A stretch of DNA of 63,681 bases, filler included, from Rhabdomonas costata (taxonomy: Eukaryota), in assembly GCA_019059605.1 (NCBI GenBank). It is 25 parts of 25 records of this genome, joined end to end, with 100 filler letters (N's around TTAATTAATTAA, not from the genome) between each part and the next. Parts side by side here need not be neighbours in the genome. Positions count along the whole stretch, not along the records: positions 17,877 to 20,328 come from JAHMHO010003342.1; positions 20,429 to 22,880 come from JAHMHO010003343.1; positions 22,981 to 25,432 come from JAHMHO010003344.1; 22 more parts are not named here. One strand, 5' to 3'. Of this stretch, positions 1 to 63,681 are shown in pieces (the stretch's first letter is position 1; each line of letters begins with the position of its first letter). The notes under the pieces were generated by a model. That model saw nothing but the letters and a program-made list of their open reading frames with translations, did no database searches and was not told where the DNA came from. Made by a program: the position numbers and the translations under genes.

Positions 1-1802
1 GTTTACCGTTCTCAACTTCTCAGAGGCTATGTGAAACATTTTTACAAAGATTGTAATCTTTTTAAATTTTTTGCTTCGCAATTGCTAAAAAGGAAGTTTA
101 ACATTGGTGTAAAAGTAGGAGAGTGTGTATTTCGATTTTACTTGACGTTTGTGTGTTTCTGTCACCATGCCGCCCAAGAGCCCTCCGAAGAAGGGAAAAG
201 GTCAAGCTATAATTTGGTTAAGTTTTATATTTCTATGTGTGCTTGCTCACATGCAGCACCACACACCGAGTCACAAAGTAACTCGGGCAAGAACACCGCA
301 GCTTGGCTAAAACCAGGGTTGCTGCTCGCCAGCTCTCCGAGCTATCTCGCGAATGGACTTCTTGGACTCGGGCCCCAAGAGCCAAAAGCCAGCATTTTCA
401 CAGACACGCGGAGCTTCCAGCTGTGCCTAAAACATTCCCAGTCCTCTGAGTGCTGAGGCTGGCTGAGAAATCCAAACTGGTTATCAGCTGTGATTTGTCC
501 TTTGTAAGAAAGGTTGGGAGGAAGCGCTCCCTCAGGGCCAAGTGCCTCAAGAGGATCGGGGGCCACCGGAATAACTCCCACTAGCATCCCCGCATGGCGC
601 ATCCGACTTGATGTGCTTGGCCGCTTCGGCTCGTTCAAGGGAGGACATGCGTCTTGAGATTAATTTTCAAAATATGAGAAGGAAGAGCCGCCAAGGGGCA
701 CCGGCTTTAGGTTGAAGGACCTGCAACGCAGCGTTTCGGGAGGCCCACCATTCATAGAAAAGACCCTGGGCCAGCTTCGGCTTTACCCTCTAGAGTTGTC
801 ATTCTTCTTGGAAAAAACCGCTCATCCGATATTAATCCTGCTTCTTAATTTCTACGATTTTTAAGGGGGCTTCTTTCTGTCTTTTTTTTTGAGAGCTCGC
901 GTTGGGTCGTCGCACCCACGGCCCTTAACCACTGCGAGCTTGGTCAAAGCACCTGGAATAAGAACGAGCAAGGTGGGGAACCGCAAAAGCGGTCTCTGTT
1001 TCCGCTCAATATTAATGCACAGAATTACAAAATAAACGTGGGCCGCAAAAGGGGAAGAGACCACCACGAGGATGGGAGGTGGGAATAAATCACACATATC
1101 GGCTGAGAGGATCTGGTGAGTCTGCTGGCTCATCTCCAAGGAAAAGAGGGGCCCACATTCCCCAGCTTGGGAGTAAGCACCCGACAGCTGTTAGGTTTTG
1201 ATTAATTTCGGGGTTCACCGGGTGTGGAATACCTCCCTCTTATAAGACGATTCGGAGCCAATTTAGCCCAAAATGTCACAGGTCAGGTGAAATGCCGTCC
1301 GAGTATCTCGCACCTCACCTCCATTAATCCCGAACCGAAATTATGAGCAGCAGCAGCAGCAGGCATTATACAGCGGAAGCGTGATTTAGATTTTTCAAGC
1401 AAAGCCCCAATCCAGTTAATGAGTAAAAAAAATTGAGTAATCGGCCAAAATAAGTTATGAACTGCTAGTGGAATTGGGTTGTGTTTTCTGCTTCAACGGT
1501 GGCTTTGCACCACCCCAAATTTCAGCCCTAAAAGCAGGATTGCCACTTCGTCTTTCTCCACCCATCTAGTTCACGCAAAGAGTCGCTTGGACTTTGGTTT
1601 CACAACAGAACTGACAGCGCAGCTGAAAACCCCTCCGCACCCATGGCTCAGCAAAATTTCCCTCGCTCTCGGAGTCTCACTCTCCGGGGGACACTGCGTT
1701 GGCATTGGCGTTCAGTCCGACCTCATTTGCCTCTAAATGGTCTTTGGACCTGAAACTGGATTTCATTCTCCATGTTATTTGCGTGCACTGCCGTTTTTGC
1801 AG

Positions 1803-2303
1803 GCAAAGGCGAAGACGAAGCTGCCGCTGAGCGCGAAAGGATTGCGAAGGAGCAAGAAGAAGCCAGGCTTCGTGCAGAAGAAGAAGAAAAACGGAAGCGA
1901 GCTGAAGAGCAAAAGAAGAAGCAGGAAGAGGAGGAGGTTTGCGGGACGTTTTGCTTTTTTTGTTGCAGTCTTATGCTTGTTATTGCTTGTTGCTCGTCAT
2001 CATCTGTCTGAGACAGATGAATTGCATATGATTGGCGACAGTTTGTGCTGAATCGCGGCAGCTTTCTCTTTTTTCCTTTCAAACGGTTTCAGAGTGTCTT
2101 CTGCAAGGGGTCTTGGATTGTTTTGCTCATTTTGGAAACAGGCTAAGCGCCGCAAGGAAGAGGACGAGCGGAGGAAGAAAGAAGAGGAAGAGCGGCGAGC
2201 CCGCGAAGATGAGGAGCGCAAACAGCGGGAACGCGAAAGAGAAATCCAGCAGCTGCAGCTTCTCGACGAGAAGGAGAAAGAAATCAATGACTTGAACCAG
2301 AAG
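1803..2303 (+). CDS. Glu/Arg/Lys-rich coiled-coil (SAH-like) protein, internal fragment, 2 exons (1803-1936, 2142-2303)
   Basis: ttttgcAG acceptor at 1801-1802, GT donor at 1937, aaacAG acceptor ending 2141, GT donor at 2304. The exons join in phase 0 to give ...AERERIAKEQEEARLRAEEEEKRKRAEEQKKKQEEEE|AKRRKEEDERRKKEEEERRAREDEERKQREREREIQQLQLLDEKEKEINDLNQK. Confidence 0.75.
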
Positions 2304-2454
2304 GTTCCTGTTGTGAATTGGACCGTTTCTCCTTCTTCCTTTGTACCTGTGACATTCTTTTTTCTTGCCCCTGCGCCCTGGTCCCAATTAGTTCTATGCC
2401 ACTGTGTTCCCGTGCTTCTCCATCTCCCCCTTCTCCCCAACAACCCCACACACA

Positions 2455-2554
2455 NNNNNNNNNNNNNNNNNNNNNNNNNNNNNNNNNNNNNNNNNNNNTT
2501 AATTAATTAANNNNNNNNNNNNNNNNNNNNNNNNNNNNNNNNNNNNNNNNNNNN
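2455..2554. other. Artificial contig-joining spacer N44-TTAATTAATTAA-N44 (first of 24)
   Basis: Identical 100-bp spacers with stops in all six frames start at 2455, 5008, 7562, 10116, 12669, 15222, 17777, 20329, 22881, 25433, 27984, 30536, 33087, 35641, 38192, 40743, 43289, 45839, 48392, 50941, 53489, 56036, 58585 and 61134. They delimit 25 contigs of ~2.45 kb, consistent with a length-sorted assembly. Confidence 0.99.
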
Positions 2555-3149
2555 TTTTGTGGGTGGGGGACGGTTACGGTCCTCATGTAGGACCAAGCTG
2601 CACGATCGTTGAAAATAGCAACAGAAAGGGACGCAAGCTCATTTGCCTTTGTGCTGTCGAAACCACCTGAGAGAGAGCGCTGCAACTGACGGCTCTCATG
2701 CACGTTACACACACAAAGCAGCCGAAGACAACCCTAAACATCACCGCACAGGGTTAGAGTGTGCAAATGTGAAAGTAAATTGACGGGAAAAAATGTGGAA
2801 AAACGCTGCCTGATCAAGGAAGAAGCGATGGGGGCGACAGTTCTTGTGGAACATCTGAAAAGCACCACGAAGGACTTTTTTCAGTGTGTTGCAGCCTACC
2901 TTGCCGATTCGCACTAAGTTTTAGAGCGTCTATAGTGCAAAATCCACGGCTCTTTTCAGTGTTAGAGCCTGCTATAGGGAATAAGGAAAGATAAACCAAA
3001 CACAACGCTGCAGATCGCCGCAACTACAACGCGAACGCACGTGCCTTTGTACTGTCCGCGCTGAACTGCACGGACGAAACCTGATTCTCATGCAGAAAGC
3101 ACAGCAGCTCACGGCTCGTCGGTACGTCCGATTCAAGTGGTGCAATCAC

Positions 3150-3280
3150 AGGAGCCGGTCATCGATGGTTCCCATCCATGGGCATGGCCATTCCTGCCCT
3201 GAGCAGAGTACCACCCCCACCTCACCTGGACCACCTCCCTGGAGTGCAGCCGAGTCCGTGGAAAGCTGAGCCATTACCAT
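3150..3280 (-). pseudogene. Degenerate partial copy of the F-box N-terminal exon
   Basis: 3170-3250 (cccatccatgggcatggccattcctgccctgagcagagtaccaccccc...ggagtgcagcc) resembles 4042-4115 (cctacccacggggacgggcactcccgccctgagcacagcagcacccct...ggggtgcagtc). Translations EVGVVLCSGQEWPCPWMG vs QVGVLLCSGRECPSPWVG; the F-box core is disrupted in this copy. Confidence 0.5.
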
Positions 3281-3469
3281 GGTGGTCGGGCCCATCGTGT
3301 CATGTCTTGAGTATATCATGTCTCCTGACAGAACTGACAGGAGGACCCTACCCACGCAGAACAGGAAAGCAAGCAAAAAGAAAAAACTGAAGAAACATCC
3401 CAACAGAAGCCAGAGCAGTGGCGTAGCGAAAGCAGAAATGGCCCGCATTCCAACCCATCCTTCCGACCC

Positions 3470-4167
3470 CACAGCCGCCCCACTGAGCGAGTTGCACAGC
3501 AGTGCTGTGGTATCCCCACTGCCAGTTAGGAGGTGACCTCCCTCCGGGCTGAAGCTTACACAAAAAACGCAACCATTGTGGTGGGCGAGCTTCAACAGCT
3601 GCTCCCCTGTGACAAGGCTCAGCATCCGCACAGTGCCGTCGTTGTAAGCAACAGCAGCGCGAACACCTGCGATTGCCCCGACAAACGAGCCCTTCGCACT
3701 AGAAACAGTGGAGCACTACACAAGTAAACAAGGGGTGATTTCATCGGTTTAGCTATGATTCCCGAACGATTAACAAGGCTCCTCCAGTCACACAGTTCAA
3801 AACTAGCAGTCGGGAGCGCGTTAGACGGGTACCCCCCGCACTGTGCCTCCGCCGTACACTCCGACCAAAAAGAAAAAGCAAGGGACCGAGAGACCGACCA
3901 AACGTAGGGAAACAGTAAGTGGAAGAGTGGAGGCCCCTGATTCGCACCACAGGGAGATATAGCGCAGTGTTCAATGCTGCAAACGCCAGCGAACATCTGG
4001 GGCCGTGGCCTTTTCCGCAGCTCCTCCGAAACCACACTTCCTACCCACGGGGACGGGCACTCCCGCCCTGAGCACAGCAGCACCCCTACCTGCACCACCT
4101 CTTTGGGGTGCAGTCGCGCCAGCACTTCACCCAATAGGTCACCGGGAAGCCGATCAACCTTGCCCAT
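3470..4167 (-). CDS. F-box/WD40-repeat protein, 5' part (exons 4167-3948, 3666-~3470)
   Basis: ATG at 4167, then F-box-like VDRLPGDLLGEVLARLHPKEVVQV. A GT-AG intron 3947-3667 in phase 1 joins to give IEHCAISPCG-VRAAVAYNDGTVRMLSLVTGEQLLKLAHHNGCVFCVSFSPEGGHLLTGSGDTTALLCN, two recognisable WD40 repeats. The end of the second exon is approximate. Confidence 0.8.
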
Positions 4168-5669
4168 CACCACCACCGCTTCTCACCCTATATCGGAACT
4201 AGAAACGCACACAGCCCTCCAAATTCAAAAGAGGCTGAATTCAAAAACACGACAGAGCTGCCTCGCACAAGAGCAGCTGGAAGTGCAATTTGACGTCGAG
4301 TGATGAAAAGGGTCTGAAACAGTCAAGATCAGACCTGAAGCTCGAGGGAAAATGGAAGGGCCCAAAGTGCAAAACACCCGAAGGCGAAATACATGGAAGA
4401 ATGTCTGGGCCCCTACCGTTTTCGAAAAAGTGGATGCAGCGCGATAACATAGATTATCGATACGGTTACTTTTAGAAGAAAGCTGAGCGATTCAACGGCA
4501 TTCAACGGGACAGGTATGGCGATAGGAGTAGACAGCAGGAGGGCTAGAGCAGGGTCTGGGAATAACTAAAAAGTCGTCAACAGGCGGTAACAACCCAGAA
4601 TGCGGCTGCCTAAGGCCTAACATGTATGCTGGGCTCTGGCGGACCGCTACGAAAGCATGAGAAAATTAGTTCAACACATAAGGGCCGCCAAGGCCCGCCG
4701 GCAAACGAGCGGGGAGCGTCGCTGACGCTCCCATGAATGAGCGAAGGCACATCGCTATGCCGGCCGAGAGGCAGATCCGGCACAACAAGTATGGGCTGGG
4801 GGCAGGAATAAAGTCGAAACAGAAATGGAAGTTGAAGAGCAGCAATGCTGTGTTTTGTCCCAAAGATGCACAGACGGACGCAGTGGGATCTCGGAACGAA
4901 AAATAACCAGCTCGCCGAATATCTCTTCATACGTCCACGCAGCCAACCAAGCAACGCTTGATTAACGTGTCGAAAAAGTTCGACCTGCCGGAACCATACC
5001 AACCACANNNNNNNNNNNNNNNNNNNNNNNNNNNNNNNNNNNNNNNNNNNNTTAATTAATTAANNNNNNNNNNNNNNNNNNNNNNNNNNNNNNNNNNNNN
5101 NNNNNNNGTGTTGGGTGTGTGTGGGTTGTTGGGTAAGGGACCAATTAAGCGGCGGCAGAACAAGACAAATAAAGCAGCCACACGGCTCCACGGGGATGGC
5201 AAGCGATACCGTGAACAGGTGATAAATACCACGGTAACGATGGAAGAAGTGTAGTAATCGATTAAGAAGGTCTTTCAAACGAAGGATCAAAGCATCTAGC
5301 CTCCAGTGCGCACCCGACTTCCGACTCCAATGGGACCCCCTTCACGGGGGATCTACGTGTGCGCGGTGTGCGGTCGACTGCGCTGTGAAAGAGATGGCAG
5401 AAAAGACAATGTTTGATAGAATGGATTAGCAAAACCAATTTTCTCAAAAACATGTCTGTCAAACCTGCAGAGGTAAATTGGACGGGGGCAAGGGTTCGTG
5501 CGGCGGATAAAAAGCAGTGCTTGGTAGAATGGTGCTGCTGCGGGGGCAGACTGGATCGCGAGCGGGAATATGATGGTGTGTGAGGGAAGGTGGGGAGAGA
5601 AAAATGGGAAGAGGGTAATACAAAGCTCTGCCCGCCCTGGACGTTTTTCATCGACGCACACACATACAC

Positions 5670-7561
5670 ACCACGGCCTTATACATATCGACGTACAGCG
5701 GGTCGTTGAAGTGTTTCACCAGCGTGCCCCCGGGCGTGGTGTAAATCGTTGGGTGCCCCATCGGGGAGCCATACTCCTCGGCCCCCGCAAGGGCCTCGCT
5801 CCATTGGGGCTCCTCTAGTAAGGCAGGGGCCCGGGGCAGAGGCTTGCACCTTGTCCTGCGGTGGCAGGCAGGCACACGTGGGAGCGGGGGCGGAACTGGA
5901 TCTAGGCCATCCCTGACCAACCTTGCGGGGGGCTCGAAGAGATCTGGGGGCAGAAGCAGCGCTGGTTGCTCCAAGACAGCGGCCAGGGGCTTCTTGAACC
6001 GCAGCAAAGCGGTGGTGCAGAGTGGGGCCACGGCGCAAAGCACGGACCCCCCGAAGGGAAGGCGGGGGGTGGGCCAAGAAGAAAGCCTGCAGGGGCACTT
6101 CCCTGAAGGCATCCCTATCCGATCCACTCAAACAAATAAAGAACAAAAACAATCAGTTGTTGTCAGACTGGCGCTGCCGGTGTTCCACCGAACGTGAATT
6201 CCTCCTTTTTCTTTTGCAGCAAGACCTCAAAAAAAGGACTCCAAAAGAAACCTCTAGGGCTGGTGCCAAAAAAAAAATCGAAATTGAAAAACCAAGGCCC
6301 ACTCGGTTGCCAGTGAAAAGTACTCCACGGCTTTGCCCTTAGGTATGCTAAGCACCTTGGCTGAACACTTAGGCTACCTTAGAAGTCCAAAAAGTGTGTT
6401 TGTAATGCCGCAGGCCACAAAAACCTCAAGTGAACAATCTCAGATGCCATGCTGCTAGAGGCTGGAAAGCTCAGCTCAGGAGTATTACCATCCCACCAAA
6501 TAAACTTGTGCCAGGTCCTCCAGTCGAGCTCCGCTCCAGCTTCCGTCCCACGGTAGCCGATGTGGGAAGTCATCTAGCGACCTAAAGAAATGGTCCAACT
6601 CTCTTGACACCTGTTCTCCGGAGGCTGGCACAGGAGATAAGACGGACCCCCTCCGAAAAAAAACCCGATAAAAAGAAGGAATTCATCTGCTAACCAAAGC
6701 CGACAAACACTCAGCTAACGGATAAACAAAGAAACCAACAGACAAAGAACAAGGGGGGAGTCAATCAACGGAGGTTCACTGTAGTAGGAAGAGGTAGAGG
6801 AAGCTGATAATGGCATGGCTCTCTCCATTTGAGCTTGATTTCTCTCCTGCTTTGGACAGCGAACTGCTTTGGACAGCAAGGTGAATTCGGCACTAGTACT
6901 TAATGGTCAGCTAAGGTCGACGCCCAACCCACAAGACAAGAAAGGGGGAATTCCGATAGCACCGGGTATTAAGGCTGAAGTCGCATCCGATTTCATTTTG
7001 CCGCTCCTTTCATAGCTTAGGCGCCGACTGTTCCCCTGCAGCAGCAACTTCAGTTCACAATGCGAACAGCACATACTCAAACAAGCAGCAAGTGTACAGT
7101 AATCCAGACATGTTAAAAAGGCTATGAGACGCACACACACAACAGGAATGAAAACAGAAACATGAGATGGATGGCAACTCCCTGCGCACCCCCGGCCGAT
7201 GGAAGGTGGGCTGGATAACTCCTAGAGTGCCCACCATTACTGCCTACCCTTTAGGTAGGTCGTGTCCAGCTCCTCGATGCGGTCCTTGAGACGCTCCCTT
7301 CGCTGCCTCCGGAAGCGACTGCGGAAGCCATCGTCGGCGACCTAGAGAAAAATGGAAGAGATTGTTAGCCAGCCAGTGCTGGACCAGGGAGCGGGGCACG
7401 GGGAGGGGGCACAAGTACCCGCTGCACATCCATCACGTTGACATCCGAGAGGGTGCTGGCCTTCATCTGGGCAGCGGTGTTCAGCGACCACCACCCCGTG
7501 GAGCGGCCCACGTACAGCCCTGTCACCGCGACGCCCTCCAGGTACACCGCCGGGAACACCC
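5670..7561 (-). CDS. Hypothetical multi-exon protein fragment (exons 7561-7419 and 7341-7248; probable further exon(s) within ~6100-5670)
   Basis: GT-AG intron 7418-7342 joins ...SDVNVMDVQR to VADDGFRSRFRRQRRERLKDRIEELDTTYLK in phase 0, with GC3-rich codons. The GC-rich open frame at 5648-6127 looks coding. No family recognised and the downstream joins are unresolved. Confidence 0.45.
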
Positions 7562-8171
7562 NNNNNNNNNNNNNNNNNNNNNNNNNNNNNNNNNNNNNNN
7601 NNNNNTTAATTAATTAANNNNNNNNNNNNNNNNNNNNNNNNNNNNNNNNNNNNNNNNNNNNAAGAGCTGGTGAGGACGAATGGGGTCTTATGTGCAATCG
7701 AACGTCGGTTTGATATTCGCTCTTTTGGCTACGGTGCGATGCCCGGAACCCGCCCAACTCCATCCTAATCGATTATATATGGAACAATCCAATGGCCACT
7801 GCACATCTGCACATCGTCACGGGTGGGCGCACCTCCACCAGAACTTGCACACCGCATGCGAACGGCCGGATGCTGCGTGCAACACTATGACATACCAGCT
7901 GAACAATATCAACCCAGGGGCAGATCAGAGCCTTCCTAACCGAGAGTGACAGTGGATGCTCCATGGCAAGGCGAATGAGCCAATGCAAGGACGCAAAAAA
8001 TGATATTACACCACCCAACAAATTTGACCCTCGTCATCTCTTTGTTTCTTTGTCGCCCCCCCTCCCCCGCCCCCTCTACATCAAGACTCACAACTCAGGG
8101 AACGTGTGTGCCCTGGCAAAAGGTGAGTTCAGGAGCCCTCTCCGCTAGTGTTTGCCATTGTTTTTTTTCAG

Positions 8172-9932
8172 GAAGCTGGAGGGCCTTGGAACCACTGTTG
8201 CGGAACTGCAGACTCAATGCGAGTCTAACTGGCGGGTACCTGTCTCCTTTCTGAGCTTTTGTTTTTTTTCCATATATCTCCCAAAAGAGTACGTTGTCAG
8301 AGCCCGCAGGATCTATTAGTTTTTTGTGATGTGGAACTCGTTCTCATTGTTTTTCCTGTCTATCTCCTCAGGAGTCTTCTAAAGGCCTGAGCCAGTTGGG
8401 GAGCGATGTCTCCCAGGTCAAGCGAAATGTTCAGGGTTTCGAGGAACGCCTTGCGCAGCTCAGGGACAAAGTTGTCACGGCAACCGAGGTCTTGTGTTTT
8501 TGAATGATGATTATTGATTTTGGAAGAGAGTGAAAATGGGCTAGTCTGCAGAGAAATGCTGTTCTGATGGGTGCAGTCAAAAGATTGGGCATATGTGCAT
8601 TTATGCCCCCCCCCTCCCCAACCCGCTGTAACCTTCACATGTATGTCCAACAAATGAAGGCACCTAGGATCAAGACAGCCTGGAAAGAGTCGCAGGGAGT
8701 GCGCCCATGGCCTCCTAACCCCCTGCAAAAGCCTCTGTTAGAATTCCAGGGCAGGCGTGCATCGCCACCCAACCCCCTCCAATCCTATATTAGAATATGT
8801 TAAAATTCCAGGGGACCCGCACATCGCCTCATGACCCCCTGCAAATCTTTCATTGGGAACCCTTACATTGCCTCCTAACCCCCTGCAAAAGCTTCTATTG
8901 TTCAGAGCACCGTGCATCGCCACCTAACCCCTTGCAAATTCCTGTATTAGAATCCCAGGGGAACCGTGCATGACCTCCTAACCCCTTGCACTCTCCGGAA
9001 TGGGCCCATAAAAGCACTAGTATACAGCCCAAACCCCGGGGTGGACCCGCCCTGCTGAGGGGTGGGAGGCATTCTCGCACTTGATAGGGGGGTCCATAAA
9101 TGCACTAGCGCCAAAGATTGAATTCCAATTGAGAACAGTAAGTGTTGTGAATGGCATGTTCACTGTCTTCTGCGCCTGCCTCAGGAGACCCGCAAAGCCC
9201 GTAGCGAGCAGAGCTCTCTCCGGACCGACCTAACGGAGCTTCAGGCCCAGTATGTTTGGCTTGCCTGTTACTTTTGTCCCTCCTCGCCGCACACACTTTT
9301 TCCACGTAACACTGTTTTTGATGCCACTCCGGTGTCTTCATGGTGAAACGCATTGTTCATCGGCGGTTGTTGTTGGATGAACCTGACTAGCTGGCAGGTT
9401 TACCTGTGACTATTTCCGGTCCGTTCTGAACTTTATTTGAACATATCTTTCCGTCACAGGCTGGAAAAGCTCTCCGACGGATCTGCCCAGCATCTAGATG
9501 CCCTTGGTCGGGGCCTGCAGGAAGCTTCAAAGGTCGCCCGGGAGGCCGCTGCTGTGGCCAAGGACCACTGCTCGAGCTGCACCTCCACACGTGCGTGCGC
9601 ATAGCGACCGATTCCATACCACCCCACCCTAGTAGTACATGGTTCGTTTGGAGCCACAGACTTCCATTCGTAACGGGGGGTCGTTCACGAATTTGCATCA
9701 GAACACAATGTGGTTCTCCTTTTGAAAGAGAGAGGGAGGGATGCGCTGGTGCTCCAGACTGCTTGCAGTACGCCAGAATGGAAGAAGGATTGCCAGTGAC
9801 ACTTGCTTGTGCTGCTGCGGTCAGGGGAGACTCTCGCCCTGCGTGTCACTCGGGCCGCGGAGCAGGCCGAAGCTGCCTCGAACGGGATACAATCCCTGTC
9901 GGAGGGGCTCACAGAGCTGCGGCTCCGCTCAG
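8172..9932 (+). CDS. Coiled-coil protein, internal fragment, 5 exons (8172-8235, 8372-8488, 9185-9249, 9460-9590, 9825-9932)
   Basis: All four introns are GT-AG with compatible phases (0,0,2,1). The product KLEGLGTTVAELQTQCESNWR-ESSKGLSQLGSDVSQVKRNVQGFEERLAQLRDKVVTATE-ETRKARSEQSSLRTDLTELQAQ-LEKLSDG...-ETLALRVTRAAEQAEAASNGIQSLSEGLTELRLRS shows heptad periodicity. Confidence 0.8.
8700..8990. repeat. Degenerate intronic minisatellite, ~45-65 bp unit, about 6 copies
   Basis: Recurring core gcatcgcc(t/a)cctaaccccctgcaaa...ttagaattccagggg at ~8710, 8760, 8822, 8868, 8914 and 8968, inside intron 8489-9184 of the coiled-coil gene. Confidence 0.8.
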
Positions 9933-10562
9933 GTCCGCGTGCGGCTCGGGCGCGAGAACGATGCCTTTCATCTAGTCAGAATTCACTGCTGAACATCTGT
10001 TCGCACACAGCGGTTTTTTCATCCTGAATCCTTGATATGTGGTATCACTTTCAACCTTCTTATGCGGTTGCAATGATCGGATACTAGTCGGTTGAAAGTG
10101 ATACCACACACTACCNNNNNNNNNNNNNNNNNNNNNNNNNNNNNNNNNNNNNNNNNNNNTTAATTAATTAANNNNNNNNNNNNNNNNNNNNNNNNNNNNN
10201 NNNNNNNNNNNNNNNGGGTTGTCATGTTGTCAATAGTGGCCATTGGAAAAGACAAAACCTTCACGCAATCCTCGCTTATTGCTTCAGAAAAGCTCTACGA
10301 CAACAAAACATCTTGGCATATTGGGGTTTTCGCCAGGCTAGTAAGGTCGCAAAGACCCAGCACAGATCAAAGACCTCTAACGAAGTCATTGCTAACTGTA
10401 TTAGCAGCTGTAACCTGCCTGACCTTACCTAACAACGAGATCAATCTTCATATGTATAACCAGAATTTCGCATTGCGCCGATCCAATTTCTACCGTTATG
10501 CATCTCCTAGGCAAGAGCAAGGAAAGAGCGGAAGCGTGGCCCCCCAATGGACCTGCACATAC

Positions 10563-12430
10563 CATGTACTTCGTGTCTTTGGTGAGGCCGCGGCGGAGGA
10601 TGGAGTGCCAGTTGTCCACGGGGGAGCCATGCCACGCGAACATTGTTCTTCCGCCGCACTGCGCCTTCAGATCAGAGAACTCATGCTGCTTCTGTGTGAG
10701 AGCCGCAGTCACCCAAAAATGGTAAGAAAATAACAATGACCAATATTTCCATAACGGCAAATTCCTGGGACTCCACTTTCCAGAATGCACGCGGGAGGCG
10801 ATCCCTATATCATGGGGAGGTAGGTCTTAAGTGCAATATACGTGTACAGAGAATCACCAGACCGGCCCTTCTGATGCGTATAAAAACGGACCCGAATCTT
10901 TTCCTGCAAGGCCGGCCCTGGGATGTTGACCTGGTGGGGCCCCTCGCAACATAGCTGTACAACAAAAAAAATTTCCCCTCCCGTCCCAAACCAGCCACTG
11001 AAGAGCATGATGGTCAACTTAACGTGTAGGTGTGCCTTTTCAAGGTGATGCGGAACCCGCAACCGAAAGAATCTTGCGAAAGCTCAAAACCGGCCAGGGT
11101 GTTTGGAGCTTGCAATGGCGCAAGCCTCCTATATTTGGTCTTGCTGATTTACGGTTTACGGATTTACAACATACAGTTTTCCAACTGCGTCTGTTAGATT
11201 AGGACGCCGCGAAGTCTTTTCACCCTGAATTAACTGGATTTCGTGATGAATCCAGAAAGTCTTCAGAGTGTTAGGCCAAGCTAGGAGTTAGATAAGGAGT
11301 ACTTTCCTGGGCATTTTTTTTTGGGGGGGGTGGTGCTTCAATGCTGAAGCGAGCTGTGGATTTTGTGACCGGCGGCTGGTTGGTGAAGGAAATGTACGGG
11401 CTCAGCTTTGAACTCGTCTGTGCTGAAGCGTAGCGCTGAGTTTACGGTGCAACGTACCTTTCAATTGCACCGCAAACTCCTCTCACACAAAAGCTCCCCC
11501 AAGAGAGGATTGCGCAACAACAAATCACCCTGACTTTTCCCTGCTCCACGCTGATTCACTCTCCATCACAAGTTTTTCTTTTTTGATTTGCCGTACAATG
11601 CAAATATTTGAATAATATTCATGCAATTCCACTGACTAGAAAGGAGGGAAACCGGGACTGGTTTCAGGCCACCAAGACCAATATGCGAAGGAGTGAAGGG
11701 AAAGCGTGGAGAGAAGCGGAAGAAGAAAAAAAAATGAAGAATACCTCGGGGGCTGCGGTGACGAGAAGGAACTGGTGAGGGGTGTGCATGCTGGGCAGGT
11801 GGTACTCCTCACTAAGACGTACAATGTGGGAGCGGTTGGAGGAGATCACCCACTGCAGCATCAGCCACGCGTGGGGATGCTTCCCTTGGAGACTGCAGCC
11901 CGCCACACACACAGCGCCTCGGGATAAACAATTGAGTAGACTTTAATCCAAAAGGCATCGCCCGTCTCTTCATTGGTCCCTCAGGTGTGAAATGCACCCA
12001 TTGAAAGTCCACGCGTTCAGGGTGAGCGAGACATGTCTGGTGGAAAATAACCTTGATGATGAAAGACGCCGCACGTCGGCATTGGCGGTTTAACTGTTTT
12101 AGTACCATTAAACGAAAGGACTGGAGAGTTTCATGGCGACTGCATCCTGAAAGCCGTTAAAATTAGAGCGAATGTCAGAACCGAACAGCGGATGCTATTT
12201 TAACGTCAGGGGGTAGACAAAGCAACATCGGATGAAAAAGCTGGGTAAACAACGAGCGTTGACCATGTACCTCCCCCCCGTCTGAAACCCAAGTGAACAC
12301 CCGCAAGGCAGACCTTTCAATGCTCTGCTGTTCCCCGTGATCCATATACTCTTGTTTTGTAAAGCTCGGGAAGGCGGAGAACACCTTCCGCACTTCGTTC
12401 AAGTTTCTTGCGTCCGGGGAGTACAGAAAT
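10563..12430 (-). CDS. PARP6/PARP8-like ADP-ribosyltransferase, internal fragment (exons 12430-12314, 11892-11745, 10691-10563)
   Basis: GT-AG spliced product ...RNLNEVRKVFSAFPS...IES-LQGKHPHAWLMLQWVISSNRSHIVRLSEEYHLPSMHTPHQFLLVTAAPE-KQHEFSDLKAQCGGRTMFAWHGSPVDNWHSILRRGL. This matches the PARP6/8 signatures LQWxISSNRSHIV, MHTxHQFLL and FAxHGSxxxNWHSILRxGL. Confidence 0.88.
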
Positions 12431-13134
12431 CTGCCAGATAGAAGGAGCGAGAAGGGAGGCAGCTGAATAAGGGGCAGAAGGTACCACTGGAAAAAAGTCT
12501 GCCACAGACCTGCTGTGCGGCCTCACAGCGACAAACAACATCGAGGAAACCCATTGCAAAAACTCAACCCAAACTCTCCAGCTACCGTACCACACCCTCC
12601 TAACCTCGCCCCCGCCACGGCCAACCATCTTCTCTTACCAATGCTGTCTGCACACGCGCACCCACCACNNNNNNNNNNNNNNNNNNNNNNNNNNNNNNNN
12701 NNNNNNNNNNNNTTAATTAATTAANNNNNNNNNNNNNNNNNNNNNNNNNNNNNNNNNNNNNNNNNNNNGTGGGGGTGGGATTAATGAACTGCACCAGACC
12801 TTGCCACTGGAAGTATACTGATTCTTAGGTTTGGATGACTGGGAAGCTGAATTTGGTCGTCCTTGCATCACCTCTGCATTTTTCTCTTGAAGTTCCTTTC
12901 TTTTTCCCCATTCTGTTATGCCGTGTGCCTGCCTTTGACTTCTATCCTCTCATCTTCACGCAGCGCACCCGAAGGCACTGTGAGCAGGTTGGCAGAGAGT
13001 GAGAGCGAGCCGGGCCCGGGCGATTCACACGGTGGGGCTGTGATTCGTGCTCTCACCACCCAGAGGGGCGCAGGACCACGCGTGTGTGAGGCGGTCGGGA
13101 GCGAGTGAGAGAGTGCGTGTGCAAGTATCCGTGA

Positions 13135-14652
13135 ATGGCATCAGATGGAAAGCGGGAAGTGCTGGGGCATTACGAGCTGGGCAAGGCCCTTGGCAGCGGC
13201 TCCTTTGCCTCGGTGTGTGTATGGCATGCCGGCCCAAGGGCATCGGCCATTTTTAATTATTTTGGGAAGGGAACTGCCAGAAATCAGATTTCTCATATCA
13301 CAGCTCGTTGATATCTCCTTAGGAATCGTGAGGTTTTGGGTCTCGCATTGAGGTGGTGTATCTTCGACGAGCTTGTGCCTGTAGTGGCTGTTCTCGCTGT
13401 GACTTAGGTCCGAGAATGCACTGACCTGAACACCGGACTGAAGTGGGCGATCAAGATCCTGGATAAGAAGATGCTTGTGGACCAGAACATGGGGGTGCAG
13501 GTGCAGCGGGAGATCGCGGTGATGCTGAAGATGAAGCACCGCAACATCGTGGAGATGAAGGAGTGCTTCCAGACCTCGGACAAGGTGTACATCATCCTCG
13601 AGCTGGTTGACGGCGGCGAGCTGTTCGACCGGTGCGCTGCTTGCGTTTCGGACGTTTCGGACAACAGGGGTAAATACGGACGGATATGCTCCGTAATCCT
13701 GCCCGGAGTCCATGTGGACCTCAATAGCTCAGTGGTGCTTTGATATCCCAACCTTGACTCACATTGCCTTGGTGTCGGGGTTGGGAAGGGTGGGCGAGTG
13801 GCTGGATTTGCTAGTCTTCCAGAGGAAAAATAACGATCCACTGTATTATAGCCTATGTGGGGAAAACGGGCTAAAGGAGTTGCCCGCGAAGCGAAGAGGA
13901 TTGGAGGATTCACGCTCTTTTTCTTCAGGATCAAGGCCACGAAGAAGCTTGACGAGGACACCGCGCGGATGTACTTCCAGCAGCTCATCATGGGCCTCCA
14001 CTACTGCCACAAGCACAACATCGCTCATCGCGACTTGAAGCCAGAAAACCTTCTGCTGGTTCCTTCCCTCTCCTTGTGCCATGCTCGACCTCAAACCACC
14101 AATATGCCGGGTTTCGTTGGGCACTGGAAGATAACATCTGCTGGACAGTTGTCTGCCTTCCATGCTTTCATTGCCCCCCCCCCCAATGGCCCTGCCCATC
14201 TGGATTCTTTTTTGTGGTGCTGCTCAGAACAAGGACAACATTGTGAAGATCAGCGACTTTGGGCTGGCCAACACTCAGAGGGCGACGGACTCGGGGCGGG
14301 TGAGCGACTCCATGATGCTGAAGACGGTGTCTTCGCTTTGTCTTATTGGCGCCCCCCCCTCCCTCCCTCCAGCCCTTCCCGTCCTTTGGCAAAGCTTCTT
14401 TTTCGCTGAAAATCAACGAAGGAAATGAAAGCGATGTGATTCCAGTGGTGTCACTTGTGCATACACGCGTCCACCGTCACGCAACCCAACCTGAGCACAC
14501 GCCGTCTTTGTTATTATTTCCGTGTAGTTTAGAAAACCACTGCAAGGCTATGCGCAGGTGTTCTTCACAGAGCAGGTCCTCGATTGCTATTTTGATTCCT
14601 CCAATTTTACCCGTTTTTCTTGCTCAGGTTTGCGGAACGCCCAACTACGTTG
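13135..14652 (+). CDS. Ser/Thr protein kinase, CAMK group (SnRK/CIPK-like), 5' part, exons 13135-13212, 13408-13631, 13929-14058, 14228-14326, 14628-14652
   Basis: [30 protein letters not shown]...WAIKILDK...QREIAVM...HRNIV...[13 protein letters not shown]...[43 protein letters not shown]...[11 protein letters not shown]. Kinase subdomains I-VIII are present and all introns are GT-AG and in phase. Confidence 0.95.
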
Positions 14653-15728
14653 GTATGATTTCTGATTTCATTCCCGGTTCCCCCTCCCCCATCCACCACA
14701 CAGCTCATTTTGGCTACGGAAAGCAGCGATGAAATGCGGAGGTGTATGTGCCTGCTGAGAGAGTGGTGCGCTCGTTCTGTTGAATGGAAATGTTTATATT
14801 AAGGGAGTGGGAGGTTGGGCTGCAGATCGCTTCAAGGTGAGCGGTTCACAATTATCAGAGGATAAAAAAGAAGTATCAATTGGTACGCCACACTCGGTTT
14901 GGTTTGGTTTGGTTCGGTTGGGTTCATGATTCCATCCCTCTGGACGCTTGCATCTGGTCACCACAACAAAATAGAAAAGTCATGTGCCCTGTTGAGGGTT
15001 CAGTACCCATGGCCGCTTGCTCTCAGCTTTTCGCTATCTCTGTCCGCTCGTGCAGCGCGGCCAACTCAGGTCAGGAAATACACTAACGCCACCCATCTGA
15101 ATAGTAGCACATCCATTGAGACGATTTCGCCGACAGCGCAGGGAAGCTATAAAAGCCCGGTGCCGCTCGGTGAAAATTCTGAAAAATCATACGCATAGGT
15201 GACAAACGATGGAGGACCAGGNNNNNNNNNNNNNNNNNNNNNNNNNNNNNNNNNNNNNNNNNNNNTTAATTAATTAANNNNNNNNNNNNNNNNNNNNNNN
15301 NNNNNNNNNNNNNNNNNNNNNGGTTTGTGGTCTAAAAGCCATGCTTATGGCAGCTTGTGAATATCTAACCCTCAGAACCCACCAGGGTACGAAAATGCCC
15401 ACACAAAACCACCTCAGAATGGAGTTTTCACAAATTAACACTGAAGGGAGGGCAACATAGCTGCGTCACTGCTGTGGTGACGCCGAGGGAAGAAACCCAC
15501 CTTTCTCCGTTTCTCTGTATCCCTGTCCCTGCTGTGTGTGAGCTTCTCTATTTGACGTCGCTGCCGCATCTGTGAGCAGGGTATACTGTTGGAGAAGGTC
15601 ATCCCCGCTGACCTCACCCAAAGTATTCGTAACATAAGCACAACAATCCGTCGGAATTTAGAGTTGTGTCATGAGAGCGCGCCAAAATGGTCACCACTCA
15701 CGATGGGACCAAGACACACATCTCTGGT

Positions 15729-17570
15729 TCATCGAAACGGCATTCTTGAAACCGCTTCCCAAAAATCTGAATAGTCGCGAAGGGACTCAATCTTCGAAAA
15801 GGCATTGGTACACTTCGCCATGCTCACCGGACTCATGTGCTCCAGCACCGAAATGGCTGCATTGGCCAAAGCTTTCCAAAGCCTCTGGTTACCCCAGAGA
15901 AGGTGAACTCTCGAAAAGCCATCCACACACACGACGAAGTCTTTCGGATGCATCTCATCCGCCGTGGAGAAAACTGAATTTGCCAAAGCTCTCCAGAGAG
16001 CTACGTTATCCAAGAGTAAAATGACCCTGGAGTAGCCCCCCACCAGCTGGGCAATGTCACGAGAGTTTACTTGACTCAGAGTCGAATGAGTGGCACTGCT
16101 CAAGGCATCCCAAAGATCCTCATTTACACTTAGCAGTGGTATCTTGGAAAAGCTATTGACACAGTTTGCCAGGCTGTGCGGTTCCATCTGACCCACCAGG
16201 GATAGGGAAGCTTCGGCCAAAGTTGTCCACAAAACTTCGTCATCCTCAAGAAAACGGTTCCTGCAAAAGCTTCTCGCGCAGTTGGAGAGGTCCTGCGGAC
16301 GCATTACCGGTGCCATCTCAACCGTTGCCTGGGCAAGAGCTTCCCACAGCCTCTGAAGGAAATAAGCGTTGGAAAACCCCATCACGCAGCTGACAACATC
16401 AACAATGTCCACCTCTTGCCCACTTTGCAGCATCGAAATAGAACACTGGGCCATCGATTCCCAGAGGACTTCGTACTCAGCAAAACATGACGCACGCGAG
16501 AACCCGAGCACGGACTCGGATATACCTCGGGGGGACATCTGCCTCAACGTTGAAAGTGTTGCCTCCGAAAGGGAATACCAAAGATTTCCGTTGCTGTAAA
16601 GAAGACCAACCTTTGAAAACCCACTGACACAGTTAGCGATTCCCCTGGGTGGCATGCTTTCTAACGCAGGTACCACAGCTTTCGCCAAGGCTCCCCACAG
16701 GTCCTGGTGGTCACTGAGAAGTAGGACTTTGGAGAAACCATTGCCACAGGTTGCCAAATCAATGAAGTTCATCTGCCGTGTCATTATCGTTGCAGAGTTT
16801 GCCATTGCTTCCCAAAGCTTCTCATTTTCGAGAAGAAACCAGACCTTGGAAAGGCCATTGACTGAATTCGAAAGATGCTGTGGGCTCATTTGCTCTACAA
16901 GAGAAACCGCTGCTTCGGACAGTTTCTCCCAGAGAGCAGCATCGTTCCGCAGGGCGTTCACCTTCGAAAACCCATTTACGCAGTTGGCCACATGCTGCGG
17001 ACTCCATGTCGAGAGGCATCCGGCTGTCTTTGACAGCGCTTCCCACAGGGATTGATCACCGAGAAGAAAACGCACCTTTGAAAATCCAAGAACACAATTC
17101 GCCAGAAAATGACTGTCGAATGATGGTGATTTTGAGACAGCCACCTCAGCGAGGGCCTCCCATAGCTTTTGGTCAGTAAGGCTCCGCTTTAGCTTCGAAA
17201 AGTTGTTGACGCTCCGAGCCACATCTTCTGCATCGAAGCTCGCTGCTGCAGCAATCACGGCCTCCACCATGTGGGCCTGGAAACCTAGGTTGCGCGCACT
17301 CGCAGGCTGGGAAATCAGCGAATGAATTTTTTGGGTGTGGCGCTTATTGTACATACTATCGCTCTCCAGCGGGTCTTGCCTTGCATCCCGGGCGTACCAG
17401 CGTGCACGAAAACGGTAACTTGGAACTTGCACGTGGCCCATCGAATTATTGCATAAAACCCTCCGAGCGACTGCGCACATCGGGAGTACATATTTGTTCG
17501 AGATACGACGAACTCCAAAGCGGCGTTGATTCAACAGAGCGTCCTGGAGTCCTCGTCTCGCAGATTGCAT
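15729..17570 (-). CDS. 613-aa intronless helical-repeat protein, 13 tandem ~39-aa OPR/HPR-like repeats, Arg-rich N-terminus (possible organelle targeting)
   Basis: Uninterrupted ORF starting at a true ATG. Repeat consensus PxxxANCVxGFSKVxxLxx(D/N)xxLWxALAxAxxxxxxxM runs from residue ~114 to the C-terminus. The N-terminal ~60 aa are rich in Arg and poor in acidic residues. Confidence 0.85.
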   Translation of the reverse strand: MQSARRGLQDALLNQRRFGVRRISNKYVLPMCAVARRVLCNNSMGHVQVPSYRFRARWYARDARQDPLESDSMYNKRHTQKIHSLISQPASARNLGFQAHMVEAVIAAAASFDAEDVARSVNNFSKLKRSLTDQKLWEALAEVAVSKSPSFDSHFLANCVLGFSKVRFLLGDQSLWEALSKTAGCLSTWSPQHVANCVNGFSKVNALRNDAALWEKLSEAAVSLVEQMSPQHLSNSVNGLSKVWFLLENEKLWEAMANSATIMTRQMNFIDLATCGNGFSKVLLLSDHQDLWGALAKAVVPALESMPPRGIANCVSGFSKVGLLYSNGNLWYSLSEATLSTLRQMSPRGISESVLGFSRASCFAEYEVLWESMAQCSISMLQSGQEVDIVDVVSCVMGFSNAYFLQRLWEALAQATVEMAPVMRPQDLSNCARSFCRNRFLEDDEVLWTTLAEASLSLVGQMEPHSLANCVNSFSKIPLLSVNEDLWDALSSATHSTLSQVNSRDIAQLVGGYSRVILLLDNVALWRALANSVFSTADEMHPKDFVVCVDGFSRVHLLWGNQRLWKALANAAISVLEHMSPVSMAKCTNAFSKIESLRDYSDFWEAVSRMPFR

Positions 17571-17876
17571 TACTCAGGACAAAAGCTCACTCTGAAAGAG
17601 AATCAGGCCGGAGGTCGCGAGGGCACAACCACACCGAGGCACTTCTCAGCATAAATCAGAATGCGTGGGGCACTGCACTCTTACGAGCCTCAGTGGTCTA
17701 CTTCATGTCGAGGAACCACCAATCGCAGGTATCAAACACACAAATCCTTCAACATGAACTCCCCAGGAATCCCCGGNNNNNNNNNNNNNNNNNNNNNNNN
17801 NNNNNNNNNNNNNNNNNNNNTTAATTAATTAANNNNNNNNNNNNNNNNNNNNNNNNNNNNNNNNNNNNNNNNNNNN

Positions 17877-18570
17877 TTTTGTGGTGTGCCGGCGTCTTGA
17901 GTTAGAGGGCTGCCCAGGGAGGAGGCGGAGCGACTGGGACCGTCGCCCACGGAGATATGAGGAACGTCGTCCTTCTCCGGCGACCCGCCAACGGAGATCA
18001 CGGGGACATTCGCTATCACTGTGGCAGCGACAAAAACACCCGCCCCATAACACACACGTACACCACGTACACCACCACAAAGATACATATAAAACAGAAG
18101 GGGCGCCTTCCGGACAGAGTGGGAAACTGAGATATGAAATCGGCATGTCCTGCATCCTTTTCTTCCTGGTTACCTGGCTTCCAGTGGCCATGTTGTTCCC
18201 TTCCACGCAATTGCGGTTACCTGGATTCGCTTTCAAACTTAAACGGCTAGTTGCATGCATCTTCAAGAGTTTGTTTGCTGTCTCCGGAAAGTCGGGAGCA
18301 TCAACAAACGCGAAGAGGATGTTGATCCCTCATTCTTCCGAATGAATAGCAATGGAGAAGGGGATGGGGCAGAGGTCGACCTTCCTCAGAGAAGTCGGGG
18401 AGTTTCGAGGAGGGTGCGTCATCCTTGTGCACGAGCAGCAGGGTGCGAGGGATGTACAGCGAGGACGTGAACGTGGCATCCGAGTTGGGGGCCCGGCACT
18501 TCTCCACTCCACTGCGGAGAGTGCTTGAGGTGCGGCAGGTGGTGCCCCAGTCCGCGTCAGAAACCACAGA
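17877..18570 (-). CDS. Hypothetical protein fragment (exons 18570-18381 and 18018 to contig end)
   Basis: GT-AG intron 18380-18019 joins ...LLVHKDDAPSSKLPDFSEE to VIANVPVISVGGSPEKDDVPHISVG in phase 1. Further candidate exons lie upstream near 19200-19290 and 19843-19933. No family recognised. Confidence 0.45.
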
Positions 18571-20429
18571 CTGTCGCACCCACCCACCCACACAAACAGT
18601 CACACATCCACAAGCGCTTCCCTATATACATGCAGACACACAGACTAACCAACCCACAGTCGATCACTTGCCTGCCTCGAAGTTAAGGCATCCGTGCGAG
18701 CAACAGAGGGTTGCGAACAGTCTCTTGATTTCCCTGCTCGGCAGTGTTACGACTCATGAGCCAAATAATTTTAATGAATAGAGAAATTCATTTTCAAACG
18801 GAGACCAAAATTCGTTTAAACGGAGGCCAATTAAAAGAAGACCAAATTCAAACTAATTACCACGGACGATTTAACTTGGCAGCCGAGAAGAGGAACACAA
18901 GCGTCCAAGTGTTTTCCCATTGGCGAAGATGGAGGAAATTAAGCCCATCTATGTGCCTCGTAATCTGTGGACGACTGAACCACTTTGAGAAAGATTGAGA
19001 AAGATTTCACTCTTTTGGATAGCTGAACACGCGGCTTGATGCCGCAACAGTGCGACAAAGGGGAAATTCAAAGGCCCCAACTTGTGCTCTTTCCACATCC
19101 AATTCACAGTAATGTGGATTTTAGCATGCCCCCATGATCCGCATCTAAAAGCCACACATCAAAAGGTCTAAAGGAGAACGAAAAGTACTCGGTTGAAGAA
19201 CCTTGCGGTGCTTGGACGCTGCCAAGGATTTCCGGCGAGTTGTCGGCCCGTGGGAGGACCCACTAAGAGAGGCCTGTGAGATCTCCTCTGCACAAACCAC
19301 ATTCTCACCGAGTCCAAACCCCAGAGGAGTCAAAGAAAAAACCCTCGTCTTAAAAAGAACAGGCCACGACGGCCACCAACGAACAAAAAAAAGCATTCCG
19401 AAAGCGTTGAACAACCTTATGGAAAACACTTCCTTCCGTCAAAAACAAGAAACCTTTTGGATCTGGAGGTGGGGCAGCCCGATCGGTGCTCTTCACTACC
19501 CGCTTGCGAGTATGCTGAGAAGAAAAGACACACAGAACGTGCAAAAGGCATAACTCTGGTGAAAGTCTTTTCCGCCTCCTTTCGACCATGGAGAGCCGGG
19601 GTGGTAAAAGAGAGTAAGGAAACAATTTAAGAATGAGGACCGCTCTGGGTTGCAGTGCTATTGACTCAGTGTAACGAAGCAAATCTACAAAACGACAGAT
19701 GCTCTTTTGTGCACCAGCAAGCGGAGACGGTCGCAATAGTGCTTAATAGTGCTCCTACGAACCTTGTCTTACAATTGACGAGCTTTTGTAGACCGCAGGT
19801 GGCTGATTGTGCCCTGTTGCCGATATGGGTGTAGTTGTGTACCATTGCATTCCCAGACAAGGGATCACGTCCAAGACGCAGCTGGGACTTCAAGTTGAAC
19901 AGCTCAGCTTGAGTTCGCACAAACGTCATCACCTGAGCAAAGGGTCACAAAGACATTAACAAGCTCAAGAAAGACATGAACAACCTCTTGTAATAAAACA
20001 AGAGCACGGATGTCCTCTGGGTCCACCCAAGGTTTCCTCTATAATGCCCATAATTTGTTGTGTCTTCAGTTTCCTCCCTGAGAGGCTCTCATCGAGTTTC
20101 CTATGCAAACTTACTTTCCGTTTCTTCGATATGCGCGGAAAGGCAGTTCCTCTCTGAAGGTTCTCTGTGTCCCGAATATCTGGTTCACCCCCCCACACAC
20201 ACACACAGGATACTCTCCCAAGTTGCAACAAGCCTCGAAATTCCCTCGAATTGTTTTTGCACTCGCTTTGTTCAAGAGCCCTGCAAGGAGCGCGCGCGCG
20301 CACACACACACACACATACAACACACACNNNNNNNNNNNNNNNNNNNNNNNNNNNNNNNNNNNNNNNNNNNNTTAATTAATTAANNNNNNNNNNNNNNNN
20401 NNNNNNNNNNNNNNNNNNNNNNNNNNNNA

Positions 20430-21635
20430 AGAGATGTAAATGAAATATTTACATTTATTAAAGATAAAAATTTAATTAGTGTAACATATAATTCAGTTGA
20501 TATTCTTATACAAATCATTGACAAATTAAAAGACATTTTTATAATCTTTGATGAATTTCATAATTTATCATACACCAATATAAATGATAAAACAAATGAA
20601 ATGTATAAACTTATAAATAATAATACATATAACAAATTATATTTATCAGCGACACCTATTTTCAATATTAAATATGATAAAATATATAAATATTTGTGGA
20701 CGGATGCGATTAAAAATAAATATATCTGTGATTTTAAATTAATTATATTGCAACAAGATGAAAACTTTAATCAATTACTTAATGAATTTCAAAATAGTAA
20801 TAAACTTGCAGTAAAAGTTTATAATTTATTAAAAAATATGTTATATTATGGAAGTAGGAAATGTATTTGTTATTTATTATCAATTGAACAAGCAGAAGAA
20901 TTTCAAAAAATTACAATTTGGATGGCAGAATTCCTAAATATAAATTTGTTATCATGGATAATAACATATAATACATCATTTTTAAACCGACAGAAATATA
21001 TGAATGAATTTAAAGAATCAAAAGAATTGTCATTATTAATCAATGTACACATACTAGATGAAGGAATAAATATTCCAGAATGTGATTCAGTATATATCAC
21101 AAAACCAAATGACAATATAATAAATATTGTACAACGAATGAGTCGAGCAAATAGAATAACATCAAATAAAAATTTATGTTATATTTATATGTGGTGTTCA
21201 GTAAATAAAATGAAAATGATATTGGATTATATATCAGACAAGACACAAAATATAATAGAAAATAAAATTATAATTAATAAAATAAATAACAATAATATAG
21301 AACAGAATATAGATAAAACACAAACTATAACAAAAAATGATGACAATAGTATAACTAATAAAATAAAGAATGACGAACAAAATATTGAAATACAAAATGT
21401 AATAGGAAATACAAATATATCAGAAATACCGTTACAAATAATGTGTGATAATACTAAAGAACAAAACATAAATAAAACTGATTTTAATTGTAAATTTTGT
21501 GGTAAAAATTTTACTGGAAAAAATTATATGGTTCGTCATATAAACATATACTGTAAATATGCAAAAAATAATATTATAAAAGAATCATCTAATAAATTAA
21601 TAAAAGTACAAGATGGACTACAAAATAATTTATGA
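20430..21635 (+). CDS. Superfamily II (DExH, ResIII-like) helicase with C-terminal zinc finger, 5' truncated
   Basis: The frame is open from the contig start, upstream of the listed ATG: ...ISVTYNS...IFIIFDEFHNL (motif II), LYLSATP (III), LLINVHILDEGINIPECDSVYI (V), IVQRMSRANR (VI), then an Asn-rich linker and CKFCGKNFTGKNYMVRHINIYC. Confidence 0.9.
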   Translation, partial: RDVNEIFTFIKDKNLISVTYNSVDILIQIIDKLKDIFIIFDEFHNLSYTNINDKTNEMYKLINNNTYNKLYLSATPIFNIKYDKIYKYLWTDAIKNKYICDFKLIILQQDENFNQLLNEFQNSNKLAVKVYNLLKNMLYYGSRKCICYLLSIEQAEEFQKITIWMAEFLNINLLSWIITYNTSFLNRQKYMNEFKESKELSLLINVHILDEGINIPECDSVYITKPNDNIINIVQRMSRANRITSNKNLCYIYMWCSVNKMKMILDYISDKTQNIIENKIIINKINNNNIEQNIDKTQTITKNDDNSITNKIKNDEQNIEIQNVIGNTNISEIPLQIMCDNTKEQNINKTDFNCKFCGKNFTGKNYMVRHINIYCKYAKNNIIKESSNKLIKVQDGLQNNL

Positions 21636-21652
21636 ACCACAATAATAAGATA

Positions 21653-21679
21653 TTAAAAATATATTTTATATATTTTTAA
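21653..21679. terminator. Perfect palindrome (12-bp stem, 3-nt loop) between convergent viral-type genes; candidate mimivirus-type 3'-end signal
   Basis: TTAAAAATATAT-ttt-ATATATTTTTAA, 17 nt after the helicase stop codon. Confidence 0.6.
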
Positions 21680-21764
21680 CATATAGTCTTTTATTTTTTG
21701 TTTTTTCCTATTTCTATAGCCAAATTATAAATTTTCAATATTGGTAATTTTAATAAATTGAAAT

Positions 21765-22118
21765 TCAGGCTATTATTATTTTTTTTAATTTATCTGCGAT
21801 ATTATTTAATAATTTTTCATATCGAATATCTTTTTTTTCAAGTAATTTAATCGATTCATTAAATTTTTCGAGTAATTTAATCAATTCATCGAATTTATCA
21901 GGTTCATTTTGTTTTTTGCATGCAGTTTTCATATGTCTTGTTAAATTATCACGTCTTGAGAAATTTTTCCCACATTTTGGACATATATTTTGTTGTGTAT
22001 TTTTTATTTTTTGTTTTTTCTTAATTATGACACATGGTGTCTTTCTATTTATATGAGTTTTATAATTTGAGATTTTATCAAATATTTTTTCACATCTTGG
22101 ACATGTATATGTAACCAT
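21765..22118 (-). CDS. Small double C2HC/C2H2-type zinc-finger protein of giant-virus type (117 aa)
   Basis: MVTYTCPRCEKIFDKISNYKTHINRKTPC...CPKCGKNFSRRDNLTRHMKTAC followed by a short coiled-coil. The N-terminal YxCxxC...HxNRKxPC pattern is one I associate with Mimiviridae gene families. Confidence 0.8.
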   Translation of the reverse strand: MVTYTCPRCEKIFDKISNYKTHINRKTPCVIIKKKQKIKNTQQNICPKCGKNFSRRDNLTRHMKTACKKQNEPDKFDELIKLLEKFNESIKLLEKKDIRYEKLLNNIADKLKKIIIA

Positions 22119-22172
22119 TTTTAAATAAAATATATTTGATATGTCTATGATATATATACATATGTTTAAATG

Positions 22173-22203
22173 AATTTAAAATTTTTTGTAAAAATTTTAA
22201 ATT
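22173..22203. terminator. Perfect palindrome (14-bp stem, 3-nt loop); candidate mimivirus-type 3'-end/polyadenylation hairpin
   Basis: AATTTAAAATTTTT-tgt-AAAAATTTTAAATT, starting 8 nt downstream of the stop of the minus-strand ORF 22685-22212. Confidence 0.7.
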
Positions 22204-22211
22204 TATTATTT

Positions 22212-22685
22212 TTAATTTTTCTTTTTATTATCATTGTTATTATCATCATTAATGATATTGTCATTGATATTTAATTTAACAGGCATAGAAATACCTGTGT
22301 CAAGTGTTCGTTTAATGTTATTGTGAATAATCGGACACAAATCAGCAGGTACTACAATCGGTGTACTTTTATCAAATGTATTTGTGCATAAACTAGATTT
22401 AGGACAATTTGGGCTATATTTAAATTGATCACATTTGGAATTTGGTTGTGTAATATTACGTAATTCACTGTCATAATCAACTAATTCGAATGGTTTCCAG
22501 AATCCATATTTATCACGTTGACAAGATTTGTTATTCACAAATTTACCACCATATAATTGATATTGTAATGGTGATGTACTTTCATATAATTCTTTCTGAT
22601 ATGCACATTTATCATATATTAATCTGTTTGAGAAACCAAACGGAACACTGCTATTTAAATCAGGTTCGTTTTCAATTTCAGTCAT
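22212..22685 (-). CDS. Conserved giant-virus-type Cys-containing hypothetical protein (157 aa)
   Basis: Motifs SNRLIYDKCAY..L.ESTSP..Y.L and LVDYDSELRNITQPNSKC...KY.P.C resemble a multi-paralog Imitervirales family (YDxCxY / VDxESEL). Assignment is from memory and needs an HMM check. Confidence 0.7.
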   Translation of the reverse strand: MTEIENEPDLNSSVPFGFSNRLIYDKCAYQKELYESTSPLQYQLYGGKFVNNKSCQRDKYGFWKPFELVDYDSELRNITQPNSKCDQFKYSPNCPKSSLCTNTFDKSTPIVVPADLCPIIHNNIKRTLDTGISMPVKLNINDNIINDDNNNDNKKKN

Positions 22686-22761
22686 AATATAATATATGTA
22701 ACATTTTTTATTTAGAAAAAATAACTATATTAAAATTAAAAAAAAAATATATTTTATATTT

Positions 22762-22860
22762 TTAATATTTTTTCATCTTATTCTTGTTTTTTTCCAAATC
22801 CACACAAATTCAGATTTTTTTTATTAAGTAATCGTGTAGATTGTGGTGGGTTCATAATGA
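22762..22860 (-). CDS. 3' end of a further AT-rich ORF truncated by the contig end
   Basis: Open frame ...IMNPPQSTRLLNKKNLNLCGFGKNKNKMKKY* with stop at 22764-22762, overlapped by a 9-bp-stem palindrome at 22743-22763. Confidence 0.4.
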
Positions 22861-24478
22861 CATTATTAACCCACCACACCNNNNNNNNNNNNNNNNNNNN
22901 NNNNNNNNNNNNNNNNNNNNNNNNTTAATTAATTAANNNNNNNNNNNNNNNNNNNNNNNNNNNNNNNNNNNNNNNNNNNNTTTTGGGGGGAAGTGACTCA
23001 TTCCGCACGGCCGAAGAGGACCAAGAGTCCTGCCGGCAGTGCGGAATGAGTCACTTCCTCCCAAAGCCTGTTACCTTGGCGTCGTTGCGCTCCATGCTGG
23101 TGGAGGCCTCTTTATTGTGATGCGTGCATTGATGGAGGAGTTTGTGTTGGTTGTCTTGCCTTGATTGGCTTTTGGTCCTTGCATCTCTGTTTTCCAGTTC
23201 GCTCTCGTATAGCTGCGGCTCTCTTGTTGGAATCGTTCTCTTTGTGAGTTGTGCGCGTTTATGCCCCACCAGGGTGAGACGAATTTCTTGGCTTTTCCCG
23301 CTTGGTCACCCGAGGGCTTGCTTCAAACGTCACGGAGGATATCTTTTGTTACCTGCTCCATTCGTGCGCGCACGCGTGAAAACACTACTTTCAGTGGTTA
23401 CATTGAAGTAAGGGCATAGTCCAGTCATGACGACTCGTCCAGTCTCTCAATGGACTTGCCTGCTTCTGAGTTTCTGGACACCAACAAACAAGTATACGCC
23501 ATTAAAGTGCCCCGCTTTCACTAAAATAAAAAGCTTGCTGCTCAAAGTGGATTGAAAAAGGGCGGATTGGACCACAGTTGCCTACCACTTTCTGTTCTGC
23601 TTCTTGATTACCCACTTGCAACAAACCTTGTCGGTGCCTTATGTTACGTGTACCGTGACGTCATACTTTTGTTCTTGAAGTGCTTTTTCGAAAGCAGCTT
23701 CCTTTGTGAAGCTGCTCTGCCGGAACATCGCAGTCCCAAGCTCACTTGTTGAGCGGGGGAACACGCATTAGAGTGGAAGACAACCAGAGTTCTGTGCTTT
23801 GCTTCTGTATGAAATCTTCTTTCTATTGCGGTGGTTGTTCACTTGACGCTGCATTGGGTGATGATTGCGTACCGCACCTTGCATGAAGCAAAGTGCGTGC
23901 ATGTTGGTGTTTTCATTTTTCTCTCTCGGTGCTAATTTGCCCGCAATATTCTGAAATTTTTAACAGCAAACATCATGCCTGTGATCTGACACACGAAATA
24001 CTGGGTCCAAATTGAATTTAGAGTTCCTCTTAGAGTTCGTCTTCTGATCTGTGTTGAACTTAAGGAGACTTATATGAAAGACCGGCTGTCGATTTCATCT
24101 CCTGCCACGATTTGTGCAGACAGACGCGACAGTGTGGGGAAACCTGAGACAAAGCGGGTTGTGAGGTCTTTGTAGGAAAGATGGCACGCTCCGGATGTGT
24201 GAAAATCTGGAGTGCCATTTAAAGTTTGCCACAATCCGAAACAGAATTCCGTGCACTTTGTGTCCGCCAGTGGGCTCCCCCACCTGGCTGTACGCCTTCA
24301 CCGGCTTATCCCGAGACATGCACTATTAATGATCGCCTTTCAATGTCCTTTCGACCGGGTTTCGTGTGCTTTCAGCTTTGATCGCCGACCCATCAGCGAT
24401 TACCTTTTCAACTTATTTCGTTCCCCACCGGGTTCGCTTTTTGTTTCACGCGCGCGTCTGCCGTGCTTCATTTGTGTC

Positions 24479-25098
24479 ATGCAAGGTGGCCCTCCCGTGG
24501 AAGCGGGCGCCATGTCTACCTGTGGTGAGAGTGAGATGGAAGTGGTGCCTCCCGCCACATCCATTCAAGCCCACTCTCTGACAGTCCCGATGTTCCCCGT
24601 GTCTGAACCAGTTGCTTCAGCCGTTGTGGCCCTTTCCCCCGTCGTGGCACAGTGCCACCCTCCCGATGACGTGGCAGTCATTCTCCCGGACGATCTTCCC
24701 AATTCCGCACTGACCTGCAGCGCGGAGCAACCCTGCAGTGTTCCTGCTGACGAGCACCCCTGCGAAGATAACAACGACCATTTGCTGCCCATCTTCGAAA
24801 CCCTCAGCGGTCCTTCAGGACTTGCCGACTCTGTGGTTGATCAGCTGCGAGGGGAGCTAAGGGCCGCACTACCCATGACCCATAGCAGCAGTAGCAGCAA
24901 GGCCGCGTTGCAGCGCCGGGAGTGGGGGCTGCGGGTGAGCACGGAGCTGCCCTCGGTAGACTTGGAGGATCAGGTGCAGAGCAGCCCCGTGTTCCGCACT
25001 CGGCAGCCCGGGTTGAGCTTTCTGGGGGCTCATCGCTCGCTGAGTGAGGCGCTGCCTCCGAACCGTAGGACTCATCCCCTCGTGAACATGATCAACCG
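24479..25098 (+). CDS. Probable first coding exon of a hypothetical protein (low-complexity Pro/Ser/Glu-rich N-terminus)
   Basis: ATG at 24479 after a pyrimidine-rich stretch, ~206 open GC-rich codons and a candidate GT donor at 25099. No family recognised. Confidence 0.45.
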
Positions 25099-25906
25099 GT
25101 GTGCCAGAGAAGCTCCTATTCTCAGCAAGGGCTTCTTTTCACAAACCCTATGGAGCTTGCGATAGTTTCCTTTTGTGAGACAGCGACTATGCCGTAGGAT
25201 GAGATGCTGCTTAACAGAAATTTAGTACCATACTGTCAAAATAGATGCGATTTTGAAGCTTTTGAAGAGATTTGAGGTCTCGCCTCATTGGGAAACCGTG
25301 TTGCAAATTGAAATTCCTGCGCAGAACCCCCGTTTAATCTCCTGAATGGCCGACGGCTGGAAATCTTCACTCGGAACTGATGGGCAGCTCTTTTCGTCAG
25401 CAATGTTCACTGTCTGGATGGAACAACAAAACNNNNNNNNNNNNNNNNNNNNNNNNNNNNNNNNNNNNNNNNNNNNTTAATTAATTAANNNNNNNNNNNN
25501 NNNNNNNNNNNNNNNNNNNNNNNNNNNNNNNNGGAAATTCCCTTCTTGCTTGGAAACCTCGATTTTCGGGGCTGAAGGCGAAGCGCCTCGGGTCTTCATT
25601 TTCGATGCACAAAATGAGACAAAAATGCTGCGAGGCCGTCCTTGCACCCAAAATCGTCCATCTTTGCACTTTTCGCTTTGCATCTTCTTTTGCTGTCTTG
25701 GTTGATTTTCCCACACGCACAAACACAAACCTTGAGCGTAACAAGCACCTTCCCACGGTCGGCTTTAAATTTGCGAGCGTTCTTTGAAGTGCATTTAGGA
25801 AGTTGCTTCTTCTTCTTCTTCTTCTTTTCACCCAGTTGCAATCAGGCAAGCGATGGAAGTGTGAAACCTGGGGCTTTGCCGTGCATCCGTTTTTGTGTTT
25901 TCGCAG

Positions 25907-27587
25907 TGGTGGTTTACCGCACTCTGCAAGCCGGGGACTGGGTGCTGTTCAACCGCCAGCCCTCTCTTCATAGGGCCAGGCATGCCCTTGTTGCGTGTGG
26001 GCTTCAACCGGACTACAACTATTTTCCTTGTCTTCTGTTTTCTTCTGGGTTTTTCCATGACCAAGCAAAAGGCGTTTGCAAGACCAAGGGTACGGAAACA
26101 CCGGAGAGCGGTTGATTCCCGTGTTCTTTTGTGGATGGCCTTGACTGAACATGAGCGCCCGCCCCCACATTCCACGCTGCAAGGCCCTTGTAGTGGGGCT
26201 CAATTTTGGCACTGCTTATTATTATTATTATCCGAACATCCCAGTTTGGTGAAGCAGGGGGGTTAAGAAAAGTGGTGTGTGCTTAGTTGTTTTCCTCGTT
26301 GTGATTCGGCTTAGAGTTGCTTCTCTTTCCGACCTCGATTTTCCGGTAGACAGTTGTCGTTCTTGTGGGTATTCGGATGTACGCATGAATTTTCGGCTCC
26401 ACACTTCCTCAGTATCACAGCGATGCGGGCGCGGGTGCTGGGCAACTCCCGCACCTTGCGCTTCCACTACACCAACAACAAGGGCTTCAACGCGGACTAC
26501 GACGGCGACGAGATGAACGTCCACGTCCCTCAGGTAGGGCCCTTCGGTGCTGTCCCGAAACCAGCCTATCCCTCTCGCACCTTCTGCAGTCTTGACTTGC
26601 CCTGCTGTCGCTGGACTCGCTTGGGCCTTTTTTCTAACTGGCGCCTGCCTGCCTGTGCTGGGGTGTTGAGGTGCTCCCTCCTTTCTTCCAGGCGTTGACC
26701 CCTTTTTATGTCCATACTCTTGGTTTTCATTCCACTGTCCGGGAGCTGTCGCCACCTGAAAATTCTCGTTATCCGAAGTTGTGGTTCTCGGGAATCAGTA
26801 GTGATACGAATACAAGCTCCCCACACGTCCCAGCGCATGCTGCTGATGTCTGTGCTGAACGTGCTGAGTGTGCTGAGTGTTGTAGTGTTGGGAGTGAGAC
26901 GAATGAGCGGGAGGGCGGATGTGGGTTTGCAGTCCCCAGAGGCAATCTCGGAGGCGGCGCTGCTGATGAACGCCGACCAGCAGTTCACCACTCCCACCGC
27001 CGGCAAGCCCATCCGTGGACTTATCCAGGTCCGCACTCCAATAGCACAAAACACTCTTTAGACCCATTTTCCACCTCGAGATTGGAGGAGTGGGACTTCA
27101 GCTTTCTAAAAATTGTGTCATTGTTTTTCTTCTTTGACTTAGGGACAGTTTTGTCTGTTTGTTTTTGGGCCAGATTAAGCGCGTGTGACTGTGCGCACCA
27201 CCATGGGTTCCCATGAGCTTCTTGCACTAGGCCGCTTTCCCGTAACCTCTTCTTACTTCCTTCAGTTCGGTGAAAATATCGTACCAAGAGAGTGACGACA
27301 GGTGTCTAGGAGGACTAGCGAGGCCTATTGGCTCGAACCAGAGCGTATGGTTGTGTGGGTGCCAACTATATCTCATGCACCAGGACCACATCTCCATGGG
27401 GGTGCTGCTGACCAAGCGGGACACCCTGCTGGAGCTCCCACAATTTACCGCACTGCTGTACCATGCCGTGCACCCCTACCTCGACGGCCAGCTCCGTCAG
27501 TCCTCTGCCCTCCCTGGACAGACCGCGCTGGAGATTCCCTTACCTGCGGTGCTCCGGCCCACCCCTCGATGGACGGGGAAGCAGCTG
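25907..27587 (+). CDS. RPA1: DNA-directed RNA polymerase I largest subunit, active-site region (exons 25907-25979, 26413-26533, 26933-27028, 27384-27587)
   Basis: Spliced product [110 protein letters not shown]...[15 protein letters not shown]. The RxHYxN and RGLIQDHI features are Pol I-specific. The first intron is GC-AG, the others GT-AG. Confidence 0.93.
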
Positions 27588-28436
27588 GTTCGCCGATGCC
27601 AACTATCTCTCCTCCTCGCCGGATGGGTTCTGGTCACAATCTCCGTTTAGCGTTTTCTGGCAACGAAGTGGAATGACTTTTTGCAAAGTGAGAGAAAATG
27701 GTTCTTCAGGGTTTGCTTTCAGACCCAGTTTCTCTGGACAGATCGCAAGCCACACTACACCGGGCAGGCATTTCTGTCCTTGTCGCCGAGTTCGTATGTC
27801 CGACTTCATTTCTCATTTCGTCTCGTTTTGTTCATGAGTTCTGTTGACCAGGTCAGTGTTGCGGACAAAGAATAAGGAAGACACATGTAGTTATGGAATG
27901 TATAGAATCTGATGCTCTCATGTGTTGTTTGGTGATTTCTGCGTCGCACACACTGACCTGGTCAACAGAACTCAACAACAAAANNNNNNNNNNNNNNNNN
28001 NNNNNNNNNNNNNNNNNNNNNNNNNNNTTAATTAATTAANNNNNNNNNNNNNNNNNNNNNNNNNNNNNNNNNNNNNNNNNNNNTTTGTTGTTTTTTTGAA
28101 ATTTGTTTTCGATTTTCCTCAGGTCAGAACGCGGTTGCCTTAAATGAGTTAACTCGAAAAAGGCAGCTCTTGAAGCCATATGAAGTCAAGTCACTTTGCG
28201 CTTAAGCCGGACCTGTTGCCCCCCCCCCCATCTCCACCTCCCTCTCTGTATACCTGGAAGTTGAGAGGGAAAAGACGACCCACAAAATCGCGACTCTCAG
28301 GGGAAGAACAGGCCGGGGCATTCACTTCACAGTGTGCAGGCTCACTGCTGAATATGGGAAGGAAGGGTAGACGTTGAGTGGGCGCTTTCGGCGCTTTCAC
28401 TTGCTGACATAGTGGTCGTTGTGTATGCTGCTTCAG

Positions 28437-30535
28437 GGTACTTCACCGCTGCGAATGCCACGCTGGTTACCGCGGACCTGCCAGTGCGCTACGGCAGCCC
28501 GGTGACCTACTCCTTCGCGTTTTCAGTGAGTGGCAATAGTGTGGGGCAGGAGACGATGACCATTCCCCTTGCTGGGCTGAGGCCAGGCACTACCGTTTAC
28601 TGGCACCCCACTGAAAGCAACCTTACCGCTGTAATCACCAACTGCACCCTTCCCCAGGGCTGCGCGTGCGTCGCCGGAGCGAGCGACGTCACCTGCTCCT
28701 TGAGCCCGTACACGTTCACCACCGGTGGGAGTTTGTTCCTGTTCTTCTGGCCCTACCGTGACCCTGTGGGGCAGTGGGAGGGTAACGTCACCTTCGGAGC
28801 CTTCTCCATGGTTGGAATCACTTCCACCCTGCCCAGCTTCCCGCTGTGGGGCACGCTCTCCATCCTGGCCACACCCCAGACCTACCCTGCGGTCAACCTG
28901 CCCTACAGCATGATCGCCATAATGGTCAGAGTGGGCGCAGACCTGGACTCTGCTGGTGGGGAGAACATCACGATTCCTTCCGCCCTGATTACGCAGAACG
29001 CGACTGCCCCAGAGAGCTCCGTTCAGTTCACCCTAGGATACAACTGCAGTGCCGGGCCGATCCCCAGCTCGGGGATGAGCTCGTGCGGGCTTCCCGTAAA
29101 TGGTTCGTACAGCTGTCCCCTCGGAAGGGGCGCCATCCCTGCGCCCTATCCCCAGGTCTTCTCCATGGTGAGCACGGCACACAACCTTGTGTGTCTGTTC
29201 TTCCATCCTGTCTCCACCGTGGTGTGCCCGCACACCGTTGCGCTGAACGTGAGTGGGACGTCCTACTTTTCCGTGAACTCCACTGCCAACCTGAACCTCA
29301 CCGCGACATTGACCCCAGTGAGTCTGGAATCCATTGTTCCCATCCGCAGCCATGTCCCGGCGTGGCAGACCGTGAATCTCACCTTCGGACTGACGGTTAG
29401 CGGGACCTCACCTTTTGGAGAGAGCGCCACCATCAGCGGGCAGAACATCTCCCAACTGGGCATGAGCGTCGGGGGAAGCGCTTCTCAGCAGTGCGCCATC
29501 CTGAGTTCTGCAATTTGGTCCTGCCCACTGGCATCAGACGTGCACTGGACGTACCCCAACACCACTGCGGTGCTAAGCTTGCTGCCCAGCTTGACCTATA
29601 TTGGGCCCTGGTCGGGCTCGGCTGTGTTCCTCGCGGGCTGCACTCTCCCCGGGGATCCTGACTTCAACTTTACGGTGTTTGCTCAGATGACGATGGCGGT
29701 GCAGACTTACCCCGTGTATCCCGTACCCCAGTCTGTGGTGACCACTCAGGTCAACCTCACTCTGACTGCTGCACCCGTGCGTGACGTCTTTCTGATCGTG
29801 TACAATGCCCACTTTTTTTCTGACAACTCGACGAACTTCACGGCGATCCCGGGATCGATGTCGTGGTCTCTGGGCGCAAATGCATCCGGCGATCCCTTGA
29901 CGCGTTGCTGGGAAGTTTCGCAAAGCGCTGTGGGCTACGCTCAGATTTGCAACATCACCGTTAATCCCAGTGGAAGTCGGTTCCTCTTCCCCAACCAACT
30001 CACTTCGATATACATACGGTTTCTACCCAACACTCTGGTCACCATGGGGCAATGGAACTTTAACGTCACGTACAACAGCACGTATTTCGATACGACTTCC
30101 CTGGCAACGTTTCTCATCCCCATGGCCAACACCACCTTCTCGTACATCAGCAGCTTGGAATACATCTCCCGGACTGTGGCCACGAGCCACCTCAGCTTGA
30201 CCGCGACGCATGACTCCCGTTTGGGTGGGGAGACGCTGTATATCAGCGCTGATCGAGTTGATATGACTGGAACCTTCGGGTTCACCCCACTGTGGAACCT
30301 GGACACTGACAATATTGGCACTGCCCAGCCATGTAGCCTGATTTCGAGTTTGGACCTCTGGAGTTGTGCCCTGGGCACTCCTCTTTTTAACGATACCAAC
30401 AACCGTCATGTGGACGTCTTTCTGTACTGGATTCCAGTCACCACCACTGTGGGTCCTCTTAGTCTGCCTCTGAACACTCCCCTGTTCTACTTCAACGCTA
30501 CGCTCTTTCTTAACCAAACTTTGACACCACCAACC
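28437..30535 (+). CDS. Large exon (>=699 codons) of a probable secreted/surface glycoprotein with ~5 tandem 125-150-aa beta-rich units
   Basis: cttcAG acceptor ending 28436 and an open frame to the contig end. Thr/Ser/Val/Pro-rich, almost no Lys, many N-x-S/T sequons. Recurring motifs G.E..TI, C...(W/Y)SC.L and L...P....G.W. Confidence 0.8.
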
Positions 30536-30869
30536 NNNNNNNNNNNNNNNNNNNNNNNNNNNNNNNNNNNNNNNNNNNNTTAATTAATTAANNNNNNNNN
30601 NNNNNNNNNNNNNNNNNNNNNNNNNNNNNNNNNNNTGTGGTGGGGGGTGCGGATTGGACTCTACGCCTCATCAACTCATCAAGGGGGTGCCGAGGGGTGA
30701 GGGCGGAAGAACCCAAGCACGTTCTGGGGCGGTTCGGCACTAAAAAGGCTCCAACCAAGAATCCAAGGCGTTGGTTGCGCTGGAATCTTGGGAATGTTTT
30801 CTTTGGGGAGGTTTCTTTCAACTCTGAAGAATGGTAACACACAACACGCATGGGCAAACCTTGCCCCAC

Positions 30870-31824
30870 ACTGGCCGGCGGAAGAGTACAGAGCTGCTGA
30901 TTGGCTTCCGTTAGGCAAAGGTTCAGCCCAAGAGCCTTGAGCTCAGGCTGTCCGACCCACAGAAGCTTGGGCGGCGAACCCTTTTGAGAGGAGCGCAAGG
31001 AGCCGATGGAAACAAGGACAGGCATCCGACACTAAGAACACACGAGAGCACAATACGGATTGATGTCGGAGTCACGTGCTTTCCTTACCTGCTGCTCTCT
31101 TTCTTTTGTCACCTCCATTCTTTCATTTCGTCCTCCTCTTCTCCCTTGTTGCATTCATGCCGCAGTTTTTGAGTTGGACCATGGACTTCCAAGATTTTGA
31201 GGAGGCTAACCCCCCCAAAATGTCGGTGTTCACACATTGATGCGAATGCAGCGTATAACTGCGACCACAAAAACGAACAGAAAAATACACCCATTTGGGT
31301 GTTAGCAAAAAACAAGTCCAGTCATAAAAATACAAACGGCATGTCACTCGGGATGGGATGGTGGATTTACCAGAAAAGCCGTGAGAGATGCTGGCGCATG
31401 TCCTGAAAAGAATGCACACTCATCCCACAATACGAGATCGCCTTTTTGACTCTGACCGCACCGCAACCCCCATGGGCGTGCAGGGGTGGGGGTGGAATCC
31501 TGCCTTCGCAGAGCCTTCTGAAGAGGTGACCAGCACACTTCCCGCGGCAAAGACCAAGAACATGGCCCCGGGGTGGGCCAAGGACTCGCGAACCTGCTCG
31601 TCCCGGATCGCGGTCACGGGGAGCTCAGGGATGGCTGCCGCGGCCTCGGGTCCCAGCACACCATAGTTCCCCTCTCCCCACGAAGCCGGGCCGCGGAAGG
31701 GCGCAGACGATGCCACCCCACTGGTGGTGGTGGCCATCCCAAAGGGGTTCAGGAAAGGCGGGCTCGAGGGGCGAGAGAGAGTTTTGGGGATAGTGCCTTG
31801 CAGCCCTACCAGCAGCCTTCGCAT
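30870..31824 (-). CDS. Hypothetical protein 5' part, weakly resembling a NudC/NUDT12-13 N-terminal region (exons 31824-31504, 30980-~30870)
   Basis: Transit-peptide-like MRRLLVGLQGTIPKTLSRP, then IRDEQVRESLAHPGAMFLVFAAGSVLV and KLLWVGQPELKALG. The join needs a GC donor at 31503 or a more distal GT. The family call is tentative. Confidence 0.35.
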
Positions 31825-34713
31825 GCACACAGCGCCTCCGGAGTCTTTGAGAGCTTCCAGCGATCGAGGTTAGCCGAGCAATGACCCTGCAGTGTGGGGA
31901 GGCGGGGTCGCCTCCATAGGCGCCTTGAAGGGCTCCACAAGAAAAACCGGGAAACAAAAAAAGGCAGAACTGCACATTGGAGGAAGGGAGGAGTGCAGAC
32001 CCCCTTCAGTGGCTTCACCAAAGTGTTCCGATGGGCTGCAAAAACGGCTGCGTTAGGATTCAAGGATCGCGTGTAAGCAGGTACTCCAAAAAAAAACCGA
32101 GGCAAAAAAACAACACTTCCTCTCTGATGGTGATGATGGCAACGTAGTCCCTCCTTGAACTTAAAAGCAACGTTTACAAGTGTTGGGAGAAGGGGGGGGG
32201 GTGCAGCTCCCTGTGGCTCCGTGTGCAAAGAGGAGTATGAGGAGGCGTTTGCTCCTATCGTTTTTCACTTGTCCTTCTTTGAATCGGTGGGTTAAAGGTG
32301 CAGGTGAGTTCAGCACAGCAGCACTCAAAGATACAGACTGTTCTGGTTCTGAGGTTAAATAACCTCAACAAGTTTTCTTGGAAGGGAAGGGTCGAAACAA
32401 GGGATTCTGAAGGGATCTTGGTTCTGCCAAATCGAAAAACCGAAAGGCCAGGAGTCCTCTACCTCAACCTCTGGACATGTTTGATAATGGTTAACGGGCA
32501 CAAACCAGCTCCCTCTGGCAGATTCAAAATGAGAGTGAATCTGGACGGAGGGCTATTGCCCCCCCCCTCCACGAAAGAGAGGCTCAAGGACGGCTGAAAC
32601 AGGGCGTTCCTGGGGCAGCCGAGGATGGCTGGCTTCACATATCCGAAAAGACAGAAACTGGAACCCAATGAGCAACAGCCATTGCTGCAGAGCACAGTTG
32701 AGGTCCAACAAAGGGAGCGAATCAGAAAAATCGAAAGGGACGCAATCAGACATGCGCACAACAGTGGCGAAGCAAAGGGAGCGGCGCTACTGTTGTGGCT
32801 CTACCATAGGATACCATAAATGTCACAGCACCACAGCACGACGGCGGCGGGGGATTCTGCTTCTGCCTCATAAATGCACAAATTCCCGCCTTCCAGGAGG
32901 CGATGACAAAGCCACCCAAGCAGGAGAGAAAAAAAGGATTACGGCAGAAGAGTGATTGAAATGCCGATGTTACGGCGCCGTCAAATGGTATGCGCGACGA
33001 GGCCTCCAGCGTGGTCCCTGTCAGTCCTGCGAAAGCACCATGAGCACTCCAAACATCCCTACACGAAAATGGGCACACCACCACAANNNNNNNNNNNNNN
33101 NNNNNNNNNNNNNNNNNNNNNNNNNNNNNNTTAATTAATTAANNNNNNNNNNNNNNNNNNNNNNNNNNNNNNNNNNNNNNNNNNNNTTAAGTTCGTTGGC
33201 TGGAATTGGAATTGCCAAATATTGGCGGCGATTAAAAGCAGAAACAAGATTTGTATCAAACAATGATCCGCAACTGCACTTCAAAGAGAATATGATAGAA
33301 GCAAAAACGTAAAAAAAGCCAGAGGCATTGAACGTCGATCCAATGGACACCGGCAACAAGACAGAGTTTGCCAAACTCTAAGCGCATTTATCGAGGAGAA
33401 TTTGCCCTGTTATTGTAAACAGAGCCGCAAAAAGCTGGCAGCGCGCACTCGTATACAACGTAAGTTTGGCAGTAACCGGCCGATGCGGAGGAAGACTGGC
33501 CACGTTTGTCAATTGCGGCGATCCAAGCCTAATATAACCTTTGGTTTTCAAGCTGAGTCCTGATTCTGGATCTTCACGAAACGGATGAAAACATTGAACA
33601 CACCCATTTTGCATAGAACGCGCAACCCGGAAATGCAAAAGCGAGGCCGGCGACCAAGCGCGGTTCAGATTGCAATCCCATTACACCTTCTGATTCCGAA
33701 AGGTTTTGGCCGCTTGACCTGCAAAGCACACATCCGAGTCTTCTGAACTTTTTGGAAGTGGCTTTTCCACCCCACCAGCTGCTTTCCACGGCCTTCTGGC
33801 TCAACCTGCTCTCTGCTCAGCTCCGCCGCCTCGTTCTCCCCAACGGCGTTCTACGGCACGGCTCTCTTCGGCAACGGTATCCCGAGCCTTGTCCTTCTTG
33901 TTTTCCGCCCTTCGCTCTCCGCAGTCGGCTCGAAAATACGCGCTTCAGCTTGACCGCCGCCACTCCTGAAACAGCTCTTTCCGAGCCCTTTCTATTAGCA
34001 ACCGGCTTTCCCAAACTAGCTTTTCCAACGGCCTTTTGTCCGAACAACCACCTTCTCACACGAAAGCTGTCCGTACGAACTACCCGCTGCCAACGCGCTT
34101 CCCCTCCAAACACACCCGGCTGTTTAATAGATTTTACGTCATGGGCCTTTTTGTTAGTGATCTGCTACCTTTTCTTGAAACGGACTCCGCTGCGCCCATC
34201 ATCACCTTCTCGGAATAAAAAAAATCTCCAAAGCTGCTTCGAAGACTTTTCGGGCTCACAAGCTGTTTCTTTCAGCATCAACTACGACCTCAAAGCCGAA
34301 ACCTTTAAAAATATCGAAACCCTTGACCATTAACAAGCGGCGGTAAATCAACATATAACCCAGAACTTTTCCGCTCAGCAAGGCACGGCGGGGATGCCCC
34401 ATGGTTTGTGCATGGTCTGTTTTTCCGACCAGGGTTGTCTGCGAGCATTTAATGTTACCAGAAATCTTCGTTTTCGAGGTTTCGAGGTGTTTCTTTTTCA
34501 AATTCGTCCGTTTGTTTGTGAGAATGTTCGAATCTCCAGTGCGAACCCTTTTCGCCCATTTCAGGTCGCGCCTTCCTATTCCACCTTCGGTCTGCGTGGG
34601 ACACTTTCACAGTATACGAAGACAAATGAAAAACTGCAGCCGGAAATTTCCAATTTTGGTTTCGTGATTACAAATATAAATGGCATTACTTTAGAATTGT
34701 ACCCACGGCCAGG

Positions 34714-34789
34714 AACCCAACCCTAACCCTAACCGTATCCCTAACCCTAACGCTAACCCTATCCTAACCCTAACCCTAACCCTACCCCC
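34714..34789 (+). repeat. Interstitial degenerate telomeric repeat (CCCTAA)n, about 12 units
   Basis: aacccaaccctaaccctaaccgtatccctaaccctaacgctaaccctatcctaaccctaaccctaaccctacccc, flanked by unique sequence on both sides. Confidence 0.9.
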
Positions 34790-35864
34790 AAAGGTAACGT
34801 CAAACAAGCCAATAAACACATGTCACTGAAAGTAGCCGTCTCGGATGTGCTCACATTTCTAAAAGATCATAAAGCGTAAGCATCTCAAAAAAAACCTGAA
34901 GACAGAGGTGGGTACGCTTCTAAAGTAACGCCATATAAATAATATGCGCGCCACCAATTTGAATCTCAGAATTTGTGCGCCAGGCGATTCTGCGAAAGTT
35001 GTGCTGGTCGGTGCCCAGCGGTTGACAAAGAGTCCTACTGAACATCGCCCTTTCTTGAGTCTTCCTTCAGTCTAGCTCATTATCAAGCATTCCATCCATT
35101 TTTTGTATTGCCAGGGGCTTGAGCAGGCATTCCGTCAACAAACCCTTGTGAGGAATTCAGGTTCTCAGTCTAACAAAAGATTGAGTCCAGTTCCAGCCAG
35201 ATATACACACGAACGACGGTTGAGCAGTCCACCTGTCCCGTCAGTATCCAAAGCACCAGGGAGGAGGAGAGAGAGAGACATTGTCCTAAACTTCGCTAAA
35301 GCAAAGGTGTACATATCTACACAGGCCACAGAGCGCACTGAAAAACCCAACCTCCAACACCTTCACGCTAATCCCCCAGCCCCCACAGGGAAGCAGACTA
35401 AACATTTGCCTGGCAGTACTCCTTACTTGCCATCTTCTTCCACCTCAGATGCCTTAAGAGCCGGGCTTCATCATTGCTCGGTGCACCAGAGGGACAATGT
35501 CCGAGTCCCGGTGGTGCATGCCCATCTTTGAAAAGAAAAGCAATCAAACCAAAAACAGGCGGGACACTCCCAGGTACAGCATTCATTTGGGAAAACCCTC
35601 GGATTCGGTGAAAACCCTCATTCTCCCCCTCCCCACACAANNNNNNNNNNNNNNNNNNNNNNNNNNNNNNNNNNNNNNNNNNNNTTAATTAATTAANNNN
35701 NNNNNNNNNNNNNNNNNNNNNNNNNNNNNNNNNNNNNNNNGGGTGTTTGTGGCATCCAACGTCGTTATCGATCTGAAGCGGAGTGGCATCCGCCGTCTTT
35801 ATCGATCCTGTGGGGCTGAACTCTGAGCCCTTCTGAGGGAGACGACGGAAGAAAAGTCGACGCC

Positions 35865-37914
35865 TCACTTCCGCATCACCCATGAGCCCGAAAAGCTGTC
35901 CTGGTACGTGACCATCACCTGCCGGCAGTGCGCAGTGGCGAACTCATTCACCGCAGAGCGCACGGCCTTATTGTCCTGCAAGGGGGGTGGGGTGGACAGC
36001 AAATTGGGAAGATGCATCAGAGGCACCGGCAAGGCAGAGGAAGATAAACGAAAGCAGACAAAGGGTGGAGTCAATTATATGGACGGAGGCCAGCGTGAGG
36101 CAACCGACGTGGTAGATTAGGTTCTACAGTGTCAAATGTCCGAACCAAAAAACAATCTTCTAGGGGGGACTGGCAGCTTACCCCCAAAACATCAAAGACA
36201 AAAAGAAAGCCATTTCGAGGGTGCTAGCATATTTTAGCAAAACGCCAATTATAAGCCAATTAAAGCCAATTTCTGTAACTCCACCTCCACCCCAACTTCT
36301 AATGGGCATTCTTGGCGATGGAGCGAGAAACCAGACTTGTGCATGCGCGCACATTGACTGCGTAAGATGAAAACGATGTCGATGGAGATGAGCGTTCAGA
36401 TGATTAACACCCCACCCCCTGCAAAAAAAAAGTATCCCGAAACTACATCGCTTCACATCGCGGAAGAAACTATATTTGGTGAATTCAATTTAACTCAAAC
36501 CGAATTCTCCCATGAAACACTCACGCAAACAAGGCGAACCAAATTCTGGCCGAAAATTTTCAACCCTGGTTTTGAAAAGTTCAAGTTCGGAACAACCCGA
36601 CCAGCTCGGTTGGGTATAATTCGCGCGCCATAGCTGAGACCCCCCCCCCGCCGACAAACCTCTACTACCGGCAGTTCCGCTGCTTTTTCTAATTTTGTAC
36701 GAAACAAAAAACTATAATGTAAATTGTTCCAAAACCGATCTACGCATTACGTAATCTTTCGGCATGGAAACGCAAAAACTCCAACCACTACAACCAAGCC
36801 GCTCACCGGATCCAAAGCAGGGGAGCTCCGAATAAAGGCGGACCTTCCGTTCCACGCCCGTGGGGCCCACACTCCACTGCCTGACCCCTCCGTCGCCACG
36901 TCGCCCCCTGGAGCGTCGGCCCCGAGAGACCATAAGCCTGGAAAAGTCATCAATGTCCAGATAGTCATCCCCAGCTAACAGCCCACCTGGGTACACGCAA
37001 GGGGGTGGGCCAAACCAAGCGGGTCGTTTTAAGCATAACAAACCCCACAGTGAAGGTTGTGCTTCTATTCTCTCCAACTCTCTTGAGTGCCGCTTCTTCC
37101 TATCCTCCAACACGCTGATAGGAGAGGGTCACGAAAAAAAAAGTCCCACTTGAATTGGGTGATCAGTGGAAGAGGAGCGCGCACAAGGCGAATGGAGGAT
37201 GCGGTCGGCCTGGAGGTGTTCTTTCCAGCTATCCTTCCGCATATTAGTGGCTAAAACCAATGGATAAGGGCTGAGTCGAAGCAGGCCTCGAGTCTTTTGA
37301 ACAAATGCCGAAACGCTGCGTGGCCGGTCCTTGGGGTCACAATATTCTGACCATTTCCCCCCGTCCGGTTGTCATTCCCCTTAACGGCTCTTTAGCTGGC
37401 TGAACCTTGTTCTTGGCTAGCCACTCCTCGCAACTTCTCAACCAGGCGGATGCCGCTCCCAAGGCTCTTGACAACCCATCTCAACAATCACCTAAGGCAG
37501 GGAAGGGAGTCACGCCAGGAGTGACCACAGGAACGATGGGAAAGAGGGTTTCTGAGAGGCGAGAAGATAAAAGAATTGAAGTGTCCGATTCGAGCAACCA
37601 AAACGTCGGAAACAGCTCAGATACCTTTCCTAACCTTTGGCCAGTACAGCCTGATGTCCTCCGATACCCCTGAGAAAAAGTGCGACAGAAGTCAGTGTGG
37701 ATGTCACACCTCTAGGACAGAAAAAGGACACACACAGAAGAATGAGGCAAAGGAAGACCGTTGCAGAGCACCTTCATAGTCATGGCGGCCGTCAATGTAA
37801 ACAAAGTCGATGCTCTCGTCCGGGAAGAGCCCCGCGACCTCATAGGAATAGTTCCGCAGGAGGTGCACCTTTGCGCCAAATGGTTTCAGGCGGTTGACAG
37901 TGATGTTCATTTTC
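35865..37914 (-). CDS. Class I SAM-dependent methyltransferase (Methyltransf_24-like), 3' part, exons 37914-37772, 37669-37625, 36986-36844, 35975-35865
   Basis: Spliced ...RLKPFGAKVHLLRNYSYEVAGLFPDESIDFVYIDGRHDYEG-VSEDIRLYWPKVRKG-GLLAGDDYLD...-DNKAVRSAVNEFA...SWVMRK*. The DFVYIDGxHxY / WPKVxxGG.LAGxDY / AVxEF motifs are typical of this family. All introns are GT-AG. Confidence 0.88.
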
Positions 37915-38540
37915 CTGCATGAACACGAACACCGCCACAAACAAACCCTGATATTCCTTCTTACCATCCGAGATGTGGTACTGGATTCTGCCAGCCTTGA
38001 TTTTAGACACCGATTCATATTTTTCAGGTTTCATTAATACCCTGAAATTCGTTTTTAGATGAAGATTGTTTTGAAGGTTGGTTTTGCCTTATAAGGACCA
38101 AGGAAGACCCGAACCTGCTCCTTAACTCCCCTGACATTAAGTTTGCATACACAACAATAAACAAAACATAAACAAGACTCGGCATGCCCGCNNNNNNNNN
38201 NNNNNNNNNNNNNNNNNNNNNNNNNNNNNNNNNNNTTAATTAATTAANNNNNNNNNNNNNNNNNNNNNNNNNNNNNNNNNNNNNNNNNNNNGTGTTGTGG
38301 ACCTGGTGGAGGCTCAGAAGAGAAGAAGAACGTGGAGCACGGTGCGTTCTCAAGGCGTGGCCAATGTCTGGAGAATTTTTCGGCCCCCAGCGCGCGTTCG
38401 AGTTTTGTGCTGCTTCATCGCTGCTTTCGGGGGTCCCGAACCCGCTCTGCTGCTGAGCAGAGGTTTTTGGGCAAACCTCAAAGGAAGAACACATAGTGAA
38501 GGACACATACACGAGAGCACAGAGAGAGAAACGCAAGTAC

Positions 38541-40369
38541 TTGTGCAGCAGTCGGCCTCGGAGCAGGTGAGTGAGCTGCACACTGTAGTCGCGGACTGCG
38601 CAATGGCGTACGCGGGGCACGAGAAGTTTCCACACGTCGGCTTTGCCACTAGGAAAGCGTGGAGCGGAGGGCGATAACCAACTCCGAAGAAGGACAGAAG
38701 GAAGGGGCTTGCACAACAGTTGAGCAGTTGTGCATCTCAGGTGGTGCAGCTTACTCCGACAGCAACCGGGAAGAGTCCGCTCGCAACGGAGGAATCTTCG
38801 CACATTTCAGCAGTGTGCCGTTTTTCCCCAGGGTTGTTGTTTTTGTTCTCGCTTGCGTTTTGTCAGTGTCCCCTGGGATAAAAATCTGGCAGGGGTTAGG
38901 ACCTACAAAAGATACGTACTGAAGATATCTACTCAAGATATACCGCCAAAGTCATGCCGGAATTTTAACTATATACACTCAGGTCCTGCCACAGTTACTT
39001 GGTGTAAAAGCAGGATGAGCGATGCACCCTAAGGGTAGGCAATGCCCCCAAAAAGCTGGCATGCAAAGGCAGATGTATACATGTGTGTTACAACAGCCCC
39101 ACTATAAAAAATAAACGTTTCTCTCGACAGCAACAAAGCACCACAATGTAATCCATAATCCAACGCTGCAGAGCCCTTCACAGATAGAGTGCGCGTGAAG
39201 CAAACCTTCGCACCCTCCACTCAGGACCCATGTTCCGGTTGAGTCGCAATCCAGAGTGCCCCCTCCGGTGTATCCCGTCGCGCAGCTGAAGCTGCACGTC
39301 TTGGTGTAGGTGGTGCCCGAGCCACAGGACGGGGCCGTGGCGTTGGAAGGAGTGCCGGGGGTGCCGCAGTTCACGACTAAGGAAAGCCGGCAAAACTAGA
39401 AATCACAATCCGAGTTTGACTCTAGAGATCAACAGCTGAGATCAACAGCTTATCAGTGCCAAACAACAAAGGCACTCAACCACTGCCCACATTTGAGGGG
39501 AGGGCAGCAACTTTCCGGTGTTGAAGTCCAGGACCCAGGAGGGTGGGGGTGGCAGCTATCACTGACAACCGTTCCTGGCGTGAGAATTTTCTCATAATGT
39601 TCACAAGGTTGGGTAAGGTAAAGTAAAGTAAGGTAAGGTAAGGTAAGGTAAGGTGAGGGTAAGGGTTAGGTGAGGTAAAGGAAATGCAGGCCCACTAGTC
39701 GAATCTCCCGCTCATACCGTTGCAGTGGCCCTCCTCCACAAACTTACGCCCCCACTCCACCACTAAACCATTACCTTACTTCTTAGGAGCAGCTTTTTAG
39801 GAGTGGTAGGCTCATAGACCCAAAGCAACTCCATGTGCCAGTTCGGGGCGTAATTGGAGGTAAGTGAAACAGTTTTCCTCACCCCCCCCCCTGTTAAGCG
39901 TTTAGCAGTGCTAAACGCAGCATCGCCCCCCATCGAATTGCCCAACTCAACCGCCAGATATCACTTCCCACGCCACCGAAAGCAAGCGCAACTGTTCCCC
40001 TCTTGGGCACCACATTTTTCGGACACTAAAAACGACTTTGGGCCTCATTACGTCTCGCTTGTGACGTCCCGTGGCCAGCTTTCGCAGAAGCGTCGTTTCA
40101 ACTGAGATAATCTCACTGTTAACTGTGCCATATTGCAACACAGGAGTAACATTGCAACCAAGAAGGACGCTAGCACGCAGGCGGCAGGCGAACGTGACCT
40201 GAGCAGCTGCCGCTCTGCGTCCACGTCCCACTGGAGGCACACGTCAGATTGCCCCCTCCGATGTACCCCACGGGACAGCTGAAGCTGCACGTCTTATTGT
40301 ACGTGGTACCCGAGGCACATGCCGGAGTGAGGGCAAGGGAAGGAGTGCTGGGAGTGCCGCAGTTCACCA
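38541..40369 (-). CDS. Extracellular modular protein: two Sushi/CCP domains (exons 40369-40199, 39376-39206) and a Cys-rich module (38648-38541)
   Basis: VNCGTPSTP...ACASGTTYNKTCSFSCPVGYIGGGNLTCASSGTWTQSGSCS and VNCGTPGTP...SCGSGTTYTKTCSFSCATGYTGGGTLDCDSTGTWVLSGGCE fit C-x-F-x-C-xx-GY...C-xxx-G-x-W...C. The third exon is TCGNFSCPAY...VCSSLTCSEADCC. Exons are 171, 171 and 108 nt, all phase 1-1. Confidence 0.88.
39611..39680. repeat. (AAGGT)n microsatellite inside the Sushi-gene intron
   Basis: gggtaaggtaaagtaaagtaaggtaaggtaaggtaaggtaaggtgagggtaagggttaggtgaggtaaag. Confidence 0.85.
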
Positions 40370-43300
40370 CTGGAAGCGAAGAAGGAAGAAAGAGTGCTGA
40401 CCACGCACAGGTCGGGGCGGGATACCCACCCACAACTGCACACTATCAGCAATCAGATATACATGAGTACTGCAGCGGACGGCAGATCATCCATGTATAC
40501 TGGACCGCAGGTTCAGTTACCAAAATTTTCAGTGCTAGACACTCCAAAGCAAATGAAAAAACGCGCCATGCGCACGTGCCAAGCCAAGCGGCACTATGGA
40601 GCGTTCCCACGTAAAGAGCTCGTTCCCACATAATAAACTCTGAGCTCCGGGAGCTGCGTCTGCCATGATCAGAAAGTAACACGGACATTTCAGCAAGCGT
40701 TACTTACGAATTTGCATACACAAGACAAGAACCACACCCACCNNNNNNNNNNNNNNNNNNNNNNNNNNNNNNNNNNNNNNNNNNNNTTAATTAATTAANN
40801 NNNNNNNNNNNNNNNNNNNNNNNNNNNNNNNNNNNNNNNNNNTGTGGTTTGGACCGATGTGGTGAAGTGGTTTGTTGTTGTGGTAGCAGTGTGTCGTAAG
40901 GTGGATAAAGAATGTGGCGCTCAATGCCATTTGGTTACTGTTTTGGAGACCGCTGCAAAGCAGTTGGCTTTGTTGTTTGTGTTGCTTTGATGTTTTTCTT
41001 GTGGAGAGGTTTTCAAAAGAGCATTCATTGTCAGTAATTATTTTTCTTCTATTTATTTTTCCGCTGAATAAAAGACTTCGCTGCCATGTAAAATGAATCG
41101 CTGTCGCTGTGTTCGTCTCCAGTATTATCACTTGCAAAATACAGCACCTCGGCGTTCTATCGTGTTTGAAAATGGAACCTGATCACTGATGATGGCTTTA
41201 CGGCGTATGTTGTGGTGGAATATTATCACGGCCGCAAGGCGAAGTTGGGCAAATTATTGGCATCAAAAAATGGATCACACAGTTGGATGTATTATTCGTA
41301 AATCATCATCTGAATCCAACACCCACTATACCTACATTTACTTGCATTTTTTGTTCAACCATTTTGCTCTTAATAGAGAGTAATAGGCAACAGGGCCGCA
41401 ACGGGCGAACCCAGTGCGAATAGCATGGAATGCACAAGCACTGGAGGCCACTTGCACCGCAGTGAAGTGGCTTTTGGGAGGATTGCAAAAAGAGGCATAT
41501 GCTGAGTTGTACTCCAGCCAAAACCCCGGCCGAGTTGTACAGCCGAACTCGGCGTGGAGTCATCTTCTTGGAGCAACGGGCAACGTGACAATGTGTAATG
41601 TTGTTGATGTTCAACGGGCTGTGCGGCAGGTTTTCGACCATTGCACCTGGCGCGTGGCGTGTCGTATGTAATTCTGTGGATACATTAGCCGCTCCCGAAG
41701 TAACAGTTTTGGGTTTTTGGCTTCCGTTCGCGGCCGGCAAAGCGCTTCGTTACACCACCAAAATCTGACGGCGACGGCTTGGCACAATGCCAACCTTAGG
41801 CGCATCCGTGTGCAACAAAAAGGCTTTTTCGGGCAGGCGTGGATTAGGAAGGACGCAACGGTAACTCAACATCCTGACGGCGCTTTGGTTTAAAGAGGTA
41901 ACAATTTATTTTTTATTGACCCTTTGCAAAGCCGCAAAAGCACATTGAAAACTTCCGCCGAATCCTTGGCCAGAAGGTCCTCCGCATACCCACCCGGAGT
42001 TAACCGATTTAGCCCCGGCCGGCGCGGGAAATCAAAGTGATGTTTTGCAGTGGGTTCAAAGGCAGCCGCTATCGGGGGCACCTCCGGTATGCAATGGTCC
42101 AAGGGTCAGTTGTTACACGTATTTCTGGTTGTGAATGCGCTCAACCCGGATAAGCACTTTTGAGGGGCAAGTGTGATGAAAATGGGAAAGCATGTAGACA
42201 CGTGGGTTGGGCAAATGCCGGAATCAGCGGCAAAAACGACCTTAAGCAAACAAAGGTTGACAAACTTCAAATTCTAAGAGAGGATCTTCCCGAAAAATTC
42301 TGAGAGAGGCGGGGCAAACAAAGGAAAACCACACGAGGCTGGATAGGAAGAAGTTGGGGAAACAAATCTGGAGGCACTGGGTCCAAAGGGAGCGGCCGGA
42401 GGCAAAGGGCTATTCACCCTGTGGGCCTCACCACTTGCCCCACAACATGAAACTGTGGCAACAAATGGGCTTTTCTTCGAGCTGCGGCCTTTCAGGTTCA
42501 AAGGCAAAATGTCCGGTCGTCGTGCGCGGCCCTCGCATAGACTCGCCGCTTCGTTCCCTTTGTTTTTGCGCGTCGTCTTTCCGACTTCTTTGCGGCTCTT
42601 CTCTCTTCCTTTGTCGCAGTGTCTCTGTTCTCTGGTCAGCGGCTTGCGTGCGCTTTCCGTTTTTCTAAAAGTTGTTGCGTGTTTAAATAGGACAGAATAC
42701 AGAGCATAAAAATGGACGCCGATTGCTGCGTTGGATCTCGGTACCTTGGTTGGCGCTTGGCAGTGGGGTGCATTTCAGCATGCTCCCGCATCGTTTGTTG
42801 GAAAAAACTGTGACTCAACCACCTCCCCAAGGGCAACCCGAGGTGGCCAATGTTGTGTTGTATTTTGCACAATACATAGTAGTAATCTCATGGCCGCGAC
42901 AAAAACCACAGCAGAAGTGACAAATTCGCGGGTCGATGGGACCTCTCACCCAATGAAAGTCAAAGGAATAAAGAATGTAAAGGGGGAGGAAGGAAACGAA
43001 ATATCAGAAAGGGCGACCAAATAGAAAATGGCGGAGTTGTCGTAAGAATGGCAGAAGGCAATGATTACCATCCAAAAGCGCACAAAAGCAACACAAAAGA
43101 ACGGTGGGCAAAAATCACAAAAGCCTGATGCTAAACCCACAAGAGGAAATGTCTTGGCAAAGCATTTCTTCCCTTGAGCCTGAACCTATAAATCAAGTTA
43201 CAGCCCTCGCCCCTTGCCGAGTTCCCAACAGTGGACGAGCCTGAGGCACCAAAAGCCCAGAAAGAACGACAACGCCCCCCACAAACCCNNNNNNNNNNNN

Positions 43301-43838
43301 NNNNNNNNNNNNNNNNNNNNNNNNNNNNNNNNTTAATTAATTAANNNNNNNNNNNNNNNNNNNNNNNNNNNNNNNNNNNNNNNNNNNNCCCCCCGCCGCA
43401 CCCGCGGCGAAAAATCGCGTGGTGTGCTCCGCGACGGCAGCGGTGAGACGCAAGCCTGTGCCACGCATGAGACGTGCGCGTGCGTGTGGGAGCAGGGGAC
43501 ACGCCGGTCTGTGATGCAGTGTGGGTCAAGTGTGCGTATATGTGTGTACAGGCGCAACACTAACAACTCATTTTTTAGTTGTCGCGACCTGTTGATGATT
43601 TGCTTTTTTCCTTTTCTTTTTCTTAAGAGCTGGCAATTGCCTTCTCGCCACAACGCTAAAAATCTGAAATGTACCCAAAGCCCCGAATGAATATTTGCGA
43701 GGTCACCGTTGGCTAGGGTGCTGCTGCTGCTGTTGTTTCGGCTACAACCTTTCCTGTGTCTTGTGTTTCTCCTGTGTCGTAGATGTCTCATTGTCTCAGC
43801 ACAAGCAGCACAAAAGTCGGTCCGCCTTGGGGTTTAGG

Positions 43839-45641
43839 CTACAAGCGGCGCATGGTGTTAAGCTGGGCTCTTCCGCCTTGGCCTCTGCAGTGCAAGTGGT
43901 GCGACAAAAAGTTCTCTTCGTCGGCGGACAGGGCTCTCAATTTGATTTCCACCTTGAAGATGCCAGAGATGGATTGCCCTTTGCCAACAAACTTGAAAGG
44001 TGGAGGCGCCGGCGTACAAGGTATCTATCGGTACGCGAATTGATGAGAGCTGCCCTGGACCAGTTCAGCGTGTGGCGCGAAGCGGCACAGGTGGCGAGGG
44101 GAACCGGACCGGAGCGGAGGTGCACAATGGCGAGATAATGGGTGTAAAAAAGAACCAGCGTGGACGTCCAGCTGAGAAGTGGAGCTCAGGAAGGTGGTGG
44201 TTCGGTTGATGACGTAGTCCAGGATAGTGTCCGAGGATTTGGCGTACACGATGTCACCCTCCAGCAGGACGGCAAACAGGTTGTGCTGAAGCATCCCTGA
44301 GGCACACAAGGAACTCCTCCCCCTTCCCCAGTGTGAGGAAAAAGTCAACAACCGAGAGCAGCGTACAAAATTCGACAAAACAAGGCGCAGACCCATCGCG
44401 GGTGTGTTCTCCTGTTTATCCTCACGGCGTTGCACTTGCGTTACACTTGAATGCAGCGTCGCTTGAATGCAGGGTCTCCAATAATGCTTGACGGTAACCT
44501 TTCTCAACGGGCGATCCTTGCGGTACCGTGGCCAGCGTTTCAGCTTCTGTGACTGAGAGAGAGAGAGAGACCAGAAAACGTCGCGCTTGCCTGGGAGGTG
44601 AGGTCCGACCCCTCCTTCTATTACCCTTCTAAGGCACACCCAATACGGCTTCGGAGAACACGAAGGGGGACTGGTGGTGCAGCAGGTGCTTGAGGGACGT
44701 GGCAAAGCGTTGAGCAGCCGGGGACGAGGCTGCCACTGCACAGGAGAGGGAATGGAAGAGGACAAACACAGAAAAGATCAACAAAGACAAAAAATGATAA
44801 AATGGGACAGAGACAAGGGAAATGGACCACCAGTGCTTAGGTGCCGGATCCATACTGTCGCAGTCGACAGCTTGACCCACGGGCCGAGATCCGCGTATTT
44901 CGTTCTGGTCTACTTTCTTTTGGTTGTGGCGGTGGTTGTGGTGGGAGCGTTAAACGGTAAAACCATCCTGTTGTCTTTCAAGTTGGTCAGTGTTGGTGGT
45001 GGAAACTTATTCCCTGCTGCGCCTTAGCATACAAAACGATAGGATTAGGATCCTTGCGAACACATCCAAACGAGCACCTTCGCCGGGCACGTCGGCCTGC
45101 CGCCGTGACGAGGCCACTACGGCGATGCATAGCTTGACCAAGTTCACGGTGGTGAAGGGCTCGTGAGTGGGAAACACGGCCTCTCCATCCTTCTTCTCCT
45201 GCGCCGCAGGGGGATGGTCGAACGGGAGGGGGGGAGGGAAGGAAAAATACTGTGGAAGGAGAAATGCTACCTGAGACCCGTGAAGATTCAGTGAAGCATT
45301 GAGGAGACGAATTAAGAGACGTTTCCTTTTGAGAGATTCCGTTTCCACTGATTCCGGCTCCCCTTACAACGGAACAGGGTTGAACCAACACTTTCCGAGG
45401 AGTCAAAGAGCAGGTTCACCACAAGGTTCAGAAGGTTCAGACCCCCCCCATGGAAAATAGCTGTTTTCACACAAAAAAAAGCACAGTAATTTCTTGGATC
45501 TTTTCGGAGAAACAGATCGCGAATCCAGAACACTTGCACGCACACACAAGCCTTCTTCTTGTCCTCCTTGTCTTTGCGCTTCTTCTCTTGGGCGGTGTGA
45601 ATAATCTGGGCCTGACTGAGCGGAAGGCACTTCTCCACAGC
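43839..45641 (-). CDS. Hypothetical protein, 3' part, exons 45641-45552, 45198-45078, 44735-44640, 44296-44166, 44024-43839
   Basis: Phase-compatible chain AVEKCLPL...KDKEDKKK-EKKDGEAVFPTHEPFTTVNLVKLCIAVV...-VAASSPAAQRFATSLKHLLHHQSPFVFSEAVLG-MLQHNLFAVLLEGDIVYAKSSDTILDYVINR...-IPCTPAPPPFKFVGKGQSISGIFKVEIKLRAL...*. The first donor is GC, or a GT 6 nt further on. No family recognised. Confidence 0.65.
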
Positions 45642-47385
45642 CTAGGTCCCGGTAAACGCCGACGCTGACAGAGCCCTCACGACACATGAGAACACTGGAG
45701 TCCGATGGAAACGAGTGACGCGAAGAACCAAGGATGCGTGTGAGTGAGCGAAGGTGCCATCCAGAGACACGTCCGATGCACACTTGAGGGAAAAGATGCC
45801 ACCAAATGATATATTACTACATTATGCCCTATACAAAANNNNNNNNNNNNNNNNNNNNNNNNNNNNNNNNNNNNNNNNNNNNTTAATTAATTAANNNNNN
45901 NNNNNNNNNNNNNNNNNNNNNNNNNNNNNNNNNNNNNNGTGGTGGGTGTGTTTGGTTGGTGGGGGGGTCGAGTTTCAGCCTCGCACCAGAAAAACCGTCG
46001 CAAACAAAGGGCATGACCCACAAATGGGGTGCCGCCAGGCCATTGCCTGAAAGAGTAAACAGGAAAAAAGATAACAAATAAACGGGACACTATACACAAT
46101 TCTACAATTCTAATGCAGGTGGCCAGACCGACGACCCAACAAACGGAACGAAGCAGGCGCTCTCTCTGAACCAGGAGCGTTGCATCCGGAAGGAGGAAGG
46201 GTAACCTTCTGCCTCTTTTAACCACACCCACTCACTTCCATTAGATCAAAGCTGCGACTGGAGAGCAAGTGCACTCCCGCCTATCCAGCAGTCCTTGAAG
46301 AGGACCGAGCACCGATTTAAGCGCCCAATTATCTCTCACAAAGCCACAGAGAAAAGTGTGGTAAAGTACACACTTCACCATATAGTAATAGTAATGTAAT
46401 ATTAAGGTAAGATGTTGTTAACGACGACAGCTTTTTGACATCCTATTCACTGCGATCAGACAAATCGGAAATGCCTGAAATTGCATCCCTCAGAGGCTCT
46501 TATTTTTTTTTACTATTTTTTGTCTTTTCCCGCTATTACTGTCTTAAGAATTCTCACCGCAACCGCCTGATGATGAAACGTTCTCCATACTTCCATACTT
46601 AGAAACCTTCAAGCAAATGTGTCAGTCTGATTAAAACACTTCCCAATGCAAGTCACTAAGGGGCCTTTGAAGACCATGATGAAAGGGTATGTGTGACGAC
46701 AATTTATTGACGGAAGAACACAACCACGCCGATCCGCAGGAAAATATTTTAGCGCTTTTGAACTTAGCTTTTTTGAGAAGAAGAATCTCACGAACAAAGG
46801 GCATGTGCACACAAAGGGACCGACACTTCACAGCATGGGCTATACTGCCGCCAGGCCCATTGCCCCTTTCTGCGGAGAGTAAACAGGAAGCAGGCAAAAG
46901 TGGACAAGCAACGGGCACTGACTACATTTGAACGTGTGGGGAAAGACAGTAATTAACACGAACACCAAGTAAGCGCACGATGACACTTGCCTTCCTCTGT
47001 AGTCCACCGTGCATTTTCCATTTTTGGCTCTCTCTTTGCAAAAGACCTTTCCTCTTGTTTTTGTTCCTACGCGAGAATGCAAGTGAATGTCAAAACGGTT
47101 GCTGGGAGGTCGCTGGTGGCCGACCTGTTCGACGACGCTACGGTTTGTTCACGTCTGAATGCAAATTCCATTGCCGCCCGTTCTCAGCCAAAAGGGACCC
47201 CATCTGACCCCATCTGAAAACATTTAGGTGGCTAAGACACGCGGACACGCAGGGCTCCGCACATTTCAGCATGTTTTCTTTTCATTTTTTCAAAAGTCCA
47301 GAACCAACGTGTTCGTGTGCGGTTGCCCTGCTTCTAATTTTCAGGTCATGAACAAATTCCTTCGTGAGAATCTCAAGAGCGAAAC

Positions 47386-47730
47386 AAGTGGGCGTAATTA
47401 GTTAGCACTGCAAGCAGTGCCTCTTTCTCCGGGACGGGCTTCGTTTTCAGGTTCTCCAGCTGCGGCAGTGGCTCGCAAGTGCCCACAGCTACGACTTTGC
47501 TTCAGTTAAGATCATCCGGAATGGCACAGTGCTTCCCGATGAGACTCCTGTTGGCACCGGGGAAGGGGGTCTGGTTGTGGTTGCTAAGAAGGTTGGCGTG
47601 TACCAGATCCTCCTCTTCCACCTCCTTCCCTTCCTGCTCGCATTCTCGGGATGCTGCAAGCCTGACCTTTTCGGTGTCAGTTTCGCTTTTAAGTACTCTG
47701 CGAAACCGCATGGTGTACATAACCGGTAGC
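47386..47730 (-). CDS. Candidate internal exons of a hypothetical protein (~47730-47604, 47459-47386)
   Basis: GT-AG intron 47603-47460 joins ...ECEQEGKEVEEEDL to LENLKTKPVPEKEALLAVLTNYAH in phase 0. No family recognised. Confidence 0.35.
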
Positions 47731-50700
47731 CTGAAGGTGGCCTGCCTGATTGTTGAAATGGATATATGTGAGGCAGTTTCTCTGCCTATCTGCCGAATGG
47801 TCACCATCAGAAAACATTGTGCAGAGTCTGGGATGGGTCGGGTCGTCGCATTAACCCTCTGTCCAATGCAACTGAACGAATGCATGTAACACCATTCTTT
47901 TCGGTCGGCGTTTCGGCTTATACCTTTTGAAGCCAAGTAGACGCAAAGGGGTAGTTTGAAGAAGAGGGGGAGATGCAAAGGTGAACTCTTCCCCTGCCAG
48001 TGCCAAGTTCACATTTTTTCCGGTGGTGGGCTGTCTTTTTTTTTCAGTGGTGGTTGCTCTCGAGTTTCCACTCAAACGCGTGCGCCCAACCAAATACAGG
48101 CGAGAAAAAGGGAACGTCGAAAACCCTGCACAAGACAACAGGAACCAAGTATGTTATGTAGGTTTCTGTTCCTCCTCCACCCACACTGTAAAACCACAGG
48201 TCGCCACTTTCCAAACCTCCTCCTCGTCGCATCGTACTCTGTGATCCCTTGCAAAAAGGCGACAGCACGAGTTTTCTTATATTCCCTTGCAGAGCGGGCT
48301 GTGGGCCAGGCCGCGCTCAGCCCCGTCGCAGCCGGAACAGCCCTCCAGCGGTGAGCAGAGCAGTTCATCTGCCGAGCCCTCGACTGTCACCNNNNNNNNN
48401 NNNNNNNNNNNNNNNNNNNNNNNNNNNNNNNNNNNTTAATTAATTAANNNNNNNNNNNNNNNNNNNNNNNNNNNNNNNNNNNNNNNNNNNNCACAAGTCC
48501 AGGACCTTGGTGGCTAGCGGTGGAGATGCTGCCCTCCCCTCGTCCTCTCCGTTCTACATACCCATCCGCTCTCCGCCTTTCACTAGAATCGCAAAGCCCC
48601 CTCCATTCGGTGATCTGTACATTACCTCGGAAAGACTCTATCCTACCTAATCAGCCGAGATCGGGGAGCACGGGTGAGTGGCGGGCGCGAGGCCGCGCTC
48701 CTTGGCGAGGTCGGGATGACCATCCCGGCATGCTGGGGCTGTCGAGGAGCCAACTTGTACGCGTGAATTGGGGGGACTTTGACTTGAGCGCACTGCTAAA
48801 TGTACCTTCTAGTATCATCTAGGTCAGCAGTACCGCCAACACAAACTTAAACTGCACCCACGAGGCAAGGTGTCAGCTGCCTAGGGATTTAATCTCCCGC
48901 ATTCACTTGTTGGGGCTTCAAATCTTCAGTTCAAACTCACACGCGCCTGAATGAGTTTATGTTCACAAATGGATGGATTGCAACTTCATTCGACCGTGGA
49001 AGCTCTGGGAATCCGTGGACCTCGAAAAAAACTTCCGCATAGGAGATATGCTCATGCGGAGCAGTTGTATAAGAGCTTACGCGCAACTACGTGGGCATCG
49101 GGCTGCAGCGAACGCCACGGTTACCTACGCCATTGCAGGTCTACAGGTCCATACTTCGGACATTACGCGAGTTCGACGACTGCTCTTCGCTTGTATCTGG
49201 GCCGTGCTAACGCAGCATTCATTCGGCGTGGTACACACACAGCTTCCGCTCCTCGGTGACAGATCACCGAGGAGACCACGGGATCACCACCTCCACAGAC
49301 AAACAAGTAGAAAGCTTGCCCCTCTTCATTAGCACTAGCTACTAACACCCACCGGCAGTTCCGACGGTAAGTGCAAAAGAAGGGATACCAACTTCATCAG
49401 ACGTGCCACCGACCTCACCCCGAGTGGAGACCGCGTTGGTGGTGTTCGTCGGGGGTGTCAACCCCGAATGATCCAGCTGGAATGCAACCTTCGGCGTCAT
49501 CTTCCGGCAAATCTACACCTCGAGGGCAAAACTTCATCTTACAGCTGTGCCGACAACAATCGGGGTGTTCGATCCATCATCTCCATTTACACCCTCGGTC
49601 AACAGCCTCCAAATCCATCTAGAGAACAGTGCAACCCCCGCTGGACGACTTTCAGGGTCTTTGGTTGTAAACGCTGAGTTCGGGTGCGGCGCCGGTCGCT
49701 TGTGCGAAAATGTAGTCGGTCTTCTTCAGCAGTCGCCTTTGCTTAGATTTTGATTCGAACTGTTGGAAGCTGCTGTTGAACGATCTTACTTCTAAGCGCG
49801 AGCACGGAAAACATGAGAATCGGTGAAAGGCCAGAAAGGCCCCTGAAGATGGCAGATTTTGTTTGACGCCCTTCACGCGGAAAGGCATCCACCATCAGGC
49901 ATACTGCCAAGAGAAAGTGAGTTTGGAAGTTTGGAAATTGAGCCCGTCCTCCCGCCAGATAGAGCATACATTACATTACATTGAGTGCGGAAGATGGTGC
50001 GCTGCTTCAGCGACGATGATTTAGTACCGCCGTTCGGCGAGAAACCGAGGCAACTCCGTTTGGAAGATGTCAGCCTATTATTTCGAGCAACTGTCAGGCT
50101 GTCAAGTACACCGAAGTGCAATCCCTTTACAACCAGGAATTGTTTCCATTGTGCACAAAGTCCTCCCAGTCCGGATTATCCGCCTAATCTTTCCCCAGTT
50201 CCGAGTCTCTGGCACAAGAGCGGAAGCAGACCCATCCCAATGGCATTGGGAGCGGACACGCCGCTTAACGTTGCACCCTCATTTGTCATGCGTGTTCCCA
50301 ACAGTGGTCGCCCACCACCTGCCTGCCTTGGAGGCAAGAGGAACAGCCGAGGTTGGAGTGCACTGTAAGTGCGTTACTTCAGTCCTCGCAATGCGAAACC
50401 AGATCAAAAACGCGGCTTCCGGTCCAACACCATGCAACTAAGTGCCGCATCGCGGAGGAAGAGGCTCCTTTAAGTAATCCGTAGAAGTACTGAAGTCACA
50501 GCCAACGAAACGCAAGAGCACGGATATTTACGTTTACGGGGTTTTTGCAGGGCTAACCGGTCGATTCTTTCTTGCTGCGGCAGAAACACTCGGGATCTTT
50601 CTGCAGATTGTCAAATCTCCTTGCTGTTGTCGAAGACAAGGTGAGGTATAGGACGTCAACACAGTGCATTGCGACCTTCGCACCCTGCAGCCTGCTTATG

Positions 50701-51040
50701 GGAGGAAGTGTGAGGGAGTCGTTGTGTTGCAGCTTTTGCATTTCGCACAGCCTGTTAGGTGGAGGTGGATCGCTGCGGACACTGAGAGAAGATGCAGCAA
50801 CGAATCAGACGAAGCAGAGACGGTGAATAGCAGTAGCAGTGACGGTTCAAGAAATACTGGTTCTGTGAGTTGATCTCAAAGTTCACACCCGCGGGCAGGC
50901 AGATATGAGTCAGGTACCCCAACACGACCACCACAAACACNNNNNNNNNNNNNNNNNNNNNNNNNNNNNNNNNNNNNNNNNNNNTTAATTAATTAANNNN
51001 NNNNNNNNNNNNNNNNNNNNNNNNNNNNNNNNNNNNNNNN

Positions 51041-53397
51041 CGTGCAAGCCGCTATTGCGATGCTCAGAAGCAAGGGTGTGTTAGAGGGTGTGTGGGTGTG
51101 GGTGTGGGTGTGTGTTGTGTGTGCACACGTGCTTTGTCCTTGCAGTTTTGCAGTGAACTTTCACTGAATTACTGTCGCCTCCCGCTGAATAGAGCCTGTT
51201 AACCTGCTAACCATATTAGAGGAAGGGAAATACCGGACTGTGGCTGGACGAGGGCATGAGAAGGGTGACGCATTGGAGCGGTAGGAGAGGGTAAATACGA
51301 GAACTGCAGTGGATGTGAAGACAAACCAAGAAAGAGGAAAAGCAAAAAGAATGAGGGAGAGGGGAGGGTAAGGACGGACACACATCCAAACGCAGCATGG
51401 ACTTTGTCAGGCTTTTAGGAGAAATGGAAGCTGATGTTGCGCTGGCATTGGGTGGCGTCAACACTTGGGCGTTGAACAAAAATGAGGTAGCGATCGCTTA
51501 CGCTCGCGCCGCACGCCACACACCATTTCTTGACAAATTGCACAACGCGAACTCGCTCTTGGCTTCTGTTTGGCCATGCGCGCCCGCTTCTTTGCCAGTC
51601 TTGTTAGGTGGGTTTGTGTTGTGCACTGCTGTGCCGATAGGGGTGAGGGCGGTGTGGTTGGTGGGATACTCCTTCGGGTCTGCCGTGGCGGCGCTGCCCG
51701 CCCGCTCCAGCCCTGACGTGCAGGGTTCGTCGGTGTGCGGGTGGGCGTGGAGAATGAGGGAGCCGCCTGAACGCAAGGAGTGCGTATTTTGGTTTGATTC
51801 TTTTTTTTATGAAAAATTTGGCTTGCTAGAGAGGACTAATCCGACTTAAGTCGCCCACGAGCAGGATTATGGCCTTTGTATGCACAGCAGACCTGACACT
51901 GCGTTTTGGTTTTGTTACAGTATACTGCTTTCTGTGCAGGGATTTCCGGTCCATTGAAAATCGTCTATAGATGTGGTTTTGACGGGAAATTTCGCGCCGC
52001 CCGTCGTCCGTCTGTCCACAGAGGAATAAGAAATCTGATGCTTATTCCCTTCCAGCTACCACGGTCTTCGGATTCGGGTTTAAGTTCCCCAAAATTCCCA
52101 CGGTTTGCAAACTTACCGATGCGTAATCGTTGGAAGATTCATTATTATTTCTTTATAGACATAATGAATCTTCCAAGGATTACTAGGGGCCACTAGCCCT
52201 GCTTCCAAATCTAGGACTTTTTGAAGTTATGGCGCAAGATGTGCGTGTACAGAAAACTTGACTCCCGTTTAAACCTGATGGATACGCGCTCCTCGCTTGA
52301 CGTGCACGGACCATTCCCGCGCAGGATACTGCGCGATCTCCTACCCCGCCGGTTGGCTGGCTTCTATCTTGCTGCGTCATCACTGGAAGGACGGGGTTTC
52401 AGGGTGCCCCAAGCCAAAGCTTTTTATCATTGGTAGAATCATCCCTCTCTGCTCCGCTATTGTTCGTAGATCTGTGCTTACTTCTCCCCGAGTGGAAACA
52501 ATTCGATTCAAAAGATGGCCAGAGGGGTGTTTGACGTACCAACACTTTTGCTGGGATGTCCGGACAGCGTTGCTAGCTCCTCTGGGAATACGCTGGTTCG
52601 GCAGTGATACATACCATGGAACAGTTGTATTTGAAATGCTGCTGAAATCGTTCAGCCCGGTGTGACACAGACCTTATTTGTGTTTATTCAGCCCACGTTG
52701 CTGTCCCGGTTAATTCGGAAAACAGTGCGTGAGCCTTTACCAGATCGGGGTGCGCATGGCAAAACACCATTTCAAGGGCGCTCCCATAAGCTGCAAACCG
52801 CAATTCATTATCTCCACGCCGCACCTCCGCAGACTTCTTTCTCTGGATGAACTGTTCCTTTTTTGCGGTTAAGGTACGGAGGACCAGTTCACGAGCGTTT
52901 CCACGCTGAAGGGGAGTGTGGATGCCCTGAATAGCGGTGCGGTGGGTGGCGCAGCCCCCGCTGAGCTGGTGTGCACGCCAGGAACACTCCACCCTGTCTC
53001 CTTTGAAACTGGGGAAGGGAACCTTTTGTGAGCTTGAGTGTGGACGTGTGTGTTTGTTAATTCGATATGATCTGTGAGAGCTTGGGCTGGTATTTTTATT
53101 TGTCCTGTCTTGTTGGCGACGCGTGTCGCCTTGATAGTGGTCCGGCGGATGCAGCCACGCCATGCTGTTCCCGGGGTTGCCTTTGATCGTTTTGACACGG
53201 GAGTGAGTGTGAGTTTGGTGCGTTGGTGTGTCTATCACCTGAAAATTTTCACCCGGTCGATCAGCATATCTGGTGTGCACGTTGCTTTCTTCACAGGTTG
53301 TCGTGCCAGGAGTGGATCACTTCTGGCTGCAATCCAGCTGCGCTGCTCCTGTGCTGCAGTGGCTGCGTCGGCTCGCGTCGCAGTGGGACCAGGAATG
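51041..53397 (+). CDS. Alpha/beta-hydrolase fold protein, exons 51041-51075, 51641-51724, 52325-52432, 52874-52968, 53297-~53397
   Basis: Spliced VQAAIAMLRSKG-VRAVWLVGYSFGSAVA...VQG-YCAISYPAGWLASILLRHHW...CPKPKLFIIG-TEDQFTSV...AEL-VVVPGVDHFW. It contains the GxSxG nucleophile, the catalytic Asp (EDQF) and the His (DHFW). All introns are GT-AG and in phase. Confidence 0.9.
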
Positions 53398-53589
53398 GTT
53401 TCGGTTTTGCTTCTATGCCTTCTTTTCTCATCAAGCTCTGCTCAGGTGGAACATTCGATTTAACAAACACACACGTCCACAAAACCCCNNNNNNNNNNNN
53501 NNNNNNNNNNNNNNNNNNNNNNNNNNNNNNNNTTAATTAATTAANNNNNNNNNNNNNNNNNNNNNNNNNNNNNNNNNNNNNNNNNNNNG

Positions 53590-55560
53590 CTAGCAGGTCG
53601 TCGTTGCTCGTTTTTTTCTTCGAGACAGCGAAAGGGGGCTGCTGACTCCTGCTGAGACCAATGCACTCTTTCTTTACCCCCCTCCCCCCTTCCTCCCCAA
53701 CCCAACTTGGAAAAGGGAAAGGCTAAAAGACCAAAGAGAAACCAATCCAATCTTTACAACCGGGACGCACCAATAATTGACCAAAAACAAACGCAGAGGG
53801 CGACATTGCACACACCTTTTCCGGAGAGAAAAAAACTAGCGAGGCGGAGGTAGGGAGAACGAGATAGATGGAGGGAAAGAAGTCTGCGGTGAAACCTCGC
53901 TGGCGTACCACGCGCCCTCCCAAAAAGTTGACGCTGAGAGGGGGCAGGTCCAGGAAGGAATATCACATTCACACAAGCACACACAGACAGCTGCCGCCAG
54001 GCCACTTGGGTTGGCCTGAGCCCTCCATTATGGCAGAACCACGTTCCATTCCCAGCGAACCAACACTCAGGCAAAAGATCGCACCCGCAAACACACTTCA
54101 CTACCTTTCTCCGCAGAAACCCCCCCGTCCTGCGTAGAAACACACAGAAACACACAGACGCACATCTAAGAACGGTCCCAGCAGTCTGCGTGGGAACTTT
54201 GACGCACCAAAAGCAGCACACTGGCTACGCACGCAAAACATCCCCTCAGTGCTCAGCCCATTAGCATTATTCCTGTTTTCCCTACGTAGACAGGAAAGGC
54301 TGGCGCCAGGTAACTTCTGCGGCACGGGCCCCCGAACACGAACGCTTCCACCGCGGCCCCAGCTCCGACTGCTTACCCAATACTTCCACAAGGTCACCGC
54401 TATGAAAAATTCGCATCTCCATTTCTGGTCCTTGGGCATGCACGGACATTCGGTCTGATGGCTGCAGCATGCTGAACATGCCCCGGATAGTGAAGCTGTC
54501 CGACCCTGGTGGCGCGGTGACCCTTAGCTCAGAGATCAGAGTTGGCCTACAAAACTGAAACCTAGCCTGAACAGTTCCAGAAACCGCATTTTAGTAAAAC
54601 CTAATGGGGGAGGGGAGCAATGGAAATCGACCAGCAAGCCGACGGTGGACTCTTAAAAGCCGGTCGTGTCGGAACCGCGATCGCAGCCCGCTCTCATACC
54701 TACACCCAACTCAACGCCGCCTACATTTTATTATCACCACACCCATCCTCCCAGTCTCCGCAATTGCGTCGCTCCACTCGTTCGCGGGGAACCTCACCAC
54801 ACCCAGCAGGCGACAAAAACGCAAAAAGGACAGCGTCGCGCCATGCGGGGAGGGGGGGGTGACTGCAAAAACTGCAAAAAACCCAACGCACACGAAAAAG
54901 AGCTCGAGGTTCGCCGTGAATCGCCGCTAGCACAGACGCAAAACCACACCACACATATTCTGGAACCCTCACGCTGCGGAGATGTGCAAGTTCTCCCACC
55001 GCACACCCCTCAGGGCGGGTCGGGGAATCAGTCTACTATCTAGGAGCAGCACAGAGAATGACTGGAAAATGCAATTGCATAGGTTTCCCTGCAGCAGCAA
55101 TGGAGTGAGAAAATGAGAGCAGCCACCCCAAAACAAAATTCGGGAATGTGAGCATGGAATGAATGTGAGGGTCTCTTTAGCAAGTCGTCGTTGTGCAGTT
55201 TTTCTTCGAGACAGCAAACAGTGCTGCTGACTACTGCCAGGACCAATGCAATCTTTTTTGCCCCACCCATTCCCACCCCCTCCCCACCGGAACTGAATGG
55301 ACACGGGCCCCAAAAGGAGCACAGGCAAAAAAACAACAATAAAATCTCTTTCAATACGAAACGTACCAATGACTGGCCCAAAAGACAGTGGACATGGGGG
55401 CAACATTCGAGAGAGAGAGAGACAATAGGAAGGAGGGAAGGAGAACAAGATCGAAGGAGGGAAGAAGTCTGCGGTAAAACCTGGCTTGGGTATCATAAAG
55501 CCTCCCAAAAAGTTGATGTAGAGAGAGAGGCGCAGCCAGGAGGGAAAGTAATACTATTAA
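53590..55560. repeat. Diverged direct repeat, two ~370-bp copies (53590-53965 and 55178-55555), period ~1.59 kb
   Basis: Shared blocks in the same order: tagca(g/a)gtcgtcgttg, ttttcttcgagacagc, gctgctgact, gaccaatgca, gaagtctgcggt(g/a)aaacct, cctcccaaaa(a)gttga. Confidence 0.85.
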
Positions 55561-56151
55561 AGAAGCAACAGACAAAAACATGCCTGCTAAGGTGAAGGTT
55601 CAGCGCAGGAGGTAGCGAGAGAAACGGAAGTGGATTGGGCACAGCAGCCTCACAGCGCCGTGAGGTGAAACCCACCACCGCAAAGACAGCACACAATGTT
55701 TCCGAGGGAGAAAGACGGCGAAAAGAAAAACATCAGCCAGCAGGACCAAACCGAATTCGCTGCCCAATTCAACGACCGGGCCGTCCAGGATGCACATGAA
55801 AAACACTAAGAACGATCACAGCAGTAATTCCTGAGGGCTTTGCCGCCCCCCAAAGCAAAACACAAAACGCTCACCAGAATGCAGCGCAAATAATATAAAC
55901 CTCGGCCTCTTAGCATTCCTCCACTTTGATTTCCTCAGGCTTGTGCTTGGGCGTCAGAACCAAAGAGGGCAGGCTGGCGCAGGGTTCCATCACCGTGGAC
56001 GCCGTCAGAGCCATCGCCACCCCAGCCACACAACCNNNNNNNNNNNNNNNNNNNNNNNNNNNNNNNNNNNNNNNNNNNNTTAATTAATTAANNNNNNNNN
56101 NNNNNNNNNNNNNNNNNNNNNNNNNNNNNNNNNNNGGTTTGGGGGGTATAC

Positions 56152-58584
56152 CTGAACAATGGGAGGTCCTTTGCGCGCCACTCGCGGTGCAGCTCCGACA
56201 GCCTGACCTGCATGTCTAGCGCGGAGCCTATAGCGGCGTCCTCGTGGTGCGTCAGGTACTCCGGGGCGTTCCACAGCGCCATAATGCAGTCGCCAATGAA
56301 CTGAGCAACACACATGCTCGCGCACGTTTGGAGTTCTCCAGGCGGGATTCCGACGAACGATAACCCGCCTCCCGTGGCAGCTGCTTTGGGGGGGGGGATG
56401 GCCACCCCTTCGGAAGTCCTTAGGAAACCTCACAATTATGCAACTGAACCACAGTTTAATGGGCACCCAGCCTTCTTCGCTCGCCCACCGTACCAGCTTC
56501 TCGAAGATGGTCTCTGGCTCGTTGTTCTTCTCCACATCTGCTAGCTTTCCGCGCCCTGCCAACGGAAGTTCGCTTATTCCTTGACCCATCTTTGCTCCTC
56601 GTTTTGGGTGGAACTCCCAGACTATCTGCTTCTGACCTCGGAAAACCCATAACACAGTCCCCGAATCCCCGAAAGGCAAATGGCACATAAATATACGCGA
56701 CAAAAGTTGTCTGCTCACTTCGAAGTGCTCACCGAAAAGAACACAAACCATACCCACACAGACCGTCCTTCAAGGGGTGTACCAGCATTGCACATACACA
56801 ATGACGCACTGGCGCCCCAAAAAAACCCGTTCGTCGCAATATCAACCACTAGGACCAAAAGTAGGGACAGGATTAGGGAAATTATGGACAGGGGCGTTGG
56901 CTCCTGGCTTTCGAGTGCTCCAACCTTGTCCAGAGTTCCCTTGGAACTGTCAATGATCTCGCACATGGCTTGCAGGTACTCCGAAGTGAGCAGCACCAGC
57001 TGCTCGGCGGGAACCCGTTCGCATAGCGTGCTAAAGCCCACGACATCCCTACGAACCAGAAAGAAGCAATAGTCACGGATCCCGAAACCAGTGACCTCCT
57101 GCCCAGCATCTGAAATAACCACCACTTGAATAGTTCTGGACGACCTGTGTGAAGTCTTTACTCCAGTTTCATTCCACTATTCCACGTTGTGCACTTTGCT
57201 GCTGTGCATCCATCCCTCACCCTTCCTCACTCCTCCCTCTCTTTCTTTACCCATCCTTACCCATCCACCCTGTCTCCTCTTCCCCATTGGGGGTTCCTAT
57301 GTTCCTGTCTGCGGCCCTGGTAGACCTCGTGGCTTTAAGGCGGGAGCTGATGAGCTGGCCGGAGATGCTGACGATGCTGACATGGTGCCTGATCTCCAGG
57401 TATCGGGTGTTTTTTGTGGCCTCCGCGAAACCTCTTTGCAAGAAGCAGTGCGACAAGGCTTCACTGCTGCCTGTATATTTGTCGAGTAGCAACGGTAATT
57501 CTCGCATATGGTTGGTATGAAGGTTCGGTTTTGCCTTGCTTCGCCAAGGAGTGCCACTTGGTTGTTTGCCAAGGCTGCTGCGGCGTGCTGTGGTTGCGGA
57601 CTGTGTGCGAGCTCCCGTTGACGGGTTTCTCCCCGCCCTTGGGGCGGTGCAAGCTGCCGTGCTGGGGTGCTGGAAGCAAGGTGTTAGAACTTTAGAGGAT
57701 ACATAACAAAGCAGAAAACCGAACTACCTTTCTTTCAATGTAATACCTGCGTTCACACTCTGCAGGTTTGGTACCCAGACCAAGCTTTGCTGTTTTCCTT
57801 CTTTTTCTTGGGTGGTGTAAAAGCCGTCTAAGAAAAGGAAGCCTGCCTCTCAATTCACACCTTTTCTTTCCCACCTGAATGATCGGAACTAAGGATCCCT
57901 GCGCATCGCTGATATAGGAAGGCTGGTTTCTCAGGGGTGGCCCGGTCACTGCTGCCGGGCTTCTCCCTGCCCATGCCTCTCGGCTGCTCTAACTCGCTAA
58001 CCGTAAGCTTATGAAGCTTCCACTGTCCTCTTGCTGTCAAACGCTCTTCAGGTTGTAAAACGGCTTTACGTTGTCGCGGGAAGAAACGGGAATATTAGAA
58101 CACTTGGTTGACTTTCCTGTGTTTCACAAGCAATCCCATCTGAGCCAAAGGTTTTGGTGTTTTAGAAAGTTTTGGTGACCCCCCCCCATCAATTCCTTCC
58201 TCGCTGCCCATTACAAGCGTTCACACGAAACCATATTGTTCTCTGCTGGCCCTGCATAAATCAGAAACTATGTTTGGGAGGGAGGGAGTGACTGAGAGGT
58301 GACAGGTGATTCGTTAGACTTCAGGTGCTCAGATGGGACCCGCAGCGGTCACTCCTGATTTGACGACGAAGGTACAAAACCTCGGACGTCCGGCGGAGGT
58401 CATACCACCAAACTGGAAGGCGGAGCCGGGAATCAGTGTATCCTAACTATCCTATCGTGAAACGAGGGGATTTCAGCATACATGAAAAGGATGCTGACCA
58501 CACAGCGGTCCATGTCGTTGGTGGAGTCCATCTCCCCGCTCAGCATCATCCGAACCACATCCCGGGGCACAAACTTCACAAACA
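56152..58584 (-). CDS. Class III adenylate cyclase catalytic domain, internal fragment (exons 58584-58482, 57048-56925, 56300-56152)
   Basis: Spliced FVKFVPRDVVRMMLSGE...CVVSILFM-DVVGFSTLCERVPAEQLVLLTSEYLQAMCEIIDSSKGTLDK-FIGDCIMALWNAP...HEDAAIGSALDMQ. Both metal-binding Asp residues and the ATP-specifying Lys (DKFIGD) are present. Introns are GT-AG. Confidence 0.93.
57300..57507 (-). mobile_element. Possible decayed Ty1/copia-like RNase H remnant inside the adenylate cyclase intron
   Basis: TKNTRYLEIRHH...SGQL...AAD loosely follows the copia RTKHIDIRxH...G.I....Q.AD pattern. It lies within the unusually long 1,433-bp intron. Confidence 0.25.
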
Positions 58585-60715
58585 NNNNNNNNNNNNNNNN
58601 NNNNNNNNNNNNNNNNNNNNNNNNNNNNTTAATTAATTAANNNNNNNNNNNNNNNNNNNNNNNNNNNNNNNNNNNNNNNNNNNNGTGGGGGGGGGGTGGG
58701 GGTGTTAAACGATTTAACAATGTAAAATCATTTAAACACTTCAAACGATGTAATGTCGTTTAACGATGTGAGGCAGGAGATTTGTATTGCGGCGCATTTC
58801 AAAAAATACGGTATTTCTTGTGTGGTGGGTTAAAGGGTAGACTTCGGGCGGACTTCGGCGGCTTTGCCCTTGAACAGCGATGAAAGGTTCCGAGGGACTG
58901 CAGTTTATAGAACAGAGTTATTTTGGTGAGGAAGGCCAGCGCCGGAGCGGGCGGCTGAAGGGTGGAAGATGTTTTCGGGGGTCAAGCCCACCAAAAAGCC
59001 ACACTTCTACTTTTGTAGGGGGTTCTTGGGTGCTCGACCCTAAACTGCCAGGCACGGGCTGGCACGACTGTTCAACACCCCAAACACAAAAAACAAAATG
59101 CATCAAAACCCCATGGGAAGCGACACCCATCCCCTACATTCCCTGTAGTACGTCAAGTCCGGACAGCCACCAGTCGGACAGCCACATGTTCTACAAGCCT
59201 ACTGTACTCACCAAGTTGCTCTTGTTTTCTCAGTTACAGAGGAGTCAAGAAAATACCAGGCCCGGTTTCTGTCTGCCCTCAACTTGTGTGAACAGATAGG
59301 CGCAGGAACACCACTACACGACCGTAGGGCAATGTACGGGCATCGACTTCCAGCTCCGGATCACGTATCCAGCCAAACCTTTTGTGCTTTATGCTGCGAA
59401 AATCACCTCCCCCAGCCTTCCCGAGTCCATCGCACTTACCCCCGACGACATTTGCATTGAAGCAAGATGCCACTACCAGCTTTTTACCAGCTACCAGCGC
59501 AAAAGCAGTTGCAGGGCTTTACCACTAAACCACGGTTACAAAGCGTTAGTCCAGTGTAATTCTCAGTGTGTTGGTGTAATTCAGTCGTTTAACTTGGGTG
59601 TTGTTTTCGAAAAAAGTACAGAAGCTATGTTAATATTAATCGTGTTTCTCTTTTACCATTCATCGGGGATGTGCTAATGGCCACACCTTCAGAGGACCCA
59701 CACCAAACCAGCTGAAGGGCTCCTCTCCACTGAGAGGCCACTTGGTAAACATCGGCCAGCACCCTTTGCGAAGTTTCGGTGTGTGGTGGTATGACAGAAA
59801 ATAACGGAGTGAAACACGGCTGACAGTAATGAACCAAGTATACGGCAGGGGATCTAACGGTCGGGAGCAGCATTTGAAAACTATATTCTCTGGCAGGCCC
59901 TGTGCAAGGTACACTTGCCGCTGAACGCTGCCAGTTGGGCACGGCAAACTCGAGCAGATCACGTCAGACAGAAAGGATTATCGCATCAGTACTGATGAGT
60001 AAATCCAGAAGTGGAACAAAAAACCCAAAGCAATGGAGGTCAAATGACGTCCGTAAAAGCCAAAATTACTATGTAATCTCCGGACGGGGTTGAGTAGGGG
60101 CTTGAGAAGGGGGACGTACGGGCACAGAAATTTAACCAATTTCAGTGAATGACACAAGCATTGAGACTCGCAGGTCCCACATTCAGAAAGACGCTCAGCA
60201 AATGACAAATAATGCTGTAATTTCCTTAAATTTCAAAAGAAGGAACATTGGACTTACCAAAAATGACCACCCTGGCGACCGAGATAAGACTTGTATTGAC
60301 TCCTTGGAATGCAGTGAAATACACAGGCGGATGAAAACAAAGAATCAAAGGGAGTCGTTCACGCACCCAGAAGCAAACCTCAGCAAAGCCCCCAAACAAA
60401 ACTCTCAATCTGTGAAAGAGGACAACGTACGGGTTGGTTGTCAAAAAGCAAACTCGCCCAAGCAACCGGTGGATCAGTGAGCTCAGACTTACAAGTGCAC
60501 ACGTACAAGTCCCATGAGCGTGTAAAACGGCTGTTCCAGGGCAAAACAAACATGCTCCTTGAAAGCACCAGCTCTTGAAACACTGGGGTCACGTGCGCGC
60601 GTTGTTCGTGTCACTGAATCCACTAATGCAGAGTGAGAGGATCACCATCGCAAATGATCCGAAAGAATGCAAACGAGAAGCACAGAGAGGAACAGGGAGG
60701 TCCCGAAACCCATAC

Positions 60716-61024
60716 CGTTCCACGGCTGCCCCCACCTCTTCAACTAACCCAATGGCGAAGAACCCAGTGGAGAACACGACAATGACGAGGAGTCCTAAAA
60801 AGCGGTGTGCAGGGATGAAAACGAAAGAAGCCGAGATAGCACAGCAAGAGGAAGTAGAACGGGAAAAAAAGCATCACACCAATCATTAGGATGATGCTGA
60901 CCACATAGTGGTCAGAGATGACCCAGCGGTACCAAAAAATCCTTCGATCCAGCAAGTGTACCAGCCCAATAACTGCGGCGCTCACGAATAGACCGATGAT
61001 AACGACCACCGTGGAAACATTCGC
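60716..61024 (-). CDS. Multi-pass membrane protein, internal exons 61024-60880 and 60794-60716 (weak resemblance to TMEM245/AI-2E family)
   Basis: GT-AG intron 60879-60795 in phase 1 gives two hydrophobic segments: VVVIIGLFVSAAVIGLVHLL and YVVSIILMIG-LLVIVVFSTGFFAIGLVEE. Confidence 0.6.
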
Positions 61025-61233
61025 CTGGAGGAAAAAAAGCAGCATCACGTCACAGCCAGCTCCCACAACCCCCGCCAACGAAATGTCGCGCCACCACAAA
61101 TCAGATAGCAAACCACCCCCACACACCCAACACNNNNNNNNNNNNNNNNNNNNNNNNNNNNNNNNNNNNNNNNNNNNTTAATTAATTAANNNNNNNNNNN
61201 NNNNNNNNNNNNNNNNNNNNNNNNNNNNNNNNN

Positions 61234-62442
61234 ACCTCAAAACGACCACAGCGCCGCCCCCGCCAGGTCGTCTCGTCTTGTCCCCGTGACGCGGTTGCTG
61301 GGGTGATCATTGAGACCAGGAACCATCCCCTGCTTCTGCCGGTGATCCGCAATGTGATGCGGGCGCTCCCCAACGGCAGCCTGCTGCAGATCTTCCACGG
61401 CCCACACAACGCTGCCTTCCTATCTGCTCGGCTTGGCTCCGGATGGCTAGTGCTCTCCAGGGAATCCGGCCTGGCTTTCCCGGTCAGGCTGCACAACCTC
61501 AATGTGACTACGATGGACATTCCGGCTTACAACAGGCTGCTGCTCTCGGAGTGGCTGTGGCGGCAGGCTGCAGCCGAGGAGCTGTTGCTGTTTCAGACGG
61601 ACAGCTGTGTGTGTGGGCGATCTGGGCTCTCCCTGGGGCAGTTCCTGGGGAGGTTCGATTTTTTCGGGGCACCCTTCCGGCTGCGGTGGAAGAGCCATCA
61701 CTTGAACGGCGGGTCTGTCCGCGCTCCGTTTTCTTTGGAAGAAAAATGCGAGTATCAGAGAAGAATGTCGCAATGGCGGGTGATGCACGGAGGAACACAT
61801 CGAACGCCTGGAGGGGGTGTGGTGTGGTATGTCCACAACCCACGGCATGCAGTGCCACATATTTGATTCATAGGGCCTAATTAGACGGAGGTAGACGGAG
61901 TTGACTTCTTTTGGTTTGGGTGACTGGGACCGTGCTTGTGCTGTGTGTGTTTATAATTTAGTTTGATCGCACCTGTTTACCGGTCGTGAAAGCGAGCGGC
62001 GTTTCCTCAGTCTTGCTGCTTGTCGGAATGCCATCATTATTTGCGCACACACGAATACACACCCTGAAGTATTTAGGTGCACGTGGTGGTGCGAGCGGCG
62101 GAGTTTTTGATGTATAAGGACAAGCAGCTAAGTAAATCGCTAACTGCTCTTTCAAGTTTCAGCCTTCGACGAAAGTCCGCCATGCTTCGGGCGGTGCAGC
62201 AGCGGTTCCGCTCCTCCCCTTCCGAGCTGGGCCTGAACGAGGACAAGTGGTTCACCACGGTGGCTGACGGGCGGCTGGGGGTGCTCCGAGCCGCACCCTT
62301 TGGCCTGGCTCGCAAGTTCGCCGTGGAAACGGTGTTCTTCCCCGCTCCATTTGCGGTGCACAAGCCGTGGCGGCTGCACCCTAAGGATCTGGCCAAGCTG
62401 AGGAAGGCGTGCCCCGAGATCCGCTCCATCCTGAGGCACTGA
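61234..62442 (+). CDS. DUF5672-like (glycosyltransferase-like) protein, 3' part, exons ~61234-61712 and 62157-62442
   Basis: Motifs VIIETR.HP, LQIFHG..N, YNRLLLS..LW, LLFQTDS, FDFFGAP, LNGG|FSLRRKS (formed by removing GT-AG intron 61713-62156), NEDKWF, ARKFAVETVF and PFAVHKPW. Confidence 0.85.
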
Positions 62443-63681
62443 GGCGCGCAATAGCGGGAAGTCGAGCAGAGCTGTCGACTGGATTTCAGCAACAGAATTT
62501 TCGGAAACCTTTTCCTCTCTGCAGACGTGTGCGCCTCGATTGCAGGTGCTCCACCCGAAGTTCTGGCATGGGTCCGTGATGCGCGCCATGTATCGAAGGA
62601 TATCGCTCGGGTTGCATTCGAAGCCACAATTATATGTACTCCGCCACTAATGGCGGAGTGACTGGTGCGTTCCGCGGCATCTGTGGTGGTTCGGATGATA
62701 TACTTGCTCAGCCCCCCCTTCCCGCGGATGATAGACGAATTTGCTTTCAAAACGGGTTCCTTAATGCCGTTTCAGTGCTCACCATGCGGTGACTGCGTAC
62801 GTCGCAGACTTGTACTGCAGACTTTGTTAGTGGCCTCTAACTTGTTCGTCATCGGTCGGGAAGCTCGGTTTTCGGGTGCCGAATTCCTTAGTGATACTTG
62901 TGGACTCTATCCTTCTCCACCCACGACATTTTAGGTAGCGTAGGAACAACGGTAACAGTGTTCCCACTATCTCTAAGGAAACCTCACCTGAATGATATCT
63001 TCCTGGTCTGTGGGAAGATGCCCACATATGACTCTAGGCAGGAGTGTACGATGCATGCCGATAACGTTTGGTTTTGGGCAGGTATTTGAATTTGACTTCT
63101 GTGGTGGCTGGTGTTCCTGAACGTTGCAAATTGCGCATGAAAAGTAAGTGCTACTTTCTGATGATGACATGAGTGTAGCTTTCTGATGATCAGGTTGTAT
63201 CGCTCCCTTTGGAGCTTGACGGGGAAGACTTGCTCTAATTCCAGCCAACACCCCCGGCTTTCTTTCTTTCTTTGATTGTCCGACCACTGACGCCTCACTC
63301 CGTTTTTGTTGGAGGAGAGGGATGAATCTCCCCAAGGGCACGACCTTTGAGGAGAGGGTGAAGTTTGTGGACTCGAACGCCACGCTGACTCGCAGGTTTT
63401 GGACGTGACGCGTTCTCTCTCCTTGCCAGTCCTCCGGTCTTCTGGCATTGGACCCTTGGTGCGCCCAAACCTCGAACGGTCTGCATCCAGCCGCTAATAT
63501 GATTGTGCTAAAAGCTTAATGGATTAATTCATCCCAGGTTTCATATTCGTTTGTGGCAAGACCACGTGCACCGTCATGATCTAGCTCTGTGCCCAGCTCA
63601 AATTGGGTGCCATGGGTTTTATTGTTCGATGAATTTCGCAAGCCTTTGTCATGGGAGTGTTTTTTGTTTGCCCTTTTCTTG

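Follow-up and report, generated by a model that had tools for sequence, protein, structure and literature searches.

Helical-repeat solenoids of the OPR, HPR and FASTK types play a major part in organelle RNA biology, and the way in which they read RNA is still poorly understood. Among them, RESC6 of Trypanosoma brucei (MRB3010; 8fn4/8fni chain 6) belongs, as a helical-repeat subunit, to the mitochondrial RNA editing substrate-binding complex, and the gRNA's 3′ end sits in a charged RESC5/RESC6 crevice, according to the available sections of PMC12936278. The OPR proteins of the Chlamydomonas mitoribosome keep single-stranded 3′ ends of rRNA in an inner groove lined with Lys and Arg (PMC8660880, available part). 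The HPR proteins, with a strict unit of 37 aa (Hillebrand et al. 2018), are now placed inside the OPR family (PMC13126933, in excerpt), and the FAST_1 domain of the FASTK family (FAST_1, FAST_2, RAP; human FASTK and FASTKD1-5) overlaps the HPR motifs (PMC6212722, in excerpt). A further set of helical repeats is found in the SKWP-repeat proteins, which constitute the type III effector family RipS, XopAD and Mlr6331/6361; these are very large, multi-domain proteins with repeats of about 42 aa, the unit of which reportedly resembles the repeat region of a RAP protein (PMC13667924, in excerpt). The protein described here, P0001 from Rhabdomonas costata, belongs to the known OPR/HPR/FASTK/RESC6 group of mitochondrial and plastid RNA-handling proteins. 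Within it, P0001 is divergent and its repeats are unusually regular, but it is not a new kind of protein.

The window, the whole stretch of 63,681 nucleotides that was analysed, consists of 25 contigs of 2446-2455 nt each, arranged by size, with N44-TTAATTAATTAA-N44 linkers between them. Since these are unrelated contigs joined by linkers, the genuine genomic context of the gene is limited to 2,455 nt. The features of this contig are given below in the orientation of the gene, with the repeat units delimited by anchoring on the xFSK motif.

15322..17776, no strand assigned: contig of the gene, 2,455 nt, GC 0.512, bounded by the linkers 15222-15321 and 17777-17876
17571..17776, minus strand: 5′ flank, 206 nt, with stops in all three frames
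15729..17570, minus strand: complete reading frame of P0001 (613 aa) without interruption, starting at an ATG, stop codon at 15729-15731
17391..17570, minus strand: Arg-rich N-terminal extension, residues 1-60, a presumed organellar presequence by composition
17235..17357, minus strand: pre-array helices, residues 72-112, possibly a degenerate capping repeat (AF2 model)
15732..17234, minus strand: repeat array, 13 helical units each about 39 aa long, residues 113-613 (xFSK register and lag-39 identity)
17118-17234, minus strand: R1, 39 aa (xFSK register, as for all units)
17004-17117, minus strand: R2, 38 aa
16887-17003, minus strand: R3, 39 aa
16770-16886, minus strand: R4, 39 aa
16653-16769, minus strand: R5, 39 aa
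16536-16652, minus strand: R6, 39 aa
16410-16535, minus strand: R7, 42 aa
16302-16409, minus strand: R8, 36 aa
16185-16301, minus strand: R9, 39 aa
16068-16184, minus strand: R10, 39 aa
15951-16067, minus strand: R11, 39 aa
15834-15950, minus strand: R12, 39 aa
15732-15833, minus strand: R13, 34 aa
15322..15728, minus strand: 3′ flank, 407 nt, with several stops per frame in three frames and no further recognisable coding piece

The gene is real and intact, and it encodes a 13-repeat helical solenoid protein. The reading frame was recovered at exactly the coordinates, length and lack of interruption proposed in the initial annotation, with an in-frame TGA two codons 5′ of the ATG. Introns do occur elsewhere in this genome, as the same annotation had stated, since the Pfam matches to Pkinase, RNA polymerase Rpb1 and DUF5672 on other contigs of the window are split. 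The tetranucleotide profile of the contig is typical of host-like contigs (mean r 0.60), and the correlation with the intron-bearing kinase and Rpb1 contigs reaches r 0.74. A tblastn comparison with 151 relatives revealed no coding piece in the flanks, RAP included; the rows outside the ORF were at chance level, and none lying wholly outside it had E<0.1. The other 24 contigs of the window contained no paralogue of P0001 at E<=1, and searching the window for Rfam families and tRNAs returned nothing.

The proposed array of 13 tandem repeats with near-invariant FSK/FSR and LW motifs was confirmed. Nine of the 13 units are exactly 39 aa long, the last being shortened by the C-terminus, and the [LF]W anchors are spaced by 39 residues in 11 of 12 intervals. 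At a lag of 39 there are 141 identities, compared with 32.3 +/- 5.4 in 2000 shuffles (z=20; shuffle maximum 55), and the lags of 78 and 117 gave z=14 and 16, respectively. The repeat consensus is P-Q-x-(L/V/I)-A-N-C-V-N-G-F-S-K ... L-W, in which W is present in 13/13 units, S, K/R and L in 12/13 each, and F in 11/13, the remaining two having L or Y. Because the repeats share a mean pairwise identity of 34% and Tandem Repeats Finder detected no tandem repeats at the DNA level, the array is old and not the product of a recent amplification.

Membership in the group follows from several sequence comparisons, which bear out the kinship with OPR, HPR and FASTK suggested earlier. The best PDB sequence match of P0001 was RESC6 (8fn4_6; phmmer E 7.2e-9, query residues 134-416), and RESC6/RESC8 was the nearest Atlas cluster (score 0.92); P0002, P0003 and Atlas clusters carry a precomputed RESC6 (PF26188) label. 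Among 1.84 billion representatives, phmmer found 269 matches with E<=1e-3, of which 58 had E<=1e-10 and two had E<=1e-30. The lineage-specific family that had been supposed is not supported; P0001 is instead a divergent member of a widespread superfamily. The closest relative, P0002, is 38% identical by global alignment and has no additional domain past its final repeat. Pfam domains were scanned at E<=1e-3 in 148 of the 150 listed matches (P0005 was left out and P0002 scanned separately); among these listed relatives, FAST_1 was present in 105/148, RAP in 49/148 and DUF1601 in 45/148, and fusions to pseudouridine synthase, RRM and deaminase modules also occur among the relatives. P0001 itself reached no Pfam family in these scans: hmmscan gave no row for FAST_1 (PF06743; gathering cut-off 27.4 bits), DUF1601 (PF07671; 25 bits) or RAP even at E<=10, and the ORF had no MTES_1575 or DUF559 row. 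The absence of a C-terminal RAP domain from the ORF, noted at the outset, is thereby upheld. P0002 reached 20.6 bits for DUF1601, which is below the cut-off. A C4 match of P0001 (20.1 bits, cut-off 27) was judged spurious.

The profile comparison with HPR repeats proposed in the initial annotation yielded an in-register alignment. The P0001 repeat profile was aligned by hhalign to 38 repeats of 37 aa, picked with a motif regular expression from eight RAP-bearing relatives, with a probability of 83.5% and E 8e-6 over 30 columns. The 39-aa unit stays in register with the classical HPR unit, P-Q-x-L-A-N-x-x-W/N-A/G-F-A/S-K ... L-F/W, and its inter-helix loop is longer by two residues. P0001 likewise has the OPR/HPR helix-A core PQxLANxx(W/N)A(F/L)AK and, after it, the L(F/W) with which helix B begins.

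Structure prediction supported the expected all-helical solenoid. The AF2 model has a mean pLDDT of 84.1 and a pTM of 0.76, each unit comprising helix A (about 12 aa), then a short helix, then helix B (about 17 aa). Ahead of the array, helices 72-86, 89-93 and 95-111 were modelled with a pLDDT of about 70-88, and residues 1-60 with a pLDDT <55. Foldseek placed RESC6 and RESC8 among its top matches, along with a mitoribosome chain of Toxoplasma, mL116 of Polytomella and mitoribosome chains of Chlamydomonas (E 3e-10 to 1e-5), and PPR-RNA complexes matched at E about 1e-4. In VIA superpositions, RESC6 covered model residues 110-611 with Z 27.2 and an rmsd of 4.2 over 443/453 residues, followed by 7pkt_Q (22.1), 9i05_Xj (22.1), 8a22_Xd (21.6) and RESC8 (20.6). 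RESC, OPR and HPR chains fell in the range of Z 16-27 compared with 11-13.7 for the ARM/HEAT proteins, importins and catenins, which excludes the generic ARM/HEAT scaffold that the initial annotation had named as the outcome speaking against its reading. The solenoid of P0001 is homologous to the 37-aa HPR unit, and its predicted fold superposes best on RESC6 and then on mitoribosomal OPR/HPR chains. The fold relatives include structural subunits without demonstrated RNA contact, namely the Polytomella ATP synthase chain 6rd4_2 (Z 16.9) and RESC6 as the partner of RESC5.

The closest described system is RESC6, which is the best match in both sequence and fold (Foldseek E 3e-10) and, like P0001, forms a right-handed solenoid that is helical throughout and has no enzyme domain. 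However, the two share only about 15% identity, and the repeats of P0001 are far more regular; the likeness rests on sequence and fold and does not imply RNA editing or a RESC5 partner in this organism. With the HPR/OPR proteins P0001 shares the in-register repeat core, a presumed organellar-type N-terminus and superpositions of Z 21-22 on mitoribosomal chains of Toxoplasma (9i05_Xj), Chlamydomonas (7pkt_Q/O/P) and Polytomella (8a22_Xd, mL116). Many HPR proteins also lack RAP, and the 39-aa unit lies within the 38-40 aa quoted for OPR, both according to the excerpted text of PMC6212722. The period nevertheless differs from the 37 aa of strict HPR, slot 9 (counted from the P of the consensus) mostly holds Asn where the classical motif has Trp, and the PPPEW motif of strict OPR, as given in that excerpt, is absent, with Trp alone kept as L-W. 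P0001 also differs from the FASTK family in having no FAST_1, FAST_2 or RAP match of its own, although FAST_1 is common in its listed relatives. The resemblance to bacterial DUF1601/SKWP repeats, suggested initially, proved to be real at the sequence level: the helix-A core VNGFSK is shared, reading LVNGFSKWP in P0009, P0023 and P0071 and CVNGFSKV in P0001, with phmmer E down to 2.7e-26. P0009, P0023 and P0071 carry 17, 8 and 9 SKWP motifs, respectively, mostly 42 aa apart, whereas P0001 has a period of 39 aa, 613 residues in all, no SKWP or SKW motif, no RdRP-like, kinase or other effector module, and a eukaryotic context, and is itself unmatched by DUF1601.

Most likely, P0001 is a solenoid without a nuclease that is encoded in the nucleus and targeted to an organelle, and that binds RNA or acts as an RNP scaffold. 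Residues 1-60 contain 11 R and 1 K against 1 D and no E (net +11), in agreement with the Arg-rich N-terminus described initially, and this composition is the basis on which the extension is presumed to be an organellar presequence. The gene would be carried in the nuclear genome of an intron-bearing eukaryote, and the Arg-rich N-terminus would direct the protein to an organelle, with the mitochondrion as the likeliest one. Once imported, the solenoid may bind RNA, either single-stranded or at an end, on the polar side of the A helices, where a stripe of Q/N/N/K (slots 2, 6, 9 and 13) would form the RNA-contacting surface. We infer from helix periodicity and from the family that this stripe faces the concave groove. 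Over its four columns, 19 residues are basic and 3 are acidic (net +16), with K/R at slot 13 in 12/13 repeats, and the array as a whole has a net charge of -11; a net-acidic repeat region is unusual for an RNA-binding solenoid. The contacts would be largely with the backbone and by charge, as in the solved OPR-rRNA complexes, and would follow no simple one-repeat-one-base code. P0001 may thus stabilise or present RNA, or be an RNA-contacting subunit of a mitochondrial ribonucleoprotein; as there is no nuclease or enzyme domain, it would work through binding alone. Taken as a whole, an organelle-imported solenoid of the OPR/HPR/FASTK/RESC6 type without RAP, binding RNA by its groove and without a simple code, is the reading that we consider probable.

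Other functions can be weighed on the same repeats. The initial annotation proposed a modular reader in which each repeat recognises one nucleotide and slots 6 and 9 specify the base through a decodable code. Its letters at both slots were reproduced exactly (columns 7 and 10 of the repeat alignment); the two slots are variable among the repeats (entropy 2.51 and 2.35 bits) and are spaced by three residues on helix A, sharing its polar face with the K/R of FSK. The PPR-RNA complexes among the fold matches also fit such a reader, and a thesis cited in the accessible part of PMC13126933 names an OPR motif position "expected" to set specificity. However, at least eight other columns are equally or more variable, and in the repeats of relatives N is the consensus at slot 6 (71/85) and slot 9 (66/88), counts that are biased towards the consensus because these repeats were picked with an HMM built from P0001; the repeats of P0002 have N at these slots in 5/8 and 6/8 cases. 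In the hhalign alignment, slot 9 falls on the Trp that is conserved in the classical HPR motif ANxxWAFAK, which suggests a packing role. The solved OPR-RNA complexes, in the available text of PMC8660880, bind mainly charge-to-backbone, and within the text accessible to the literature search no OPR/HPR code was found apart from the thesis citation. Since both slots coincide with the Asn positions of ANxVNxFxK, the consensus throughout the family, the decodable code was left without support, and a reader of this kind appears quite improbable. A protein-protein scaffold of an organellar complex without RNA binding of its own, comparable to RESC6-RESC5 or to the OPR-like subunit, of ASA2 type, in chlorophycean ATP synthase, is unlikely, if less so. 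It agrees with the acidic array, with the fact that the best structural match, RESC6, is the heterodimer partner of RESC5 (PMC12936278, in excerpt), and with the same fold in the Polytomella ATP synthase chains 6rd4_2 and 6rd5_3 at Z about 17. The conserved basic/polar stripe, by contrast, is a feature of the RNA-groove binders of the family (PMC8660880, in excerpt), and most relatives are associated with RNA-linked modules, RAP and the fusions described above among them; groove binding of RNA is the preferred reading.

The extent and origin of the gene were considered in the same way. As the contig ends only 407 nt past the stop codon, an additional exon could lie beyond it, and a RAP or other C-terminal domain beyond the 3′ flank would make P0001 an ordinary HPR-RAP or FASTK-like factor. 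Introns occur in the genome, R13 is short with a tail off the consensus, and RAP is present in about a third of the listed relatives, all of which would suit an incomplete gene model. This is nonetheless very unlikely, given that the stop codon is clean, the 3′ flank is matched by no relative, and the two closest relatives, P0002 and P0004, lack RAP; P0002 (493 aa) likewise terminates directly past its final repeat, and P0004 (723 aa) carries no domains but FAST_1 and DUF1601. A bacterial-type SKWP/DUF1601 repeat protein, brought in by assembly contamination or recent horizontal transfer, seems far-fetched, despite the strong matches to the SKWP-motif proteins P0009 (E 2.7e-26) and P0023 (2.8e-18) and to the DUF1601-rich P0006 (E 6.9e-29), and despite at least one foreign contig in the assembly (20429-22880, GC 0.21). 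The GC and tetranucleotides of the gene's contig match those of intron-bearing host contigs, the best two matches are of the short FAST_1/DUF1601 type and not of the giant effector-like type, the period and the lack of SKWP motifs differ from those of the effectors, and the Arg-rich presequence is of eukaryotic style. No relative was confirmed in 185,579 prokaryote species genomes by a pattern scan that detects close relatives only. Scans of metagenome contigs with P0001 alone and with a P0001+P0002 alignment confirmed no relative, and the scan with P0006 returned helicase-domain matches only; P0006 is not taken here to be bacterial. The suggestion that the gene had been retroposed or horizontally acquired found no support: the 407-nt 3′ flank lacks an A-tract, the tetranucleotides are host-typical, and the prokaryote genomes scanned yielded no close relative. 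A spliced-leader relic was also tried as a sign of retroposition and rejected, the 15-nt pattern with <=3 mismatches having two matches in the window, none in the gene's contig, against 3.3 expected.

The sequence tie between P0001 and the SKWP proteins supports a single superfamily that comprises effector repeats and organellar RNA binders. It is conceivable, though doubtful, that the regular 39-aa ANCVNGFSK...LW array represents a distinct eukaryotic sub-branch between HPR/OPR and the SKWP/DUF1601 effector-like repeats, in which departures from Asn/Asn tune binding to defined organellar RNA; the basis for this idea is that only two relatives reach E<=1e-30 among all representatives searched. 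If true, it would provide a sequence link between effector repeats and organellar RNA binders, and the array would be unusually clean material from which to derive a recognition rule for HPR/OPR proteins. For now, P0001 is one further divergent member of the superfamily, from a protist and on a 2.4-kb contig. Its short, highly regular and nuclease-free array could suit binding studies as a model.

The open reading frame at 15729-17570 on the minus strand encodes P0001, a protein of 613 aa with a stop codon two codons upstream of its ATG. From residue 113 to the C-terminus, it consists of 13 consecutive units of 39, 38, 39, 39, 39, 39, 42, 36, 39, 39, 39, 39, and 34 aa, with the Trp anchors spaced by 39 residues in 11 of the 12 intervals. 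At a lag of 39, identities were counted at 141 positions, compared with 32.3 ± 5.4 in 2000 shuffles (z = 20). The 13 tandem repeats of about 39 aa described in the initial annotation were thus reproduced, as were the near-invariant F-S-K/R and L-W and all letters claimed for slots 6 and 9, the repeat positions, counted from P, that it had proposed as an RNA base-recognition code. Its Arg-rich N-terminus (11 Arg, one Lys, one Asp, and no Glu in residues 1–60) and the lack of a RAP domain in the ORF (Pfam scan) were found as described. The 407-nt 3′ flank contained stops in every frame, and 151 relatives gave no significant match there. Since the repeats shared a mean identity of 34% (range 18–54%) and Tandem Repeats Finder detected nothing in the DNA of the array, the array is old and maintained at the protein level.

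No Pfam model was reached by P0001 itself. Its best sequence match in the PDB was trypanosome RESC6 (E = 7.2e-9), and an HMMER search against 1.84 billion representatives yielded 269 matches at E ≤ 1e-3, 58 at E ≤ 1e-10, and 2 at E ≤ 1e-30. The Pfam scan covered 148 of the 150 matches listed, with P0005 left out as too long and P0002, the closest relative, scanned separately. Among these 148, FAST_1 was found in 105, RAP in 49, and DUF1601 in 45 (E ≤ 1e-3), the respective counts per batch being 29, 7, and 10 of 39; 45, 28, and 20 of 63; and 31, 14, and 15 of 46. The consensus of the relatives, FxPQxLANxxWAFAK...LF with an ExDG-type C-terminal block, is the classical HPR/OPR-RAP pattern.

When the 13 repeats were aligned by hhalign with 38 repeats of 37 aa, chosen via a motif regular expression from eight RAP-bearing relatives, the two sets were in register over 30 columns (83.5% probability, E = 8e-6), with a gap of two residues in the inter-helix loop. 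The 39-aa period therefore corresponds to the 37-aa HPR unit lengthened by two residues in the loop and lies within the 38–40 aa given for the OPR unit in an excerpt of PMC6212722. In a recent review abstract (PMC12691811), 39-aa tricopeptide repeats are called "apparently missing," which we treated as a question of naming rather than kind, because the OPR range covers 39 aa. The RESC6 match, the prevalence of FAST_1 among the matches listed, and the hhalign result upheld the proposed OPR/HPR/FASTK-type repeats. P0001 is best described as a divergent and highly regular OPR/HPR/FASTK/RESC6 superfamily member without RAP, a placement that we regard as very probable and that leaves the suggested lineage-specific family unsupported.

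The AF2 model of P0001, built from a 20-sequence alignment, had helices throughout (mean pLDDT 84.1, pTM 0.76), each unit consisting of helix A (about 12 residues), a short helix, and helix B (about 17 residues). The top Foldseek ranks (E = 3e-10 to 1e-5) were held by RESC6, RESC8, RESC9, and RESC4 together with Toxoplasma and Chlamydomonas mitoribosome chains and Polytomella mL116, followed at about 1e-4 by PPR-RNA complexes and importin/adaptor HEAT proteins.

VIA comparisons of the P0001 model
RESC6: Z 27.2, rmsd 4.2 Å, 443/453 residues
7pkt_Q: Z 22.1
9i05_Xj: Z 22.1
8a22_Xd: Z 21.6
RESC8: Z 20.6
6rd4_2 (Polytomella ATP synthase chain): Z 16.9
Importins and catenins: Z 11-13.7

A generic ARM/HEAT scaffold, which the initial annotation had raised against its own reading, was rejected, because the Z values of the RESC/OPR/HPR proteins lay above those of importins and catenins. 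The predicted fold groups specifically with the mitochondrial RESC/OPR/HPR solenoids.

The likeness to bacterial DUF1601/SKWP repeats, noted in the same annotation, was confirmed in sequence by SKWP proteins matching P0001. SKWP motifs numbered 17 in P0009 (E = 2.7e-26), 8 in P0023 (2.8e-18), and 9 in P0071 (5.5e-10), with a commonest spacing of 42 aa. The helix core reads LVNGFSKWP in these three relatives but CVNGFSKV in P0001, which contained no SKWP motif and does not belong to the SKWP family. Pfam placed shikimate kinase domains at the ends of P0009 and P0023; an excerpt of PMC13667924 reports that the Mesorhizobium SKWP effectors Mlr6331 and Mlr6361 also end in such domains and likens the helical-repeat unit of SKWP effectors to the repeat region of a RAP protein.

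Several relatives carried further domains. In P0003 (565 aa, JGI source), a classical HPR/FAST_1-type array was joined to a C-terminal cytidine-deaminase-like domain with both H-A-E and P-C-x-x-C motifs (APOBEC_N E = 1.2e-4, under the cut-off); such a fusion would amount to a helical-repeat counterpart of the PPR-DYW editing factors. The array was accompanied by an RNA pseudouridine synthase in P0041 and 2 of 46 relatives in alignment A3, an RRM in 1 of 63 (alignment A2) and 1 of 46 (A3), a FAD-binding monooxygenase in 1 of 46, a ResIII/DEAD helicase in P0006, and a WXG100-like N-terminus in P0019; methyltransferase fusions also occurred.

An HMM from the 13 repeats matched repeats in 39 of 152 proteins and yielded 111 repeats (13 from P0001, 8 from P0002, and 90 from others), a sample biased to consensus-like repeats because P0001's own HMM picked them. 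In this biased sample, Asn occupied slot 6 in 71 of 85 repeats of the others and 5 of 8 in P0002, and slot 9 in 66 of 88 and 6 of 8, whereas slot 9 of classical HPR is the conserved Trp of ANxxWAFAK. Both slots are therefore the conserved family core, somewhat degenerate in P0001, rather than hypervariable specificity positions. Columns 1, 3, 16, 19, 20, 23, 33, and 37 of P0001 were at least as variable, and the decodable slot 6/9 code found no support. From helix periodicity, slots 2, 6, 9, and 13 would line up as a stripe along helix A, facing away from hydrophobic positions 4, 8, and 11; these slots hold 19 basic and 3 acidic residues, and the whole array has a net charge of -11. The stripe charge fits the account, in an excerpt of PMC8660880, of mitoribosomal OPR proteins binding single-stranded rRNA ends in a groove through charge. 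Within the cited excerpts, an OPR code is sourced only to a thesis, cited in PMC13126933. It is reasonably likely that P0001 is imported into an organelle and there binds RNA or holds an RNA-protein complex together.

Short contigs have been joined into a pseudo-scaffold to form the window, which is not one continuous genome stretch: 24 spacers (2455-2554, 5008-5107, then every ~2,553 nt), each 44 N + TTAATTAATTAA + 44 N, a linker with stops in all frames, separate 25 segments of 2446-2455 nt sorted longest first. Adjacency across any spacer carries no meaning. Ordinary eukaryotic gene fragments were present in other contigs.

Intron-interrupted gene fragments
13408-14406, plus strand, protein kinase
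25618-27647, plus strand, RNA polymerase largest subunit domains 2 and 3
61234-62439, plus strand, DUF5672 protein
3149-3715, minus strand, WD40 protein

Single Pfam domains were split over separate ORF pieces, namely Pkinase (profile positions 15-92 and 86-132), Rpb1 domain 2 (89-112 and 110-152, then domain 3), and DUF5672 (13-102 and 85-164); the contigs are thus genomic DNA of an intron-bearing host. In such a genome, the uninterrupted 1.84 kb of P0001 is notable but not unique in the window, since contig 28084-30535 carries an open stretch of 2.18 kb.

Retroposition or horizontal acquisition, both proposed in the initial annotation, remained unsupported, because the composition was host-like, the ORF flank held no poly-A relic, and pattern-based scans of 185,579 species genomes confirmed no close relative in prokaryotes. 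The P0001 contig (15322-17776, GC 0.512) grouped with the host: GC was 0.48-0.565 in 23 of the 24 other contigs, and its tetranucleotide profile was in line with those of the other host-like contigs (mean r 0.60; 0.74 to both the kinase and Rpb1 contigs). Pattern-based scans of JGI metagenome contigs likewise confirmed no close relative, and a spliced-leader pattern search of the window gave chance-level matches only, outside the P0001 contig.

Composition marks contig 20429-22880 as foreign (GC 0.21; mean tetranucleotide r -0.03 to the rest of the window); its source may be viral or organellar, or a different organism present in the sample.

ORFs of contig 20429-22880
20430-21632, plus strand, helicase (Helicase_C E = 3e-11, DEAD)
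21768-22175, minus strand, C2H2 zinc finger

In many contigs, the first 10-30 nt were purely G/T (e.g., 2555-2569, 5108-5137, 45939-45968, 58685-58704) and the final stretches purely C/A (e.g., 2440-2454, 61119-61133). Within the terminal 15 nt, six starts and ten ends among the 25 contigs exceeded 87% G/T or C/A, with more at lower cut-offs. Such ends resemble relics of G/T-only degenerate amplification primers; if so, the DNA would be whole-genome-amplified, possibly from a single cell.

28352-30535, plus strand, 728-aa frame open across its entire contig

This frame gave no Pfam match and an uninformative best Atlas score of 0.84. Its Ser, Thr, and Asn content is high and N-x-S/T sites are numerous; it may be a piece of a large surface glycoprotein.

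Follow-up and report, generated by a model that had tools for sequence, protein, structure and literature searches.

The contig at positions 20429-22880 is very probably a 2.45-kb genome fragment of an undescribed giant virus (Nucleocytoviricota), most similar to Imitervirales and with a helicase nearest to those of Klosneuvirinae-type viruses. The window, meaning the whole analysed stretch of 63,681 nucleotides, consists of 25 contigs of 2446-2455 bp each, separated by artificial spacers (N44 + TTAATTAATTAA + N44), and the DNA of this contig was present in the sample behind this eukaryotic assembly. The contig encodes part of an SF2 helicase, a small two-finger, likely DNA-binding protein and a conserved Cys-rich protein, with its features arranged as follows.

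20429..22880, unstranded: the whole AT-rich contig, very probably a giant-virus genome fragment (2452 bp, 20.9% GC, 83% coding)
20430..21635, plus strand: SF2 helicase, C-terminal part of 401 aa, open to the contig start, with its stop codon at 21633-21635
21650..21682, unstranded: AT-rich hairpin, an inverted repeat with 15-nt arms, 93% complementary, 15 nt past the helicase stop
21765..22118, minus strand: 117-aa protein with two C2H2/C2HC zinc fingers (zf-C2H2 3.7e-12, two stretches, above cut-off)
22169..22207, unstranded: hairpin with 18-nt arms, 94% complementary, directly 3' of the stop of the 157-aa gene
22212..22685, minus strand: 157-aa Cys-rich protein with the pattern YDxCAY ... 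VDxESEL ... CDQFKYxPxC ... CPI
22686..22765, minus strand: 5' flank of the 157-aa gene; a TCTA surrounded by A/T-rich sequence lies 31 nt ahead of the ATG
22842..22878, unstranded: GC-richer palindrome with 18-nt arms at the extreme end of the contig

The composition of this contig sets it apart from the rest of the window. Its GC content is 0.209, against a mean of 0.518 (sd 0.021, range 0.484-0.565) in the remaining 24 contigs (z = -14.5), and its tetranucleotide distance to the centroid of the other contigs is 0.105, compared with at most 0.025 for every other contig; by these two measures, no second contig of foreign composition is found among the 25. Coding sequence occupies 2031 of its 2452 bases (83%), and its stop-to-stop frames, which measure 401, 170 and 136 codons, are longer than the corresponding maxima of 123, 100 and 81 in 1000 mononucleotide shuffles. 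An earlier sequence-only reading had described one extremely AT-rich, gene-dense and intronless contig among GC-balanced ones, carrying a DExH SF2 helicase with a finger, a two-finger protein and a YDxCAY/VDxxSEL-type protein, all of which is borne out by the present analysis; its statement that the frames are intact holds for all three genes, except that the helicase frame is cut by the contig start.

In the three genes, GC at the first, second and third codon positions is 0.26/0.20/0.13, 0.28/0.26/0.13 and 0.35/0.32/0.18, respectively, and intergenic GC is 0.09-0.20. The hairpin at 21650..21682 lies in a convergent intergenic region and is a possible transcript-end signal, with an RNA fold (z = -2.4) matched in 4 of 200 shuffles, while that at 22169..22207 (z = -3.7) is matched in none of 200. 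The genes look functional: their frames are intact at 21% GC, GC declines across the three codon positions, and two of the three stop codons have a hairpin after them. At its left end the contig interrupts the helicase gene, and at its right end lies the palindrome, which has a predicted RNA fold of -20.6 kcal/mol (z = -3.6, as good in 0 of 200 shuffles) and may either close the transcript of the adjoining gene or mark a point where the assembly broke. None of the NCLDV hallmarks (capsid, PolB, A32, VLTF3) was found by Pfam search among the three ORFs of the 2.45-kb contig.

The helicase ORF would correspond to the 3' two-thirds of a gene for an SF2 (DExH) helicase of the nuclease-helicase family. 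Comparison with the related metagenomic locus L100 places approximately 220 N-terminal residues beyond the contig start, and this missing part includes Walker A (motif I), which reads GMGKT in relatives. Motifs II (DEFH, of the DExH type), III (SATP) and VI (QRMSRANR) are invariant columns in the alignment of relatives; Pfam recognizes Helicase_C (3.1e-11) and a partial DEAD domain (6.3e-05), and the AF2 model has a pLDDT of 70-92 over residues 1-286, with the Helicase_C domain folded. The C-terminal region consists of a low-complexity linker followed by one C2HC-type zinc finger near 21483-21548 (C-x2-C-x12-H-x5-C; zf-C2H2 0.0057, under the cut-off), which shares 15 of 35 residues with finger two of the 117-aa protein (43%, E 7e-07). 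Such a C-terminal finger is present in 4 of 120 helicase relatives, and here it would replace the Bro-N/KilA-like DNA-binding domain of relatives such as L100. Full-length relatives carry an extra N-terminal Mrr_cat_2 (PF13156) or Bro-N (PF02498) domain.

A total of 308 relatives of the helicase were collected, the best of which are viral-bin proteins of approximately 650 aa with 53-58% identity, and 21 loci were recovered from IMG/VR, of which 11 have names containing GVMAG. Among named viruses in BFVD, Catovirus ranks first (37% identity, E 2.1e-25) and Terrestrivirus second (30% identity, E 9e-20), whereas matches further down the ranking do not exceed 24% identity. The contig helicase has the DExH motif II, the QRxxRxxR motif VI and the generic SF2 two-RecA fold in common with XPB/Rad25-type and restriction-type SF2 helicases (ResIII + Helicase_C), and it shows weak sequence matches to archaeal XPB/RAD25 (E 0.0016-0.003). 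It differs in that solved helicases are 9-21% identical among the matches listed and in its added C-terminal zinc finger.

The 117-aa protein is likely a DNA-binding factor; its two fingers fit the pattern C-x2-C-x12-H-x3-6-H/C and are accompanied by a Lys/Glu-rich, helical tail. Its database matches are exclusively generic poly-zinc-finger (C2H2) proteins.

The 157-aa protein carries YDKCAY and VDYDSEL, motifs that are invariant or almost so across its family. Relatives make up 41 of 49 candidates, the best being 57-63% identical, and one of them, labelled 'uncultured virus', sits on a contig of 649,991 bp. In IMG/VR, 450 of 483 pattern matches were confirmed as family members, on contigs of up to 719 kb, and GVMAG appears in the contig name of 32 of the 80 retained loci. 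The three nearest Atlas clusters (score 0.95-0.96) consist of 95-100% viruses, most commonly Nucleocytoviricota. Among prokaryotes (one genome for each of 185,579 species), none of 29 pattern matches is a relative; the protein has no match in Pfam or in the PDB, and its AF2 model (pLDDT 48) is unusable. Judged from this distribution of sequences, the family is uncharacterised and specific to giant viruses.

The records carrying a relative of either the 157-aa gene or the helicase are themselves of giant-virus type. Capsid_NCLDV is matched above the cut-off in all five records searched (G001-G005), with two to five matches each, and MutS_V is found in ORFs of 976-995 aa in all three large records (three of the five searched), long MutS being a mimivirid marker. 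The GC content of the 113 fetched viral loci is 0.187-0.374, with a median of 0.252. The closest arrangement is that of UViG 3300042350_004242 (IMG/VR, 51.6 kb; L035, L100), which shows the same order of helicase, one gene and 157-aa homologue, with identities of 50% for the helicase and 46% for the 157-aa homologue, two Capsid_NCLDV matches on its contig, and a GC content of 0.187-0.208 in the syntenic locus, near the 0.209 observed here. The two arrangements differ in detail: in the UViG one strand encodes both the helicase and the 157-aa homologue, but here the two genes lie on opposite strands; the gene between them specifies an unrelated 309-aa protein there and the zinc-finger protein here; and the UViG helicase has another C-terminal domain. 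The helicase core has no homologue in the two closest searched records that carry the 157-aa gene, which give only zinc-finger matches at E ~4e-4; therefore, the three genes of the contig are not a fixed set.

These comparisons support the sequence-only reading of a Mimiviridae-like giant virus, as capsid genes occur in all five relatives' records, Catovirus and Terrestrivirus are the nearest named viruses of the helicase, microsynteny is shared with one viral contig, and the mimivirid AAAATTGA and CroV-type TCTA motifs occur in relatives. Its proposal to search the ORFs for homologues yielded viral relatives for the helicase and the 157-aa protein and generic matches for the zinc-finger protein. 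Klosneuvirinae-type Mimiviridae (Catovirus CTV1, Terrestrivirus; Imitervirales) provide the best named matches of the helicase, share with the contig a very low-GC, dense and intronless genome style, and resemble the relatives' records in having several capsid paralogues, long MutS and the early-type motif AAAATTGA. Mimiviridae as nearest named relatives are indicated by one gene, the helicase, in BFVD, and the order suggested here draws on that helicase, on features of the relatives and on the MutS marker as general background, rather than on a hallmark-gene tree. The claim that the virus is undescribed also stands: even the best matches reach just 57-63% identity, which indicates a new lineage. 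Identity is 30-37% to viruses with a name and 53-63% to metagenomic viruses without one; this lineage, as far as sequence comparison can tell, is an unnamed one that differs from Catovirus and Terrestrivirus.

The other contigs of the window are eukaryotic, containing kinase exons separated by GT-AG introns and WD40 sequences, together with one repeat protein that has just two relatives in the database, of which one shows a DUF1601 match below the threshold. Neither the probably euglenozoan identity of the host nor a link between virus and host, both part of the earlier reading, finds support in these sequences. The assertion that most of these contigs have spliced genes is upheld for the GT-AG introns of the kinase gene, that is, for one host gene. 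Kinetoplastids are almost entirely without spliceosomal introns, and the host contigs here have introns.

As to where the viral DNA came from, a virus of the assembled organism, whether free or infecting, is a credible source, with a chance somewhat short of even. That the contig instead belongs to a giant endogenous viral element (GEVE), inserted into the nuclear genome of the eukaryote that was assembled, is possible but rather unlikely. GEVEs are widespread in protists, and Jivaji et al. 2025 (PMC12455990) describe those of Euglena gracilis as eroded Asfuvirales elements of 86-311 kb with 25-35% GC in a genome of ~51%, a situation of low-GC giant-virus DNA in a mid-GC assembly that is paralleled here by other contigs at 51.8%; SFII helicases are also among their genes. 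The contig is, moreover, as short as the neighbouring host contigs, which would fit low, host-like coverage or repeat breaks better than a high-titre infection. However, both ends of the 2.45-kb contig are of viral-type AT-rich sequence, with no virus-host junction or host-type sequence at either, although such a length leaves room for integration, and none of the three frames is interrupted although stop codons arise readily at 21% GC, whereas the Euglena elements are described as eroded (PMC12455990). The 20.9% GC of the contig also lies under the range of these elements, and its helicase is Catovirus-like, not asfarvirus-like. An Asfuvirales element of the Euglena gracilis type was considered separately and rejected on GC content (20.9%) and on helicase identity in BFVD, which is 17% to African swine fever virus (ASFV) against 37% to Catovirus.

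It is also conceivable, though again on the unlikely side, that the virus belonged to a co-occurring organism (prey, a contaminant amoeba or flagellate, or environmental particles) and that its link to the assembled eukaryote is accidental. This would agree with the occurrence of just one short foreign-composition contig in 25, with the lack of a host junction on it and with the abundance of its relatives in environmental metagenomes; the sole contrary point is that the 25 contigs of the window contain no other of foreign composition. A non-viral origin, as a piece of an AT-rich cellular genome, organelle or plasmid (bacterial, mitochondrial or from an AT-rich eukaryote), is very improbable and already largely refuted: SF2 helicases and C2H2 fingers are universal and the zinc-finger protein best matches generic multi-finger proteins, but the 157-aa family has no prokaryotic, Pfam or PDB relatives and occurs on viral contigs that bear capsid genes and are as long as 719 kb, the best helicase relatives are viral-bin proteins (53-58% identical) of characteristic domain architecture, and the window contains no tRNA, rRNA or other Rfam family.

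For the giant-virus fragment favoured here, a more specific reading would see in the contig the first sign of a mimivirus-like (Imitervirales) virus of the assembled protist, one that is active or was integrated very recently and that comes from a poorly sampled lineage; this is improbable, and equally so is its corollary that the long proteins of this lineage have almost no database relatives. Bodo saltans virus, cited as a precedent in the earlier reading and given in PMC12455990 as the only isolated euglenozoan giant virus and as a member of Imitervirales, shares its order with the contig as far as can be judged, but its host is a kinetoplastid; it is missing from the 50 best BFVD matches of the contig helicase. 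The earlier argument for novelty, that no characterised euglenid giant virus was known to its author, is not supported in view of the Euglena gracilis elements published in PMC12455990, though these are described there as Asfuvirales and are unlike the contig.

Giant-virus fragments in protist assemblies are a main route to new virus-host pairs and endogenous viral elements, and they are a common kind of find. On its own, 2.45 kb without a hallmark gene or a host link is routine. What the present fragment adds is DNA of a divergent mimivirus-like lineage in the sample, its proteins reaching no more than 63% identity with any of 5.8 billion proteins in the database. Recovering the remaining low-GC part of the assembly and linking it to the host would add a host lineage for Imitervirales. 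Should the virus prove to be active or recently integrated and its host a euglenid, the pair would become the first Imitervirales-euglenid system on record. It would differ from the Asfuvirales elements of Euglena gracilis, which are eroded, and Bodo saltans virus would be the sole giant virus lineage linked to Euglenozoa before it.

The regions upstream of the 157-aa family genes provide further information on this family. As given in parts of PMC5294985, AAAATTGA is the mimivirid early promoter motif, and TCTA in an A/T-rich context is the CroV-type late motif found upstream of late genes; the late-type motif in the relatives of the contig is of this CroV type, unlike the mimivirus type described in the same source. 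In the relatives, TCTA occurs upstream of 79 of 152 family genes (shuffle mean 32, maximum 46), with 67 of 90 occurrences at -25 to -16, and AAAATTGA precedes 54 of 546 other ORFs in their loci against 0 of 152 family genes. The single TCTA of the contig, at -31, is a putative CroV-type late-promoter-like motif; it lies outside the mode of the relatives, and chance alone would place one TCTA in ~21% of regions of 60 AT-rich bases. No AAAATTGA occurs in contig 20429-22880, where only two 5' intergenic regions are present. Because the gene in relatives sits by a P9-like gene and has the late-type TCTA, a reading drawn entirely from neighbourhood and promoter motif, the 157-aa protein is probably late and virion-associated.

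Across the loci examined, the 157-aa family constitutes a widespread, unannotated giant-virus gene in a conserved block adjoining the gene for a ~955-aa protein, and a P9-like minor capsid gene lies within one to six genes of it in 34 of 80 loci. Within this block, TCTA marks the family genes and, to a smaller extent, the P9-like and ~955-aa genes, and AAAATTGA marks the neighbouring UBC, TBP and PNKP genes.

The interval 20429-22880, in which the sequence-only reading had placed a Mimiviridae-like giant virus contig inside a probably euglenozoan assembly, coincides exactly with one of the 25 contigs (2446-2455 bp each) of the window, which is not a single molecule and whose spacers consist of N44, TTAATTAATTAA and N44. 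The GC content of this contig is 20.9%, against a mean of 51.8% in the other 24 (sd 2.1, range 48.4-56.5; z = -14.5), and its tetranucleotide distance to the centroid of the others is 0.105, every other contig lying at 0.025 or less. Frequent stop codons are expected at such AT-rich composition; the stop-to-stop frames of the contig span 401, 170 and 136 codons, against maxima of 123, 100 and 81 over 1000 shuffles. Three genes account for a coding share of 83%, in each of them GC declines along the codon from position 1 to position 3, and intergenic GC is 9-20%. Since the contig is an outlier in composition and its frames exceed those of shuffled sequence, the AT-rich, gene-bearing object is real, at its described place and far beyond chance, and its description as a gene-dense contig with three intact frames among GC-balanced neighbours is confirmed. 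Its features are as follows.

Features of the AT-rich contig
20429-20459, palindrome at the left terminus, 13-nt arms
20430-21635, plus strand, SF2 helicase, frame open from the first contig base
21650-21682, hairpin after the helicase stop, RNA fold z = -2.4, 4 of 200 shuffles as stable
22118-21765, minus strand, 117-aa protein with two C2H2/C2HC fingers, Pfam zf-C2H2 3.7e-12
22169-22207, hairpin after the stop of the 157-aa gene, RNA fold z = -3.7, none of 200 shuffles as stable
22685-22212, minus strand, 157-aa Cys-rich protein with neither a Pfam nor a PDB relative
22842-22878, palindrome at the right terminus, 18-nt arms, GC-richer, -20.6 kcal/mol

The right-end palindrome may be a transcript-end signal or simply an assembler break point, assembly graphs often breaking at palindromes.

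The proposed DExH SF2 helicase with a zinc finger is borne out by Pfam matches to Helicase_C (3.1e-11) and to the end of a DEAD/ResIII domain, and by an alignment with 21 relatives in which motifs II (DEFH), III (SATP) and VI (QRMSRANR) form invariant columns. The ATG at 20601 in the ORF listing is internal to the frame, and comparison with the 678-aa homologue at locus L100 indicates that about 220 N-terminal residues, Walker A among them, lie beyond the contig start. Full-length relatives measure about 620-700 aa, and in them the helicase core is preceded by an N-terminal domain, either Mrr_cat_2 (PF13156) or Bro-N (PF02498); the protein is a member of this giant-virus family, which combines a nuclease or DNA-binding domain with an SF2 helicase, and it may act in replication, repair or transcription. 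The core is followed by about 60 low-complexity residues and then by a single C-x2-C-x12-H-x5-C finger, which falls under the Pfam cut-off and shares 43% identity with one finger of the 117-aa protein (E 7e-07). C-terminal C2H2/C2HC fingers were present in 4 of the 120 helicase relatives examined (P0058, P0060, P0062 and P0145). As a separate observation, the C-terminal module (21381-21632, plus strand) varies across the family, other members, such as the L100 protein (4341-6377), having another, larger, finger-less segment after the core.

The double zinc-finger protein was likewise read correctly. A search of 1.84 billion representatives with this 117-aa protein returned 4007 matches, and it is uninformative on origin because these are mostly generic poly-zinc-finger proteins. 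To judge from their sequences, the helicase-fused and free-standing finger units look like paralogous DNA-binding modules.

Relatives of the helicase number 308, the best being 53-58% identical, on contigs of up to 186 kb. A single-sequence scan of IMG/VR with the helicase found no relative, and the alignment-based scan found 21 loci, 11 of them on contigs with GVMAG in their names. Against solved proteins, sequence comparison gave weak matches, with archaeal XPB/RAD25 at E 0.0016-0.003, and a fold search of solved structures with the helicase model returned generic SF2 helicases at 9-21% identity among the matches listed. The same AF2 model (pLDDT 70-92 over residues 1-286) was used to search BFVD, where Catovirus CTV1 ranked first (E 2.1e-25, 37% identity) and Terrestrivirus second (E 9.3e-20, 30% identity), both of them mimivirids; the remaining matches listed were at most 24% identical and included the helicase of African swine fever virus (ASFV) at 17%.

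For the 157-aa protein, 41 of 49 candidates were relatives at E <= 0.001, the best being 57-63% identical and one, on a 649,991-bp contig, being labelled 'uncultured virus'. When the family alignment was used to pattern-scan IMG/VR, 483 stretches came up, and tblastn confirmed 450 of them. Of the 80 retained loci (L003-L082), 32 lie on contigs with GVMAG in the name, and the contigs are up to 719 kb in length. The nearest ESM-Atlas clusters, at 0.95-0.96, were 95-100% viral and most commonly Nucleocytoviricota, and none of the 29 pattern hits in prokaryotes (one genome each, 185,579 species) was a relative. Pfam gave no match on any of the 23 family members, and neither the single protein nor the 23-sequence profile (0 hits at E <= 10) had a PDB sequence match. 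The family gene stands in a block that recurs among L003-L082, comprising a P9_TM-like minor capsid protein, PNKP, a serpin, two unknowns, the 157-aa family, UBC (ubiquitin-conjugating enzyme), a longer paralogue and a protein of about 955 aa that lacks a Pfam match. The gene for this last protein adjoins a gene of the family directly in 45 of 52 occurrences, and 34 of the 80 loci have a P9_TM-like gene at a distance of one to six genes.

Promoter motifs were counted within 60 nt upstream of ORFs in these 80 loci. According to a review (PMC5294985), mimivirus and CroV share AAAATTGA as early motif, and the CroV late motif is TCTA within an A/T-rich context. The early motif preceded 54 of the 546 other ORFs, among them 13 of 26 UBC, 6 of 13 TBP and 6 of 13 PNKP genes, and none of the 152 genes of the 157-aa family. 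TCTA was found upstream of 79 of the 152 family genes (against a mean of 32 and a maximum of 46 in shuffles), with 67 of its 90 occurrences at -25 to -16, and upstream of 15 of 31 P9_TM-like genes. The two motifs are thus cleanly partitioned in these loci, the early one on other ORFs (UBC, TBP, PNKP) and TCTA on the 157-aa family and the P9_TM-like genes. The AT-rich contig itself contains no occurrence of the early motif, and its lone TCTA, at -31 relative to the 157-aa start codon ATG, is weak by itself. The recurrent P9_TM-like block and the late-type TCTA of the relatives therefore suggest that the 157-aa protein is a late, disulfide-rich virion or morphogenesis protein, a role that we infer rather than observe, since the AF2 model built from 23 sequences (pLDDT 48) was too low for use. 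The hairpins after the 157-aa and helicase stops recall the mimivirus 'hairpin rule' of transcript ends, reportedly from Byrne et al. 2009; after the stop of the zinc-finger gene, RNA folding gave no stable hairpin (z = +0.6).

The company kept by the relatives also bears on placement. Capsid_NCLDV was above the Pfam cut-off in all five searched records with relatives (2-5 matches each), and each of the three large ones among them (357-672 kb) encodes a MutS ORF of 976-995 aa, long MutS being a mimivirid marker. The GC content of the 113 viral loci retrieved ranges from 18.7 to 37.4%, with a median of 25.2%. A parallel in gene order is UViG 3300042350_004242 (51.6 kb, 19-21% GC, two capsid matches), in which the helicase homologue of L100, one gene and a 157-aa homologue follow one another with the spacing of the AT-rich contig, although orientation and the middle gene differ. 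The helicase core was absent from the two nearest searched records with the 157-aa gene, which gave zinc-finger matches alone. Helicase kinship, microsynteny and the promoter motifs of relatives therefore make Imitervirales the best-supported placement, based on one gene and the company of relatives, in agreement with the Mimiviridae-like assignment proposed earlier. An Asfuvirales reading by analogy with Euglena gracilis was rejected on GC (20.9% versus 25-35%) and on helicase identity (17% to ASFV versus 37% to Catovirus).

Protist assemblies are well known to contain giant-virus contigs and endogenous elements, and the remark in the sequence-only reading that it knew of no characterised euglenid giant virus is out of date because eight giant endogenous viral elements of E. 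gracilis were published in 2025 (PMC12455990). These are eroded Asfuvirales elements of 86-311 kb and 25-35% GC, of a different viral order from the AT-rich contig; the same paper gives Bodo saltans virus (Imitervirales) as the sole isolated giant virus of Discoba. The papers that full-text searches returned on euglenids with Mimiviridae, and on endogenous Imitervirales with Euglenozoa, contained no report of an Imitervirales-euglenid pairing. No protein found was more than 63% identical, and the virus is new at roughly genus-to-family distance, as is normal for giant-virus diversity.

Regarding the link to the assembled protist, the intact genes are compatible with a free virus, a recent insertion or a virus infecting some other organism of the sample, and host-type sequence was found at neither end of the contig. 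The intactness of the genes does speak against an insertion that is old and eroded. That this is the first Imitervirales system in the lineage of the assembled protist is improbable.

The host contigs are eukaryotic, as indicated by a kinase gene with introns, an exon matching WD40 and a frame matching DUF5672, the only families that Pfam recognised on seven host frames.

Features of the host contigs
13927-14651, plus strand, host contig 12769-15221, protein-kinase gene with GTPNY motif, three exons
15732-17573, minus strand, host contig 15322-17776, 614-aa frame of ~37-aa repeats (..NCVNGFSKV..LWEALA..)
28352-30535, plus strand, host contig 28084-30535, 728-aa frame rich in N-x-S/T, open to the contig 3' end
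61234-61863, plus strand, host contig 61234-63681 (54% GC), DUF5672 frame, 6.4e-12

Rfam gave no match on the whole window, and the 728-aa frame had neither a Pfam family nor an Atlas relative at 0.85 or above. Claims that a euglenozoan host is shown and that it is refuted were both rejected, since Rfam, Pfam, the relatives of the repeat frame and Atlas gave no lineage; the 51.8% GC of the host contigs agrees with the ~51% of E. gracilis (PMC12455990), a value common to many eukaryotes. The remaining long frames of the host contigs mostly look non-coding. In the kinase gene the introns measure about 170 and 360 bp, and they have GT...AG ends and pyrimidine tracts. Among 5.8 billion proteins the 614-aa repeat frame had two relatives only (35% and 31% identity), for which the precomputed Pfam families are PF26188 and PF26172; one of these two relatives has a sub-threshold DUF1601 match.
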